Source: Bacteroidales bacterium
Lineage (GTDB): Bacteria; Bacteroidota; Bacteroidia; Bacteroidales; VadinHA17
NCBI GenBank assembly: GCA_016936435.1
Contig: JAFGXX010000075.1
Location: 6,469 to 70,468 of the forward strand
Direction of reading: 5' to 3'
DNA: 64,000 nt
The translations under genes were made by a program, and so were the position numbers. Position 1 is the first letter of the stretch; every line of letters starts with the position of its first letter. Below, piece after piece: positions 1-64,000 of this stretch. The notes below the pieces were generated by a model. It did no database searches. It was not told the DNA's origin and worked only from the letters and a program-made list of their open reading frames with translations.

Positions 1-1
1 C

Positions 2-1849
2 GACAGCCGCTGCAAAAATTCCTATTCATGTGTGCGTGTTTGTCCGGTCAATGCCATAGAAGTAAGGCCCCATAAGGAGCACCCGACCATAGTACCCGAA
101 AGATGTGTGGGCTGCGGCCTGTGTTATGTATCCTGTTCACCGCGTGCCATAGAGTTTCGCGACTCGAAGGATGAGGTAAAGAAACTGCTTGCATCGGGAA
201 AAAAGGTTGCAGCGCTTATAGAACCTTCAATAGCTTCGGAATTCGACGATATCACAGACTACCGAAAGCTGGTTGCAATGATTCGCAAACTGGGCTTCAG
301 CTATGTGCATGAAGTGTCCTTCGGAGTAGATCTTGTAGCAGCGAAATATGCCGATCTGTTCAGCAAATCGGAAGGAAAGTACTATGTCACGGCCAATTGT
401 CCGGCAATAGTTAAGATAATCGAGAAGTATCACCCCGAAATGATACCTAATCTCGCTCCCCTGGTATCACCGATGATAGCTACAGCAATGGTTGTCAGGG
501 AAATTTACGGTGAGGATGTTCCGGTAGTACAGATCGGCCCCTGCATTGATGCCAAGGATGAAGCCCTTATGTACCGTTCGGGAAAGCTTATTGAAGGTGT
601 ACTTACATTTATTGAGCTGCGCCAGCTGTTCGAAGAATTTAAAATTCAGGAAAGACTGGTGAAGATGTCGGACTTCGACCCTCCTTTCGGAAACTGGGGA
701 GCTCTGTATCCGGTACCGGCAGGTATTATACAGGCCGGCGGACTTAAACGCGATATGATATCAAGCCGGGTCATAACAGCTTCCGGAAAGGAAGACATAC
801 TGGAAGCTATCAACGATTTCGACAAGTTTACCGACACCATAAAACATCATTTCAACCTGTTCTTTTGCCATGGCTGCCTTCTCGGTCCGGGCATGGAACA
901 ACACACCGAAAAATTCAGACGAAGGGCGCTGGTGAGCAGATACACCGAAAAAAGGATTGCGGCACTCGACCTGAAACAATGGCAGGAAGATATGGAAAAA
1001 TGGCTGCAACTTGATTTTTCCAGGACATTCACCCCCGACGACCAGCGAATCCCTGAGCCGCCCGAAGAATCTGTAAATGAAGTTCTTAAGATAATAGGCA
1101 AAGCAACCCAGTCGGAAGAGCTCGACTGCGGCGCCTGCGGATATAAATCGTGCCGCGATTTTGCTTCCACGGTAGCCAAGGGACTTGCTGTTCCGGAGAT
1201 GTGTCATACCTTCAACCTCCGCAACAAGCAGGAGTATATTGAAACTCTCAGACAGACCAACAGGAAGCTGGCTGAAACAAAAAAAGCTCTGAAGGAGTCG
1301 GAAGAAATTGCCCTCAGGGAAAAAGAGATGGCCCAAAGCGCTTCCGACATGCTCAATAACATGCTCGACAAGCTCCCGACAGGAGTGGTGATAGTTGACA
1401 ATAACCTTAAAATTCTTCATTCCAACAGAAGTTTCATAAATATTATCGGAGAAGATGCCAGGGCTATATCCGAAATTATTCCCGGACTTTCCGGAGCTGA
1501 TATCAAGACTCTCATCCCTTTCAGCGTGTATAATATGTTCACCTATGTGATGAAAGAAGATGAACCTGTTGTAAGCAAGGATATTCATTTTGAGGAGAGG
1601 ATGCTGAATATCTCCATTTTCCCCATTAAAAAGAACAGAATATGCGGAGCCGTTATACGCGATCTGTATTCACCTGAAGTCCAGGGAGAAGAGGTAATAA
1701 ACAGGGTCAGCGAAGTGATAGAAAAAAACCTTGAGATGGTTCAGAAAATAGGCTTCCTCCTTGGCGAAGGAGCCTCCGAAACAGAGCAGATGCTCAATTC
1801 CATCATCGAATCATACAGGAGAAGAAGTAACGCTAAAAACAACGGGTGA
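2..1849 (+). CDS. Sensory [FeFe]-hydrogenase-like protein (4Fe-4S ferredoxin motifs, H-cluster-type domain, C-terminal Cys4 motif, PAS); 5' end cut by window edge
   Basis: The frame stays open back to nt 2: DSRCKNSYSCVRVCP precedes the listed Met and completes an Fe-S motif. A second motif is CVGCGLCYVSCSP. H-cluster-like motifs are TANCP (nt 389-403), GPCIDAKDE (Cys at nt 542-544) and FFCHGC (nt 866-877). CGACGYKSC-x16-C follows (Cx2Cx4Cx16C). After a coiled-coil-like linker there is a PAS-like segment (LPTGVVIVDNNLKILHSNRSFINIIG). Confidence 0.75.
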   Translation, partial: DSRCKNSYSCVRVCPVNAIEVRPHKEHPTIVPERCVGCGLCYVSCSPRAIEFRDSKDEVKKLLASGKKVAALIEPSIASEFDDITDYRKLVAMIRKLGFSYVHEVSFGVDLVAAKYADLFSKSEGKYYVTANCPAIVKIIEKYHPEMIPNLAPLVSPMIATAMVVREIYGEDVPVVQIGPCIDAKDEALMYRSGKLIEGVLTFIELRQLFEEFKIQERLVKMSDFDPPFGNWGALYPVPAGIIQAGGLKRDMISSRVITASGKEDILEAINDFDKFTDTIKHHFNLFFCHGCLLGPGMEQHTEKFRRRALVSRYTEKRIAALDLKQWQEDMEKWLQLDFSRTFTPDDQRIPEPPEESVNEVLKIIGKATQSEELDCGACGYKSCRDFASTVAKGLAVPEMCHTFNLRNKQEYIETLRQTNRKLAETKKALKESEEIALREKEMAQSASDMLNNMLDKLPTGVVIVDNNLKILHSNRSFINIIGEDARAISEIIPGLSGADIKTLIPFSVYNMFTYVMKEDEPVVSKDIHFEERMLNISIFPIKKNRICGAVIRDLYSPEVQGEEVINRVSEVIEKNLEMVQKIGFLLGEGASETEQMLNSIIESYRRRSNAKNNG

Positions 1850-3042
1850 TAACTGCGGTGAACAGTGATTTCTACATAGAAGTAAACGTACAGCAGCGAA
1901 ATCATGATGCTGAAAAGATCTGCGGCGACGTTTTTCTCAACAGGTACATCAGGGAAGAGGACCGTGTGATAGCTGTGCTTTCCGACGGCATGGGACACGG
2001 TGTCAAAGCAAATATACTGGCAACTCTCACCTCGACCATGGCTCTGAATTTTACCCGCGAGCACAAGGAAATAGACCGGATCGCAGAGATAATAATGAAA
2101 ACGCTTCCTGAATGTGCCGAGAGGAAAATTGCCTATGCAACTTTTACCATTGTCGACATTGAAAGCAGGGGCAGAACCAACATCCTGGAATATGATAATC
2201 CCCCTACTATAATCCTTCGCGGTAACCGTGAATTTGATCCTTCCTGGAAAACGGTAACTCTTGAGAGCGGAAGACATGCAGGCAGGATCCTGAAAACATG
2301 CACCTTTATGCCTGAAAAAGAAGACAGGATAATCTTCTGTTCCGATGGCGTCGCTCAGAGCGGCATGGGCAGCGAAGCCTTCCCTTTCGGATGGGAAAGA
2401 GAGAATATTGTTGCCTATGCTTCCAGACTGGTTAGCGGCGAACCTTCAATATCGGCATCGATGCTTGCAGGCAAGATAGTAACCATGGCACACAAAAACG
2501 ACGGCTATAAAGCCAGGGACGACATAAGCTGTGCCATTATCTACTTCCGCGAACCACGAAAATTACTTCTCTGCACCGGCCCTCCCTATGAAAAAGAGAA
2601 AGATCTTATTCTTGCCCGGAAGGTTAAGGAATACGAGGGAAAGGTAATTCTCTGCGGCGGCACAACAGCCGACATAATCGCACGCGAGCTTAACAGGACA
2701 ATTGTAGATGAACTTATTTTCGAAGATCCCGAACTTCCTCCCGAAAGCTTTCTCGAAGGTATAGACCTTGTAACCGAAGGCATCCTTACTCTTCAGAAAG
2801 TCAACGAGATACTAAAGACCTACAACAACAGCGTGAGGCTGGGAAAGGGCCCAGCCGATAAAATCGTCAGGATGCTGATGGACAGCGACGAGATCCATTT
2901 TGTGATCGGAACCAGGATTAATATTGCCCACCAGGATCCCAACCTTCCCGTGGAACTGGAGATAAGACGGACTGTTGTGAAACGTATCGCCCGGCTTCTC
3001 GAGGATAAATGGCTTAAAAATATCACCTTCGAATACATTTAA
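1846..3042 (+). CDS. SpoIIE/PP2C-family protein phosphatase with an unrecognised C-terminal domain
   Basis: 398 aa. SpoIIE-type pattern: CGDVF...VLSDGMGHGVKANILA...FCSDGV...DDISCAII. The GTG start overlaps the upstream stop (GTGA, nt 1846-1849), which suggests translational coupling. The last ~160 aa (from LLLCTGPPYEKEKD) were not recognised. Confidence 0.8.
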   Translation: MITAVNSDFYIEVNVQQRNHDAEKICGDVFLNRYIREEDRVIAVLSDGMGHGVKANILATLTSTMALNFTREHKEIDRIAEIIMKTLPECAERKIAYATFTIVDIESRGRTNILEYDNPPTIILRGNREFDPSWKTVTLESGRHAGRILKTCTFMPEKEDRIIFCSDGVAQSGMGSEAFPFGWERENIVAYASRLVSGEPSISASMLAGKIVTMAHKNDGYKARDDISCAIIYFREPRKLLLCTGPPYEKEKDLILARKVKEYEGKVILCGGTTADIIARELNRTIVDELIFEDPELPPESFLEGIDLVTEGILTLQKVNEILKTYNNSVRLGKGPADKIVRMLMDSDEIHFVIGTRINIAHQDPNLPVELEIRRTVVKRIARLLEDKWLKNITFEYI

Positions 3043-3072
3043 GGAAGCTGAAAATAGTTATCTGAATCAATA

Positions 3073-4257
3073 ATGATATTTACGGTACTAATCCTTTTAA
3101 TTATCGACATCCTGACCTTCCTTGTTATCAGAGACCGATGGTTCAGGCGCCGGGAATCTGTATTCTGCATCATCCTGATAACACATATCATTCTGAGCCT
3201 TGCAATCTGGCTGCTCCTCGCCCGTAATCATTTCTTCAATGGCGATTTTGACACTCCTTCCAACATCCGCAACCACATGAATTTCACGGGTATGTTAATC
3301 GGGGTTGTGATTCCGAGGACCATCCTTGTTCTCTTTCATTATACAGGCAGGCTGTTCAGACTAAGAAGAGGCGGATACTCAGCAGGGCTAACTGGTACAG
3401 GGTTCATCCTCGCTGCAATTATCTTTATCGTGGTGGCAGTAAGCACGATTTCTGGCAGATTCAACTTCTCGGTTGAGAATGTCGATGTCAGGATAAAGGG
3501 GCTTGACAACCGGCTTGAAGGACTGAGGATAGTCCATATTTCAGATCTTCACCTTGCTTCATACGACAATCACAAAAAAAGACTGGAAGAGGTTGTTGCC
3601 ATTGTCAACGACTGCAAGCCCGACCTTATCATCAATACCGGCGATTTCATCAGTTACGGATGGAGGGAATATGACAGTTGTGACACCATCCTTGCCAAAG
3701 CCGTGAGCAGGTACGGAAACCTGGCTGTACTCGGTAATCACGACATGGGAACTTACTTCCCCGGGGCAAATGAATCGACAAGGGAAGAGATCGTAAAGAA
3801 GGTAAGCGATTATATCAGGGCATCGGGGTACAGGCTTATTGACAATGAAAATATCAGGTTACTTATCAACGGAGCTGAGGTGGCTTGCATTGGGGTGAGC
3901 ACAGCCGGACGTTATCCGGGGATTGTCCATTATGATATCGGAGCAGCAGCAGAAGGTACCGACAGTGCGGCTTTAAGAATGCTTCTGATCCATGATCCTA
4001 ACCAGTGGCGACGGGATGTGTGCGATAAAACAGATATTGAACTTTCCTTTGCCGGCCATACCCATGGCCTGCAGGCAGGAATAATAACAAAAAGATTCAG
4101 GTGGAGTCCGGCAAAATATATATATCCTGAATGGGGAGGGTTGTATAATGACGGCGATCAGTATCTGTATGTGAACCGTGGCCTGGGTTTTGTCGGATTT
4201 CCCTTCAGGGTGTGGATGCCCCCTGAGATAACAGTACTGACACTTTCATCAGAATAA
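3073..4257 (+). CDS. Membrane-anchored metallophosphoesterase (calcineurin-like)
   Basis: 394 aa. Several N-terminal hydrophobic helices are followed by HISDLHL, GDF, GNHD and GHTH metallophosphoesterase motifs. It starts 30 nt after the phosphatase gene on the same strand. Confidence 0.8.
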   Translation: MIFTVLILLIIDILTFLVIRDRWFRRRESVFCIILITHIILSLAIWLLLARNHFFNGDFDTPSNIRNHMNFTGMLIGVVIPRTILVLFHYTGRLFRLRRGGYSAGLTGTGFILAAIIFIVVAVSTISGRFNFSVENVDVRIKGLDNRLEGLRIVHISDLHLASYDNHKKRLEEVVAIVNDCKPDLIINTGDFISYGWREYDSCDTILAKAVSRYGNLAVLGNHDMGTYFPGANESTREEIVKKVSDYIRASGYRLIDNENIRLLINGAEVACIGVSTAGRYPGIVHYDIGAAAEGTDSAALRMLLIHDPNQWRRDVCDKTDIELSFAGHTHGLQAGIITKRFRWSPAKYIYPEWGGLYNDGDQYLYVNRGLGFVGFPFRVWMPPEITVLTLSSE

Positions 4258-4263
4258 AAAAAG

Positions 4264-4291
4264 AACGGGTGGCTACAGACTGCCACCCGTT
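4264..4291 (+). terminator. Stem-loop terminator candidate after the phosphoesterase gene
   Basis: AACGGGTGGC-(8 nt loop)-GCCACCCGTT forms a perfect 10-bp stem starting 7 nt after the stop. Only a weak T-run (GTTTC) follows. Confidence 0.55.
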
Positions 4292-4317
4292 GTTTCAACC
4301 CACATGATCTTAGAAAT

Positions 4318-4342
4318 TAACCTAAATAACCTAACTAACCTA
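4318..4342. repeat. Three perfect TAACCTA heptamers at 9-bp spacing in a 277-bp AT-rich intergenic region
   Basis: The sequence reads TAACCTA-AA-TAACCTA-AC-TAACCTA. Related TTAACCTTAA / TTAACT motifs lie about 60 nt further on. Confidence 0.6.
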
Positions 4343-4534
4343 TGCAAAGAATGTCTGTACTATACTCAGAATCGATATGGGTCCTTCTTAATTCCTTTAA
4401 CTCTTAACTTAACCTTAAAACAGCACCTTTTGATTCTATAAATACTGACAACAAAAATAACATCTTTATTCCCCATGAAAGAAGAAAAAAAGAGTTTTAA
4501 GTTTTATTTAACAGAATTTCAGAATAATTAAGAA

Positions 4535-5254
4535 ATGGAGAAGGATCTGAGCGGCGGGATCTGTCAGGATCATGACGGGATAAGGTACAGAGTTATATTC
4601 TCAGGAAGAAGGTCACTAAGCATAATCGTCAGTCCGGGAAAAGGAGTAATAGTAAGGGCCCCATATGGTACAGGCCTTAAGCCGGTGGAAAAATTTGTAA
4701 ACGCAAAATCGGAATGGATCAGAAAACATCTCGACAGACAGGATTCATTTTACAGGATCAACAAGGGCAGGAAATATGCCGATGGTGGAGTCCATTTGTA
4801 CCTGGGTGAGGAAAAGATACTGAAAGTGATAAAGTCAGATAAAATTTATGTTAAGCTGTCTGACAAACACATTGAAACCGGAGTTAGGGATCCTGAAAAT
4901 GAAGCTTTAATAAAGAGAGTCCTTGCATTGTGGTACATCAGGGAGGCACATGGTTTTATTTCATTGAAGATGAATGAGATACTCATCAGATTTGCTTCAT
5001 ATGGCTTCAGACCGACGGCTCTGGCTGTAAAGCCGCTGAAGAGCAGATGGGGAAGCTGCACATCACGGGGCAAGATAACGATAAACAGCGAGCTCATTAA
5101 GCTGGATCCTGTATACACCGGCTATGTGATAGTACATGAGCTCTGCCACCTGAAACACCATAATCACGGTGCTGAATTCTACAGACTTCTGGGTGAGATG
5201 ATCCCTGATTACAAGATTTTAAGGAAGGAGCTGAGAAGCTTCCTGACAGTTTAG
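4535..5254 (+). CDS. YgjP-like / DUF45 (M48-related) metal-dependent hydrolase
   Basis: 239 aa. The C-terminal HExxH context (VIVHELCHLKHHNHGAEFYRLL) is typical of the YgjP/SprT-like family. Confidence 0.7.
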   Translation: MEKDLSGGICQDHDGIRYRVIFSGRRSLSIIVSPGKGVIVRAPYGTGLKPVEKFVNAKSEWIRKHLDRQDSFYRINKGRKYADGGVHLYLGEEKILKVIKSDKIYVKLSDKHIETGVRDPENEALIKRVLALWYIREAHGFISLKMNEILIRFASYGFRPTALAVKPLKSRWGSCTSRGKITINSELIKLDPVYTGYVIVHELCHLKHHNHGAEFYRLLGEMIPDYKILRKELRSFLTV

Positions 5255-5270
5255 CGTAGCTGAATCCTGA

Positions 5271-6674
5271 TCAAAGTACATCATATTCCTCTCCTTTGGC
5301 AGGAATTTCAACATTTTTGTATCCTTCCTTCCGAAGTTCTCCGGCATAGAATTTCTGAACTTCATAATCGCCATGGACAAGGAACAGCTTTTCGATGCCG
5401 TTCTTTTCCTGGCAGTTCAGGAAGCTTATCATTTCACGGTAATCGGCATGACCAGAAAATGAATCTATTTTTTTTATGTCGGCCTTAACCTTATATACAT
5501 TGCCATGAATGGATACTTCGGGCGATCCTCTCAGAATCCTTGCTCCCAGTGTTTCAGGAGCACAATAACCTACTGCCAGTACTGTGTTCCTGCTTTCAGA
5601 AATACTGTTGGCAAGATGGTGTTTTACACGTCCGGCTTCCATCATACCCGAGGCTGAAATTATCACGCACGGATCCCTGTAATCGTTCAGTTTCTTCGAA
5701 TCTTCTGCCCGCTTGATGTAAAACAGGTTGCTAAAGCCAAAGAGATCATCGTCCCTGTGCAGCAAATGTCTGAATTCCTCGTTGAAATATTCGGTATGAA
5801 CGCGGAACACTGCTGTGGCGTTGACTGCGAGAGGACTGTCGACATAAACATTAACTCTTGGCAGTTTGCCCTCGTTAAAGAAGTTATTAAGGTCGTAAAT
5901 TATTTCCTGGGTACGACCGACACTGAATGCCGGGATGATAAGTTTCCCCTTTTTAGTAACACATGTGTCGATCATTATCCTCAACAATTCATCTTCGGCT
6001 GATTTCTGATCTTCATGGAGCCTGTCGCCATACGTCGATTCGGTTATTATGATATCTGCCTGAGGGAATGGTTCCGGGGGGGCCAGCATCCTGTCGCCCG
6101 GCCTCCCAATGTCTCCAGTAAAGGCTATTCTCTTGATCTGGCCGTTTTCAATGATCTGAAGGTTTATCACGCCGCTTCCCAGCATATGACCGGTACTGGT
6201 GAACCTCACCTTTATGTTTTCGTCGATTCTGAAATTCATATTATAGGGAACACCTATAAACAGGCTCATGCATGCTGCTGCATCTTCCTTTGTATAAATC
6301 GGTGTTACCAGGGGAAGACCCTTTTTAGCTCTCCGCTTGTTGTAAGTATTAGTATCATTCTCCTGTATGTAACCCGAGTCAGCAAGCATTATTGCACAAA
6401 GGTCGCGTGTTGCCGTTGTACATATAACCGAGCCCCTGAATCCCAGACGGTAAACATACGGGATAAGTCCCGAATGGTCTATATGGGCGTGTGTCAGAAT
6501 TATATGGTCGATGCTGTCAGGTTCAAACCCCAGTTCCCTGTTCATACTGTCGGTCTCAAGGCCTTTTCCCTGGAACATTCCGCAGTCGAGAAGTATCCGC
6601 TTGCCCCTGTCTGTTACTATAAGATATTTGCTGCCGGTTACCTCACGGGCAGCGCCGAGAAATTTGATCTTCAT
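5271..6674 (-). CDS. MBL-fold beta-CASP ribonuclease (RNA-metabolising metallo-beta-lactamase)
   Basis: 467 aa. N-terminus MKIKFLGAAREVTGS, HxHxDH motif (THAHIDHSG), beta-CASP region and a C-terminal GHAD motif (FSGHADYRE). Confidence 0.85.
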   Translation of the reverse strand: MKIKFLGAAREVTGSKYLIVTDRGKRILLDCGMFQGKGLETDSMNRELGFEPDSIDHIILTHAHIDHSGLIPYVYRLGFRGSVICTTATRDLCAIMLADSGYIQENDTNTYNKRRAKKGLPLVTPIYTKEDAAACMSLFIGVPYNMNFRIDENIKVRFTSTGHMLGSGVINLQIIENGQIKRIAFTGDIGRPGDRMLAPPEPFPQADIIITESTYGDRLHEDQKSAEDELLRIMIDTCVTKKGKLIIPAFSVGRTQEIIYDLNNFFNEGKLPRVNVYVDSPLAVNATAVFRVHTEYFNEEFRHLLHRDDDLFGFSNLFYIKRAEDSKKLNDYRDPCVIISASGMMEAGRVKHHLANSISESRNTVLAVGYCAPETLGARILRGSPEVSIHGNVYKVKADIKKIDSFSGHADYREMISFLNCQEKNGIEKLFLVHGDYEVQKFYAGELRKEGYKNVEIPAKGEEYDVL

Positions 6675-6756
6675 TCAACAAGAGTTTTGTTTTAAAGATA
6701 ACTTTTTTAGTGTAAACCCGGGTTACAAAGCTGATTAAAAAACGGCAGAAGCCGGT

Positions 6757-9700
6757 TTAAATTCTTATCCCTATTATTGTAACATCGTCAGTCTGATCAT
6801 TGGTTCCCATCCACCTTTCAAGCTCATTCTGAAGTATATTTCTCTGTTCAACCATAGGCCGGTAGTAAATCTCCCTTAAAAGTTTTTTCAGGTTTGCCGA
6901 CTTGTATTTTCCGCCGTCAGGTCCGCCGAACTGAGAGTTGAATCCATCAGAATAAATATAGAGAGTGTCGCCCCGGTTCACACTTATAACATTGTTGGTA
7001 AATGGTCGTTCGTCGCCATAATGGATTCCGATAGGCATCCTGTCGGCCCTGAACTCCCTCATTTCCCCCTGCTGGAAGATCACCAGCGGGTTAAAAGCTC
7101 CTGAATACTGAAGCAGCCTTCTGTTTTTATTCAGGATACAGAATGCCACATCCATACCGTCGCTGGCCTCCCCTTCCCTTCCGGTCTGATGTAAAGCCCT
7201 TATAACTTTCTCTCTGAGCAGGTTAAGTACGGTGTTAGCCTGCAGGTCGTGATTGTTCGCCACTATTTCGTTCAGTGTTGAAATTCCCATGGTGCTCATG
7301 AAAGCACCCGGCACGCCATGACCGGTACAGTCGGCAACGGTAAAGAAGATCGACTTATCGTCTTCACTTATCCAGTAAAAGTCGCCGCTCACGATATCGC
7401 GTGGCCGGAAGAAAATGAAATAATCGGAGAAAGAATCCCTGAAATGCTCATCTACATGAAGCATTGCCTTCTGTATCCTTCCGGCATACTCAATACTTGA
7501 TGTTATCTCCCCTTTCTGGGCTTCTATCTGGGCTGTCCTCTCCCGTACCCTTTGTTCAAGAAGACGTGTTTTTGCATGCAGCTGTCTCTCCCTGAACCTT
7601 ATGATAAACACAATAAACGACAGAGCCATTATCCCTGTAATAATGTAAAAAACTGCCGTTCGCGTAAGAGGTGCCTTGATGGTAAACCTCAGCGACCTTC
7701 GTTCACTGATGTTACCCCAGAGGTCGCGGGCCCGTACCTGCAGGATATAATCACCCGGCCGGCCTATAGGAACCTCATAATGCGTTCGAGCGGACCATTC
7801 CGACCAGTCGGGCATCACCTTATAAATGAAATACTGATATTTTGTCGTTCCGTTCTTCAGGTACCCGGGAGCAACGATGTCGAAATAAATAATATTGTCT
7901 CCCCTGTCGAACTGAACATTCTGAAGATCAAAATTTGTACCTCTGGCGTTGCTTATATTTTTTATGAGAACATTTATTTCAGGACTTGTTCCCGTCACCA
8001 TTTTTCTTCTGATACCATAAAGCCTGTTGCTCCCGTCGATGACCCATATATGATTATCTTCGACCATGATCGAAACAATATCATCAAAGATCTTCAGAAG
8101 GGAGAGTTCCAGTGATCTTATATTATGCCGGGGGTCGAGAGATATCCACTCATCGCCTTTCCATATAAGGTTTACATTTGACACCGGGATATAAAATGCA
8201 CTCTCCCTGAAGGCATTACCGCCACCCTGCCTGCATGGATTAAAGCTGTCAGCCTCATAATCAAAGAAATAAATTTCCGATTCGGTGAACAGGAATAGAG
8301 TATCGTTAATAAGGTCGAGAGTAAATCTTTCAGGATAATCATTTTCGATATTATATTTTTTATAATTTCCCAAAGCTTCTTCATTACCAGCCTCCGACCT
8401 GTATACGGTATTGTCGCTGCCTATCCATAGAGAACCCTTGTTGTCGGCAGTGACTGAATATACCGGATGCAAAAAACCGTCATCGGGGAATTCTGTTCTC
8501 CATCCCCTGTTTTTCTGGACTATGGAAAAATAACCATCACTGGTTGAAATGTAATATCTGTCGCCGTAGGCATTCCAGCTAATATTGTTTATGTATCTGT
8601 TGGGGGTAAGCAGGTAAGCCTTATGCTGTCTGATGACATAAAGGCCTTTATTGGTTGCAGCCAGCATGCCTCCCGGTATTGAAACCAGCTGGCGGCATTT
8701 TTCATTAAGACCTTCCACTTTCCGGTAAACGTGATTGATCTCCCGTAGCCGGCTGATCGTTCTTGTAGTAAAACTCGCTGATGGTGAAGCAGATATATTT
8801 TGACGCGACTCCTGTTCCTTTTCGTCAGCATTGGCGATTTCCGTTCCCGTTTCATCTTCATCCTCAGCACGCTTTCCGAATATTCTTGTTATTATATTTC
8901 TTCTGGTATCCTGTTTTCCCATATCGGGATCAGGGGCAATGAGGTCCCGTTCTTCCTCCTGCTTCAGCTCAAACTGCCGGTCCTCTCGCTGCGAAGCATC
9001 ATCCCTTACCAGCACTTCTATCCTGTCGTAGCTTCTGACCTCCGACAGGTAGAAAACTCCCTCGCTTGTCGCCACATACAATTCATTGTCGTACATCATG
9101 GCTGAAGTAAGATTACCCAGCAGGCCGGGATAGATGCAATAACTGCGAACGGGAATGCTGAGGTCGGCACGTGTCAGTCCGTACTGGTGCGAAAGCCACA
9201 GACCTCCGCTGTTGTCAGATCCTATAGCCAGTATCTCATCGTCGGGTAAACCATTCTGGTTGTTTATTGTAAATAGTACCTCGCCTGTTTTCTTTCTGAC
9301 AATGATAACACCTCCCTCGAGGGTGGAGAAAGCATAAGCTGTATCGGCAAGGCTGATTCCCTCCGAAAGAATATTTTCTTTCAGATAACCGTCGTCTTTA
9401 AGCGGATAGTCATAATATTTCATCCCGTCGAAAAGCGAGAGGGTGCCGTTTCCCAGGCCTAAAAGCATGAGATTTGAATTATAGGGAAGTGAAAAAAGGA
9501 TGCTGGTATTCTCGGTAAGGTAACCTGTCACTATAGGGAAGAGGGTGTCACTCTCGATACGGTGCAGACCTTTACCCGAAACATTAACGTAGGTGTTTTC
9601 AGGCATTACAATGAGTCCGGTAAAAGAATTGCCTTCCCTGGAATCGAGACGCAGCCGGGTGGTATCTGCTTCAGTATCATATTCTATTATTGTCTTTTCA

Positions 9701-10104
9701 CTATAGAACCACACAGAAGAAGTACCGAAAATTATTTTTGTTATCACACCTGTTCCGGCAGTGTTGTCTGAAAGCGAGTTATAACGCCAGGATTCTGATT
9801 CACTACTTGTTATATACCCGAAATGGTTATCTCCGCCAAGATATATCCTTTTATCGGAAGGGTTTTTCTGAAGCGAATATGGTACTACGGGCATCCTGAT
9901 ATTAATCCATTCCTCGCCATCGAAAGTCAGTATTCCTTTCCGGTTGGCAAAGAGCATGATCTGGTTTTCATCCTGACAAAGTGCCCAGTTCTGATTCTCA
10001 ATGTTCCTGCTCTGCGAGAAATCGGTAAGAATTGGAACTCCCACCTGTGCCGTCAGGGCAGGAGCAGCCAGGAGCACCGATATTGCAAGGATAATCCTTT
10101 TCAT
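6757..10104 (-). CDS. Periplasmic beta-propeller (two-component-regulator propeller / Y_Y_Y type) sensor fused through one TM helix to a SpoIIE/PP2C phosphatase
   Basis: 1115 aa. It has a signal peptide and repeated propeller-like blades. The Y_Y_Y-like region is YQYFIYKVMPDWSEW. The TM segment is VFYIITGIMALSFIVFII, followed by a coiled coil. The C-terminal SpoIIE pattern is SGDFYW...ADCTGHGVPGAFMS...SDGF...DDVTIIGIRI. Confidence 0.8.
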   Translation of the reverse strand: MKRIILAISVLLAAPALTAQVGVPILTDFSQSRNIENQNWALCQDENQIMLFANRKGILTFDGEEWINIRMPVVPYSLQKNPSDKRIYLGGDNHFGYITSSESESWRYNSLSDNTAGTGVITKIIFGTSSVWFYSEKTIIEYDTEADTTRLRLDSREGNSFTGLIVMPENTYVNVSGKGLHRIESDTLFPIVTGYLTENTSILFSLPYNSNLMLLGLGNGTLSLFDGMKYYDYPLKDDGYLKENILSEGISLADTAYAFSTLEGGVIIVRKKTGEVLFTINNQNGLPDDEILAIGSDNSGGLWLSHQYGLTRADLSIPVRSYCIYPGLLGNLTSAMMYDNELYVATSEGVFYLSEVRSYDRIEVLVRDDASQREDRQFELKQEEERDLIAPDPDMGKQDTRRNIITRIFGKRAEDEDETGTEIANADEKEQESRQNISASPSASFTTRTISRLREINHVYRKVEGLNEKCRQLVSIPGGMLAATNKGLYVIRQHKAYLLTPNRYINNISWNAYGDRYYISTSDGYFSIVQKNRGWRTEFPDDGFLHPVYSVTADNKGSLWIGSDNTVYRSEAGNEEALGNYKKYNIENDYPERFTLDLINDTLFLFTESEIYFFDYEADSFNPCRQGGGNAFRESAFYIPVSNVNLIWKGDEWISLDPRHNIRSLELSLLKIFDDIVSIMVEDNHIWVIDGSNRLYGIRRKMVTGTSPEINVLIKNISNARGTNFDLQNVQFDRGDNIIYFDIVAPGYLKNGTTKYQYFIYKVMPDWSEWSARTHYEVPIGRPGDYILQVRARDLWGNISERRSLRFTIKAPLTRTAVFYIITGIMALSFIVFIIRFRERQLHAKTRLLEQRVRERTAQIEAQKGEITSSIEYAGRIQKAMLHVDEHFRDSFSDYFIFFRPRDIVSGDFYWISEDDKSIFFTVADCTGHGVPGAFMSTMGISTLNEIVANNHDLQANTVLNLLREKVIRALHQTGREGEASDGMDVAFCILNKNRRLLQYSGAFNPLVIFQQGEMREFRADRMPIGIHYGDERPFTNNVISVNRGDTLYIYSDGFNSQFGGPDGGKYKSANLKKLLREIYYRPMVEQRNILQNELERWMGTNDQTDDVTIIGIRI

Positions 10105-10194
10105 AGTGATATCACCGGGTTTCAGTCAGTGTGGAACCGGCTAAATTTACAAACAAATTTTCAAAAAGGTAAATCCTTTCCCTGACCCGGATGC

Positions 10195-11556
10195 TTATCT
10201 TATGAACAGGCTCAGGCTCATGGTAATTGCAAGGCCTGTTACTGCAATGATGGTTTCCATCACCGTCCAGGACTGAAGAGTCTGCTTTTCATTCATTCCA
10301 AGATATTTGCTGACAATCCAGAATCCGCTGTCGTTAACATGCGACAGGATTGTTGCTCCGGCAGCTATAGCCACCACGATAATTGCAACAGCAGGCTGAC
10401 TTAAGCTGAAAACGGGGAGTATGGGGGCCATTATTCCTGCCGCGGTAATCATGGCAACTGTAGCTGAACCCTGGGTAATTCTTACCAGTGCCGCTAATGA
10501 CCACCCGAGCAGGACAAGCGGTACTGACGAGTCTGAAAGAGATTCAGCAAGGATCTGTCCGATGCCGCTGTCGATAAGTATCTGCTTCAGGACGCCTCCG
10601 GCACCTGTAACAAGTATAATGATTCCTGCAGGACCAAGGGCTTTTGTGCTCAGGTCGAGGATGGTCTGTCCTGACATCTTATTCCTGATGCACAATATCA
10701 TCGACAGGAAGGTTGCTATAATGAGTGCAGTAAAAGGATGTCCGATAAACACCAGGATATCTGTCAGTAATGACCGTCTTATCCATTCATTCGTTATACC
10801 GAGTTTAATGAAAGTGCCTGTCAGTATAAGAAGAAGCGGTGTCATGATGATCAGTGCTATTGAGATGAACGAAGGAAGCTCCTTTTGAGAATCCCCATCA
10901 TTATCATGATGTTCCGCGAATGTGGCTGGAGGATCTATTTTTATTTTACCGGCTATGAAGCGACCGAATACAGGTCCTGCGATGATGGCTGTCGGAATGC
11001 CGGTAAGGATACCGAAAAGTACTACCCAGCCTATGTCCACGTCGAGAATATTTGCCACGGCCACAGGACCCGGTGTTGGTGGGACCATTGTATGTGTAAC
11101 GGCCAGACCTGCAAGAAGGGGAATGGCATAGAAAAGTACTGATCGTTTTGCATCGCGGGCCAGAGCATATACTATAGGTATAAGAATGATGAATCCCACA
11201 TCAAGAAAAACAGGTATTCCAATAACAAAACCTGACAGCATCAGAGCCCATGAGGCTTTTCCCTTGCCGAATTTTCTAAGGAGGCTGTGGGCAAAGGCCC
11301 TGGCACCTCCCGAACTTTCAAGCATCTGCCCGAAAATGGCCCCGAGACCTACCACCACTGCGATGAAACCCAGAGTCCCTCCCATTCCTTCTTCAATACT
11401 CGACAATATCTTTTCAGCAGGCATCCCGGCAAGAATACCGACCAGGATTGAAGTTACGAGAAGGGCAATGAATGCGTTGAGCCTGAATTTCAGGACCATA
11501 AGGAGCAGTAAGCTAACCCCGGTGGCGACGATGAATAAAATATATGCTGGCGACAT
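10195..11556 (-). CDS. GntP-family organic-acid (gluconate/glycerate-type) permease, copy 1
   Basis: 453 aa polytopic membrane protein whose N-terminal and C-terminal patterns are typical of GntP permeases. Confidence 0.8.
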   Translation of the reverse strand: MSPAYILFIVATGVSLLLLMVLKFRLNAFIALLVTSILVGILAGMPAEKILSSIEEGMGGTLGFIAVVVGLGAIFGQMLESSGGARAFAHSLLRKFGKGKASWALMLSGFVIGIPVFLDVGFIILIPIVYALARDAKRSVLFYAIPLLAGLAVTHTMVPPTPGPVAVANILDVDIGWVVLFGILTGIPTAIIAGPVFGRFIAGKIKIDPPATFAEHHDNDGDSQKELPSFISIALIIMTPLLLILTGTFIKLGITNEWIRRSLLTDILVFIGHPFTALIIATFLSMILCIRNKMSGQTILDLSTKALGPAGIIILVTGAGGVLKQILIDSGIGQILAESLSDSSVPLVLLGWSLAALVRITQGSATVAMITAAGIMAPILPVFSLSQPAVAIIVVAIAAGATILSHVNDSGFWIVSKYLGMNEKQTLQSWTVMETIIAVTGLAITMSLSLFIR

Positions 11557-11575
11557 AATGGTTCAGAGATTCAGA

Positions 11576-12910
11576 TCATTCAATTATTGCCACGGCAAGA
11601 TCCATGACGTTGGTCAGAGTCGGACCGGTGAAAACATGACCACCCGTCAACCTGAAGAAGTTATATGAATCGAACTCCCGGATAAACCTTTCCGGATCCA
11701 CATTCATCGATAGCGCTTCGTGAACCGTATTGCTATCCACAACAGCGCCGGCCATTTCGGTATTACCGTCATTACCGTCACTTCCTGCCGAAAGAAAGGT
11801 AATGCCAGGAATATTCTGAAGACTGACTGCCATAATAAGGGCCAGGTGCTGATTCCTTCCTCCCAGGCCTTCACCGTTGACTTTTACCGTGGTCTCTCCG
11901 CCGAAAAGCAGACAAAGAGGCCTGGGCAAATCATGGTTGTTCCTGTAATAAAGTATCTTATCGATGATGAAGGAGCTCGCATTCACGACATCACCTTTAA
12001 GTTCATCGGTAACGATCTCGGCATGGAAACCTGTCCTGAGAGCTTCTTCCCGTGCCGACGATAGTGCAGTATAATTATTGCCGGCCAGAATTGTTTCCGA
12101 CCTGCTGAATATTATGTCTCCCGGTTTAGGAGTATCGGGGATCATCCCCCGTATACCGTCTTCAATATGCGAAAGCAGTGATGGTGGCATATCATTCCTG
12201 ATACCATATTTCTCAATAATGTTCAGGGCATCATTGAAGCTTGAGTGGTCGGCCACTGTCGGTCCCGATGCAACAGTTTCGGGAGCATCGCCCGGCACAT
12301 CCGACAGGTAGATGGTAACTGATGTTGCAGGCCAGATATACCTTGCAAGATGACCGCCCTTCACCCCGGAGAGATGTTTTCTTATAATGTTCATTTCGCC
12401 GATACCGGCACCGCATCTGATAAGCATATCATTAAAGAGCATCATCTCTCCGGGTGTCGATGCAGGCGGAAAGTCGGCAAGAAGTGATGAGCCTCCACCC
12501 GAAAGAACACATATTACAAGATCCTCTTCTCCCGCATTTTCAGCGAGATCAATTATCTCCTTCGTGGCGCTGAAGCTGTTCGCGTCGGGTACAGGATGGC
12601 CTGCCTCCGAAACTTTGATCCTTTTGAGTCTTACATAAAACCCATACTTCGTGACAATATGCCCGGCTTTAATCCTGTCACCGAGAAGGACTTCCAGATA
12701 GTGCCCCAGAGCGGCACTGGCCTTACCGGCGCCCAGTACATATACATTACTGAATCTGTCGAGATCATAGCTGAGGTTGCCCGCCCTTAAAACCGATCCT
12801 TGAAATGACAGTGTATCGGAAATTATCCTGTCGGGCAGAACACCTTTGACTCCGGCGAGAAAAATATGCTTGGCACAGTCCCTGGAATTCATAAAATTGG
12901 TTTTTATCAA
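11576..12910 (-). CDS. Glycerate kinase, DUF4147/MOFRL type (glycerate 2-kinase / TtuD family)
   Basis: 444 aa. Contains VLGAGKASAAL near the N-terminus and LFGGETTVKVNG.GLGGRNQHLAL in the C-terminal MOFRL region. Confidence 0.8.
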   Translation of the reverse strand: MIKTNFMNSRDCAKHIFLAGVKGVLPDRIISDTLSFQGSVLRAGNLSYDLDRFSNVYVLGAGKASAALGHYLEVLLGDRIKAGHIVTKYGFYVRLKRIKVSEAGHPVPDANSFSATKEIIDLAENAGEEDLVICVLSGGGSSLLADFPPASTPGEMMLFNDMLIRCGAGIGEMNIIRKHLSGVKGGHLARYIWPATSVTIYLSDVPGDAPETVASGPTVADHSSFNDALNIIEKYGIRNDMPPSLLSHIEDGIRGMIPDTPKPGDIIFSRSETILAGNNYTALSSAREEALRTGFHAEIVTDELKGDVVNASSFIIDKILYYRNNHDLPRPLCLLFGGETTVKVNGEGLGGRNQHLALIMAVSLQNIPGITFLSAGSDGNDGNTEMAGAVVDSNTVHEALSMNVDPERFIREFDSYNFFRLTGGHVFTGPTLTNVMDLAVAIIE

Positions 12911-12931
12911 AATTAGTTCATCAGAATGAAA

Positions 12932-14260
12932 TCAAAGAATAAACAGCGATGAAAGCCAGACCATAAAAAAAATTGTTATTGCCATTACTGCCGTAGAGCT
13001 GGAATAAACTCTGAGAGCTGTCCTTATGTCGAGTCCCGAAAAACTGGAAACCACCCAGAAATACGAATCGTTGGCATGTGATATCATCATCGATCCTGCA
13101 CCCATCGACAGCATTGCCAGTATTTTGCCCGGCTCCGAAGCTAAACCGAGCATATCAAGCATAGGTACAACGAATGAGGCTGTTGTTATCACAGCTACCG
13201 TCGACGAGCCCTGTGCAGTTTTCATCAGGGAAGCTATAAGAAATGGCACCAGGAGACCTGCTCCTGTTCCGGCAAGGATCTGACCTGCATATTCACCAAC
13301 CCCAGTCTCCCTGATCACCATTCCGAACATTCCTCCGGCTGCCGTTATTATTAATATCGGACCGGCTTTTTCGATGGCTTCGGTAAAAACTGAATTCACA
13401 GCTTCCATAGTCTTTTTCCTTAACAGAAGAAGGGAAAACAGCACTCCTGTCCCAAGAGCGAAGACAGGCTCTCCCGGGAACCTGAATATCCTGCTTAAAA
13501 GAGTCGAAGCGTCTTTATCGACAAGTGAAAGAAGAGCTTTTACTGTTATAAGCAGAAGGGGAACCAGTATCGGAAGGAAGGACATCAGGGGTGAAGGAAG
13601 CTCCTGGCGACCTTCCGTACTTTCTTTTTCTTCGTTTGCTGGTTCATAATTACCTCCCTTTATCATCAGCTTACTCCAGAACCATGCCGCCAGAAATCCG
13701 GGTATTGCAAATAATATCCCTGCCAGGATAAGGTTTCCGACATTTGCATCGATAATTCCGGCAGCGGCGAGCGCACCGGGATGAGGAGGAATAAGACAAT
13801 GAACTGAATACAGCGAAGTAGCCAGAATTGTTGCCATAAAAGCCATCGGAATCCGTGCCTTTGCACTGAAAGATCGTGACAATCCGCTGAGGATTATGAA
13901 TGCCGAATCACAAAAAATTGGAAGACCGGTTATAAAACCTGTTATCCCGATAGCATGTGCACTCCTCCTGACTCCGGTCAGTGAAAGTATAAAATTCGCA
14001 ATACTTATCATTCCGCCTGTACGATCGAGGGTAATCCCTATCATCGCCCCGAAAATTATGAGAAAACCTATGGAAGCCATGGTGTTCCCGAAACCTTCCT
14101 TTATTGTTGATACAACTGTTGAAGCAGGAAGCGCGGCAAAAGCCAGTAAGACTGAAACAAGAAAAAGCGCTGCAAAAGCCTTCATTTTCAGACCCGAAGT
14201 CAGAAGGACGATAGCTATAATGCTGATTATTACCAGTATGGATATTACGGTCATGCTCAT
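12932..14260 (-). CDS. GntP-family permease, copy 2 (diverged paralogue)
   Basis: 442 aa polytopic protein. It has the same architecture as copy 1, but by eye the sequence is only loosely similar. Confidence 0.75.
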   Translation of the reverse strand: MSMTVISILVIISIIAIVLLTSGLKMKAFAALFLVSVLLAFAALPASTVVSTIKEGFGNTMASIGFLIIFGAMIGITLDRTGGMISIANFILSLTGVRRSAHAIGITGFITGLPIFCDSAFIILSGLSRSFSAKARIPMAFMATILATSLYSVHCLIPPHPGALAAAGIIDANVGNLILAGILFAIPGFLAAWFWSKLMIKGGNYEPANEEKESTEGRQELPSPLMSFLPILVPLLLITVKALLSLVDKDASTLLSRIFRFPGEPVFALGTGVLFSLLLLRKKTMEAVNSVFTEAIEKAGPILIITAAGGMFGMVIRETGVGEYAGQILAGTGAGLLVPFLIASLMKTAQGSSTVAVITTASFVVPMLDMLGLASEPGKILAMLSMGAGSMMISHANDSYFWVVSSFSGLDIRTALRVYSSSTAVMAITIFFMVWLSSLFIL

Positions 14261-14301
14261 CAGTCAACACCTGAAGTGTCGAAACTACAAAGATTTATGA
14301 C

Positions 14302-15360
14302 TCACAAAACGAAATGAACGGAGCTTACTGATTTAATGGCCCTGTCGGAAAAATAGTCACCCGCAACAAAGATCCTGAACAGACCTCCGTCTTCACCTTT
14401 TTCATAAGGTATAAGCAGATATTCCTGCTGATCGTTGCGATTGAACAGTTCCGAATATGTTACAGCCGACCTGTATCCGTCAGCCGCTGCGATACACATT
14501 ATTCCATGAGCCAGAGCTTCATTGCTTACCGGGTAATATTTCATTAGCAGTTCTTTCAGCATGTATCCTGTGAAAGGCCATGTTGTATGTATTCCCCTTC
14601 CCCTTCCGTAGAAGATGGTATTGTAGCTTACTTCCCTCAGAGTATCCGGAATTGAAGTTATCTCACCTGCCCTGTTACCGTTCCTGTAAAGGATGATCTT
14701 TTCCGAATAAAGAGGTGAAAGGCCCTGAGTCGTGGGAAATGATTCAGGGTATGATCTGACTGTTATCCTGACCGGGTTTTCGATATTACGTTCAGTAATC
14801 AGGTCGGGTGATGACACAATCTTTGAATTTCCGGGAATAGTCCATAGCTCGTTTGTTTTCGACGGGACTATCCTCGACACCGATGATGCAATGATTATCC
14901 TGTGGAGGTTATTTGCATAATATATTTCGCCCCAGCTGAAAACAGCTTTATCGCCGTTTTCATTTTCAACTTCGACATACAGATCGATGATAGAATTAAA
15001 TTCTTCAGCATTGGCTTTTTTTATCACACACTTGTTCAGGATGTCGAACAACGAGTAACCATCATACCTGAAAGCACCTGTGAACCTGTTTTCTCCTGAA
15101 GGCTCGAGAAGAGCCTCTTTTACAATGACCGAGTGAACCGGCAGAGATGAAAAATCAACCTTGCCGGGATTTTCTATTTCTCCGCTTATTGTTAAGTCTT
15201 TCACATCAAGCTTAAAAACTTCCGTGTTGTCGTAAAAGTTGTTTGTGGCATCCACAGTATCGACATAATTCAAATCATTCCGGTTCATATCCAGATCCGG
15301 ACCACAGGAAAATATCAACACTGATATTACTATCAGAATTACTGATAATCGTACATTCAT
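14302..15360 (-). CDS. Hypothetical lipoprotein with two tandem domains resembling the molybdopterin-oxidoreductase (YedY/sulfite-oxidase-like) fold pattern
   Basis: I prefer the internal Met at 15360 (MNVRLSVILIVISVLIFSCG, a lipobox). It removes the overlap with the upstream gene. Patterns ISGEIENPGKVDFSSLP...YSLFDIL and FTGYMLKELL...AAADGY...FRIFVAG recall the Oxidored_molyb layout. The assignment is weak. Confidence 0.45.
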   Translation of the reverse strand: MNVRLSVILIVISVLIFSCGPDLDMNRNDLNYVDTVDATNNFYDNTEVFKLDVKDLTISGEIENPGKVDFSSLPVHSVIVKEALLEPSGENRFTGAFRYDGYSLFDILNKCVIKKANAEEFNSIIDLYVEVENENGDKAVFSWGEIYYANNLHRIIIASSVSRIVPSKTNELWTIPGNSKIVSSPDLITERNIENPVRITVRSYPESFPTTQGLSPLYSEKIILYRNGNRAGEITSIPDTLREVSYNTIFYGRGRGIHTTWPFTGYMLKELLMKYYPVSNEALAHGIMCIAAADGYRSAVTYSELFNRNDQQEYLLIPYEKGEDGGLFRIFVAGDYFSDRAIKSVSSVHFVL

Positions 15361-15382
15361 TTTATGAAATTTTAGAATTATT

Positions 15383-16615
15383 TTATCCAAAGAACATGTA
15401 TGCAACCAGTACCGCAGCCGTTAAGCCTGCAAAATCGGCCAGGAGACCGCAGCCAACTGAATATCTGGTGTTTTTAATACCTACCGAACCGAAATATACA
15501 GCCAGGATATAGAATGTTGTGTCGGTAGCCCCCTGCATGGTACAGGCCACCCTTGCAACAAATGAATCAGGACCATGGGTAATCATCGCATCCACCATCA
15601 ATCCCCTGGCGCCGCTGCCACTCAGCGGCTTCATAAAGGCAACCGGAAGGGCATCTGTAAAACGCGTGTCGAGACCGAACCATGAAAAGAACCTGGCTAT
15701 TCCCGCTATCATATAATCCATGGCGCCCGAAGCTCTGAATATACCAATAGCGACAAGTATGGCCACAAGAAAAGGAATTATCCTGATTGCAACGCTGAAG
15801 CCTTCCTTTGCCCCTTCCACAAAAGCATCATAAACATTCACTTTCTTCAGCAGTGCGAGCACTATAAACACTACTATAATCAGGATGAGGATAAAATTAG
15901 CTGCAAAAGTTGATGCCGCAGAAATCTGTTCCTTGGGCAGACTGCTGAAAAAAATTATTATACCCGCTATTATGGCTGTCATTCCTAAAAGATAAGCCAT
16001 GACAATTTTATCCAGAAGATTTATTTTCTGGATTATTGCCACGCTGATAAGGCCTGTCATAAGGGCACAGAAAGTTGAAATAAGAATCGGTATAAAAATA
16101 TCGGCGGGATTGGCAGCACCCAGTTGCATCCTGTAAACGATCACGCTCACAGGTATGATCGTAAGCCCTGCAGCATTCATCACAAGGAACATTATCTGAG
16201 CATTTGATGCCCTTTCCTTATCTGGATTTACGTCCTGCAACTCCTTCATAGCTTTCAATCCCATGGGAGTGGCTGCATTGTCAAGACCCAGCATGTTAGC
16301 CGAAAGGTTGAGCATTATCGATCCAAAAGCAGGATGCCCCTTTGGGACTCCCGGGAACAACCTGACAAAGAGAGGTCCCATGAGCCTGCCCAGGATGGCG
16401 ACCACACCCCCCTTCTCCCCTACTTTTAACAAACCCATCCAGAGTGTAAGGGCTCCGGTCAGACCCAGGGAGATCTCAAAGCCGGTTTTTGCATTGGAAA
16501 AGACTGCATCAACCAGCGCATTGAAGATCTGAGTATCACCTGCAAATATCAGTTTGCCCAGGGCAACAAGGAAACCTATAAGGAAAAAAGCGATCCAGAT
16601 ATAGTTCAGAGCCAT
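15383..16615 (-). CDS. Nucleoside-recognition (Gate) domain membrane protein, fused SpmA/SpmB-like
   Basis: I prefer the start at MALNYIWIAFFLIGF (nt 16615). It is polytopic and has the family-typical N-terminus. Confidence 0.65.
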   Translation of the reverse strand: MALNYIWIAFFLIGFLVALGKLIFAGDTQIFNALVDAVFSNAKTGFEISLGLTGALTLWMGLLKVGEKGGVVAILGRLMGPLFVRLFPGVPKGHPAFGSIMLNLSANMLGLDNAATPMGLKAMKELQDVNPDKERASNAQIMFLVMNAAGLTIIPVSVIVYRMQLGAANPADIFIPILISTFCALMTGLISVAIIQKINLLDKIVMAYLLGMTAIIAGIIIFFSSLPKEQISAASTFAANFILILIIVVFIVLALLKKVNVYDAFVEGAKEGFSVAIRIIPFLVAILVAIGIFRASGAMDYMIAGIARFFSWFGLDTRFTDALPVAFMKPLSGSGARGLMVDAMITHGPDSFVARVACTMQGATDTTFYILAVYFGSVGIKNTRYSVGCGLLADFAGLTAAVLVAYMFFG

Positions 16616-16754
16616 AATCAGATTTTGATCAACGAATATAGCAATTATCTCATGTACTCCAACGGCATGCAAGGAAAAGCAATCCGGTCTTCATGCCTTA
16701 AAACTATAAGCTCTTATCCTGTTCGCCTTTTCTCCTTTCTGCCTTTAAGTTTTA

Positions 16755-16784
16755 TTTGCCATCAAAACATTTTTGATAAATTTG
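16755..16784 (+). promoter_or_regulatory. Candidate Bacteroidota promoter for eda (-33 TTTG, -7 TAAATTTG) overlapped by an inverted repeat
   Basis: TTTG lies at 16755-16758. TAAATTTG (matching TAnnTTTG) lies at 16777-16784, 20 nt before the ATG. The inverted repeat ATCAAAA-CAT-TTTTGAT (16761-16777) sits between and over the two boxes. Confidence 0.45.
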
Positions 16785-16803
16785 TCATGGTAAAAAGACA
16801 GTT

Positions 16804-17475
16804 ATGGCAAGATTTTCAAGAATAGATGTAGCATTAAAAATGAAAGAAACCGGTATAGTGCCGGTATTCTATCATAAAGATCCCATGGTTTGCAGGAATG
16901 TAATAAAGGCCTGCTCTGACGGAGGAATAAAGGTATTTGAATTCACCAACCGCGGAGATTACGCTCATGAGATGTTCAGTGAACTTAATAAATGGGCTGA
17001 AAAAGAAGTGCCAACCATGATCATGGGAGCAGGCTCTGTTGTTGACCCGGGAACAGCTTCGATATATATTCAGGCAGGAGCAAATTTTATCGTCTCTCCT
17101 GTGCTGAATCCCGACATGGCAAAGGTATGTAACAGACGAAAGGTGCTGTGGTCACCCGGTTGCGGGACTCTGTCAGAGATAGGACTGGCAGAGGAGCTGG
17201 GAGCAGAGATTGTAAAGATCTTTCCGGGTTCCTCGGTCGGAGGTCCCGATTTCGTAAGAGCTATAAAAGGCCCCTGCCCATGGACGAGCATTATGCCTAC
17301 CGGAGGTGTGGAACCTAGTGTCGACAACCTGAGGGAGTGGTTTGATGCAGGTGTAACATGTGTGGGAATAGGATCGAACCTGATAACCCGTGAGCTTATC
17401 CAGAAGAAGGACTGGGAGGGAATAAGAAAACGCGTTGCAGCAGCCATCAAGATCGCCAGGATGTTCAAAAAATAA
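16804..17475 (+). CDS. eda: KDPG / 4-hydroxy-2-oxoglutarate aldolase
   Basis: 223 aa. Eda-family pattern: GIVPVFYH...GIKVFEFTNR...VKIFPG...MPTGGV. Confidence 0.8.
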   Translation: MARFSRIDVALKMKETGIVPVFYHKDPMVCRNVIKACSDGGIKVFEFTNRGDYAHEMFSELNKWAEKEVPTMIMGAGSVVDPGTASIYIQAGANFIVSPVLNPDMAKVCNRRKVLWSPGCGTLSEIGLAEELGAEIVKIFPGSSVGGPDFVRAIKGPCPWTSIMPTGGVEPSVDNLREWFDAGVTCVGIGSNLITRELIQKKDWEGIRKRVAAAIKIARMFKK

Positions 17476-17494
17476 GTTCCCCGCTAAAAACAGA

Positions 17495-18976
17495 TCATTC
17501 TCCGGGAGCCCTGTAAAGTTCTATGTTTGATATCACCGGGCAGGATTTAGCCCTGGTAAAGTTTATTCTTACTTTCGAAGCAGTAACGACAGGGAATTTC
17601 CTTATGACCTTATAGCCTACCGTTGTTCCGTCGAGAAGATGGTTCCACTCTCCGTCCACCAATACCTCAACGCTGAATTCCTGTACCCGTTGACCGAGTT
17701 TTATATACTCCTGAAGCAGGATTCTGTTCAGCTCTGTCGGAGTTCCCAGGTCTATTGTCACACTGGCCGGTGTTTGACCGTCGGAAGGAGCCCAGTATGT
17801 AGAGGGATCACCATCGTTAACCATTGAGGCACGGAATTTTCTTCCCCTTGAATCAGAAGCAAGGGCCTTTTTATCCTTTGCCAGCTCCCGGGCAAATTCC
17901 TTTTCACGTAACTCCTTGAATTTCAATAGTGAATTTACATCTGTTTCATGAAGCAGCCCTCTCTTGTCAGGTGGCACGTTGAGCAGAAGATTACTGTTCC
18001 TTCCTACTGATGAATAGTACAGCTCCATAAGATTTTCAGCCGACCTGACCATTGAATCCTGCCGCTCATGCCAGAACCAACCCGGGCGGATCGAAACGTC
18101 GACTTCGGCCGGCACCCAGTATTTTCCGTCTTCATGACCTTCACCGAGGATCTTTGCAAAACCGCCTCCCGGGTACATATCGTCCTTGTTCAGAAGACAC
18201 CAGTTTGTCAGACTCCCCATCCCGCTCTCGTTCCCGACCCATCGGATATCGGGACCTGCATCGCTGAACATCACCGCTCCGGGTTGCAGCTCCCTCACAA
18301 TTGTGTGTGTCCCAGACCAGTCATAATATGTTTTATTGTCTATCCTCCTCGTTTCCCTGGCGCCTCCGTAAAAACCATCTCCGCCATTTGCACCATCGAA
18401 CCATACCTCAAAAATCTCACCGTAACCTGTAAGAAGCTCCCTTAGCTGATTACGGTAATAATCAAGGTATTCCGGAGTCCCGTAAACGGCACTGTTACGA
18501 TCCCATGGCGACAGGTAAACACCCATCTTCAGACCATATTCATCACAGGCCTGTCTGAGTTCTCTGAGAATATCGCCTTGCCCGTCCCTCCAGGGTGAAC
18601 TTTTCACTGAATGTCCTGTGTAGGCTGAGGGCCAGAGACAGAACCCGTCATGATGTTTGGCTGTAAGGATGATGCCCTTCATCCCGGCGTCGTGCGCGAC
18701 TTTTGCCCACTGCCTGCAGTCGAGAGCCGAGGGATTGAAAACTGCCGGACTCTCATCACCATAGCCCCATTCCCTGTCGGTAAAGGTGTTAACCGTAAAA
18801 TGAACGAACATATAATATTCCATTTCGTGCCATGCAAGCTGCCGCTCTGATGGCAGAGGTCCGTATGGTTCGGGGGCCCGGACCTTTGTGCATGAAACCA
18901 GGCCTGTAACAACCAGAAGAAGAAGGATCAGATTTATTGTTAAAGGCAGACTGTTTTTTCTGTTCATTGAATACAT
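17495..18976 (-). CDS. GH29 alpha-L-fucosidase with C-terminal F5/8 type C (discoidin-like) domain
   Basis: AKHHDGFCLWPS and the surrounding GH29 pattern are present. A lipoprotein-type signal (LVSCTK) appears if translation starts at the internal Met (nt 18976 by the ORF-track frame). The C-terminal ~130 aa are discoidin-like. Confidence 0.8.
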   Translation of the reverse strand: MYSMNRKNSLPLTINLILLLLVVTGLVSCTKVRAPEPYGPLPSERQLAWHEMEYYMFVHFTVNTFTDREWGYGDESPAVFNPSALDCRQWAKVAHDAGMKGIILTAKHHDGFCLWPSAYTGHSVKSSPWRDGQGDILRELRQACDEYGLKMGVYLSPWDRNSAVYGTPEYLDYYRNQLRELLTGYGEIFEVWFDGANGGDGFYGGARETRRIDNKTYYDWSGTHTIVRELQPGAVMFSDAGPDIRWVGNESGMGSLTNWCLLNKDDMYPGGGFAKILGEGHEDGKYWVPAEVDVSIRPGWFWHERQDSMVRSAENLMELYYSSVGRNSNLLLNVPPDKRGLLHETDVNSLLKFKELREKEFARELAKDKKALASDSRGRKFRASMVNDGDPSTYWAPSDGQTPASVTIDLGTPTELNRILLQEYIKLGQRVQEFSVEVLVDGEWNHLLDGTTVGYKVIRKFPVVTASKVRINFTRAKSCPVISNIELYRAPGE

Positions 18977-19027
18977 ATTAACTGTACGTAAATCTTTGTA
19001 ATTATTGCAAGCCATAAGTTGACATAG

Positions 19028-22000
19028 CTATCTGGAAAGGTCTTTTATTCTGATGTTTCTGAATCTGACTATCGAACCATGTCCCAGAAATCCTATGTGC
19101 CCGGTTTTATTTTTCAGCCCGGGATGTTCTCTTCCGTCCATAGTTCCGCTATCGCGCGGACCGGCTATATCGCCGTCGACAATCACAGTACTGTTGAGGG
19201 TGACTTTGATCCTTGTTCCCCGTGCCTCCACTTCCTGGTAATTCCATTCGCCAACAGGTTTCAGATATCCTCTTTTTGCCGGTATTACACCATATACAGA
19301 TCCATGATACTGGTAAGGCTGAAGCTTTGCATAGACCGGGGCAGTATTGTCGAGTATCTGCAATTCCATTCCCGTATAGGCAGCATCGCCTTTAAGCGGA
19401 GCCCTGATACCGAGACCGTTATTTGCTGCAGGTGTTAGCATGAATTCAAACCTCAGTATAAAGTCGGAATATTCATTTTCAGTGTACAGGTTACCACCGC
19501 TGCCCTTGTCAGGCTTTATCACTATCATCCCGTCCTCGGCTACATAGGATTCCCTGTTGCCTGTCCAGTTATCAAGGTTCCTGCCGTTAAATAAAGAAAC
19601 GAAGCCTTCAGTCTTTTCCTCCCGGGTAAGATTATATGAGGTTTCATCTATTTCCCTGATGTAAATATCCCTGAAAGCCAGGTCTGTACCATGAGCCTGA
19701 AGTTCTACAGGACCTCTGGGAAAGATTGGTATACTGCGATCCCAATAGTTCTCCATAACCACATTATCGACAACCAGATGGCCGTTGAGCCATACAGACA
19801 CCTTTTCTCCCGTCATTAATATCCTGAAGCTGTTCCAGTCACCAACAGGGTTGTCTGCAACCATAAGAGGTTTAGAAGGATTCTTCTGATTGTTATACAG
19901 ACCCCCTGAACCCACCTGAGCTCCCACATCAACTCTCGAAGTATCCCATATCTGAACCTGTGGAGTTCCCCTGAGGTATATTCCGCTGTCTCCTTTCTTT
20001 GTTATTTTCCAGTCAACAAGCATCTCAAAATCACCATATTCCTTAATCGAGCAGAGATTGTTACCCTTTCCGTTAAACCATATTGCACCATCTCTGACAC
20101 TCCAGGTAAGAGGCACCTTTTTATCGGCTTCTGCCTGTTTTCGGGCAAGCTCGGATGGTTTCATCTTCGCCCTGGCAACAGGATTTTCCACCAGTCCCTG
20201 CCATCCGCTTAGGTCAGTTCCGTTGAAAAGAGACACAAATCCTTCATCATCGGGCATTCCCTGAAGGTATTTGTGGATCATCTCCCTGTTATATTCACTT
20301 TCAGGTCCCGCTAATCTTGCTGCCGCTTTTGTCAGTATCTCTCTTACATTACTACCAGACATCCCGTTTTTCCCGTCGGCTGAGGGAAGGCCTGTGAACA
20401 TTGCCGCTTTAGCTGCAACAGTGGAAGCATCAGGATCATCAAGGTAACCGGAAATATAAAACAGTGCAGGGTAAGTCTTGAGATTACCAAGTTCTGTCAG
20501 GATAGCGTTTTTCATGCCTGCATCCCCTGCAAAGGGCATTATTTTTCTGTAGTAAAGAAGCTTCTGATCGTCGGGCACGGAAGCAGTTTTTATCTGCTGT
20601 ATATAACCCTTAAAAGCAGCTTCCTTATACCTTTCATCGCCTGAAGCACATATTTCGTAAAGAGCCGAAGAGGCATTGAAATCCTTCCACTCCGACAGGG
20701 CCCTGAACGACACAGCCTTAACAGCCTGGTCTCCGGCTTCAAATTCCCTGAGGACTGCATTCAGGGCTTCTGTTCCTCCCGTCTTAGGAAGAATGGGAAT
20801 CAGCTTTTCTTTAAGCTGTTGATCTCCAAGCATTTTCAGCATTTCAGCAGATCTTTTCCCCGGATCAGTTATCTTTCCTGCTGCCGAGGCAAGAGCTGAC
20901 TGAAGATCAGCAATATGTTTTTTGTCTCCGGTTGACCGTAGAAGAGCTATCAGATCATCCTGATCCTGCGGACCGGCAAGAGATTTGAGTGCAGCAAATG
21001 CTGCATTTTTAACATTTTCGGATGAATGACCGGTATAGGGCAGCACTTTCGCGAAATGTTCCGGCTGTTTTTTCCATGCCATAAGGTTTATAGCACTTTC
21101 TTTTGCAGCACTATGACCGTCGCGAAGCAGGTCGTCAAGCAGTGCGGCCTCTTCGACACCTGCAATAGTCATGAACGCTTTCACTGCAGCTTCCTGATCG
21201 GACTGATCTTCCTGAGCCGACATATAGTTTACAAGGTAAGGCGCTGCTTCATTTCCGGATATAACCGCCAGGGCGCCTGCGGCAGCCTGTCTCACTGAGG
21301 GATCTGCATCAGCCAAAGCTTCAGTCACCACAGGAAGAGCAGCCTTGTCACGCATCCTTCCGAAATAACTTATTATCTCATGTCGGGCAAAGGGCTTCGC
21401 TTCAGGAAAATAATTGATCCATTCCTTCAAAACTGAAGGATCATCAATTTTTTCAGAAATTCTTAAAGCTGCATTCCTGTAGCGGGAATCGTTGTCAGCA
21501 ACTGCTTTAATAAGCTGATTCATGGCTGAGGCTCCATTCATATCTGCATAAAGACTCAGTGCTGCGATGCGGTTCTGTACGGACTGTCCTTCCTTACATT
21601 CGCGGATAAGCAGTCTGGTTATTTTCCGGGCAGTTCCGGTATTGCCTTTTTCCGCACATGCTCTGGCATAGTTCAGCAGTGAAGTCGTAGCGCCGGTTGT
21701 CTCCCACCTGAAATTAAAACTTCGTGCGGCTTTAAGTAATACAGGGTAGGCCTGAGGACTGGCACTCTGTGCCAGGGCATTGTACGCGGCAGCAACAGTG
21801 TTGAGATTTTTATCGGCAGTCCATGCAATATACTCAGTAACAGCTTTTTGCGATTTCATTGATGCGAGCGCATTCATTACGGCAGCAGCACATGGCAGCG
21901 TCATATCCTTAAGTGCCCCTGCAAGAATATTTTCAGCAGCCTCACCTCCCACGGCAGCCAGTACCGATATTGCTGAGCCGCAGTTTTCCCTGTCAGTGAG

Positions 22001-22426
22001 AAATGTTTTCATAGCTTCAGCCGTGGCGTCGCTGCCAATAAGCTGCAGTTGCTTCATAAAAAAATCCCTGACACCGGCATCAGCCTTTGCTGATAAAAAC
22101 GCGATACACATTCTTTCCCAGTTGCTTCTGTCTGACTCTTTGCCTTTTTGTGACAGATACCTGGAGTATGACTCCACGGCAAATCTGAATTTTGTATCAT
22201 CACCGGCACCTGCAGGTATTATCTGGTCGCAGATCTTTCCTTGTCCCTCTTCTCCCAGTGTTTGCATTTCTTCCATAAGCCTGTTGAGTCCGTCGGGATC
22301 CTGAGCGGGCATCTGCGAAACCAAATCGGCAACTTTCGTGTCAAGGGTCCTTTTATCCTGAGAAAATGATAAAGCCGGCATCAGAATAATCACCAGCAAC
22401 AACGAGGTTATTTTAATTAGTTTCAT
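19028..22426 (-). CDS. Secreted HEAT/armadillo-repeat protein fused to two DUF1080 (3-keto-disaccharide hydrolase-like) domains
   Basis: 1132 aa with a signal peptide. About 700 aa are alanine-rich helical repeats (e.g. DPSVRQAAAGALA). Two DUF1080 units follow. Each starts EGFVSLFNG..L..W and ends with F+.I.I+ (roughly nt 19031-20250). Confidence 0.75.
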   Translation of the reverse strand: MKLIKITSLLLVIILMPALSFSQDKRTLDTKVADLVSQMPAQDPDGLNRLMEEMQTLGEEGQGKICDQIIPAGAGDDTKFRFAVESYSRYLSQKGKESDRSNWERMCIAFLSAKADAGVRDFFMKQLQLIGSDATAEAMKTFLTDRENCGSAISVLAAVGGEAAENILAGALKDMTLPCAAAVMNALASMKSQKAVTEYIAWTADKNLNTVAAAYNALAQSASPQAYPVLLKAARSFNFRWETTGATTSLLNYARACAEKGNTGTARKITRLLIRECKEGQSVQNRIAALSLYADMNGASAMNQLIKAVADNDSRYRNAALRISEKIDDPSVLKEWINYFPEAKPFARHEIISYFGRMRDKAALPVVTEALADADPSVRQAAAGALAVISGNEAAPYLVNYMSAQEDQSDQEAAVKAFMTIAGVEEAALLDDLLRDGHSAAKESAINLMAWKKQPEHFAKVLPYTGHSSENVKNAAFAALKSLAGPQDQDDLIALLRSTGDKKHIADLQSALASAAGKITDPGKRSAEMLKMLGDQQLKEKLIPILPKTGGTEALNAVLREFEAGDQAVKAVSFRALSEWKDFNASSALYEICASGDERYKEAAFKGYIQQIKTASVPDDQKLLYYRKIMPFAGDAGMKNAILTELGNLKTYPALFYISGYLDDPDASTVAAKAAMFTGLPSADGKNGMSGSNVREILTKAAARLAGPESEYNREMIHKYLQGMPDDEGFVSLFNGTDLSGWQGLVENPVARAKMKPSELARKQAEADKKVPLTWSVRDGAIWFNGKGNNLCSIKEYGDFEMLVDWKITKKGDSGIYLRGTPQVQIWDTSRVDVGAQVGSGGLYNNQKNPSKPLMVADNPVGDWNSFRILMTGEKVSVWLNGHLVVDNVVMENYWDRSIPIFPRGPVELQAHGTDLAFRDIYIREIDETSYNLTREEKTEGFVSLFNGRNLDNWTGNRESYVAEDGMIVIKPDKGSGGNLYTENEYSDFILRFEFMLTPAANNGLGIRAPLKGDAAYTGMELQILDNTAPVYAKLQPYQYHGSVYGVIPAKRGYLKPVGEWNYQEVEARGTRIKVTLNSTVIVDGDIAGPRDSGTMDGREHPGLKNKTGHIGFLGHGSIVRFRNIRIKDLSR

Positions 22427-22485
22427 CTATTCAACTTTAAACTGGTTCTGTTATTAATTTTGCATTTTGCATCCTTATCTCGCGG

Positions 22486-23754
22486 TCATATCCTCCATGG
22501 TCCTCTCATCGGCTGGTCAATAAGCCTGTTGGCTCCTTCATCGTCGATAAACCTCTGTATCACCGGATCATATTTAAGGTTTCTTCCGAGCCTTAGAGCA
22601 ATTATTCCCAGATTGACTATTGAGCAGGACCTGTGGCCGTTCGACTCATTCAGGGCAAATTTCTTCCTTGTCCTTACTGATTCGGTGAAAGTTGTGATCT
22701 GAGGTTCCGGATCAGGAAGTGCATCGATCAGTTTTTCCATGTTCCGGATATCGGATCTGAAGCCACGGAATATCTTTCCATCAGGACCTTCGATATAGGC
22801 AGCGTCCTTGTCTCGGTTCTCCCCGTCGAGTATTATCTGACAGCCGTCGGCGTAGGTATAGGTTATCCTCCGCCATGAACCCACAGCATCATAATGTTGC
22901 TGGGGTGCATCTATTTCAACCGACACCGGGCCGGTGTCATCTTTCCCGAGTAAATATTGAACAGGATCAAGATAGTGTTGTCCCATATCGCCAAGACCGC
23001 CGCCGTCATAATCCCAATAGCCTCTGAATTTTGAATGCACTCTTTCAGGATTATAGGGCTTGTAAGGTGCCGGGCCCAGCCACATGTCGTAATCCAGCTC
23101 TTCAGGAACCGGTAGCGGTTGAAGGTTATGAAGTCCGCTCCAGTAGAATTTCCAGTCATAGCCGGTGATACCGCTTACTGTAACCTTCAGGGGCCATCCG
23201 AGCACACCGCTGTCGACGAGCTTTTTCAGTGGTTTAACGGTGGTTCCCAGTCCATAGAACTGATCCTTGAATCTGAACCAGGTGTTCAGACGAAACATAA
23301 CCCCATGGTTTTTAACTGCCTCAACGACTTTTATTCCTTCTCCGATTGTCCGTGTCATCGGTTTCTCACACCATATATCCTTACCTGCCGCGGCAGCTGT
23401 TTTTGCCATTATCCCGTGCCAGTGTGGCGGCGTTGCTATGTGAACAACGTCTATGTCGTCGCGGGCTATCAGTTCGCGAAAATCGTGGTAACCGGTAACA
23501 TCAGTTCCTGCCTGTTCAATGGCACGTTTCAGATGGTTCTTATCCACATCACATACTGCAAGAACCCGGGTACCTTCATACGCGATATGTCCGCGACCCA
23601 TTCCACCCACACCGATAATACCTTTTGTAAGCTGATCGCTGGGTGCGGTATAACCCTGTCCTCCAAGCACATGGCGCGGAACGACGGTAAATCCTATTGT
23701 GGCAGCTGCAGCTTTCTTCAGAAATTCACGCCTGCCGTGATTGTTTTGTTTCAT
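22486..23754 (-). CDS. TAT-exported Gfo/Idh/MocA-family oxidoreductase
   Basis: 422 aa. Twin-arginine signal GRREFLKKAAAATIG, Rossmann motif GIIGVGGMGRGH and EKP motif (WCEKPM). Confidence 0.85.
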   Translation of the reverse strand: MKQNNHGRREFLKKAAAATIGFTVVPRHVLGGQGYTAPSDQLTKGIIGVGGMGRGHIAYEGTRVLAVCDVDKNHLKRAIEQAGTDVTGYHDFRELIARDDIDVVHIATPPHWHGIMAKTAAAAGKDIWCEKPMTRTIGEGIKVVEAVKNHGVMFRLNTWFRFKDQFYGLGTTVKPLKKLVDSGVLGWPLKVTVSGITGYDWKFYWSGLHNLQPLPVPEELDYDMWLGPAPYKPYNPERVHSKFRGYWDYDGGGLGDMGQHYLDPVQYLLGKDDTGPVSVEIDAPQQHYDAVGSWRRITYTYADGCQIILDGENRDKDAAYIEGPDGKIFRGFRSDIRNMEKLIDALPDPEPQITTFTESVRTRKKFALNESNGHRSCSIVNLGIIALRLGRNLKYDPVIQRFIDDEGANRLIDQPMRGPWRI

Positions 23755-23789
23755 CTGAAAATTATTTTAAATGATGATCTGTAAGAGAT

Positions 23790-24950
23790 CTATCTGTCTG
23801 ATCTTTTAAGGCAATAAAGAGATACAAGCCAGAGGTATACCATACATGCAAGAAGTATGGTCATGCCAATAGCCATGTTTGACATATCGCTGACCCATCC
23901 TGCCAGGAAAGGTATCACAGCCCCTCCGCTTATGGCCATCATCATCAGACCGGATATCTCATTGCTGCGCTGAGGGTATTTCTGTACAGCTATGGAGAAA
24001 ACGAGCGGCCATATATTTGCCACGGTCAGACCTGTCATAAAGACCAGGAACCAGGCAAGAGGAACTGATTTTGCAATAATCAGCAGTGTAAAGCATATAA
24101 TCCCGAGAAAGGACGTCCACATGAAGAACTTTCGTGCAGAAATCCTTGTCAACAGTATTGCTCCACCGAAAGTACCGAGCATACGGCCAAAAAAGTATAT
24201 GCTGCGACCCGATTCGGCAGCGTTCTGTTCGATGCCGAATTGCCTGATCAGGAATTGACCTGAGTTTGAATTGAAACCGACATCAACCCCTACAACCAGG
24301 AAGATGGAAAGAACCATCATTAACACAAAACCGTTACCCAGAAGTTTGAACGCAGAACCAAGTGAAGCCCTTGTTTGTGTATCACCTGACTCTTCAATTT
24401 TTATTGACCCAAGCCATATTACGGACAAAAGCGAAACAATACCGAATACCAGGAAAAGTAGTTTCCAGTCGCCGAACCTTGATGCAAAAAATATTGCAAG
24501 CGGGGCACCCAGCATCGAACCAATCGCTTTTACAAACTGAGAAAAACTAAGGAAGCTGGATGTCCTGTTACCCGGAACCACATCTACGAGGAGCGGGTTG
24601 GCGGAGACCTGGACAATTGTGTTTCCCATTCCCAGGAGAGCAAAGCCAACAAGAACCATTTCGAAGGTATAGAATATATATGGTACCAGGAGCCCTATGG
24701 CTGTTATCCCCATTCCGATGTTCAGCATAAAACGTTTTCCCAGACGTGACTGAAGCACACCAACAGGAACCGACAGCAGGAAAAACCAAAGAAATGCGGC
24801 TGAAGGAATAAGTTGTGCCAGTGTTGAGCTAAGTCCCATATCGGTACTTACCCGGTCGACGCCGATACCTACAATATCAACGAAGCTCATCACGAAAAAG
24901 GCCATGAGGACCGGAGCAATTCTTCTGAGGTTAATTTTATTTTCTGACAT
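23790..24950 (-). CDS. MFS sugar transporter (FucP/GluP-like)
   Basis: 386 aa with about 12 predicted TM segments. The N-terminal pattern FFVMSFVDIVG...LIPSAAFLWFF is typical of the glucose/galactose/fucose MFS subfamily. Confidence 0.7.
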   Translation of the reverse strand: MSENKINLRRIAPVLMAFFVMSFVDIVGIGVDRVSTDMGLSSTLAQLIPSAAFLWFFLLSVPVGVLQSRLGKRFMLNIGMGITAIGLLVPYIFYTFEMVLVGFALLGMGNTIVQVSANPLLVDVVPGNRTSSFLSFSQFVKAIGSMLGAPLAIFFASRFGDWKLLFLVFGIVSLLSVIWLGSIKIEESGDTQTRASLGSAFKLLGNGFVLMMVLSIFLVVGVDVGFNSNSGQFLIRQFGIEQNAAESGRSIYFFGRMLGTFGGAILLTRISARKFFMWTSFLGIICFTLLIIAKSVPLAWFLVFMTGLTVANIWPLVFSIAVQKYPQRSNEISGLMMMAISGGAVIPFLAGWVSDMSNMAIGMTILLACMVYLWLVSLYCLKRSDR

Positions 24951-25019
24951 ATGGATATGGTTAATGTTAACTTTTACCTCTTACTTCGGTCTTTCAGTTA
25001 AAAGCCCGTTCAGATAACC

Positions 25020-25955
25020 TTACATCAACGGCAACGCATGCTGGACGGATTTCCAGAAATCATCATCGAGAAGGCAGGCACTTCCCAGTATGGCAGCGTC
25101 TTCCTTCAATGCTGACAGGACTGGCTGACAATCACATTCTTCTCTTTTAAGAGCTTTTTCAAGAGCCTCTCCAAAAAGGTTAAAGGCATGGGATATGTTG
25201 CCGCCAATGACCAGCATTTCTGCTCCGAATCCTTTAAGCCACGGTGCAAGGAATACTCCCAGTCTCTCACCGAAATCGGTGAACAGGTCTCTTGCGATCC
25301 TGTCGGATAAGGCTATCTCTGCAAGCTCCCGGACGCCCCGTATCTCTTTTCCTGTGATCATTTTATATTCGCCTGTGAACCATCGTGTCGAAAAATAATC
25401 ATCGGCGATGCCTTCACGGTAAGGAAGATGGTAGACACAGCCAAGACGTGGTACCTCAGGTCCGTCGACAACGGGTATTTTCCCGTTTATAAAGGCTGAG
25501 CCGAAACCCGTGCCCAGGGTAATATCCAGCGAACGAACGACAGATGAAGCACTGCCGGCCCAGGCTTCCCCAACGGCAAACGATGAGGCATCGTTCATAA
25601 ACCTGATCAGCAAATCGTCAGAAACGCCCAGCCTCGAAGAAATGGCTTTTCCTATATTAAGGCCATACAGTTTTTCATACTTGGTTACACCTTTTATATA
25701 ACTTATCCCTTTTACATAATCGAAAGGACCGGGCATGGCAAAACCGATGCCTTTGATTTTTTCAACTCCGGTTACTGACATTACCTCTCTAAGTGCATCA
25801 GCCCAGGTACCCGTAATAACTTCAGCGCTTTCCTGATTATCAACCTCCCTCCCTGTCACAGACCCTTTTATTATCTCTCTTGTTGTGAGGTCGACAGCAG
25901 CACAAGTTATATGACTGCCTCCGATATCGGCACCTATAGCCAGATGTTTTTCCAT
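25020..25955 (-). CDS. ROK-family sugar kinase
   Basis: I prefer the start at MEKHLAIGADIGGSHI (nt 25955), which carries the ATPase phosphate-1 motif. ROK-like core. I do not see the CxCGxxGC zinc motif. Confidence 0.7.
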   Translation of the reverse strand: MEKHLAIGADIGGSHITCAAVDLTTREIIKGSVTGREVDNQESAEVITGTWADALREVMSVTGVEKIKGIGFAMPGPFDYVKGISYIKGVTKYEKLYGLNIGKAISSRLGVSDDLLIRFMNDASSFAVGEAWAGSASSVVRSLDITLGTGFGSAFINGKIPVVDGPEVPRLGCVYHLPYREGIADDYFSTRWFTGEYKMITGKEIRGVRELAEIALSDRIARDLFTDFGERLGVFLAPWLKGFGAEMLVIGGNISHAFNLFGEALEKALKREECDCQPVLSALKEDAAILGSACLLDDDFWKSVQHALPLM

Positions 25956-26214
25956 AACCTTCTTAAAAGTGATTTCACATAAAACAGTTTGATAACAGGT
26001 GTTGAAAATATCATATTTTACCGTCAAAGCCAAATCCGGCTTCTAAAATATTGGTTTTCGCTTCCGGGGTTTAAAAATACATGATATTAAACGTTTGTTT
26101 AAACTACCTGACAATATTCATGGATAAATCAAATTATTTATTATATTTTCGGTATAGTATTTTCTGATCTCAGTTCCTTAATATTTCCCGACACTAAACT
26201 TAACTATCATATCT

Positions 26215-27522
26215 ATGGCAAAAGTGACAAAAGAGGACGCCCTTCTCTATCACAGCAGGGGCCGTCACGGAAAAATAGAGGTTATCCCGACAAAACCTTA
26301 CGCTACCCAGTTCGACCTGAGCCTTGCCTATACCCCCGGAGTGGCATATCCATGTCTCGAAATTGAAAAAAATCCCGATGACGTATATAAATATACGGCA
26401 AAAGGCAACCTGGTGGCGGTAATATCAAACGGGACTGCCGTTCTTGGCCTCGGAGATATCGGTGCGATGGCCGGAAAACCTGTGATGGAGGGCAAAGGCC
26501 TTCTGTTTAAAGTGTTTGCCGACGTAGATGTTTTTGATATTGAAGTGGATGAAAAAGATCCTGACAAGATGATAGAGATATGTGCCAGAATCGCTCCCAC
26601 CTTCGGAGGCATCAATCTGGAAGACATAAAAGCTCCGGAATGCTTTGAGGTCGAAACCAGGCTTAAAGAGATGCTCGACATCCCTGTGTTTCACGACGAT
26701 CAGCACGGGACGGCAATAATTTCGGGTGCCGGACTTCTCAATGCCATGGAGATAACAGGCAAGAAAATTGATGAGATCAGGATGGTCGTATGCGGGGCCG
26801 GTGCTGCAGCAATTTCATGTTCAAGACTGTATATGTCGTTGGGAGTGAAAAAAGAAAACATTGTGATGTGCGACAGCAAGGGTGTTCTGAACAGGAAACG
26901 CAGCGACCTGAACAGGTATAAACAGGAATTTGTGACAGATCGTAACATCGACACCCTCGAAGAAGCCATGAAGGGCGCCGATCTTTTCCTTGGCCTCTCG
27001 GTGGCTGACATGGTTTGCAGGGAGATGCTTGCTTCGATGGCAGAAAACCCTGTCGTATTCGCCATGGCCAATCCAAATCCAGAGATCACCTACGAAGAAG
27101 CCATGGCTACGAGAAATGATCTTATTTTTGCTACGGGCAGGTCGGATTATCCTAACCAGATAAACAATGTCCTCGGTTTTCCCTTCATTTTCAGAGGTGC
27201 TCTCGACGTAAAAGCTTCGACCATAAATGAGGAAATGAAACTCGCAGCTTCCAGAGCACTGGCCGACCTGGCAAAAGAACCGGTCCCTGAGTCGGTTCTG
27301 AAAGCCTACGGGGTTGAAAACATTACTTTCGGGAAAGAATACATAATACCCAAGCCTCTTGACCCCAGACTCATTTCAAGAGTTGCTTCGGCAGTAGCCA
27401 GGGCAGCCGTTGATACGGGAGTGGCAAGAGAGCCTGTTACCGACTGGGAAGAATACAGGAACAGTCTTGACCAGAGGACGGGCGAACATATCAGAAAGAT
27501 AGGACAGATGAGCGGAATTTAG
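26215..27522 (+). CDS. NAD(P)-dependent malic enzyme (short form, no PTA domain)
   Basis: 435 aa. Contains [24 protein letters not shown] and VCGAGAAA motifs. Confidence 0.85.
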
Positions 27523-27534
27523 GGAAGGGTTATC

Positions 27535-28257
27535 TCAAAAGATATGAGATCTCTGTGTCGTCACTCTTTCAGGTTTCCCTATCTTCTTTTCATACATCGA
27601 TACAATGATCTCAGCTGTCTGAGAAATGCTGAAGGGCCTCCGGTTTATTGTTGCATCAAAAAGATAGTCGATATTTATTGATTTCTTTTCGAGAAAGGTA
27701 GTTATCAGATTGTGCCTTTTTTCGTCAGTGTCAACAACATATTCCTCGGCTTTCTCGATATCCATCTCCTTCTTTTTCATTACATTCTCCACCCTCCAGT
27801 AAAATGGAGCTATCAGTCTTATATGCAACGCATTGATAATATCACGCGCTATTGAGACTCCTCCCCTTCCGACCAGCACCACATGACCGTCCTTGCAGAT
27901 TGATAGTACCACATCCCTGATAGCCTTTTTAACTCTGAGGTCGCTGACAAATCCACCTGAAAATGCCATGATCATCTCCGACATATTTGAAAGCTCAATT
28001 CCTTTATAGAAATTTTCAACCCTTTCAGTTTCGGTATTCAGTTCTTTGGCAATGTCGTAAATAATGTCTTTGTCAACCCATTTCCACTTACTTGAGCCTG
28101 TCCTGGCATTAAGATTCTCCACCACACTTTCGGCAACCTGACGGGCATCGCAACCTGTCAGTCTTGAAATGGTAATAACGGGCCCTTCTTCAGCACCTGT
28201 TTTCTGAAGACTTATTTCCCTGTTACGGTGATCAAAGTAGTCAAAGAATTTTTCCAT
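27535..28257 (-). CDS. Cytidylate-kinase-like family protein
   Basis: 240 aa. The degenerate P-loop region ITISRLTGCDARQVAE and the overall layout resemble the cytidylate-kinase-like family. Confidence 0.5.
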   Translation of the reverse strand: MEKFFDYFDHRNREISLQKTGAEEGPVITISRLTGCDARQVAESVVENLNARTGSSKWKWVDKDIIYDIAKELNTETERVENFYKGIELSNMSEMIMAFSGGFVSDLRVKKAIRDVVLSICKDGHVVLVGRGGVSIARDIINALHIRLIAPFYWRVENVMKKKEMDIEKAEEYVVDTDEKRHNLITTFLEKKSINIDYLFDATINRRPFSISQTAEIIVSMYEKKIGKPERVTTQRSHIF

Positions 28258-28501
28258 AGCATATTATTTTACCGTCCAACTGATTAATAGTCACGATGCA
28301 AATGACACTTTACACCCTGAATCTAAACCACTTATCCCGCACTGTCGACGGATGGGATCACTGTATATCCCAGGCCTGTTTGAAGCAAAAATCAACGATA
28401 ATAAGTTACGAAAAAAAAATAAAATATGCAAGAGAGAGAGTTTTCCCGATTTGACTATCTTTACTGTTTAACTACTTTCGCTTTACATTAAATTCAATAC
28501 T

Positions 28502-28954
28502 ATGGGTGAATCAATCTTTTCAAAGCCGGAGATGATCTGGTTTATCATCGGCCTTGTGCTGTTTATCCTGGAACTTGTACTTCCGGGTTTCGTTATATTC
28601 TTCTTTGCCGTGGGTGCATGGATCACGGCTCTCGTTTGCCTCATCGCCGATCCGGGGATAAATCTGCAGGTCATCATTTTTGCCGTGACTTCTGTTCTTG
28701 CCCTTGTTGCCCTGAGGAAGATCATTAAGAATAAGCTCTATTTCAGCAAGGACAACCGCTCGGAAGAAGTTGAAGATGAATTTACAGGCAGAGAAGCACT
28801 GGCTCTCACTGATTTCAACTCCGACGGTAAAGGCAAGGTGGAATTCAAGGGAACCTCATGGAGCGCAGAATCCGGTGCGGAAATAAAAGCCGGACAGAAC
28901 GTGATCATTTCGGCAAAGAACAACGTCAAATTAATTGTTGAACCAAAAAAATAA
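28502..28954 (+). CDS. NfeD-family membrane protein
   Basis: 150 aa. Two or three N-terminal TM helices and a C-terminal OB-like segment (GKVEFKGTSWSAES...GQNVIISA). It lies directly upstream of an SPFH gene. Confidence 0.8.
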   Translation: MGESIFSKPEMIWFIIGLVLFILELVLPGFVIFFFAVGAWITALVCLIADPGINLQVIIFAVTSVLALVALRKIIKNKLYFSKDNRSEEVEDEFTGREALALTDFNSDGKGKVEFKGTSWSAESGAEIKAGQNVIISAKNNVKLIVEPKK

Positions 28955-28961
28955 TCTTAAG

Positions 28962-29894
28962 ATGGACACAAGCATTACTTTTATTCTGATCGGTGTAATC
29001 ATTCTTGCTTTTATCATTGTTACATCGATGGTAAAGGTTGTTCCCCAGCGGACAGCCATAATTGTGGAAAGGCTGGGAAAATACAGGGCAACATTTACTG
29101 CAGGCTTTCAGATACTTATACCCTTTATCGACAAGGTCAGATACAGACACACCCTGAAGGAACAGGCTATCGACGTAGCTCCGCAGGTATGTATTACCCG
29201 CGACAATATTGCAGTTGAAGTCGACGGTATCCTCTATCTCCAGGTTCTCGATCCACAGAAAGCATCATACGGTATCGACAACTACAGGTTTGCATCAATA
29301 CAGATAGCCCAGACCACAATGAGGAGCGTTATCGGAAAGCTTGAACTTGATAAAACTTTTGAGGAACGTGAATCAATAAATGCCACAATTGTTGAAGCAG
29401 TAGATAAGGCCAGTGACCCCTGGGGTATCAAGGTAACCCGTTATGAGGTGAAAAATATCACTCCTCCACAGAGTATCAGGGATGCAATGGAGAAACAGAT
29501 GAGGGCTGAAAGGGAAAAAAGAGCCGTTATAGCTGAATCGGAAGGGCAGAAACAGGCTAAGATAAATGTAGCCGAGGGCGATAAGCAGGAATATATCCTG
29601 AGATCGGAAGGTGAAAAACAGAGGCGTATTAATGAAGCCGCCGGACGTTCTTCGGAAATTGAACAGGTAGCAACAGCTACAGCTAACGGACTTCGGGCTA
29701 TATCCCTGGCCATCTCTGAAGAAAACGGCCTGAACGCGGTAAACCTTAGAATCGCAGAACAGTACCTTAACGCGTTCGGACTTCTCGCCAAGGCTAACAA
29801 CACAATGATACTGCCCTCTAATCTTACCGACGTGGCAGGAATAGTAGCAACAGCAACTTCAGTGTTTAACGAAACGAGAGATAAAAAGAAATAA
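28962..29894 (+). CDS. SPFH/band-7 (stomatin/paraslipin-like) protein
   Basis: I prefer the ATG at 28962 to the TTG at 28935. One TM helix, then VKVVPQRTAIIVERLGKY...RDN..V.VDG and a Glu/Arg-rich coiled coil. Confidence 0.85.
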   Translation: MDTSITFILIGVIILAFIIVTSMVKVVPQRTAIIVERLGKYRATFTAGFQILIPFIDKVRYRHTLKEQAIDVAPQVCITRDNIAVEVDGILYLQVLDPQKASYGIDNYRFASIQIAQTTMRSVIGKLELDKTFEERESINATIVEAVDKASDPWGIKVTRYEVKNITPPQSIRDAMEKQMRAEREKRAVIAESEGQKQAKINVAEGDKQEYILRSEGEKQRRINEAAGRSSEIEQVATATANGLRAISLAISEENGLNAVNLRIAEQYLNAFGLLAKANNTMILPSNLTDVAGIVATATSVFNETRDKKK

Positions 29895-29924
29895 GGTTAC
29901 CTATAAGGAATTATACTAATCTGT

Positions 29925-29959
29925 CCCCCGCTCTTCCATCCAAAGCGGGGGATTTTTTT
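29925..29959 (+). terminator. Rho-independent terminator after the NfeD/SPFH operon
   Basis: CCCCCGC-(13 nt)-GCGGGGG followed by ATTTTTTT. It lies between convergent genes, so it may also act on the minus-strand GRE transcript. On that strand an A-run precedes the stem. Confidence 0.8.
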
Positions 29960-30002
29960 CTCACTCACTACTCACAACTCACAACTCACAACTCACAACT
30001 CC
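29960..30002. repeat. Tandem heptamer tract (CTCACAA x4 perfect plus degenerate CTCACT units), G-free on the plus strand
   Basis: The sequence reads ctcactcacta-CTCACAA-CTCACAA-CTCACAA-CTCACAA-ctcc. It abuts the GRE stop codon (30003-30005). Confidence 0.85.
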
Positions 30003-32366
30003 CTACTCATGCTCCGTCCTCATAATGATCTCATTCTGCAGATCCTCGCCCAGGTCGTTGAAATAATCGCTGTATCCTGCAACCCTCACAATAAGATCCC
30101 TGTATTGCTCGGGATGTTTCTGTGCATCTCTCAGGGTGTCGGCACTTACAACGTTGAACTGAACATGGTGGCCTTCGAGGGCAAAGTAGCTCCTGATAAG
30201 AGCCGTAAGGCAACTATAGCTCTCCTCGTCACTAAAGAAAGATGGCGCGAATTTCTGGTTCAACAGTGTGCCTCCTGTCTTAAGGTGGTCGATTTTTGCT
30301 GCCGATCGTATTACTGCGGTAGGCCCCTGACTATCAGCGCCCTGGCTTGGTGATATTCCTTCAGACAAAGGTTTGAAGGCATTCCTCCCGTCTGCCGTGG
30401 CACCGGTAACACTTCCGAAATATACATGCGATGTCGTCGGCAGCATATTTATCCGGTGGACACCTCCCCTGGAATCGGGCCGGCCGTTGACGGCATCATA
30501 GTAGATCTCAAAAACAGCAACCGCATGCTGATCGGCATAATCATCGTCGTTGCCATATTTTGGGGTATCATATATCAGGTCATGCTGTATTTGTTCGTAA
30601 CCTTTGAAGTCGGCATCAACAGCTTCCAGCAGCATTTTCCATGTATATCTTTTAGTGTCATAGATATTATAACGCAGCGATGTGAGAATGTCAGTAATGC
30701 TTCCCAGTCCGACACCCTGAATATATGTTGTGTTATAACGGGCACCTCCGTTATTGTAATCCCTGCCGTTTGCAATACAATCCTCTACCAGAAGAGAAAG
30801 GAAGGGAGCCGGAAGAAAGTGAGCAAAAGTTTTCATGATCACGTTATTACCCCTTATCTTAATGTCGATAAAGTAGGTGACCTGGGCTCGGAATGCCTGC
30901 ATAAGGTCTTCAAAGGTTGGGTAATCGGCTGCATATCCCGTCTTTAGCCCCACCTGTTTGCCTGTACGGGAATCGAATCCGTTATTAAGAGTGAGTTCCA
31001 GTACCTTTGTCAGATTGAAATAGCCTGTAAGCCAGTATGCTTCAGTGCCGAAGGCGCCTGTCTCCACACATCCCGATGCACCACCGTTACGTGCATCTAC
31101 AATATCCTTACCCTGACGAAGCAGTTCCTGGACGATTGCTTCCGTGTTAAAGCACGAAGGTTGTCCGAATCCTGTACTAATAATTCCGAGAGCTTTATGA
31201 ACGAAGAGATCCGGATTCTTTCGGCTGATCTGAACCATTGAACTGGGCTGCAGTATCCTCATCTCCTTAATTACGTCAAGTAATATATATGTCATTTCGT
31301 TGACAGCATCTGTTCCGTCGGGCTTAACGCCACCCAGATTGATCAGACAGAAATCGGTGTATGTTCCGCTTTCGGATGCTGTAACACCCATTTTGGGAGG
31401 AGCCGGATGATTGTTGAACTTAACCCAGAAGCAACCCAGAAGATCATGCATGCTTTCGTCGGAAAGAGTTCCCAGTTCTTTTTCCCTGCGGTATACTCTC
31501 AGTAAATGCTGATCCAGGCGGCCGGGGTTGAATGAATCCCATGGATTCAACTCGGTGATCACTCCCATATGAATAAACCAGTAATGCTGCAGCATCTCAT
31601 GAAATGTTTCAGGAGCATGAGCCGGCACTCTCCGGCAGATATCCGACATCATAACAAGCTCCTGCCTGCGTTCCTCATCCTTCTCAATTGAGGCCAGTCG
31701 CATCAGCTCTTCCGAATAACGACGGGCATACATGATTATGGCATCGCATGAAATATCCATGGCAAGAAGCTCCTGCTGCTTTTCAAATGCCTCCGTATCA
31801 TTGAACCAGTCGAGATCCTTCAGTGCTGCAGCTATCTCCTCCTTTACCTGGACAAATCCGGTATTGAACATCTTATATCCAAGCACCGTATGTCCCGGCG
31901 CCCTCTGCTCCTGGAACTCGGTAAAGATTCCTGCTCCGTATGCACTGAGCCATTCAGGTGTCATAAGCTTCATTATCCTGTCGCGGTTGCTCTTTCCTTT
32001 CCAGAAAGGGATGATCTCTTTTTCGTAGATATCCCTGACCTCCGGGTCTACCCTGAAAGATACCTTTTCCCTTGAATCGAGAATATCCAGGTCCTCAACA
32101 GAATGCAGACTGATTTCAGGGTATGTTGGCGTTTTCTTAGGTGCCGGACCTCTCTCTCCGACTATAAGTTCTCCTTCACCCACAAATAGTCTTTTATTCC
32201 TGAGGATATATTCAAATGCCCTGGCCCTCAGAACAGGAGCCGACAGGCCTTCTGCCTCAGCGCTTTTATAAAATTGTGTTACAAGCAGGGCTCTCTCCGG
32301 GGAGAGCTTTTCAACTGCATTCAGACTCTGTTCACGCAGTTTCCTGACTCTGGATGATAATATCAT
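30003..32366 (-). CDS. Glycyl radical enzyme, dehydratase/eliminase class (HypD- / glycerol-dehydratase-like size and motifs)
   Basis: 787 aa. C-terminal glycyl-radical motif RVAGYSDYF (Gly at about residue 764). The catalytic loop GGASGCVETG has one Cys plus Glu, not the CC of pyruvate formate-lyase. The PFL-fold N-terminal pattern is present. Confidence 0.85.
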   Translation of the reverse strand: MILSSRVRKLREQSLNAVEKLSPERALLVTQFYKSAEAEGLSAPVLRARAFEYILRNKRLFVGEGELIVGERGPAPKKTPTYPEISLHSVEDLDILDSREKVSFRVDPEVRDIYEKEIIPFWKGKSNRDRIMKLMTPEWLSAYGAGIFTEFQEQRAPGHTVLGYKMFNTGFVQVKEEIAAALKDLDWFNDTEAFEKQQELLAMDISCDAIIMYARRYSEELMRLASIEKDEERRQELVMMSDICRRVPAHAPETFHEMLQHYWFIHMGVITELNPWDSFNPGRLDQHLLRVYRREKELGTLSDESMHDLLGCFWVKFNNHPAPPKMGVTASESGTYTDFCLINLGGVKPDGTDAVNEMTYILLDVIKEMRILQPSSMVQISRKNPDLFVHKALGIISTGFGQPSCFNTEAIVQELLRQGKDIVDARNGGASGCVETGAFGTEAYWLTGYFNLTKVLELTLNNGFDSRTGKQVGLKTGYAADYPTFEDLMQAFRAQVTYFIDIKIRGNNVIMKTFAHFLPAPFLSLLVEDCIANGRDYNNGGARYNTTYIQGVGLGSITDILTSLRYNIYDTKRYTWKMLLEAVDADFKGYEQIQHDLIYDTPKYGNDDDYADQHAVAVFEIYYDAVNGRPDSRGGVHRINMLPTTSHVYFGSVTGATADGRNAFKPLSEGISPSQGADSQGPTAVIRSAAKIDHLKTGGTLLNQKFAPSFFSDEESYSCLTALIRSYFALEGHHVQFNVVSADTLRDAQKHPEQYRDLIVRVAGYSDYFNDLGEDLQNEIIMRTEHE

Positions 32367-32423
32367 GGTAAATACTTTTTAACTGTTCGTTAATATTAGT
32401 CCTTTCGACGCTCTTTTACATTC

Positions 32424-33224
32424 TCATCCTCCTGTCTTAACCTGGATCCCGGTCTCTGCAAAAAAATCCATCAGTTCCTTCATCCTTGCCGGTGAAGGTG
32501 GTTCTATACCATTCATCCGGTACTGTATGCCGAATTTGCTATATTTCGAAGACCCTGTTTTATGATAAGGCAGAAGGTTCAGCTTCCTGATCTTCTCCGG
32601 ACCATATTCCGAGAGAAAAGACCTCATTTTTTCAAGATGTTCAATGTCATCATTTAATCCGGGTATCACGGGAAACCTGATCATAACATCTTTCCCTGAA
32701 TCAAAAATTATCTTCAGATTATTGATTATTAATTCATTAGACACTCCGGTATAAAGGAGGTGTTTCCCGGCATCGAGGTGTTTCAGGTCGTAAAGGAACA
32801 GATCGGTATGGGGAATAATTGACAGAAGGTCTTTTGTATCGACATAACCCGATGTGTCGACAGCTGTATGATATCCTTTCCCCCTGCACTTCCGGAGGCT
32901 TTCAAGCAGAAAGGCAGGCTGAAACAAAGGCTCGCCTCCCGAGAATGTGACTCCCCCTGCTGATTCTTCGATGAATATCCTTTCCCTTTCAAGAATTTCT
33001 AAGATCTGCCCGGAAGAATAATACTTACCAGCCTGTTCCTTAACCTCAAATTCCCTGTCACCGACCCTGTCAATCCTTGTCGCTGACTCAGGTTCTTGAA
33101 GTATCCCTTCAGGATTATGACACCACCAGCACGAGAGAGGACATCCCTTCATGAACACCGTAACCCTTATACCGGGACCGTCGTGTACGGTGTAGCGTTT
33201 TATGCTGAAAATCAGGCCTTGCAT
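32424..33224 (-). CDS. Glycyl-radical-enzyme activating protein (radical SAM), short form without ferredoxin-like insert
   Basis: 266 aa. GPGIRVTVFMKGCPLSCWWCHNPE provides the CX3CX2C motif, and GGEP is present. There are only 4 Cys in the whole protein. It lies 57 nt upstream of the GRE gene on the same strand. Confidence 0.85.
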   Translation of the reverse strand: MQGLIFSIKRYTVHDGPGIRVTVFMKGCPLSCWWCHNPEGILQEPESATRIDRVGDREFEVKEQAGKYYSSGQILEILERERIFIEESAGGVTFSGGEPLFQPAFLLESLRKCRGKGYHTAVDTSGYVDTKDLLSIIPHTDLFLYDLKHLDAGKHLLYTGVSNELIINNLKIIFDSGKDVMIRFPVIPGLNDDIEHLEKMRSFLSEYGPEKIRKLNLLPYHKTGSSKYSKFGIQYRMNGIEPPSPARMKELMDFFAETGIQVKTGG

Positions 33225-33228
33225 TGGG

Positions 33229-33288
33229 AGGTTTAAGGGTTTATGGTTTGTGGTTTAAGGTTTAAGAGTTTAAAGTTTAAGGGTTAGG
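33229..33288. repeat. Degenerate tandem GTTTAAG/GGTTTAAG tract (about 8 units), C-free on the plus strand; it forms the 5' leader of the activase gene
   Basis: The sequence reads GGTTTAAG GGTTTAT GGTTTGT GGTTTAAG GTTTAAGA GTTTAAA GTTTAAGG GTTAGG. It starts 4 nt from the activase ATG (33224). Confidence 0.8.
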
Positions 33289-33498
33289 TGTAATATATCA
33301 GATCACCCAAATGACTGTCATTAAAATGTTCTTTGAAATGGAAGTATAACTGTTTACAGGGAATAGAACATAAGGCAGCAGTAGAGTCTGCGGCCCAGAC
33401 GTCTCATCATAAAGCCGAACTTTAATCTGAATGCATTCATAATAAGCTGCAAGTTATATACTTTTTTCTATATTTATGATCCTGTTTTCGGCAAATAA

Positions 33499-35886
33499 AT
33501 GCAACGAACATATTTACAGAAAAAATCCGAAGCGAACATTCTGACCGCTTTTTTCCTTCTTTTTATAACTTCTTCTCTTTTAAATGCACAACAGCTGGTG
33601 CGCCATACAATAAGCGGCTTCGTGAGGGAAGCAGGCAGCGGCGAACTTCTGACAGGTGTAAATGTTTATCTCTCTGATCACCGTACAGGCACTGTTACAA
33701 ACAATTACGGTTTTTTCTCCCTTACCCTTCCGGAAACGGATTCTCTTGTGGTTACTGCCTCGTATGTAGGCTTCAAACCGGAAACAAGAAAGATCGCCCT
33801 TCGCAGGGACACAGAACTGAACTTCGATCTGGAATCGAACGCGATGCTCGATGAAGTCAAAATAACAGCAGAAAAAACGGAGAAGCAGAGTGAATCGGCC
33901 AGGATGAGCACCATAAGTGTCCCGGTAGCACAGGTTAAGAATGTACCGTCGCTGCTCGGGGAAAAGGACGTTATGAAAGTGCTGCAGCTGATGCCGGGTG
34001 TACAGAAAGGTTCTGAGGGTAGCAGCGGGCTATATGTAAGAGGCGGCGGCCCGGATCAGAACCTGATCATCCTCGACGATGCCATCGTCTATAATGCCTC
34101 CCATCTTTTTGGTTTTTTCTCTCTCTTCAACGGGGATGCCCTTAAAAGCATCGAACTTACAAAGGGAGGTTTCCCTGCACGCTACGGAGGGCGTCTTTCA
34201 TCAGTTCTGGAGATGACCATGAAAGAGGGTAACAAGGAAAAATGGCATGGAGAAGGAGGCATAGGGCTTATCTCCTCAAGACTGACGCTTGAGGGTCCGC
34301 TGGTAAAAAATAAGTCCTCTATTCTGGTATCAGGACGGCGGACCTACGCCGATGTGATATTATCACCTATACTCAAAGCAACCGAAGAAACTGACGCAGG
34401 TTATTATTTCTACGACCTCAATGCAAAAGTGAACTACGATTTCGGAAGAAAGAACAAGCTGTACCTGAGCGGATATTTCGGGAAAGACAAATTTCACGCA
34501 AAATACAATGAAGAGTATAATGAAAAGGCAGGACTTAACTGGGGAAACGCCACAGCTACCTTACGGTGGAACCATCTGTTCAGTAGCAAGCTCTTCGCAA
34601 ACGCTTCAGCAGTATTCAGCGATTACAGGTTCGGGATCACTTATGAATTTAAGGACGAAGCTGCAGATGACGACTATTTTGCTGAATATTATTCCGGCAT
34701 CAGGGATCTTTCCCTGAAATTTGACCTGGATTACCTGCCATCACCTTCTCACTGGATAAAAGCCGGAGCTATAACCATCCAGCACAGATTCACACCATAT
34801 GTATTCATTGAGATAGATAAGCCTGTTAACATAAATAAAAAGGAGAAGGAACAATCAGACGGTCTTGAATCGGGCATTTATATCGAGGATACATGGAAGC
34901 CTGATGAAAATCTGAAAATCAACGGAGGTGTTCGCTTCAGTCATTTCCTTGCCAACAGGGAACAATATCACTATTTTGAACCCAGGATCTCAGCAGGATG
35001 GAAGCTCCCTTCCGATTTTGCCCTGAAAGCTTCCTATTCATCGATGAGTCAGTACATCCACATGATCTCCAATACCGGGATAAGCCTTCCGACCGACCTG
35101 TGGGTGCCCACCACCGACAGGGTTAAGCCCCAGCAATCGCGTCAGGTTGCAATAGGGGCAGTAAAGGACATAACCTCGCCCGGGATGTCATTCTCAATTG
35201 AAGGCTATTATAAGAAAATGGACAATGTAATAGGGTACAAGGAAGGAGCAACCTTCATACAGATAGAGGAGGCGGCAACAGGTGAAGGTATAAGCTGGGA
35301 AGATAATGTTACCTCGGGCCAGGGATGGTCATACGGACTTGAGTTCCTCATTCAGAAGAAAGAGGGCCGCTTTAATGGCTGGGCAGGGTATACGCTTTCA
35401 TGGACACAAATGCAGTTCGATTCCCTGAATTCCGGAAAGAAATTCTATGCCCGGTATGACAGGCGGCATGATATTTCACTCGTAGGGACATACAGAATAA
35501 ATAATCACATAACACTCTCCGGGACATGGGTATACGGTACGGGAAATGCCGTCACCCTGCCCGTGTCAGCATACCCGGCACCTGACTATGCACAAATTTA
35601 CATAAGTAAACAGCAAAGAAGTTATAATGTGAAGGAATACGGTGAAAGGAACAATTACCGGATGGCCCCCTACCACAGGCTCGACCTGGGAATTCAGTTC
35701 CACAAAGAAAAGAAATGGGGGGAACGTGTGTGGGAAATATCAGTCTATAATGTATATAACCGCAAGAATCCGTTTTTCTACAATATTGAATATTTTTCGT
35801 CGGGATATGGTCAGTCCTATACCAGGCTAAAACAGTTCAGTCTTTTTCCGATTATTCCATCATTTTCCTATTCTTTCAAATTCTGA
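33499..35886 (+). CDS. TonB-dependent receptor with N-terminal carboxypeptidase-regulatory-like domain
   Basis: 795 aa. Signal peptide, then CarbopepD_reg-like ISGFVREAGSGELLTGVNVYL, then a plug (LLGEKDVMKVLQLMPGVQ). The beta-barrel ends with a terminal aromatic residue (SYSFKF). Confidence 0.85.
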   Translation: MQRTYLQKKSEANILTAFFLLFITSSLLNAQQLVRHTISGFVREAGSGELLTGVNVYLSDHRTGTVTNNYGFFSLTLPETDSLVVTASYVGFKPETRKIALRRDTELNFDLESNAMLDEVKITAEKTEKQSESARMSTISVPVAQVKNVPSLLGEKDVMKVLQLMPGVQKGSEGSSGLYVRGGGPDQNLIILDDAIVYNASHLFGFFSLFNGDALKSIELTKGGFPARYGGRLSSVLEMTMKEGNKEKWHGEGGIGLISSRLTLEGPLVKNKSSILVSGRRTYADVILSPILKATEETDAGYYFYDLNAKVNYDFGRKNKLYLSGYFGKDKFHAKYNEEYNEKAGLNWGNATATLRWNHLFSSKLFANASAVFSDYRFGITYEFKDEAADDDYFAEYYSGIRDLSLKFDLDYLPSPSHWIKAGAITIQHRFTPYVFIEIDKPVNINKKEKEQSDGLESGIYIEDTWKPDENLKINGGVRFSHFLANREQYHYFEPRISAGWKLPSDFALKASYSSMSQYIHMISNTGISLPTDLWVPTTDRVKPQQSRQVAIGAVKDITSPGMSFSIEGYYKKMDNVIGYKEGATFIQIEEAATGEGISWEDNVTSGQGWSYGLEFLIQKKEGRFNGWAGYTLSWTQMQFDSLNSGKKFYARYDRRHDISLVGTYRINNHITLSGTWVYGTGNAVTLPVSAYPAPDYAQIYISKQQRSYNVKEYGERNNYRMAPYHRLDLGIQFHKEKKWGERVWEISVYNVYNRKNPFFYNIEYFSSGYGQSYTRLKQFSLFPIIPSFSYSFKF

Positions 35887-35888
35887 TT

Positions 35889-36743
35889 ATGAGATACAGA
35901 TCATTTATTTATTTCGTTATGCCAGTGTTTATGCTTGCCGGTTCCGGGTGTGAGAAATATATTAACTATGTAAATTCTCCGGTATATGAGCAAAAGCTGG
36001 TGATAACTTCTTTTATTTCACCATCCGATACAGTATCACAGATCCTTGTAAGCTCCAACCAGCCACTCTACACCTTCTCTGAAAAGCCTGAGGAGCGGGG
36101 AGATATCACCGGCACAATATCTGACGGAACGAACGAGGTTCAGCTTGATACAATGTCAACCGGATTATTTTTCAGCCGCGATAAAATGCCTGTAAGCCCC
36201 GGGAAAACTTACACCCTTAAGATATCCAGCAGCAAAGGTCTGTATGCGGAGGCATCAGCCACTGTTCCCCGGCAACGGGAAATGCTGATAAAAGTTGATA
36301 CAGTTACCTCTGCCCGTGATATTTATAATTACATGCCATATAATGAATTAATGATCACAATAGAATTTACTGATCATCCCGGAGAAAAGAATTTCTATAC
36401 CGTAATCGGCAAATTTTCAGGATACAAATCCGACCCTGAAAATAATTATTCTTCACCCAGGTACTGGTTAGAATATATGAATGACCTGAAAGCAAATCCC
36501 GACAACAGGATAAGGATGGACTCGTGGATAACACCTGTAGAAAGTAATTATGATTCGGCTTTCCTTCGGGTTTATATTCTTAATACCGAAGAATCGTTTT
36601 ACTTGTATCATACATCTCTAAATGAATACGAACAAAGCGATAATCCTTTCTCAGAAGCCAAACCTGTTTTTTCAAATATTCACGGAGGACTTGGAATTTT
36701 TGCCTCCTATGTTGTTGATTCGCTTGTACTAAGAGTGAAATAA
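35889..36743 (+). CDS. DUF4249-like lipoprotein (partner of the TonB-dependent receptor)
   Basis: 284 aa. Lipobox MLAGSGC. It starts 2 nt after the receptor stop. The family call rests on size, position and general pattern. Confidence 0.55.
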   Translation: MRYRSFIYFVMPVFMLAGSGCEKYINYVNSPVYEQKLVITSFISPSDTVSQILVSSNQPLYTFSEKPEERGDITGTISDGTNEVQLDTMSTGLFFSRDKMPVSPGKTYTLKISSSKGLYAEASATVPRQREMLIKVDTVTSARDIYNYMPYNELMITIEFTDHPGEKNFYTVIGKFSGYKSDPENNYSSPRYWLEYMNDLKANPDNRIRMDSWITPVESNYDSAFLRVYILNTEESFYLYHTSLNEYEQSDNPFSEAKPVFSNIHGGLGIFASYVVDSLVLRVK

Positions 36744-36904
36744 AAATAGTTTTATTAAATACTGAAATTTTAACATCAGATTAACATTTATTAACGGAAC
36801 ACGATGCAACAATAACCTGTATTCGCCGTCTATAGTATGGATATTTAATTTATTCGAAGGCCAATCGGCCAATTCTACGATCAGGTTTATAGTTAATCAC
36901 GGAA

Positions 36905-36926
36905 AAAGACACCGCCCGGTGTCTTT
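36905..36926 (+). terminator. Hairpin 1 downstream of the receptor/DUF4249 operon
   Basis: AAAGACACCG-CC-CGGTGTCTTT (effectively an 8-bp stem with a 6-nt loop) followed by CCGTATTTTT. Confidence 0.5.
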
Positions 36927-36941
36927 CCGTATTTTTACACG

Positions 36942-36967
36942 TCCCGGACAAACGAAGTGGTCCGGGA
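36942..36967 (+). terminator. Hairpin 2 (tandem with hairpin 1)
   Basis: TCCCGGAC-(10 nt)-GTCCGGGA, a perfect 8-bp stem, followed by AAATATTTTA. Confidence 0.4.
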
Positions 36968-37007
36968 AAATATTTTATCTTTACGCCGATCTCTAACTTG
37001 ACACCAG

Positions 37008-39077
37008 GTGCAAAGAAGATTTTTTATGTTATTGCTGGCAGCAGCCTTTTCTTTTCAACTTGCTGCACGACAGGGTCCTCAGAAAGCAATCAGGGGTGTT
37101 CTTGACCTGACCGGTCTCGACCCGGAAAAAGAGTTCACAATGCGTCCTAACGGCGAATGGGAATTTTACTGGAAAAAACTGCTTCGTCCGCATGACTTTG
37201 ACCAGGTAAAAATAAGCCCTGACCTTTACGCTGATGTACCTGCATACTGGACCGAATACCCTGAGGAAATTGTCGGTGATGGCAGGTTTGGTTATGCAAG
37301 CTACAGACTAACAATACTGCTGCCACCAGGGTTCAGAAAAACGATGGGGTTCGACATGCCGGTATTTGATTCATCATACGACATATACATCAACGGCAAA
37401 TATTACTCATGGAACGGGGTTCCCGGAAAAACGGAAGAGGATTCAGAACCTGAATACAGAAGAGTTTTTTTCAGCCTTGAACCTGACTCGGACACTCTTA
37501 CAGTGCTAATAAATGTTTCGAACTATACTCACAGAAGAGGAGGTTTCTGGCTTCCTCTCAAGATAGGCACATTTGATAAAACAAGAAAACAGCTGGCAGG
37601 GAGCTGGGCCCGCGACTGGTCATCAATGAGTCTTCTGCTTGGATTCTCACTGTTCTTCTTCCTCTTCTTCGTACTCTACCGGAAAGAAAGAGTTATGGCT
37701 TACTTCAGCATGGCCGCAACCGGACTCGCGATCCGGCCCCTTTTTACATCGCATTTTTTGATTTCCGGCTTCACGGACATGAGCTGGGACTGGATAATAC
37801 GTTTTGAGTACCTCGGTCTGTACATCGTCGTTACAGGATGGCTCTGGTTCATTACCGTACAGTATCCCTCACGATATTTCAGGATATTTGCACATATTAT
37901 AAGCTGGTTCTTCATAACGGCATTTATCTTCACATTTTTCCTGCCGGTAAAGATCTTCAGCTACACAACCATGCTTATCTATCCTTCCCTGATTATCCTT
38001 ATGATTTATTCGGTAGTTAAGAGCATAATGGGAATGATCTCAGGGAACAGGATCGATATCGTCTATTTCTTTGCTTTTATCATGCTTCTTGGCGGAGGTT
38101 TTCACGATATAATGGTATCTCTCGGGAAAACAGGAACATCTTCAGAATACATCATGACCTATTTTGTTGTGATCTTTGTCATGGTGCAGGCCATTCTTCT
38201 TTTGTACAACTGGGTCAGATCATACCATGAAAAGGACAAACTACGGGCTGAACTGGAGTTCATGAACCGTAACCTTGAATCGATGATCAGTGAAAGGACA
38301 CGGGAACTGAAGGAACGAAATGAAGAAATTGAAAAACAGAGTATAAAAATATCCACGCAGAACAGGCAGCTTTCAGAAACGATCCAGATGAAGAATAAAA
38401 TCTTCTCCCTCATTGCCCATGACCTGAGGAGCCCGGTGGTCAACATTTTATACATGCTTAACCTTCTGAAAGAGAAAGAATACAAGGAGAAATACGACAC
38501 CTTTGCCAATACCAGCATTGAATATGCACAGATGGTGATATCGCTCCTCGAGAATATGCTTGTGTGGGGAAGAGGCCAGGAAGACAAAATAAAATACGCT
38601 CCGCAGATCCAGAACCTGGCCGACGTAATCCTCACAAACCTGAGCATCTTCAAGGAGACGGCAGATAAGAAGGAGATCTCAATGAACTTTACCCAGGTTG
38701 GAAGTTCAACAGCATATTTCGATAAAGACCTTCTGGATATAATAATAAGAAATCTACTTTCAAATGCAGTAAAATATACGCCACGTGGCGGGCGGATAAG
38801 CATTCTCCTGAAAGACAGGAGCATGAATGAGGGAGGAGTAATGATAAAAGTATGTGACAACGGTGTCGGGATACCGGCCGTAAAACAGAAGTATCTCTTT
38901 ACCGCAACGGAGATGACAAGCACACCGGGTACGGATAATGAAAAAGGAACCGGACTGGGTCTGAAGCTCTGCCATGAACTCGTAATGCTGAATAAAGGGA
39001 CAATTAGTGTTGAGAGTACTGAAGGTGCAGGGACATGTTTCACAATAATCCTTCCGGAAGGAGTCTCTGAAGGCTGA
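37008..39077 (+). CDS. 7TMR-DISM sensor histidine kinase
   Basis: 689 aa. Extracellular DISMED2-like N-domain, 7 TM helices, a coiled coil, a HisKA H-box (FSLIAHDLRSP) and HATPase_c motifs (NAVKYTP, DNGVGIP, GTGLGL). No response regulator gene is adjacent. Confidence 0.85.
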   Translation: MQRRFFMLLLAAAFSFQLAARQGPQKAIRGVLDLTGLDPEKEFTMRPNGEWEFYWKKLLRPHDFDQVKISPDLYADVPAYWTEYPEEIVGDGRFGYASYRLTILLPPGFRKTMGFDMPVFDSSYDIYINGKYYSWNGVPGKTEEDSEPEYRRVFFSLEPDSDTLTVLINVSNYTHRRGGFWLPLKIGTFDKTRKQLAGSWARDWSSMSLLLGFSLFFFLFFVLYRKERVMAYFSMAATGLAIRPLFTSHFLISGFTDMSWDWIIRFEYLGLYIVVTGWLWFITVQYPSRYFRIFAHIISWFFITAFIFTFFLPVKIFSYTTMLIYPSLIILMIYSVVKSIMGMISGNRIDIVYFFAFIMLLGGGFHDIMVSLGKTGTSSEYIMTYFVVIFVMVQAILLLYNWVRSYHEKDKLRAELEFMNRNLESMISERTRELKERNEEIEKQSIKISTQNRQLSETIQMKNKIFSLIAHDLRSPVVNILYMLNLLKEKEYKEKYDTFANTSIEYAQMVISLLENMLVWGRGQEDKIKYAPQIQNLADVILTNLSIFKETADKKEISMNFTQVGSSTAYFDKDLLDIIIRNLLSNAVKYTPRGGRISILLKDRSMNEGGVMIKVCDNGVGIPAVKQKYLFTATEMTSTPGTDNEKGTGLGLKLCHELVMLNKGTISVESTEGAGTCFTIILPEGVSEG

Positions 39078-39088
39078 TCCGGCAGGCT

Positions 39089-39760
39089 TCAGTTTCCTGT
39101 GAGCTCTGATAGCCCCTGCCTGTCAGTAATGGAAACCGATTTCCCTTTTGCAGCAATAAGACCTTCTTCCTCCATTTCCCTGAGAGCCCTGGATACGGAA
39201 GGCCTCGTTACCCCAAAGAGATCACCAATAGATGACTGTGTAAGTCCAAGCCTGACGGAGGTCCCCGATTCACCTGCCTGCTGGAGGATGTAATGAGCAA
39301 GCTTGCCTTTTATGGTTTTAAAACTCAGGAACCTGATCTTATCAGAAAGAAATTGTGAGCGGTTGGATATCATATCCAGGAAATTTACCAGCACTCTGCT
39401 GTTACCCTTCAGTAACTGGAGAAATACCGTTTTTTCGATGAAAAGGATCTCTGTTTCCACAATGGCAATGACATTAACCGGAAGAATATTCTTTCTGCCG
39501 AAAAGGAAAGCTGCAGCAACAGCTCCCGGAGCCTCTACTTCTTCTATTTTGATTACCCGGCCCGAATAAGCAGTCATTTCTCCTTTAACACCGCCCTCTG
39601 TAACTATCATCATCGAAGACACTTTTTCTCCGCTTTGTGCAATCAGGTCACCAGGTCCGTAGCGCCTGATACGAAAGTGTATATTCTTCATAATACCCTC
39701 TATATCTGAGGGTAACAATCCTCTGAACAGAGGAGACTGATCCAGTTTATAGAAATCCAT
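39089..39760 (-). CDS. Crp/Fnr-family transcriptional regulator
   Basis: I prefer the start at MDFYKLDQSPLFRGL (nt 39760). cNMP-binding-like domain and C-terminal HTH (SIGDLFGVTRPSVSRALREMEEEGLI). There is no N-terminal FNR-type Cys cluster. Confidence 0.8.
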   Translation of the reverse strand: MDFYKLDQSPLFRGLLPSDIEGIMKNIHFRIRRYGPGDLIAQSGEKVSSMMIVTEGGVKGEMTAYSGRVIKIEEVEAPGAVAAAFLFGRKNILPVNVIAIVETEILFIEKTVFLQLLKGNSRVLVNFLDMISNRSQFLSDKIRFLSFKTIKGKLAHYILQQAGESGTSVRLGLTQSSIGDLFGVTRPSVSRALREMEEEGLIAAKGKSVSITDRQGLSELTGN

Positions 39761-39846
39761 TCTCAAAATGTTTAATAAGACCGACAGGCATATATGACCT
39801 TTCAGCCATAATAGCTTCATTGGGTGGTGAAGTTATTTAAATTTCA

Positions 39847-39868
39847 AAATGTAACAAATGTTACATTT
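39847..39868. promoter_or_regulatory. Perfect 10-bp-arm palindrome, candidate Crp/Fnr-type operator in the divergent intergenic region
   Basis: AAATGTAACA-AA-TGTTACATTT, i.e. TGTAA-N6-TTACA or GTAAC-N4-GTTAC. Its centre is about 61 nt upstream of the ATG at 39919 and about 97 nt upstream of the regulator start at 39760. Confidence 0.6.
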
Positions 39869-39918
39869 CATTCTTTCTGTTTTGTCCATTTTTACAGGGA
39901 AATAATACTGATTTATAA

Positions 39919-40836
39919 ATGCAAAGGGATATCATAAAAATTGATGAGGAGAAATGTAACGGCTGTGGAATATGTGTACCTAATTGTCACGAAGGAGCCC
40001 TTCAGATCATAGACGAAAAAGCACGTCTGATAAGTGAACTGATGTGCGACGGACTGGGAGCCTGCATAGGGCACTGCCCTGAAGGAGCCATAACCGTTGA
40101 AACCCGCGAGGCTGAACGCTATGATGAAATAAAGGTTATGAAACAGATGATCCATAAAGGGAAGAACACAGTAAAAGCTCACCTGAAACATCTCAGCGAT
40201 CATGGGGAAACCACATATCTTAATCAGGCGCTCAGTTTCCTGGAAGAGCATAGTAATACTCTGGATTTCGATGCCGCTGAGCTAATCGCGATAATAAAAA
40301 ACCATTCCGATTCTGAAGGACAAGTAATAAGGCAACAGCACTCACACTCACACTCACACTCACACTCACACTCAGAAGGATGCCCCGGCATGAAAGAGAT
40401 GATAATAGAAAAACCTTATAGCGACGAGACTGACATCCCTGTGGCAGGCAGACCTTCGGAACTACGGCAATGGCCGGTACAGATGCATCTGTTAAACCCG
40501 GCTGCCTCCTATCTGAGAGACTCCGACCTCCTTCTGACGGCTGATTGTGTTGCATATACAATGGGAGATTTTCATTCCCGCTTTCTCAAGGGCAGGAGCC
40601 TTGCAATTGCATGCCCGAAACTCGATCACGGAATTGAAACATACATACAAAAACTCACTGCCATGATCGACACAGCAAAGGTTAACACTGTTACTATCCT
40701 GATGATGGAGGTTCCTTGCTGTGGCGGTCTGCTTCAGATGGTAAGGGCAGCGCAGGCTAATGCCAGCCGCAAAGTACCTGTAAAACAAATCATTGTAGGC
40801 ATCGGAGGTGAGATTCTGAAAGATGAATGGGTTTAG
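39919..40836 (+). CDS. Ferredoxin-like 4Fe-4S protein with Cys-rich C-terminal domain and an internal (His-Ser)6 repeat
   Basis: 305 aa. N-terminus CNGCGICVPNC...CDGLGACIGHCP, which resembles a dicluster ferredoxin. The C-terminal half carries CPGMKE, ADCVAY, IACPKLD and EVPCCGG. HSHSHSHSHSHS sits in the linker. Confidence 0.65.
   Translation: MQRDIIKIDEEKCNGCGICVPNCHEGALQIIDEKARLISELMCDGLGACIGHCPEGAITVETREAERYDEIKVMKQMIHKGKNTVKAHLKHLSDHGETTYLNQALSFLEEHSNTLDFDAAELIAIIKNHSDSEGQVIRQQHSHSHSHSHSHSEGCPGMKEMIIEKPYSDETDIPVAGRPSELRQWPVQMHLLNPAASYLRDSDLLLTADCVAYTMGDFHSRFLKGRSLAIACPKLDHGIETYIQKLTAMIDTAKVNTVTILMMEVPCCGGLLQMVRAAQANASRKVPVKQIIVGIGGEILKDEWV
40339..40374 (+). repeat. (CACTCA)6 in-frame hexanucleotide microsatellite encoding (His-Ser)6
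   Basis: Six perfect tandem CACTCA units, in frame with the CDS starting at 39919. Confidence 0.9.
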
Positions 40837-40860
40837 AAGACCGAAAAAGAAAAATATCCT

Positions 40861-41793
40861 TCAGGCTGAAGCAGAGGTACTGACAACCTTCTTCACTTTT
40901 TCATATAAGGTCTTCACCTTTAGATACGGATCTCCTTCTCCGAGTGTTTCAAGAGGCAGATAGCCTCTGTAACCTGAATCCCTGACTATGTCAATGATCC
41001 GATCCATATCTGTATCTACCTGTTTATCATTAATATATACTTTCTCCTTTATCTGCCATGTTATTGCATGCTTCACATTTGAAGCAATATCGGAATATGG
41101 GTCCGCTGTCCTGTAGCTACCTATATCAAGCATCAGTCCGACCCATTCATGATCAATGATACTCATTAACTTTTCAACATCAGCAGATGTCTTAAGGAAA
41201 TCATTGTGGTTCTGCAGGGCAAGCATCACTCCATAACCTGCTGCAAAATCGGCACATTCCCTGATATCGGCAGCTACCTGCTCTGCCGTTTTAATCCATG
41301 GTATATTATTCTGAGGCTGATTTCCACTGAAGATCCTAAGACCGGGCGCACCTATTTTATGTGCCACGACAACCCAGTCTTTCACAAGTTGCCTGTCAGC
41401 AGAGCGTTTGTCGCTATCACTGTTTGTAAAGTCATTTCTTACCCCCAGGCATCCAAGATCGAGTCCGAGCCTGAAAGCTTTTTTTCTGAGATGATAGATC
41501 AGATCATCTGAAGGAACAAGCGGATAGCCGGGGAAATAATATCCTGTTATATCCAGGCCGTCGAAACCCGTTGTTGCTGAAAACTCCAGTAGATCATCAA
41601 GGCTCATGGAACCGTTGCGTAACAAGGTATTGAATGAATATGCATTAAGACTGATTTTGAGTAGATTAACGCCTGCATCTTTAATACCATTCACAGCTTT
41701 ACTTGTATCAATACCTGTTAGCGGCATTGCAGCAAATCCTGCTGCTGCCAATGTCATTTTTTTGATAAGGTCTCTTCTCTTAACTGACATCAT
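40861..41793 (-). CDS. TAT-exported xylose-isomerase-like TIM-barrel protein (sugar phosphate isomerase/epimerase family)
   Basis: 310 aa. Twin-arginine signal KRRDLIKKMTLAAAGFAA and an AP-endonuclease-2/xylose-isomerase-like barrel pattern. Confidence 0.75.
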   Translation of the reverse strand: MMSVKRRDLIKKMTLAAAGFAAMPLTGIDTSKAVNGIKDAGVNLLKISLNAYSFNTLLRNGSMSLDDLLEFSATTGFDGLDITGYYFPGYPLVPSDDLIYHLRKKAFRLGLDLGCLGVRNDFTNSDSDKRSADRQLVKDWVVVAHKIGAPGLRIFSGNQPQNNIPWIKTAEQVAADIRECADFAAGYGVMLALQNHNDFLKTSADVEKLMSIIDHEWVGLMLDIGSYRTADPYSDIASNVKHAITWQIKEKVYINDKQVDTDMDRIIDIVRDSGYRGYLPLETLGEGDPYLKVKTLYEKVKKVVSTSASA

Positions 41794-41833
41794 TTCACGA
41801 TCTTAGTTAGTATCAAACAATATAATCCCTTTG

Positions 41834-42958
41834 TCATACAACATTAAAACCTAATGAATCAAGCATCCCGGAAACTTTTTCCGAAGCCCCGGAAAGCTTT
41901 ACGGTATAAGCCGGAAATTCTCTCCTCACCCTGTATTCACCTCTTTGTCTCTCGAAATCGGAAGGTGCAAACCTGAGGTTAATATTATCCTCGTCTATAT
42001 TGTATGAGTGGTTAACAGCCAGATGAAGGATCTCTTCATCGCTTTTTCCTGTTCCGTCGATTTTAATTTCGGGCTGCCCGGGAAAAGGAAGGTCTTCGGG
42101 GTACCATTCGGTAATAGGAAGACTGAAGTGCCTGCAAAGTGCATTCACCGCCATTGATGTCCCGTTTGCCTTTCCGTCGGTAGAATAACCTGCTATGTGC
42201 GGTGTTGCAATAAAAGTCTTCGACATAAGTTCGAGGTCTATGTCAGGTTCATTCTCCCATACATCGAGCACGGCCCCGCCAGGTTTTCCTGACGATAACA
42301 CCTTATATAGTCCTGCAGTATCTGCCACCTCCCCACGTGAGGAATTTATTATCCAGGCTCCTTTTTTCATTTTCTTCAGGCTCTTCTCGCTTATGAGATG
42401 CCAGGTAGCGTCTCTTCCGACAACGTTCAGAGGTACATGAAGTGTGATAATATCTGACTCGCCGAGGACGGTCCGGAGGTCGGTGAATTTTGCATCATTT
42501 TCTTTTCTGGCCCGTGGCGGATCGTTAAGAAGTATGTTCATCCCAAGTATACCTGCCAGTTTTTCGACTTTGGAGCCCACGTTCCCTACTCCTATTATGC
42601 CAATGGTCTTTCCCTTTAATGAGAACCTGAATTCGGAAGCCATTTTCAGAAGTGCCGCTGCAACATACTGTTGTACTGATGAAGAATTGCATCCGGGAGC
42701 ATTGGTCCATGCTATACCGTTTTTTTTACAGAATCGTGTGTCAATATGGTCAAATCCGATCGTGGCAGTAGCGATGAAGCTCACTCTGGTTCCGCCGAGA
42801 AGCTCCTCCGTGCATTTCGTTCTTGTTCTTACCAGCAAGGCATCGGCATCAGAAATATCTTTTCGGGTTATCTTTCCTCCCGGCAGGTAAAGCACTTCAG
42901 CATAGGGTTCAAGAACCCCTTTGAGAAAAGGGATCTTATCATCGGCGACTATTTTCAT
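41834..42958 (-). CDS. pdxB: 4-phosphoerythronate dehydrogenase
   Basis: 374 aa. MKIVADDKIPFL start, D-2-hydroxyacid dehydrogenase core (GIIGVGNVG) and a PdxB-specific C-terminal dimerisation domain. Confidence 0.8.
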   Translation of the reverse strand: MKIVADDKIPFLKGVLEPYAEVLYLPGGKITRKDISDADALLVRTRTKCTEELLGGTRVSFIATATIGFDHIDTRFCKKNGIAWTNAPGCNSSSVQQYVAAALLKMASEFRFSLKGKTIGIIGVGNVGSKVEKLAGILGMNILLNDPPRARKENDAKFTDLRTVLGESDIITLHVPLNVVGRDATWHLISEKSLKKMKKGAWIINSSRGEVADTAGLYKVLSSGKPGGAVLDVWENEPDIDLELMSKTFIATPHIAGYSTDGKANGTSMAVNALCRHFSLPITEWYPEDLPFPGQPEIKIDGTGKSDEEILHLAVNHSYNIDEDNINLRFAPSDFERQRGEYRVRREFPAYTVKLSGASEKVSGMLDSLGFNVV

Positions 42959-43039
42959 AAATCCGGTTTAAAATACACCTGAAAGTTAGTAATTTTAAAT
43001 CAACATAAATGCAGTAAGAGGATTGCATCTGCCTTAAAC

Positions 43040-43342
43040 ATGTATCTGCTGAAGTTTGAAATTATGGCATTACAGGAACTGATAAGTGAAGGGTTTCCTG
43101 ATATGGAAATAAAAAAGCTTTCTGATGCAAATCTTTCACTGGCTGCCGGAGAACAGCCTGTAAACCAGGTCCTCTCCGATCTTAACAAACTTGAAGGCGG
43201 ATCAATTTACAAATTAACTGCACCTTTTCTGCCGGCACCGCTTATCGAAAAGGCATCAAGCCCTGGACTGACGCACTGGCTGATCAAAGAGAAAGAAGAT
43301 CGTTTTATCGTTTATTTTTTCAGAAATACTGCCCGGGAATAG
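43040..43342 (+). CDS. Small hypothetical protein (possibly DUF2249/TusA-like)
   Basis: 100 aa (or 92 aa from the Met at 43064). The pattern P..Q.L..L..L..G....L.APF.P.PL......G is weakly reminiscent of DUF2249. The function is unsupported. Confidence 0.4.
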   Translation: MYLLKFEIMALQELISEGFPDMEIKKLSDANLSLAAGEQPVNQVLSDLNKLEGGSIYKLTAPFLPAPLIEKASSPGLTHWLIKEKEDRFIVYFFRNTARE

Positions 43343-43389
43343 GGTATTTTGCTATATTTACATATATTATACATAATACCCCGCAAGCT

Positions 43390-44295
43390 ATGAAACTAAA
43401 GATTTTTCTTCCGCTGCTGGTATTTCTTCTGTCGGCCGGTATCAGGGCACAGGATCCCATTCTTTTCTATGAAGATTCAGTGAAAATCGGTAAGGGATCG
43501 CTTCCCGGCATGGGTGTGTTGATACCCGAAGTGGAATACCAGAAAACATTCGACAACTGGATCAAAACCCTGGAATCAGGTACAAAATCGAAGGTCGTAA
43601 CTGAAAATGGAGAGCTGTCTATTTTCGGAGCCAATATCAAGGAAATTGCGCCGGATCCCGTCAATGTCTACAGCCGGCTATCTGCAAGTGACACGGGCCT
43701 TTATATCGGAGCTGCCTTTGAACTCAGGAAAGATCTGTACATCGAAAAAGCGACAGGAGAAGCAGAACTGGCAAGAGCAAGGACCTTTCTGTTCAATTTT
43801 GCAAAGGACCAGTATATAAGCCTTGTCGAAGAGCAGCTTAAAGCTGAAGAGACGAAGCTGAAAGACCTCGAAAAAGAATTGGGCTCGCTGGAAAGAGAGG
43901 GGTCAGGAATGGAAAGAACCATCAGTAAAAGCGAAAAAACAATCTCCTCGGAGGCAGAAAAACTGACAGACCTCAATAACCATCTGACTTCACTTACAGC
44001 AGCAATATCTGAACACAGCATGGAACTTCCTTCGATGAATTCGGGCGAAGAAAGGGATACCAAGGAGGATTATCTCAAAGGACTGGAAAAAGATAAAAAG
44101 AAGACCCTGAAATCGATAACAAAATCTGAAAAAAAGAAAAGGAAGGCTGAAAGGGCTCTTGCGAAAGCCAGGTCGGGGATTCCGAAGATTGACAGAAACC
44201 AGGACGACGTCAGAAAAACCATCGACGATCAGGCAGCAGTTGTCCAAAAATATTCCGGGAAGTTAAATCAAGTTAAAAATTTCATCCTGAACTGA
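43390..44295 (+). CDS. Secreted hypothetical protein with Lys/Glu-rich coiled-coil C-terminal half
   Basis: 301 aa. It has a signal peptide (LLVFLLSAGIRAQ). No recognisable domain. Long heptad-like charged segment. Confidence 0.6.
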   Translation: MKLKIFLPLLVFLLSAGIRAQDPILFYEDSVKIGKGSLPGMGVLIPEVEYQKTFDNWIKTLESGTKSKVVTENGELSIFGANIKEIAPDPVNVYSRLSASDTGLYIGAAFELRKDLYIEKATGEAELARARTFLFNFAKDQYISLVEEQLKAEETKLKDLEKELGSLEREGSGMERTISKSEKTISSEAEKLTDLNNHLTSLTAAISEHSMELPSMNSGEERDTKEDYLKGLEKDKKKTLKSITKSEKKKRKAERALAKARSGIPKIDRNQDDVRKTIDDQAAVVQKYSGKLNQVKNFILN

Positions 44296-44346
44296 TCAAA
44301 AAACCTATTTTTAAACCACAAAACAGTCTTACAAAAATGGGAAGGT

Positions 44347-46536
44347 ATGGGGATTCATAAAAATGAAAAAATAAACGGTGGTTCATACCTTCTGACAAAT
44401 CTGATAATATTCTTCCTCCTGGCCGGTTCAGGTATCATCCACTCTCAGATACCAGGTATAAAAGCGGTTTATACCGACAGTCCTCCGGTTATCGATGGTT
44501 TAACAAATGACGAGGTCTGGAAAAACGCTGTCGTTGTGGATGACTTTTCCCAGAAAGAACCGCGTAACGGTGAACCGGTAACCGAAAAAACCGAATTCCT
44601 CTTCCTCTACGACCGTCATAATATCTACGTAGGCATAAGATGTTATGACGATCCGGAAGGTATCATCGCCAAAGAACTTGCGAGGGATGTCAGTCTGGGT
44701 GAAGATGACAGGATACAGGTGATTTTCGATACTTTTCTCGACGGCAGGAGCGGTTACTGGTTTCAGATCGGACCCAGGGGCAGTATAGGTGATGCCCTGA
44801 TAAATGAAAACGGACAATATTTTAACAAGGCATGGGACGGCATCTGGGACGGAAAGGCAAAAATAACCGATTCAGGCTGGGAATCGGAACTTATCATCCC
44901 CTTCAAGACCATGGGCTTCGACAAAAGTTCCGATACATGGGGATTAAAATGTATAAGACATATAAAAAGAAAATCCGAATCTTCAACCTGGCCTGCCACT
45001 TCTCTTGACGCTGACAAGTTCCAGGTATCCGACTGCGGAAGGATAAGCGGGCTAAAAGATATGACCCAGGGCATAGGTCTTGACGTAATACCCTATGCAA
45101 CAGGAGGATTCAGTAAAAAGGAAAATTCAGCATCAAAGCCGGTGGCTGATATTGGAATAGATGCGTTTTACCAGATAACACCTTCCCTGAAAGCAGCATT
45201 AACTGTAAATACTGACTTCGCCCAGACGGAAGTGGATGAAAAACAGATCAACCTGACACGCTTTTCCCTTTACTTTCCCGAAAAAAGGGACTTCTTCCTC
45301 GATGGCTCAAACTACTTCAATTTTGGCATTAACGGCGACGACGACAATATCAAGAAGACCTCAATGATACCGTTCTTCTCAAGAAGTATAGGACTCGACA
45401 GCACCGGGAATCCTGTTCCCATAAAATATGGCGGTAAATTCACAGGTAAAGCAGGAAGGTTCAATTTCGGAGTTCTTCATATTAAAGACGACAACGCATG
45501 GGACAACCCGGGCTATTCGGTAGGAAGAGTTTCAGTCGACCTCGGAAAACAATCCTCAATAGGAATTATCGGTTCTAACGGCAATGCTTTCTCCGACGCT
45601 GCTAACTCGCTGGCCGGCTTTGATCTTAAAATAGGGACTTCGGAACTGAAAGGGAATAAAAACCTCAAATTCTCACTTTATGGTGTGAAATCATTCACAG
45701 AAGGAATTTCAGGTCATGATCTGACTTTCGGAGCAGAAATAAACTATCCGAATGACTTCCTGAACTTCAGGGCAGGATACCTTGAAATAGGAGAAAACTT
45801 CACTCCCGGCCTCGGTTTCGTTCCGCGGAAAGGTATCAGAGATACTTACGGGGCACTGACACTGGGTCCCAGACCAAAAAATTCACCCATTCTCCAGGTC
45901 AAGACCGGCGCAGATTATTCATTTATCTTCAGTACGGTAAACAACGACCTCCTGACAGGAGAAATAAATCTCAATTACTCAACAATTACTTTCATGAGCG
46001 GAGATATTATCTCCCTGCAGTCACAATATCAGTTCGACAGGCTGGAGAAACCTTTCAATATATTCGACACAATTGACATCCCCGGCGGAGATTATAATTT
46101 CTGGCGTCATACCCTTACTCTTACCTCTGCAAAACGAAGAAACCTATGGGGACTGGTAAAAACGGCTTTTGGATCATTCTATTCAGGCCACAGAACCGAT
46201 CTCCTCATCCAGACCGGATACAAAATAGGTGTTCCGGTATACCTGGGCCTCGACGCAGAAAGAAGATGGGTATCGCTCGCGGAAGGAGATTTTGTGACAC
46301 AGATATTTCGTCTGAACCTCAATTTCCTTTTCAGCCCTGATATCTACTGGTCGAATTATGCACAGTACGACAACAAAACCGAAACGATCGGCTGGCAGTC
46401 ACGTTTCCAATGGATAATTAAACCGGGCAAAGAAGTATTCCTTACCTTTAACTCGCCTCTTATAGATCCACACGAACGTTTCACTCCTGAGGTCTACGAA
46501 GCGAGGCTCAAGGTAAAATATACGATCCGCTTCTGA
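44347..46536 (+). CDS. CBM9-like + DUF5916 outer-membrane-type protein
   Basis: 729 aa. It has an N-terminal signal. PVIDGLTNDEVWKNA is typical of CBM9/DOMON-like modules. The large beta-rich C-terminal region ends in an aromatic residue (KYTIRF). Confidence 0.65.
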   Translation: MGIHKNEKINGGSYLLTNLIIFFLLAGSGIIHSQIPGIKAVYTDSPPVIDGLTNDEVWKNAVVVDDFSQKEPRNGEPVTEKTEFLFLYDRHNIYVGIRCYDDPEGIIAKELARDVSLGEDDRIQVIFDTFLDGRSGYWFQIGPRGSIGDALINENGQYFNKAWDGIWDGKAKITDSGWESELIIPFKTMGFDKSSDTWGLKCIRHIKRKSESSTWPATSLDADKFQVSDCGRISGLKDMTQGIGLDVIPYATGGFSKKENSASKPVADIGIDAFYQITPSLKAALTVNTDFAQTEVDEKQINLTRFSLYFPEKRDFFLDGSNYFNFGINGDDDNIKKTSMIPFFSRSIGLDSTGNPVPIKYGGKFTGKAGRFNFGVLHIKDDNAWDNPGYSVGRVSVDLGKQSSIGIIGSNGNAFSDAANSLAGFDLKIGTSELKGNKNLKFSLYGVKSFTEGISGHDLTFGAEINYPNDFLNFRAGYLEIGENFTPGLGFVPRKGIRDTYGALTLGPRPKNSPILQVKTGADYSFIFSTVNNDLLTGEINLNYSTITFMSGDIISLQSQYQFDRLEKPFNIFDTIDIPGGDYNFWRHTLTLTSAKRRNLWGLVKTAFGSFYSGHRTDLLIQTGYKIGVPVYLGLDAERRWVSLAEGDFVTQIFRLNLNFLFSPDIYWSNYAQYDNKTETIGWQSRFQWIIKPGKEVFLTFNSPLIDPHERFTPEVYEARLKVKYTIRF

Positions 46537-46544
46537 CAGCGGGT

Positions 46545-48710
46545 TTATTCCACCAGCGTCATTTCATTAAGAAGGTAGCCTGCTCCCGCAAACTTGTCGA
46601 TAATGAAAAGAGCATACCTTATGTCGAGACTTATGTTCCGGCTCTGTTCCGGGTTGAATGCCATGTCGCTTGCAACACCTTCCCATGCCCTGTCGAAATT
46701 CACTCCGATAAGGTGTCCGTCTGCATTTATCACGGGGCTCCCTGAGTTACCTCCTGTGGTATGATTTGTTGCTATGAAACACACAGGCACCTCTCCGTTC
46801 TGTGTATAACGACCATAATTTTTTGTACGATAAAGCTCCTTCAGCTTGTCGGGTACATCATAGTCGAATATTTCGGGATTGTCTTTTTCAATGATCCCCT
46901 TAAGGGTTGAATAGTGTCTAAAATAAACAGCATCTTTTGAATAATAACCTTTAACAGCGCCGTAAGCGACCCTTAATGTTGAATTTGCATCGGGATAGAA
47001 AAGTCGGTCGCTGTCAAATTCCATCTGAAGAGTCATATACAGAGGATTAAGCTTCTGAATCTCTGATTGTATCCTCATTAACTCGCCACGTACATTCGCT
47101 GATATGAATTCACTTGCGCTCCTGGCAAGGTTATAAATCGGATCTTTTGCGAGAGCCTTGAGTGAACGTTTGCTGAATCCGTTCACGAAGGCTGTGAACC
47201 TGGCTTCATCGGTGAAAACACTCACCGGGTACACTTTATCTGCAAGTGCCTGAAAATCACCTTTACATGAACTCTTTATTTTTAAATACTCCGGTGCCTG
47301 CCACTTTTCTTCAAGCTCTTCACCATACAATCCCATCACGGCAACAAATAACTTTTTGTCGGTCTCGTGATTATAATTCTTGAAGAACCTGTCTGCAGCA
47401 GCAAGCAATTCTCCCTTTACAGCTTCAATCCTGGCTGCGTCGGCATCACCTTCAAAAAGGTTTGCAAATGCCATCATGTTCCTGGCGAAACCTACAGCCT
47501 CGGCGCCGCTGCTGAAAAAGGCATCGGAGGTAAAACTGTTTACAAGTGAATAATCCTTTAACTGCGAGTAGAGCTTTTCATATTCCGGCAGGAGATGCCC
47601 GTATTTTGCCTTTCTCCCGGCCTCAGCGTTAATCCATTCGGTAAGGCCTTTCTCAAAGGCCTGCTTCTTCTCGATGGTCTTCATCCTTTCCAGCCCCTGG
47701 TTCTCCCCTATCCATTTCTTCCATGCATTAGCCACACCTGATTTCTTTGCCGAATACTGAAGCCTGATGAGAGGATCGGTATTCATGGCTGCTTCCATTA
47801 TCTCTATCTTTTTTGTCCTGATCGCTATCATTTTCGGGTTGATATGGTTTTTGACCATATCTATATGATATGAGGGGACATACTGTGATGTAGATCCGGG
47901 GTATCCGAATACCATGGTGAAGTCGCCTTCCTGAACCCCTTTCAGTGAGATGGGAAAATGATAAAGTGGTTTGTATGGAACATTTTCTCTGGCATACCTT
48001 GCAGGTTTGTTTTCAGTACCCGCATACACTCTCCACAGAGAGAAATCGCCTGTATGACGGGGCCATATCCAGTTGTCTGTTTCGCCTCCGAATTTTCCTA
48101 TGGCTGAAGGCGGTGCCCCGACAAAACGAACATCGCTGAAAGTCTCATAAACAAGCATAAAATACTGGTTGCCCATGTAGAAGGGGCTTATTCTGGCAGT
48201 GTAACCTGTCCCTTCCAGAGCTTTTTTCCTTATCTCTTCCGAATTGGCATCCAGAACTTTCTGCCTTTCCTGGGCATTCATGTCTTCGGTAATACCTTTC
48301 ATCATCCGGTCGGTTACATCTTCCATCCATTTAAGAATTGTAACCGACAATCCGGGAGCGGGGATCTCCTCTTCCCTCGACATGGCCCAGAAACCGTTTG
48401 CCAGGTAGTCGTTTTCGATGCTCGAAAGCCTCTGTATGGTTCCGTAACCACAATGATGATTTGTTATCAGAAGTCCGTCTGGGGAGATCAGCTCACCGGT
48501 ACAACCGCCGCCAAAAATGACTACAGCATCTTTCATACAGGCTTTGTTAACACTGTAAATGTCTTCGGCAGAAAGTTTGAATCCCTTCTCCTGCATGAGT
48601 CTGATATTATATTTTTCAATGAGAATGGGTATCCACATCCCCTCATCAGGTGTTGCCGTCGCAGAAAGCGATACAAGAACGATCATAAATGACAAAAGCA
48701 GTTTTTTCAT
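46545..48710 (-). CDS. S46-family dipeptidyl-peptidase (DPP7/DPP11-like)
   Basis: 721 aa. Signal peptide followed by DEGMWIP. Catalytic His context ITNHHCG and Ser context GGNSGSPV. Confidence 0.9.
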   Translation of the reverse strand: MKKLLLSFMIVLVSLSATATPDEGMWIPILIEKYNIRLMQEKGFKLSAEDIYSVNKACMKDAVVIFGGGCTGELISPDGLLITNHHCGYGTIQRLSSIENDYLANGFWAMSREEEIPAPGLSVTILKWMEDVTDRMMKGITEDMNAQERQKVLDANSEEIRKKALEGTGYTARISPFYMGNQYFMLVYETFSDVRFVGAPPSAIGKFGGETDNWIWPRHTGDFSLWRVYAGTENKPARYARENVPYKPLYHFPISLKGVQEGDFTMVFGYPGSTSQYVPSYHIDMVKNHINPKMIAIRTKKIEIMEAAMNTDPLIRLQYSAKKSGVANAWKKWIGENQGLERMKTIEKKQAFEKGLTEWINAEAGRKAKYGHLLPEYEKLYSQLKDYSLVNSFTSDAFFSSGAEAVGFARNMMAFANLFEGDADAARIEAVKGELLAAADRFFKNYNHETDKKLFVAVMGLYGEELEEKWQAPEYLKIKSSCKGDFQALADKVYPVSVFTDEARFTAFVNGFSKRSLKALAKDPIYNLARSASEFISANVRGELMRIQSEIQKLNPLYMTLQMEFDSDRLFYPDANSTLRVAYGAVKGYYSKDAVYFRHYSTLKGIIEKDNPEIFDYDVPDKLKELYRTKNYGRYTQNGEVPVCFIATNHTTGGNSGSPVINADGHLIGVNFDRAWEGVASDMAFNPEQSRNISLDIRYALFIIDKFAGAGYLLNEMTLVE

Positions 48711-48730
48711 ATTCTCAGATTTTATATTCC

Positions 48731-49312
48731 TTAAAAATTTTTCAGTTCCTTATAGAGTCTCTGTACGGGCAGACCTACAACATTGAAGTATGAGCCTTCT
48801 ATCATGCTGCAACCGGCAATACCTATCCACTCCTGGATTCCGTAGCCGCCTGCCTTATCGTACGGTTTGAAGCGGTCAATATAATAAATTATCTCCTCAT
48901 CCGAAAGATCATCAAAAGTAACCTTCGTGGTATCGGTGAAAGTGGTCTCTTTCGTAAAGGTCAGGATATTCACTCCTGTGATCACCTCATGTGTGCTGCC
49001 CGAGATGAGCCTGAGCATTCTGAAAGCATCCTGCCTGTCTGAAGGTTTTTCAAGAATCTCTCCGTTGCACCATACGATGGTGTCTGCAGTGATTATCATG
49101 TCGCCGGGCAGAAGGGATTCCCTGAAATGATCTGCCTTCGACCGGGCAAGATAAAGTGCGATCTCTTCTCCTGCGAGTCCTCCGGGAAATGATTCGTCAT
49201 AATCTTTCTCTGATATCTTGAATTCGAGCCCCAGCTCACGAAGAAGCTGTTGCCTCCGCGGTGACCTCGAAGCGAGGGTTATCCTGTATTTTAATGATAT
49301 GTCGGTGAGCAT
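48731..49312 (-). CDS. maf: Maf-like nucleoside triphosphate pyrophosphatase
   Basis: 193 aa. Contains LASRSPRRQQLL, AGGYGIQ and related Maf motifs. Confidence 0.85.
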   Translation of the reverse strand: MLTDISLKYRITLASRSPRRQQLLRELGLEFKISEKDYDESFPGGLAGEEIALYLARSKADHFRESLLPGDMIITADTIVWCNGEILEKPSDRQDAFRMLRLISGSTHEVITGVNILTFTKETTFTDTTKVTFDDLSDEEIIYYIDRFKPYDKAGGYGIQEWIGIAGCSMIEGSYFNVVGLPVQRLYKELKNF

Positions 49313-49315
49313 GGA

Positions 49316-50299
49316 TCAGAGGAGCTTCCAGTATATTATTGCCTTCACCACCAGAGAATAAAGAATACCGGTGAGCATAGCTATCTTCATCATGCTGCTG
49401 GCGCCATGTATCTGCCGCCTGGTGCTTCCGCAAATTACACGGCATATGACCAGCACCAGTGGAACAACTATAGCTGCCGAGATATAAATCAATGTTATCC
49501 AGTCGCGTACATAAAGGAACCAGACGATATAAAGAAGCAGGATGGTGAGCCCTGCAAGAACTGTCGAAATTATCTTTGAAGCAGGTATGCCTGTCACCAC
49601 CGGCAGTGTATTGCGCCCGTAAGCCCTGTCACCTTCAAAATCCTCAATATCCTTGATTATCTCCCTGGTGAGGGTTGTAAGAAAAGCAAAAAGGGCAAAA
49701 CCGCCTACCCAGTAAAAGAGAAAAGACATTTCAGGGACACTTACTGCATTTACCGTATAGTACCGGTAAAGTGATGGCCATTCATACAGGACAACCAGGA
49801 AGGGCACCATGGCTGTCAGAAATGCAACTACCAGATTCCCGATAAGAAATTGCCTCTTATAACTCGCTGAATAAAAATACAGCAGACCCGATACCACCAG
49901 GAAGATCAGGCCCATCCAGAAAAGACCCGCCCTGTAGGATACGTAGAAGCCCATAGATACACCTGCTATGTTGAATACTGAGTGCCACAGGATAGCCTTC
50001 CTTCTCGATATCTTGTTCCCCACAATTATGTTACCTCTGTTAACGAGGTCGGTCCGTATATCGAAATAATCGTTTATTACGTAACCTCCTGCAGTAATGC
50101 ATAGTGTGGCGGCAATGAGAAGAATAAAATGCAGCAGAGGTAACTGCAGCATCATGGGCAGAGGAACGTCGGGTGCTGCGGCCAGCGCCACTTTAACCTG
50201 GCTCAGAAGGGGTGAGATCACAAAATATCTCATCAGGACCATCGTAAGAGTCACAATGAGAAGGTTTTTCCAGCGTATAAGTTGCAGAAATTCTTTCAT
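49316..50299 (-). CDS. UbiA-family prenyltransferase (digeranylgeranylglyceryl-phosphate-synthase-like)
   Basis: I prefer the start at MKEFLQLIRWKNL (nt 50299), which removes the overlap with kdsC. Polytopic. Asp-rich motifs NDYFDIRTD and KDIEDFEGD. Confidence 0.75.
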   Translation of the reverse strand: MKEFLQLIRWKNLLIVTLTMVLMRYFVISPLLSQVKVALAAAPDVPLPMMLQLPLLHFILLIAATLCITAGGYVINDYFDIRTDLVNRGNIIVGNKISRRKAILWHSVFNIAGVSMGFYVSYRAGLFWMGLIFLVVSGLLYFYSASYKRQFLIGNLVVAFLTAMVPFLVVLYEWPSLYRYYTVNAVSVPEMSFLFYWVGGFALFAFLTTLTREIIKDIEDFEGDRAYGRNTLPVVTGIPASKIISTVLAGLTILLLYIVWFLYVRDWITLIYISAAIVVPLVLVICRVICGSTRRQIHGASSMMKIAMLTGILYSLVVKAIIYWKLL

Positions 50300-50300
50300 A

Positions 50301-50822
50301 TCACCATGTAAATGATTCGGAATCCATCCATTTGTCATGCAGCCTGAGAACCTGTTCAATCACATCCCTCACACAACCCTCTCCGCCTTTTTTATCGGAG
50401 ACATAAACCGACAGTTGCCTTATTTCACTGTCGGCATCACTAGGGCATACCGGAACACCTGCTTCCTTCATAACATAAAAATCAGGAATATCGTCACCCA
50501 TATAAAGAATCTCCGTATCATTCAGATTGTATTTTTTTCTGAAATAACGGTAATGATCTATCTTTTTCCTGCTGTTGAGGAATACGTCGGTAATCCCGAG
50601 TTGCCTGAGCCTCTTTTGATAATCCTTTGAATTGCTTCCCGATATGATAGCAACCTTATAGCCTTTTTTAACTGCAAGCTGCAGGGCATAACCATCGCGG
50701 AGGTTGATTGTCCGGTTCGGCACTCCGAATACATTTAGATTTATTGTCTGAAGTGAAAGCACACCGTCAATATCAAAAATGAATGCCTTTACACCGGCAA
50801 GCCCTTCCTTGAAATTTGTCAT
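50301..50822 (-). CDS. kdsC: KDO 8-phosphate phosphatase (HAD-IIIA)
   Basis: 173 aa. Contains FIFDIDGVLS and YMGDDIPD. The size and pattern are typical of KdsC. Confidence 0.8.
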   Translation of the reverse strand: MTNFKEGLAGVKAFIFDIDGVLSLQTINLNVFGVPNRTINLRDGYALQLAVKKGYKVAIISGSNSKDYQKRLRQLGITDVFLNSRKKIDHYRYFRKKYNLNDTEILYMGDDIPDFYVMKEAGVPVCPSDADSEIRQLSVYVSDKKGGEGCVRDVIEQVLRLHDKWMDSESFTW

Positions 50823-51604
50823 CCCTGATCTGTTTTGTAGTGTTTTCTAATTGATTCGGTAAGTTCGTAATATATTTTCTGCAATTCGGGCGAGAAAGAT
50901 AATAATTTCAGATGCTTTTCAATAGTGTTCAGGTCATTCCTGATCGCAGGACCTGTCTGCGACATATCGGGACCGGTATCGAAAGCTTTGGCTATGGTCT
51001 CATTTACAAGTGGTTCAAGTATTTTATAATCGAGCCCGGCCTCAGAGGTGATCTCCTTTCCCGCAGTAAGCAAATAGTTGGTGAAATTACAAACAAATAC
51101 TGCTGCAAGATGAAGCATCTTCCTGGTGTCTGTATCCATAAAAGCTGTCTTTGCACCAAGAGTCGAAGCAAGGTCCTGAAGAAGTTTTGCAGTATCGTCA
51201 TCGGAAGCTTCGAGCAGGAACGGTATCGCAGCTACATTCAATTTTCTTCCCGAAGTAAATGTCTGGAAAGGATAGAACACAGCTTTCTTACTTATTGAAG
51301 GAGGAAAGACCTCCAGTCCGAAACTTCCGGCAGTATGTGCAACTATACATTCTCCGGGACACTCGATAGAGGCAAGGACTTCGCGGAGGCTGTGGTCGGG
51401 TACGGCAACTATTATCACCCTGGTGGCAGCGCCGAAACTAAGTTCATCAGACCATTCAGCGTTGCAGTCTGCAGCAAGAGATCTTCCTTTTTTCTCTGTT
51501 TTGGATACTATCCTGTCAATCTGTATTCCTGACCTGTAGAATTCTCTGCAGAGTGTGGCGGCAACATTGCCGGCACCCGCAAAAGATATAGCATACATGG
51601 TCAT
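50819..51604 (-). CDS. DUF2520 / Rossmann-like (ProC-related) protein
   Basis: 261 aa. N-terminal dinucleotide-binding pattern ISFAGAGNVA. There is a 4-nt overlap with kdsC. Confidence 0.6.
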   Translation of the reverse strand: MTMYAISFAGAGNVAATLCREFYRSGIQIDRIVSKTEKKGRSLAADCNAEWSDELSFGAATRVIIVAVPDHSLREVLASIECPGECIVAHTAGSFGLEVFPPSISKKAVFYPFQTFTSGRKLNVAAIPFLLEASDDDTAKLLQDLASTLGAKTAFMDTDTRKMLHLAAVFVCNFTNYLLTAGKEITSEAGLDYKILEPLVNETIAKAFDTGPDMSQTGPAIRNDLNTIEKHLKLLSFSPELQKIYYELTESIRKHYKTDQG

Positions 51605-51615
51605 AGGGAATGGGG

Positions 51616-52026
51616 CTATTTACCGTACATGTGCGACTTCATCTCGGTAACCCTGATATTATAATACTTATAGTAGTAATAATAATATGATGACTGGCTT
51701 GCACTGCTTACGTACTGGCAATCCCAGAAAACGTCGCCTGAAATCTTTATCTGATGTTCGGGATTGAGTTTCTTATAGACCTCATACATCTCTACAGGAT
51801 TACAGAAGGTATAGGTGTCATAACCAATTCTGAAACTCATCACTGCACCTTCTCCGCTTACATAGATCTCAGAATAATCGATCGGGGAAAAAGTATCGAG
51901 TGTAATGCTGAAGAGAACATCGCCGTCGCAACCGCATTTCTCCTGTTTATCGCATCCGTGCACAGATAGAAGCGGTGCAATGATGACAAGGGCAACCATG
52001 ATCTTACCTGAAATATATTTTCTCAT
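51616..52026 (-). CDS. Small hypothetical lipoprotein
   Basis: 136 aa. Lipobox LLSVHGC, a Cys-rich start (CDKQEKCGCDGD) and a Tyr run (SSYYYYYYKYYN). Confidence 0.55.
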   Translation of the reverse strand: MRKYISGKIMVALVIIAPLLSVHGCDKQEKCGCDGDVLFSITLDTFSPIDYSEIYVSGEGAVMSFRIGYDTYTFCNPVEMYEVYKKLNPEHQIKISGDVFWDCQYVSSASQSSYYYYYYKYYNIRVTEMKSHMYGK

Positions 52027-52089
52027 TGTCTGATGTCAGATTCTTTCAAAATAATAACACACAAAGGTCGGATTTATTTCTTTCAATTC

Positions 52090-52118
52090 AAAAAAAAGCC
52101 GTCAGCATCGCTGACGGC
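52090..52118 (-). terminator. Rho-independent terminator ending the rpoBC-DUF3467 transcription unit
   Basis: On the minus strand it reads GCCGTCAGC-GAT-GCTGACGGC followed by TTTTTTTT. It lies about 30 nt after the DUF3467 stop. Confidence 0.85.
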
Positions 52119-52146
52119 CGTGAGTTGGAGTTGTTTGGCATTTATT

Positions 52147-52464
52147 TCAGGCCTGGGCTGTCGGACCGCCGAAGCTCATAGGCATTACCGGTCCTGAACC
52201 CTTGACCTCCTTTATCGGTCCGTGAACAGATTCAAACTTTGAAATATTATCCTGAAGAGCGGCAACAAGTCTTTTTGCGTGTTCAGGGGTAAGTATGATC
52301 CTCGACTTCACCTGTGCCTTGGGTATTCCCGGCATGATCCTTACGAAATCGACTACGAACTCCGAGGCAGAGTGGGTTATGACCGCCAGGTTGGAATAGA
52401 TGCCCTGGGCCACTTCCTCGTTAAGTTCTATACTGATCTGGTTTTGTTCTCTTGAATCTGCCAT
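52147..52464 (-). CDS. DUF3467-family protein
   Basis: 105 aa. The pattern ELNEEVAQGIYSNLAVITHSASEFVVDFV...RIILTPEHAKRL matches my memory of DUF3467. It starts 15 nt downstream of rpoC. Confidence 0.7.
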   Translation of the reverse strand: MADSREQNQISIELNEEVAQGIYSNLAVITHSASEFVVDFVRIMPGIPKAQVKSRIILTPEHAKRLVAALQDNISKFESVHGPIKEVKGSGPVMPMSFGGPTAQA

Positions 52465-52479
52465 GACTTTAATATTTAG

Positions 52480-55400
52480 TTATTTACCTGCATCAGCCTT
52501 TTCGGCTTCAGCTTCCTGCTCCCTGTCGGCACCAACCAGTTCTTCATATTCTTCAAGTGAGCCTACAATGATGCTGTTATACTCGCGCTGACCTGTTCCG
52601 GCAGGAATAAGATGACCCACGATGACATTTTCTTTCAGGCCTTCCAGTCTGTCTATTTTCCCGAGTATTGCAGCTTCGTTGAGTACCTTGGTCGTTTCCT
52701 GGAAAGAGGCTGCCGAGAAGAAACTGTTGGTCTGCAGTGCTGCACGGGTGATCCCCTGCAGAACCTGACTGGAAGTTGCCGGAATGGCATCCCTGGCTTC
52801 AACGATCTTCTGGTCTTTTCTCTTCAGAACGGAATTCTCATCTCTCAGTTTGCGTGCCGTGATTATCATTCCCGGACGTAATGTCTGTGAGTCTCCACTC
52901 TCGGTAATAACCTTCTTGTCGTAGATCCAGTCGTTTTCATCCATAAACTCGAGCTTGTCAACTATCTGGCGTTCAAGGAACTTCGTGTCGCCCGGATCCA
53001 CAATTTCCACCTTGCGCATCATCTGTCTGACAATGATCTCGAAGTGTTTATCGTTGATTTTCACACCCTGCAGACGGTATACTTCCTGAATCTCATTTAC
53101 TATATATTCCTGTACTTTTGTAGGACCTTTGATAGCGAGAATGTCAGAAGGTGTTATTGCACCGTCGGAAAGCGGTGTACCTGCCTTTACGTAGTCATTT
53201 TCCTGAACGAGTATCTGTTTGGACAGTGGTACAAGGTATTTTTTGATCTCGTCGGTCTTTGATTTTATGGTTATCTCCCTGTTACCCCTCTTGATTTTTC
53301 CAAAGGTAACTTCGCCGTCAATTTCCGAAACGATAGCCGGGTTTGAAGGGTTACGGGCTTCAAAGAGTTCGGTAACCCTTGGAAGACCTCCTGTTATATC
53401 ACCCGATTTACCAACGGCACGCGGAATTTTTACGAGTACATCACCTGCTTCCACGATCTTATTTGTCTCTGCAACCAGGTGGGATCCCACCGGCAGGTTA
53501 TAGAGCCTGAGTTCCTCACCTCCCTTTGGAGCAAGTATCTTGATGGCAGGGTTCTTAGTCTTATCGCGGCTCTCTATGATAACCTTCTCCTTGAAACCGG
53601 TCTGCTCGTCTGATTCTTCACGGAAAGTTATCCCTTCAATAAGGTAATCGTATCCGATCTTACCTCCTACTTCGGCGATAATGACCGCGTTGAAAGGATC
53701 CCACTCACAAATGAGTTTTCCTTTCTCAACCTCCTGTCCGGGTTTAATATACAGTTTCGATCCGTAAGGTACTGTATGGGTTGTGAGGGCGATGCCTGTC
53801 TTTTTGTCTATTATCCTCAGTTCTGCAAGCCTGCCTATAACAATGTCGATCTTACCTTTTTCCGCGTCTTTTTTCTCTACTGACCTCAGTTCTTCAATCT
53901 CGGCGATACCTGAATAACGTGCCACGAGCCGTGATTCGGTTGTAATATTCGAAGCGGTACCACCCACGTGGAATGTACGGAGGGTAAGCTGGGTTCCGGG
54001 TTCACCGATACTCTGTGCTGCAATTACACCAACGGCTTCACCTTTCTGGACCATTTGTCCTGTTGAGAGGTTACGACCGTAGCATTTTGCACATACACCT
54101 TTCTTGGATTCACAGGTAAGAACCGAGCGTATTTCAACCTGCTCTATAGGTGAGTCTTCTATCCTGGCTGCCAGTTCTTCAGTAAGCTCCTGCCCTGCTT
54201 CGACGATGAGTTCTCCTGTCAGAGGATGATAAACATCGTGAACGGTTGTACGGCCAAGTATCCTTTCATAGAGCGATTCAACGACTTCTTCATTTTTCTT
54301 TATCGCTGTTGCCACCAGACCTCTCAGGGTACCACAGTCTTCTTCGTTAATGATCACATCCTGTGATACATCCACAAGCCTTCTGGTAAGGTATCCTGCA
54401 TCGGCAGTCTTCAGAGCTGTATCGGCCAGACCTTTACGGGCACCGTGTGTTGAAATGAAGTATTCAAGAACAGACAGTCCTTCTTTAAAGTTTGACAGAA
54501 TGGGGTTCTCGATAATCTCAGATCCTGAAGAACCCGATTTCTGAGGTTTAGCCATAAGGCCTCTCATACCCGACAGCTGCCGTATCTGTTCTTTAGATCC
54601 CCTGGCACCCGAGTCGAGCATCATGTAAACAGAGTTAAATCCCTGTTTGTCGTTTGAAAGCTGTTTCATGAGCGACTGGGTAAGCCTTGCGTTAACATGT
54701 GTCCATATATCGATGATCTGGTTATAACGTTCGTTGTTCGTTATGAACCCCATGTTGTAATTATTGAGAACCTCCTCTACCTGTTCATAGCCTTCTCCTA
54801 CAAATTTAGTTTTATCCTCTGGTATTATAACATCATCGAGGTTGAACGACAATCCGCCTCTGAATGCCGAATCAAAACCGAGGTTCTTGATCGCATCCAG
54901 GAAATCGGCTGTCTTCGCCATTCCTGAAAGTTTCAGAACACGACCGATGATATCCCTCAATGATTTTTTCGTAAGGATCTCATTTATGAATCCCACCTCT
55001 TCGGGAACATACTGGTTGAAAATTACTCTTCCTACAGTAGTTTCTATCAGATGATTTACCAGTTCTCCGTTGACCCTGTCATTAACTTTCACTTTTATGA
55101 AAGCATGCAGGTCTACCTTACCTTCATTATGAGCTATTGTAACCTCAGCAGGTGAATAGAAGATCAGGCCTTCGCCTCTTACCTTTTCTGTTTCAGTGCT
55201 CTTCCTTCCCTTGGTGATATAATAGAGCCCGAGAACCATATCCTGTGAAGGAACCGTTATCGGAGCTCCGTTAGCCGGATTGAGAATGTTATGTGAAGCC
55301 AGCATGAGCATCTGTGCTTCAAGCACGGCAGTATTTCCAAGGGGCAGATGGACAGCCATCTGGTCACCATCAAAGTCGGCGTTGAAAGCTGTACATACAA

Positions 55401-56790
55401 GAGGGTGGAGCTGTATGGCCTTTCCTTCAATAAGTTTTGGCTGGAAAGCCTGTATACCTAGTCTGTGAAGTGTGGGTGCGCGGTTAAGCAACACAGGATG
55501 ACCCTTCAGAACATTTTCGAGTATGTCCCATACCACAGGATCCTTTCTGTCGACAATCTTTTTGGCCGACTTTACTGTCTTTACTATGCCGCGTTCGATA
55601 AGCTTGCGGATAATAAACGGCTTATACAGTTCTGCGGCCATATCTTTCGGAAGTCCGCATTCATGAAGATTCAGTTCGGGACCTACAACAATAACCGATC
55701 GTGCTGAATAGTCGACCCTTTTTCCGAGCAGGTTCTGACGAAATCTTCCCTGCTTGCCTTTAAGGCTGTCGCTCAGTGACTTAAGAGGACGGTTAGCGTC
55801 GGTTTTTACAGCGTTGGCCTTTCTTGAGTTATCAAAAAGTGAATCGACCGACTCCTGCAGCATACGTTTTTCATTTCGCAGTATAACCTCAGGAGCTTTA
55901 ATTTCAATAAGTCTTTTCAGACGGTTGTTCCTGATGATTACCCTTCTGTAAAGATCGTTGAGGTCGCTTGTTGCGAAACGACCGCCATCGAGAGGTACAA
56001 GAGGCCTCAGTTCGGGTGGAATTACCGGGACAACCTTTATTATCATCCATTCAGGTCTGTTAACCTGCTTTGATTCCCTGAATGCCTCGACAACCTGAAG
56101 ACGTTTGAGAGCTTCATTTTTGCGTTGCTGTGAAGTTTCGGTATTAGCCCTGTGACGAAGTGAATAAGATATCTCGTCAAGTTCGAGGCGGTTAAGAAGT
56201 TTATGAAGTGCTTCTGCTCCCATGTCGGCAATGAACTTGTCGGGATGCGTATCTTCGAGATACTGGTTTTCCTTGGGAAGTGATTCCATTATCTCCAGGT
56301 ATTCCTCTTCTGTGAGGAAATCAAGCTGATTGATCCCGTCGGCGGCTTTGATCCCCGGGTTGACCACAACATAACGTTCGTAGTAAATAATGGAATCAAG
56401 TTTTTTTGTCGGCAGGCCGAGGAGATATCCTATCTTGTTGGGAAGCGACCTGAAATACCAGATGTGAGCCACAGGTACCACGAGGGATATATGACCCATT
56501 CTTTCACGGCGGACCTTTTTCTCAGTAACTTCCACACCGCAACGGTCGCAGACTATTCCCTTGTACCTGATACGCTTGTATTTCCCGCAATGGCACTCGT
56601 AATCTTTCACCGGACCAAATATCCTCTCGCAGAAAAGTCCATCGCGTTCAGGTTTATAGGTACGGTAATTGATCGTCTCGGGTTTCAGTACTTCACCGCT
56701 CGAACGATCGAGTATTTCTTCAGGTGAAGCAAGACCTATTGAGATCTTCGAGTAACTTGTTTTTGTTTTGTTATCTCTTCTGAATGACAT
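52480..56790 (-). CDS. rpoC: DNA-directed RNA polymerase subunit beta-prime
   Basis: 1436 aa. Zn-binding [20 protein letters not shown] and catalytic [12 protein letters not shown]. Confidence 0.98.
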
Positions 56791-56838
56791 ATACTGTATT
56801 TTTTCTTTTCAGTTAAAAATTAAGAAGCCGGAGTAAGG

Positions 56839-59800
56839 TTAATCTAGTATAACGCTCAATCCCAGTCCTCTAAGCTCATGGAGCAGAACATTTAATGATT
56901 CGGGAATACCCGGCTGAGGCATGGGTTCGCCCTTGACTATGGCTTCATATGCCTTGGCCCTGCCGACAACATCGTCGGATTTTATCGTGAGTATTTCCTG
57001 GAGAATATGTGCAGCTCCGAATGCTTCGAGAGCCCATACTTCCATTTCACCAAAGCGCTGACCTCCGAATTGTGCCTTACCTCCCAGCGGCTGCTGCGTG
57101 ATGAGAGAGTAAGGTCCTATCGAACGGGCATGCATCTTATCGTCGACCATGTGTCCCAGCTTGAGCATATAGATCACCCCCACTGTGGCAGGCTGGTCGA
57201 AACGTTCCCCGGTACCTCCGTCGTAAAGGTAGGTCTTACCATACCTGGGCAATCCGGCTTTCTCGGTATATTCCGTTATCTGATCGAGAGTTGCCCCGTC
57301 GAATATAGGTGTCGAAAAACATAGTCCGAGTTTTTGCCCGGCCCATCCGAGGACAGTCTCATATATCTGTCCGAGGTTCATCCTCGAAGGCACACCCAGA
57401 GGGTTGAGCACAATGTCAACCGGGGTTCCGTCTTCAAGGAAAGGCATATCTTCCTGGCGCACGATCTTGGCAACAATACCTTTGTTACCATGACGTCCGG
57501 CCATTTTGTCGCCGACTTTTATTTTTCTCTTCTTGGCTATATATACCTTAGCCAGTCTGACGATACCTGCAGGCAGTTCATCGCCTATGGTGAGATTATA
57601 TTTCCTGCGCTTATAGATACCGTCTATTTCCTTATACCTGATGATATAATTATGAAGAAGCTGCTTGATACTGTCGTTCTTTTTCTTGTCGGTAGTCCAT
57701 TTATTCGGATTGACGCTCAGAAAATCGACCTCCTGAAGCTGCTTGAGGGTGAATTTGCTGCCTTTGGGAATTACATCCACGTTCAGATAATCCTTGACAC
57801 CCTGTGATGTTTTGCCGTTTACCAGGATGAAAAGCTTGTCAACAAGCCTCGACTTCAGTTCCTCAACATTTTTATTGAACTCGTTTTCAATTTTTTCGAG
57901 TTGAGGTTTTTCGCTGGCTTTGGCTTTTCTGTCCTTTATAGCCCTGGTAAAGAGTTTCTTGTCGATCACGACACCTTCGAGCGAAGGACCTGCCTTCAGG
58001 GAAGCATCCTTAACGTCGCCTGCCTTGTCGCCAAAGATGGCTCTGAGAAGCTTCTCCTCGGGTGAAGGATCTGATTCCCCTTTAGGAGTGATTTTACCGA
58101 TGAGGATGTCTCCGGGCCTTATATGGGCACCTATCCTTATCAGACCGTTTTCATCGAGATGCTTTGTTGCCTCCTCGCTTACGTTGGGAATGTCGGAGGT
58201 AAGTTCCTCCAGACCTCTCTTAGTATCACGCACTTCAAGAAGGTATTCATCTATATGCACTGATGTGAACATATCATCCTGTACAACTCTCTCGGATATT
58301 ACTATTGCATCCTCGAAGTTGTAGCCTTTCCAAGGCATAAAAGCAACCTTCAGGTTCCTTCCCAGTGCCAGTTCTCCTTTTTTGGTACCGTAACCTTCGG
58401 TGAGAACCTGTCCTTTTCTGACTTTCTCTCCTTTTTTTACAACAGGTACCAGGTTGATACAGGTATTCTGGTTTGTTTTCTTGTATTTGGGGAGAACATA
58501 TGTTTTTGTATCGTCGTCGAAGCTGACGAATTTTTCCTCATCGGTCCGGGTATACCGTATCACAATCTCGTTGGAGTCGACATATTCAACAACGCCATCA
58601 CCTTCTGCCACGAACAGTATACGGCTGTCTTTGATCACCTGTGCTTCAAGGCCTGTTCCCACTATTACGGTTTCCGGGTTTATCAGCGGTACAGCCTGAC
58701 GCATCATGTTCGACCCCATCAGTGCTCTGTTTGCATCGTCGTGTTCGAGGAAGGGGATAAGCGATGCGGCTATGGAAGCGATCTGGTTGGGAGCCACATC
58801 CATAAGGTCGATCTTTGAGACTTCCTCGATAGGATAATCGGCTTCGTATCTGCATTTTGCCCTGGGGTTTTCAAAATGTCCGTCAGCAGCCAGGGGAGCA
58901 TTTGCCTGGGCAATCATCTTATATTCTTCTTCTTCGGCGCTGAGCCATACTATGCCTTCACCGCTAAGATCGACCTGTGCATCTTTCACCTTCAGATAAG
59001 GAGTTTCGATAAAGCCGAGTTCATTGATCTTGGCAAAGACGCAGAGCGAAGAGATAAGGCCTATGTTGGGGCCTTCTGGTGTCTCTATGGGACACAGTCT
59101 GCCGTAATGGGTATAGTGAACATCCCTTACTTCGAAACCTGCTCTTTCGCGCGACAGGCCACCGGGGCCTAGTGCCGACATACGGCGTTTATGAGTCATC
59201 TCGGCCAGAGGATTGGTCTGGTCCATGAACTGCGACAGCTGGTTGGTACCGAAAAATGAGTTGATTACCGACGACAATGTCTTTGAGTTGATAAGGTCGA
59301 CAGGAGTAAATACTTCATTGTCGCGAACGTTCATTCTCTCCCTGATCGTACGTGCCATACGTGCCAGGCCGACACCAAACTGTGCATAAAGCTGTTCACC
59401 CACGGTACGAACCCTGCGGTTACTGAGATGGTCGATATCGTCAATGTCAATTTTTGAATTGATAAGTTCGATGAGATAACCAATTATCTTGATTATATCT
59501 TCGCGGGTAAGGATCTTGACGGACATATCGGTGTTGAGCCCGAGTTTTTTGTTGATCCTGTAGCGGCCTACTTCACCGAGGTCGTATCTTTTATCAGAGA
59601 AGAAGAGTTTTTCAATAACGTCGCGTGCTGTTGCCTCGTCGGGCGGTTCAGCATTCCTGAGCTGACGGTAAATGTAAATAACAGCTTCTTTCTCGGAGTT
59701 GCAGGGATCTTTCTGCAGAGTGTTATATATGATTGCGAAATCCGACAGGCTGGCATCTTCCTTGTGAATGAGGACAGCTTTCGCGCCCGAGTCGACGATC

Positions 59801-60648
59801 AGGTCGACATGATCGGGTTCGATAACCAGTTCCCTGTCGAGGATAACTTCATTTCTTTCAATTGAAACTACCTCTCCTGTATCTTCATCAACAAAGTCTT
59901 CGACCCATGTCTTCAGCACCCTTGCAGCCAGTTTGCGGCCGACAAGTTTTTTTATGCTGGTTTTGGATACTTTGTGTTCTTCAGCGAGGTTAAATATCTC
60001 CAGGATTTCCCTGTCGCTTTCGAAACCGATGGCACGGAGGAGCGTTGTCACAGGAAGCTTTTTCTTCCTATCGATATATGCATACATCACGTTGTTGATA
60101 TCGGTTGCGAATTCGATCCATGATCCCTTGAAGGGGATTATCCTGGCCGAATATAGTTTTGTACCGTTAGCGTGTATGCTTTGACCGAAGAATACTCCCG
60201 GTGACCTGTGGAGCTGTGATACCACTACTCTTTCGGCGCCGTTGATGACGAATGTACCTCTTTCCGTCATATAAGGGACTGTTCCAAGGTACACATCCTG
60301 GATTACGGTATCGAAATCTTCGTGTTCGGGATCGGTACAGTAGAGTTTCAGCTTGGCCTTCAGTGGAACGCTGAATGTCAGTCCCCGTTCGATACACTCA
60401 TCTATTGTATAGCGTGGGGGATCGATGTAATAATCAAGAAACTCGAGGACAAAATTATTTCTTGTATCGGTTATCGGGAAGTTCTCGTTGAAGACCTGAT
60501 AGAGTCCTTCTCTTTTCCTGTTTTCGGGAGTTGTTCCCAGCTGAAAGAACTCACTGAATGATTTTAACTGAACTTCCAGAAAATCAGGATAATCAAGCTG
60601 GCTTTTCCTGGTGCCGAAACTTATTCTTTCGGTAGATTTAGATGGCAT
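56839..60648 (-). CDS. rpoB: DNA-directed RNA polymerase subunit beta
   Basis: 1269 aa. Contains [24 protein letters not shown] and other motifs. Confidence 0.98.
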
Positions 60649-60681
60649 TTATAAAAAGATTAAGTGAACTTGTAATTAAAA

Positions 60682-60716
60682 GAACGAAAAGGCCTGGTCC
60701 CGAGTCATTCGGGACC
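60682..60716 (-). terminator. Intercistronic hairpin/attenuator between rplL and rpoB
   Basis: On the minus strand it reads GGTCCCGA-ATGAC-TCGGGACC followed by AGGCCTTTTCGTTCT. The position matches the classical partial terminator upstream of rpoB. Confidence 0.6.
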
Positions 60717-60748
60717 AAACCTATAATAACCCAGCTATGAGGTATGAC

Positions 60749-61126
60749 TTATTTAAGTTCAACTTCTGCTCCTGCCTCAACTAACTGATTTTTAATAGCT
60801 TCTGCTTCTTCTTTTGATACATTTTCCTTAACGGGGCCTGGTGCGGCATCAACCACAGCCTTAGCCTCTTTCAGTCCGAGACCTGTTATATCCTTAACAA
60901 GTTTAACGACCTGAAGTTTCTGGCCTCCGGCGTTATTAAGGAAAACCGTAAATGAAGTTTTTTCTTCCACGACGGGTGCTGCGCCACCAGCAGCAGGACC
61001 TGCTACTGCAACAGCTGCAGCGGCGGGTTCGATTCCATACTCATCTTTAAGTATTTTCGCCAGTTCGTTGACTTCTTTTACAGACAGGTTAACCAGTTCT
61101 TCTGCAAATTTCTTGAGATCTGCCAT
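60749..61126 (-). CDS. rplL: 50S ribosomal protein L7/L12
   Basis: 125 aa. Ala/Pro hinge and C-terminal domain ([11 protein letters not shown]). Confidence 0.97.
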
Positions 61127-61161
61127 TTTTATTTGTTTTAAAATTGATTATACAATGATTA

Positions 61162-61680
61162 TTACTCTTTTTGTGAAAGTGTTTCAAGAACACCATGTAA
61201 TTTATTTCCGCCTGACTGCAGGGCTGATATAACGTTCCGGGCGGGAGACTGCAACATAAGGATAATATCCCCGATGAGTTCCTCTCTGGTTTTTATGGCG
61301 ACGAGTGTCTCAAGGAGATCAGCGCCTACATAAACAGATTCCTGAACGTATGCAGCCTTAATAACAGGCTTATCATGCTTGCCACGGAATTCCTTTATCA
61401 ATCTGGCAGGTCCGTTCCCTGTGTTTGCAAACATGATGGACGTAGTACCTTTCAGAACCGGATACAGTTCTTCAAAGTCGATATCTGACTGCTCGAGAGC
61501 TCTTTTGAGGAGTGTATTCTTGACGACGACAAGTTTGATGTCGTTTTCGAAGCATTTTCTCCTCAGGTCGCTGGTATCAGCAGCGTTGAGATCAGCAGTG
61601 TCGGTCAGATAAAAGTGGGTGTACTCCCTGAGTTTTTCGCTCAGGCTTTCTATAATAGCTGTTTTTTCTTCTCGTCTCAT
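61162..61680 (-). CDS. rplJ: 50S ribosomal protein L10
   Basis: I prefer the start at MRREEKTAIIESL (nt 61680) over the longer ORF, which overlaps rplA. Confidence 0.93.
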   Translation of the reverse strand: MRREEKTAIIESLSEKLREYTHFYLTDTADLNAADTSDLRRKCFENDIKLVVVKNTLLKRALEQSDIDFEELYPVLKGTTSIMFANTGNGPARLIKEFRGKHDKPVIKAAYVQESVYVGADLLETLVAIKTREELIGDIILMLQSPARNVISALQSGGNKLHGVLETLSQKE

Positions 61681-61702
61681 AATTAATCTCCAGTTTTTAA
61701 GA

Positions 61703-62398
61703 TCAGTCATCGAAGCCTTTAGGATCGATTTTTATACCCGGGCTCATGGTGCTTGAAAGGAAGAGGCTACGGATGTAGGTTCCCTTGGCTGCAGCCGGTT
61801 TAAGTTTGTTCACCATGGAGATGAACTCCCTTGCATTTTCAACGATCTTTGCGGGTTCAAATGAGACTTTTCCGACAGAGGCATGAATGATCCCGTTTTT
61901 GTCAACTTTAAAATCAATCTTACCCTGTTTAACTTCCCTGACAGCTTTTCCGATTTCCATTGTCACGGTTCCACTTTTCGGGTTGGGCATCAGTCCGCGC
62001 GGACCGAGTATCCTTCCCAGCTGACCTACTTTCCCCATTACGGATGGCATTGTTATTATCACATCCACGTCTGTCCAGCCGCCTTTGATCTTTTCGATAA
62101 ATTCATCGAGGCCTACATGGTCAGCTCCTGCTTCTTTTGCTTCTTCTTCCCTGTCGGGAGTGCAGAGCACCAGAACGCGTGTCTGTTTCCCTGTTCCATG
62201 AGGAAGGGAAACCACGCCGCGGACCATCTGATTGGATTTTCGCGGATCGATACCTAACCTTACATCCAGGTCGACTGAAGCATCAAATTTGGTTGATGTT
62301 ATTTCCTTAACCAGCACCGATGCTTCTTTCAACGTATAGAGCCTTTCCTTTTCGATTTTCTCAAAGGCGGCTTTACGATTTTTGGTAAGTTTAGTCAT
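61703..62398 (-). CDS. rplA: 50S ribosomal protein L1
   Basis: 231 aa with the L1 family pattern ([16 protein letters not shown]). Confidence 0.97.
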
Positions 62399-62408
62399 TT
62401 TTCTCTAG

Positions 62409-62852
62409 TTAAATTTTCCCGGGGAATTCGCCTTTGACGCTTATCCCCATACTCCTTGCGGTACCAGCTACCATTTTCATGGCCGACTCAACTGTAAAAC
62501 AATTGAGGTCTTCCATTTTATCTTTCGCAATTGCCTGCACCTGGTCCCAGGTTACCTGGGCTACCTTGTCCCTGTTAGGTTCTTTCGAACCCTTCTTCGA
62601 CCTGGCAACCTCAAGAAGCTGAACAGCCACCGGGGGTGTTTTGGTAACAAACTCAAATGATTTGTCTGTATATACTGTTATCACTACCGGTATTACTTTT
62701 CCAGCTTTATCCTGGGTCCTCGCATTGAATTGCTTACAGAAATCCATGATGTTCACACCCTTGGAACCCAGAGCGGGTCCGACGGGTGGAGATGGATTAG
62801 CTGCTCCGCCACGAATCTGTAACTTTATTAGTCCAGCAACTTCTTTTGCCAT
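62409..62852 (-). CDS. rplK: 50S ribosomal protein L11
   Basis: 147 aa. Contains [20 protein letters not shown]. Confidence 0.97.
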
Positions 62853-62936
62853 AATTTAAAATTTGCGTGTTTATTGCGAGAGTTTGACAGTCGTTCAGGA
62901 AGCATTATAAATATTACAACCGTCAAATATCTTCAG

Positions 62937-63485
62937 TTAACTTTCTTTTTCCACCTGCATAAAACTAAGCTCCAGGGGTGTCTTTCTTCCGAAAATCTTC
63001 ACCATTACCTTAAGCTTTTTCTTTTCTTCATTCACTTCTTCTATTATACCCGTGAAGCTATTGAAAGGACCATCGATAACTTTCACCGATTCACCCACGA
63101 AGAAGGGAACATTAAGTTCTTCATCGCTGGCATTCAGTTCGTCTACTTTTCCGAGTATCCTGTTTATTTCGGCTTTCCTCAGAGGGACAGGCTCTCCGTC
63201 CTGTGAACCCAGGAAGCCTATGACATTGGGTATGTTACGCAGAAGATGAGGCACCTCACCTACCAGCACAGCTTCGACAAGCACATAGCCGGGGAAGAAT
63301 GTACGTTCTTTGCTGATCTTCTTACCCGATCTGATCTGGTAAACTTTTTCAGTAGGTATGAGGACCTGTGAAATAAAATCTTCCAGCTTAAGCCTTGTCA
63401 CTTCGCTTTCAATATACTCCTTGACCTTTTTCTCTTTCCCCCCGATAGCCCGGAGCACATACCACTTTTTTAGGTTTTCATTCAT
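62937..63485 (-). CDS. nusG: Transcription termination/antitermination factor NusG
   Basis: I prefer the start at [20 protein letters not shown] (nt 63485). NGN domain plus a C-terminal KOW ([16 protein letters not shown]). Confidence 0.93.
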
Positions 63486-63495
63486 TCGGGACTTG

Positions 63496-63696
63496 TTATC
63501 TGGATTTGAAAAGCAGATCGTAAAATGTTTCCATAATCTCGCCGAAGGCAAAATCAAGTCCGGCAATGATAAGAGCAATTATTGCAGTAGCTACCATTAC
63601 CAGAACTGCGCTGTTCTGAAGATCGGGCCATGTGGGCCAGGTCACTTTATGAACAAGCTCAGTATATGATTCCTTTAAATATGTCTTAAAACCCAT
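63496..63696 (-). CDS. secE: Preprotein translocase subunit SecE
   Basis: 66 aa. KVTWPT motif followed by a single TM helix. It sits between tRNA-Trp and nusG. Confidence 0.9.
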
Positions 63697-63714
63697 AATA
63701 CTGATTTAATTTAG

Positions 63715-63787
63715 CACGGGAGGAGAGACTCGAACTCCCGACACCTGGTTTTGGAGACCAGTGCTCTACCAACTGAGCTACACCCGT
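63715..63787 (-). tRNA. tRNA-Trp (anticodon CCA)
   Basis: The reverse complement folds as ACGGGTG-TA-GCTC-AGTTGGTA-GAGC-A-CTGGT-CTCCAAA-ACCAG-GTGTC-GGGAG-TTCGAGT-CTCTC-CTCCCGT-G. It has A1-U72 and G73, as in E. coli tRNA-Trp. There is one U-U mismatch at 6:67. No 3' CCA is encoded. Confidence 0.9.
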
Positions 63788-63871
63788 GTAATAATTATAC
63801 TGTGCCTGTGATGCGGTAAAATGCTTTGACATTATTATCTTAATAACTGCAGATCTATTTAAGCCGGGTCA

Positions 63872-63907
63872 AAAGGACACGAAATAAAAAATCCCTCCGT
63901 GTCCTTT
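63872..63907 (-). terminator. Hairpin upstream of tRNA-Trp (possible terminator of the gene that runs off the right edge)
   Basis: AAAGGACACG-(16 nt)-CGTGTCCTTT, a perfect 10-bp stem. The flanking T-run is weak on either strand. Confidence 0.35.
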
Positions 63908-64000
63908 GTTTAAATTATTTCGGCTTCTGCGGTTAATGAGTTTTTACTTCTGAGAAAGCTCAGTACTGCATTTACCACAAAGCATCAGCCACTTCTTATT

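Follow-up and report, generated by a model that had tools for sequence, protein, structure and literature searches.

A predicted trans-4-hydroxy-L-proline dehydratase operon with a ferredoxin-less activase and a conserved upstream small ORF in a Bacteroidales genome

The window, by which we mean the whole stretch of 64,000 nucleotides of Bacteroidales DNA that was analysed, carries on its minus strand an activase gene followed by a gene for a glycyl radical enzyme (GRE), and in front of both of them a small ORF and a spacer (Table 1). An earlier sequence-only reading of this DNA had placed the two large ORFs at the same positions, and had also described their surroundings properly. The pair is flanked by NfeD/SPFH genes and, at the other end, by genes for a TonB receptor and a DUF4249 protein. 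As the reading had noted, a scan of the window ORFs showed neither BMC shell genes nor proC or an aldehyde dehydrogenase gene near the pair. Moreover, when the 45 window ORFs with 180 aa or more were searched against Pfam, all except five antisense ones, no P5CR family gene or other P5C consumer was found.

Table 1. Positions of the features described at the hypD locus
Feature	Position in the window	Strand	Remarks
hypD (glycyl radical enzyme, 787 aa)	30003..32366	-	Gly loop G764; Cys loop C433-V-E435
hypD activase (radical SAM, 266 aa)	32424..33224	-	single [4Fe-4S] motif C28-X3-C32-X2-C35; without ferredoxin-like domain
Activase linker in place of the ferredoxin-like insert (residues 36-70)	33015..33119	-	Cys-free; predicted beta-hairpin
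Activase/hypD spacer, 57 nt	32367..32423	-	same strand, probably one operon; gene order and close spacing repeated in other phyla
Upstream small ORF, 28 aa, MNAFRLKFGFMMRRLGRRLYCCLMFYSL	33354..33440	-	probable leader peptide; start codon uncertain
Small ORF/activase spacer, 129 nt	33225..33353	-	mRNA strand rich in C and poor in G
Eight tandem imperfect heptamers, CTTAAAC / TAAACCT on the mRNA strand	33229..33286	-	just 5' of the activase ATG
13-mer CTGATATATTACA	33289..33301	-	also in Aminicenantes hypD loci, 5' of the activase

Judged by its sequence, the 787-aa GRE is a trans-4-hydroxy-L-proline dehydratase (HypD). In the profile search it scored 1214.3 bits against the NCBIfam HypD equivalog NF043068, for which the cut-off is 1100, and the match is full-length, with residues 5-786 of the enzyme covering profile positions 2-782 of 784. 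Against C. difficile HypD (PDB 6vxc) the score is 1008.8 bits, while the next-best solved GRE, glycerol dehydratase, reaches 511.6. The identity to C. difficile HypD (CdHypD) is 54.3% over 779 columns, and the alignment retains 14 of its 14 active-site residues, for instance F152, R156, H160, W277, D278, K326, S334, D339, F340, Y450 and T645, which are identical in the window enzyme at n-1; seven of the 14 are essential in C. difficile HypD by single-residue substitution (PMC7077986, the source of both the residue list and the mutagenesis). Pfam finds the PFL-like and Gly_radical domains, and the loops are as first read, namely a glycyl loop RVAGYS starting at residue 761 (G764) and a Cys loop GCVE starting at residue 432 (C433, E435). 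The statement that the substrate cannot be read was therefore wrong, since the GRE sequence itself gives the substrate, and the label of an orphan does not fit an enzyme that passes the HypD equivalog model and keeps all substrate and catalytic residues of HypD.

That the GRE instead stands for a new subfamily of eliminases whose substrate is unassigned is hardly credible. It is true that the enzyme is merely 54% identical to the sole characterised HypD, that no assayed Bacteroidota HypD was found in the literature searched, and that proC does not adjoin the window hypD. However, the score lies above a curated equivalog cut-off and is double that of any other GRE family, and the 14 retained residues include D278, D339 and S334, which are HypD-specific according to the HypD structure paper. 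Prolyl-peptidase genes moreover adjoin hypD in relatives, where 13 loci have a Xaa-Pro aminopeptidase and 6 a DPP-IV gene, and these neighbours are found beside short- and long-activase hypD alike. As for proC, its co-localisation with hypD is an organisation common in Clostridiales, and Bacteroidetes HypD without an adjacent proC have been described previously (PMC6219649); we regard an adjacent proC, absent at the window hypD, as a feature of clades and not as defining for HypD. Of the two options that the sequence-only reading had left, the HypD-like enzyme with a naturally trimmed activase is supported, while a subfamily with unassigned substrate does not agree with the equivalog score and the 14 residues. 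By the refuting condition that this reading had set itself, the GRE half of its claim to novelty falls, as all active-site residues are common with characterised HypD.

The activase has 266 aa and its Cys are at positions 28, 32, 35 and 113 only, with none in the stretch after CHNPE, just as had been noticed before. Pfam detects Radical_SAM and Fer4_12 and no Fer4 dicluster domain. On the evidence of family profiles, the activase is of the HypD type and not of the PflA type: it scores 263.8 bits against TIGR02494 (PFLE_PFLC), above the cut-off of 174.35, and 205.6 bits against PflA TIGR02493, below the cut-off of 231.75, while its top NCBIfam family is the HypD activase NF043069 with 284.4 bits. 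The latter score is under the equivalog cut-off of 425, a shortfall that agrees with the missing insert: NF043069 aligns with the activase in two parts and leaves its insert positions empty, and the TIGR02494 match skips the insert as well. In its core the activase is 46% identical to long HypD activases and 33-35% identical to E. coli PflA, PflC and YbiY.

When the profiles of short and long HypD activases were aligned by hhalign (probability 100, 46% identity), one gapped region was found, and its 37 residues lie exactly over both CX2CX2CX3C motifs of the long forms. These two motifs characterise the ferredoxin-like insert of the TIGR02494 family, which is absent from the window activase. 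At the level of sequence, this comparison shows the activase to be an orthologue of the ~300-aa HypD activases minus ~37 residues with both auxiliary-cluster Cys motifs. Two strands are predicted in the remaining linker, 46-54 and 57-65 (pLDDT 87-90 in the AF2 model), where all of 43 homologues have G55 and G66, and at least 90% of them also E58 and F59; besides, both forms of HypD activase have an NPEG-x4-PE flank behind the cluster motif, which PflA does not have. The sequence-only reading had stated that only the PflA and NrdG types are without the insert, and a 2026 review likewise gives the domain as absent from PFL and RNR activases only. This is inaccurate, as GRM5 microcompartment activases were reported without the ferredoxin-like insertion in 2019 (Ferlez et al. 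2019, PMC6325248), and the E. coli PflC insert, which has just 4 Cys, also counts against a strict form of the statement.

The short activase directly precedes hypD not only in the window. In 70 of the 73 loci with room for one, an activase is found directly upstream of hypD and co-oriented with it, in phyla including Bacteroidota, Aminicenantes, Chloroflexota and Asgard archaea, and in 49 of these 70 loci, again from many phyla, the partner is the trimmed form. As sequence comparison has it, the short activase is the normal HypD partner in Bacteroidota and several other phyla. Accordingly the activase half of the novelty claim holds in that a short Cys-poor form is real, but not in that it is unusual, this form being the norm for the clade; a literature search found no paper describing short Cys-poor HypD activases.

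The window activase also looks functional from its sequence and its model. Its length of 266 aa is kept in 110 of the 120 top clusters, and 43 homologues with 59-83% identity share 71 invariant columns, including DGPGIR, CX3CX2C with C28/C32/C35, and GGEP with the SAM-binding GGE motif G96-G97-E98. The AF2 model has a pLDDT of 93.4 and resembles PFL-AE (3cb8/3c8f/8fo0) with a TM of 0.85 when normalised by the query and 0.92-0.93 by the target, at an rmsd of 1.7-2.0 A. It could nevertheless be imagined that the short activase is a decayed, non-functional remnant and that HypD is activated by a full-length activase elsewhere in the genome. Such a view would agree with the score under the HypD-activase equivalog cut-off and with the fact that the visible DNA is one 64-kb window of the genome. 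Moreover, in the HPAD system the persistence of the radical depended on the ferredoxin domain, as an activase deprived of it gave a shorter-lived glycyl radical (Selvaraj 2014, as related in PMC13450708 and PMC7771511), and therefore a domain-less activase might behave differently. Yet a pseudogene is not expected to be so maintained, that is, with an intact ORF, with radical SAM, SAM-binding and Gly-loop-binding motifs all invariant among the 43 homologues, with a fixed length, with adjacency to hypD in the 49 short-activase loci of several phyla, and with a confident model of a complete PFL-AE-like fold, so we consider the remnant very improbable. Among the window ORFs of at least 100 aa (64 kb), no second activase with an N-terminal CX3CX2C was found. 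The only further match to the motif lies within the malic enzyme gene, in an ORF that runs antisense to it.

A different question is whether the short form derives from a long one by deletion, or whether it is a recruited PflA-type activase (a non-orthologous replacement) or the ancestral state. For the latter two, it can be said that the fold and length are PflA-like, that linker lengths range from 40 to 57 residues, and that NJ trees rooted on PflA recover monophyly of either form with a bootstrap of 0/100 and give no polarity. We consider them improbable, as the core has far more identity with long HypD activases (46%) than with PflA (33.5%), the NPEG-x4-PE flank unites both HypD forms to the exclusion of PflA, the NCBIfam ranking groups the activase with the TIGR02494 and HypD-activase families, and the insert occupies the same site in PflC and YbiY, as seen directly, and in other GRE-activase profiles, as seen from matches in two stretches.

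Altogether we assign a probability of roughly 0.8 to the reading that the activase gene and, after it, hypD make up a hydroxyproline dehydratase operon of two genes, with a short leader ORF in front. By homology, the 266-aa activase would bind one [4Fe-4S] cluster through C28, C32 and C35, cleave S-adenosylmethionine and take a hydrogen from HypD G764. From this glycine the radical would then move to C433, which would attack trans-4-hydroxy-L-proline, and D277, H159, D338 and E435 would aid the elimination of water to pyrroline-5-carboxylate, a product whose further conversion is probably left to enzymes from other loci of the genome. The insert-less activase keeps a short, predicted beta-hairpin in a PFL-activase-like architecture. 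It would have to take the electron directly at the radical SAM cluster, like PFL activase does from flavodoxin.

The small ORF in front of the activase merits attention on its own. It was found in 27 related Bacteroidota hypD loci, which with the window makes 28, and its entropy at third codon positions (1.09-1.48) exceeds that at positions 1 and 2 (0.29-0.93); as judged from these sequences, it is conserved at the protein level. The family has 24-29 codons and a core G-[KR]-[GR]-L-[YF]-x-C-[WL]-[MI] in which the Cys is invariant, and the core is followed by 1 residue before the stop in most clades and by 4 in the clade of the window. When metagenomes were scanned by the small-ORF motif only, an activase start was located at most 400 nt downstream in 74 of the 80 matches. 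Four of the six exceptions precede a gene for Xaa-Pro aminopeptidase (two), DPP-IV or an EamA transporter, and of the other two one has an ambiguous context (L116) and one is on a contig too short to judge. Searches of Pfam, NCBIfam and Rfam gave no match, and the small ORF is apparently undescribed before. In the hypD loci compared it was seen with short activases only, and short-activase loci of other phyla than Bacteroidota lack it.

The spacer that separates the small ORF from the activase has 7% G on the mRNA strand of the window, with one G-free run of 74 nt. Over 102 loci the C/G ratio of this spacer is 2.1, compared with 1.13 in control upstream regions (p=3e-11 for G and p=3e-16 for C). 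The heptamer repeat of the window (TRF: period 7, 8.0 copies, 79% matches) is not conserved in sequence in the relatives, several of which have similar G-poor repeats. The exact 13-mer CTGATATATTACA occurs once in the window and in only 3 of 202 loci (L043, L048 and L050), where it is 40-60 nt 5' of the activase. Hairpins like intrinsic terminators were detected in 16 of the 102 loci, where 2.35 were expected.

The small ORF has two marks of a leader peptide of the TnaC/SpeFL kind, being a short, protein-conserved 5' ORF on the same strand that is tied to one regulon in the motif scan, and from the sequences we lean to the reading that the 28-codon ORF and the C-rich, G-poor spacer form a cis-acting leader controlling expression of the operon. 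This reading is weakened because no conserved RNA structure was found in the loci compared, canonical terminator hairpins are few, and the small ORF shows neither Pro codons nor any other classical sign of an attenuator. The constraint at the protein level, the invariant Cys and the company of short activases only would suit a trans-acting micropeptide, for example a partner compensating for the lost ferredoxin domain. This we find unlikely: short-activase loci outside Bacteroidota do without the small ORF, the exceptional copies head Xaa-Pro aminopeptidase, DPP-IV and EamA operons with no activase adjoining, and one or two Cys are insufficient for cluster binding. The position of the small ORF, 21-30 nt 3' of a promoter-like TAnnTTTG box in 11 of the 28 loci and followed by the C-rich, G-poor spacer, also speaks against a micropeptide and is consistent with a cis-acting leader. 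A bolder, rather doubtful combination is that the small ORF is a nascent-peptide sensor switching on a regulon and that ferredoxin-less HypD activases are fully competent. The ribosome would stall on the small ORF in the presence of free hydroxyproline or a Hyp-containing peptide, and would thereby block Rho loading on the C-rich, G-poor spacer, so that a Bacteroidota hydroxyproline and prolyl-peptide regulon of activase-hypD, Xaa-Pro aminopeptidase, DPP-IV and the EamA transporter would be turned on. If this were true, an eliminase would in vivo not need the auxiliary clusters that GRE activases carry.

In the human gut, few glycyl radical enzymes are as abundant as HypD, which has also been proposed as a drug target in C. 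difficile. Since natural HypD activases occur with and without the ferredoxin-like domain, while their partner HypDs are 59-80% identical to the window enzyme, such pairs make it possible to compare radical yield and lifetime, the electron donor, and the sensitivity to oxygen or nitric oxide. A single-domain eliminase activase could moreover ease the structure determination of an activase-GRE complex; to our knowledge, PFL activase is the only one solved so far. The small ORF, if regulatory, would represent a new leader peptide family, and this in a phylum in which the mechanisms of translation and attenuation are, as far as we know, little understood. It would then also offer a way to study the sensing of hydroxyproline from collagen by gut Bacteroidota. 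Database names do not reflect these relations: short activases are called just 'glycyl-radical enzyme activating protein' or 'PFL activating enzyme', the window HypD is deposited as 'glycyl radical protein', and the NF043069 cut-off of 425 shuts out the window activase at 284 bits.

Among the known systems close to the locus is C. difficile HypD/HypD-AE (PDB 6VXC/6VXE; Levin 2017, Backman 2020), with which it has in common the GRE family, the Gly loop, the C-V-E Cys loop, the 14 residues, and an hypD-adjacent activase with a core of the same family. It differs in the 54% identity of HypD, in having no adjacent proC, in the conserved, putative leader ORF in front of the operon, and in an activase that is under the equivalog cut-off and without the ~37-residue, two-motif, 8-Cys insert. 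Like E. coli PflA (PDB 3C8F/3CB8/8FO0), the window activase is a single-domain radical SAM enzyme with the CX3CX2C cluster only, but it has an extra ~20-residue beta-hairpin and the NPEG..PE flank, its core identity is ~33%, and its partner is an eliminase instead of PFL. The GRM5 activases, which stand outside the PFL and RNR systems too, likewise have no insert by their published description (PMC6325248), although they serve a different, microcompartment-associated GRE system and the window has no BMC genes. E. coli PflC and YbiY, the activases of PflD and YbiW, belong to the same TIGR02494-type family and have the insert at the same position after CX3CX2C, with 4 and 6 Cys, respectively, in linkers of 64-92 residues, as against 0 in the linker of the window activase. 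As for the small ORF, TnaC and SpeFL of E. coli are metabolite-sensing leader peptides encoded by a short ORF 5' of a catabolic operon. Though it has no sequence similarity to them, the small ORF resembles both in its ~24-34 codons, in the constraint at the amino-acid level, and in the C-rich, G-poor spacer that follows, possibly a Rho loading site.

As judged from its sequence, the glycyl radical enzyme (GRE) of the window is a HypD and not the orphan that the sequence-only reading had supposed. In fact, it scores 1214.3 bits with NF043068, the NCBIfam equivalog model for trans-4-hydroxy-L-proline dehydratase with a cut-off of 1100, and at most 515 bits with the next specific families; among all PDB sequences the best is C. 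difficile HypD (CdHypD, 6vxc) with 1008.8 bits (54.3% identity over 779 columns), as against 511.6 for glycerol dehydratase, 463 for propanediol dehydratase and about 434 for CutC. In CdHypD, hydroxyproline is bound and processed by F152, R156, H160, W277, D278, K326, S334, D339, F340, C434, E436, Y450, T645 and G765, of which D278, D339 and S334 are kept in HypDs, whereas other eliminases do not conserve them (PMC7077986). All 14 residues, these three included, are identical in the window GRE at position n-1, so that the novelty proposed for it did not survive the comparison with characterised GREs. The protein carries RVAGYS (residue 761), GCVE (residue 432) and the Pfam domains PFL-like and Gly_radical, and in the source Bacteroidales MAG it is deposited as 'glycyl radical protein'. 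HypD has already been known from Bacteroides, Parabacteroides and other Bacteroidetes, and co-localisation of hypD with proC is a common organisation in Clostridiales (PMC6219649); neither the enzyme nor its host group is new. Nor is the substrate beyond reach of gene context, as had been thought: in 80 hypD loci surveyed from GTDB genomes, hypD has as its most frequent neighbours on the same strand Xaa-Pro aminopeptidase (M24 and AMP_N, 13 loci) and DPP-IV (6 loci), with proline-racemase-family, oligopeptide-transporter and EamA genes occurring occasionally.

Features of the window and of related loci (L numbers denote single loci compared with the window; their coordinates are their own)
Feature	Coordinates	Strand	Remarks
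hypD	30003-32366	-	787-aa ORF, 57 nt downstream of activase
Activase	32424-33224	-	266-aa ORF
G-free tract	33225-33298		74 nt, directly before activase start codon
Eight imperfect tandem heptamers	33229-33286	-	CTTAAAC on mRNA strand, within G-free tract
13-mer CTGATATATTACA	33289-33301	-	between small ORF and activase
Small ORF	33354-33440	-	28 codons, MNAFRLKFGFMMRRLGRRLYCCLMFYSL
CTGATATATTACA, Aminicenantes L043	2472-2484		activase-upstream region
CTGATATATTACA, Aminicenantes L048	5039-5051		activase-upstream region
CTGATATATTACA, Aminicenantes L050	5054-5066		activase-upstream region
PflC, E. coli L081	5259-6137		
[FeFe]-hydrogenase-like large-subunit protein	32-1849	+	
SpoIIE/PP2C phosphatase	1846-3042	+	
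Second SpoIIE-domain protein	6757-10104		1115 aa
Cytidylate-kinase-like gene	27535-28257	-	PF13189
7TMR-DISM histidine kinase	37008-39077	+	4-7 kb region from operon
Crp/Fnr-family regulator	39089-39820	-	4-7 kb region from operon
Fer4-domain protein	39919-40836	+	305 aa, 6.7 kb from operon

The ORFs, the motifs, the Cys count and the Cys-free segment after the cluster motif were all recovered as described before. The activase has Cys only at residues 28, 32, 35 and 113, with CPLSCWWCHNPE followed by a Cys-free stretch, and its Pfam domains are Radical_SAM and Fer4_12, the dicluster ferredoxin domain being absent. Of the families it fits the HypD activase NF043069 best, with 284 bits, the match being split in two around the insert positions of the profile, which keeps it under the cut-off of 425; the generic TIGR02494 is passed (263.8 bits, cut-off 174) and the PflA model is failed (205.6 bits, cut-off 231.75). 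Moreover, the core is 46% identical to long HypD activases, which possess the ferredoxin-like insert, as compared with 33.5% to PflA and 35% to PflC and YbiY. When the profiles of 47 short and 20 long activases are aligned (probability 100, 46% identity), a 37-residue gapped region spans both CX2CX2CX3C motifs, bearing out the claimed lack of the insert, and an NPEG-x4-PE flank is common to both forms. In the AlphaFold model (43 homologues, pLDDT 93.4, pTM 0.90), which superposes on E. coli PFL activase with TM 0.85/0.92, the linker is an ordered hairpin with strands 46-54 and 57-65, where G55, E58, F59 and G66 are conserved. On the family scores, the conservation, the profile alignment and the model, we read the protein as a HypD activase with a single cluster, which is probably functional and derives from the long form. 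PDB 3CAN, a domain of a B. vulgatus 'PFL-AE', was considered as the same activase and is merely 31% identical, thus a different one.

The insert-free HypD activase is, by sequence, the rule in the clade of the window. Of the best 120 database clusters for it, nearly all have a length of exactly 266 aa, with 59-83% identity, and about half of the best 150 representatives in a 50%-identity library are short single-stretch matches. An activase lies directly upstream of hypD in 70 of the 80 loci; in seven others the contig ends too early, and L039, L073 and L074 have no upstream activase. Short forms, with 46-62 residues and 0-1 Cys from CX3CX2C to GGEP, account for 49 of the 70, in Bacteroidota, Asgard archaea, Verrucomicrobiota, Ignavibacteria, Denitrovibrio and Thermoplasmatota, which answers positively whether the short activase accompanies this GRE clade elsewhere; the 21 long forms (91-112 residues, 7-9 Cys) belong to Aminicenantes, Chloroflexota, Bacillota and Pirellulales. 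Short activases are also present in cultured Marinilabiliales and in abundant gut-metagenome clusters. It is by parsimony that the change would have run from long to short. In neighbour-joining trees of 72 activase cores (outgroups E. coli PflA, PflC and YbiY; 100 bootstraps), neither form was monophyletic in any replicate (0/100 each), the outgroup split appeared in 5/100 and the only solid group was the Bacteroidales clade of the window itself (99/100); with neither form monophyletic and a weak outgroup split, these trees do not tell one loss from several.

That only PFL and RNR activases lack the ferredoxin-like domain, as the sequence-only reading held, is likewise stated in a 2018 metalloenzyme review (PMC7771511) and in a 2026 review, which also calls the structure and function of this domain unknown (PMC13450708). 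Activases without the insertion have been reported for GRM5 microcompartments by Ferlez et al. 2019 (PMC6325248), and an HPAD activase with the domain cut off is described as retaining activation, with a shorter-lived radical (PMC13450708, PMC7771511). In E. coli PflC the 64-residue linker has only four Cys, which make one cluster motif, and YbiY has six Cys in its insert, hence the insert varies stepwise (8, 6, 4, 0 Cys) among known proteins. The insert-free activase is thus less unusual than the sequence-only reading held and more so than the literature holds. In the literature outside subscription-only journals, neither a HypD activase without the ferredoxin-like domain nor a leader peptide of hypD was found to be described. 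Of the novelty claimed for the short activase, rarity falls away, while its absence from the discussion in the literature found stands: the variant architecture is real and widespread, its annotation is generic, and the literature apparently passes it over. HypD activases accordingly offer a natural plus/minus-domain comparison.

The window is ordinary chromosome. As described before, the operon is flanked on one side by NfeD and SPFH genes and on the other by a TonB-dependent receptor, with DUF4249, the 7TMR-DISM histidine kinase and the Crp/Fnr regulator on that side too; the rest includes sugar-acid transport genes, a fucosidase, a peptidase S46, rpoB/rpoC, the genes for ribosomal proteins L1 and L10, and nusG. 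Among window ORFs of at least 100 aa there is no second one with the N-terminal CX3CX2C of the activase, one antisense match within the malic enzyme gene aside, which is the sole other match in the window. The Fer4-domain protein, which has a 2x[4Fe-4S] ferredoxin domain at its N-terminus and an (HS)n repeat of histidine and serine, might be thought to compensate for the missing insert; with a homologue in just 1 of 80 related hypD loci, it was discarded as a partner and probably has nothing to do with the activase. The genes for NfeD/SPFH, for the cytidylate-kinase-like protein and for malic enzyme were also weighed as pathway partners, and because they are syntenic only in the close clade (6-14 loci) they are read as family-level synteny, not function. 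The cytidylate-kinase-like gene occurs in 14 of the hypD loci of the closest relatives, directly 3' of hypD in several of these that are without the NfeD/SPFH pair. Of the closest related loci, 4 have a homologue of the Crp/Fnr regulator and 6 have one of the histidine kinase, which could be synteny or anaerobic regulation. Elsewhere in the window, the [FeFe]-hydrogenase-like protein is translationally coupled to the SpoIIE/PP2C phosphatase, a layout that resembles sensory hydrogenase modules.

Upstream of the activase, the small ORF would be the newest element of the locus, as characterised in silico. In 27 related Bacteroidota hypD loci the activase is preceded, at a distance of 45-185 nt, by a homologue of this ORF with 23-34 codons, and none was found in hypD loci of other phyla, with short and long activases alike. 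The core is G-[KR]-[GR]-L-[YF]-x-C-[WL]-[MI], with L19 and C22 invariant. Codon-position entropy is highest at the third position, in the close clade (1.09 vs 0.46 and 0.29) as well as in all loci (1.48 vs 0.93 and 0.79), and such a concentration of variation indicates selection on the peptide. Specificity was tested without bias by scanning metagenome contigs with the back-translated nine-residue motif alone, as an IUPAC pattern: 80 loci were kept, and in 74 of these an activase homologue begins on the same strand no more than 400 nt further downstream, with hypD next where the contig allows. Among the other six, Xaa-Pro aminopeptidase follows the ORF in L112 and L133, an EamA transporter in L132, and DPP-IV, activase and hypD in this order in L145, while L116 has an unclear context and the contig of L092 ends 126 nt past the ORF. 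In L133 (JGI24146J20443_1014749), a HypD-like fragment (75% identical) begins 33 nt after the small ORF, then comes the aminopeptidase, with no activase, and this looks like a rearranged operon. In Bacteroidota, the small ORF is tied almost exclusively to activase-hypD or prolyl-peptidase operons. The peptide has no model in Pfam or NCBIfam.

The simplest reading of these sequences is that the small ORF encodes a leader peptide at the 5' end of the operon mRNA. In 11 of 28 loci its ATG is preceded at 21-30 nt by a TAnnTTTG box, the promoter consensus at -7 in Bacteroidetes, of which the window has the variant TAACTTGCA. The spacer from the small ORF to the next gene is rich in C and poor in G, with a C/G ratio of 2.1 against a control value of 1.13 for other upstream regions in the same loci (p=3e-11 for G), and in the window it contains the G-free tract; L004, L015 and L017 have other repeats, likewise G-poor. 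A conserved RNA structure could instead be at work, but for 15 close loci RNAalifold predicted just 4 pairs at -1.37 kcal/mol, with the coding part alone aligning, and Rfam returned nothing at E up to 10 in 33150-33560 (one tRNA only in the whole window at gathering thresholds); the region is not accounted for by a conserved RNA structure or an Rfam family. Classical attenuation was rejected as well, the small ORF having no run of Pro codons (35 Pro in 2336 residues), and terminator-like hairpins with T-runs being enriched after it (16/102 loci vs 2.35 expected) yet in 16% of loci only, the window not among them.

Three Aminicenantes loci have the exact 13-mer too, in the corresponding position; by chance, roughly 0.05 such matches would be expected in ~3.4 Mb. 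The Aminicenantes copies are part of a CTGATAT..ATATCAG palindrome or of a direct repeat, by a TTGACA / TATATT promoter-like pair, and six Aminicenantes loci have related TGATAT direct or inverted repeats; the element may be a shared operator or promoter element.

The interest of the locus thus lies in HypD activases with and without the domain and in a candidate leader peptide, which may act by stalling, with a ligand and Rho dependence, and whose operon layout recalls those of TnaC and SpeFL.
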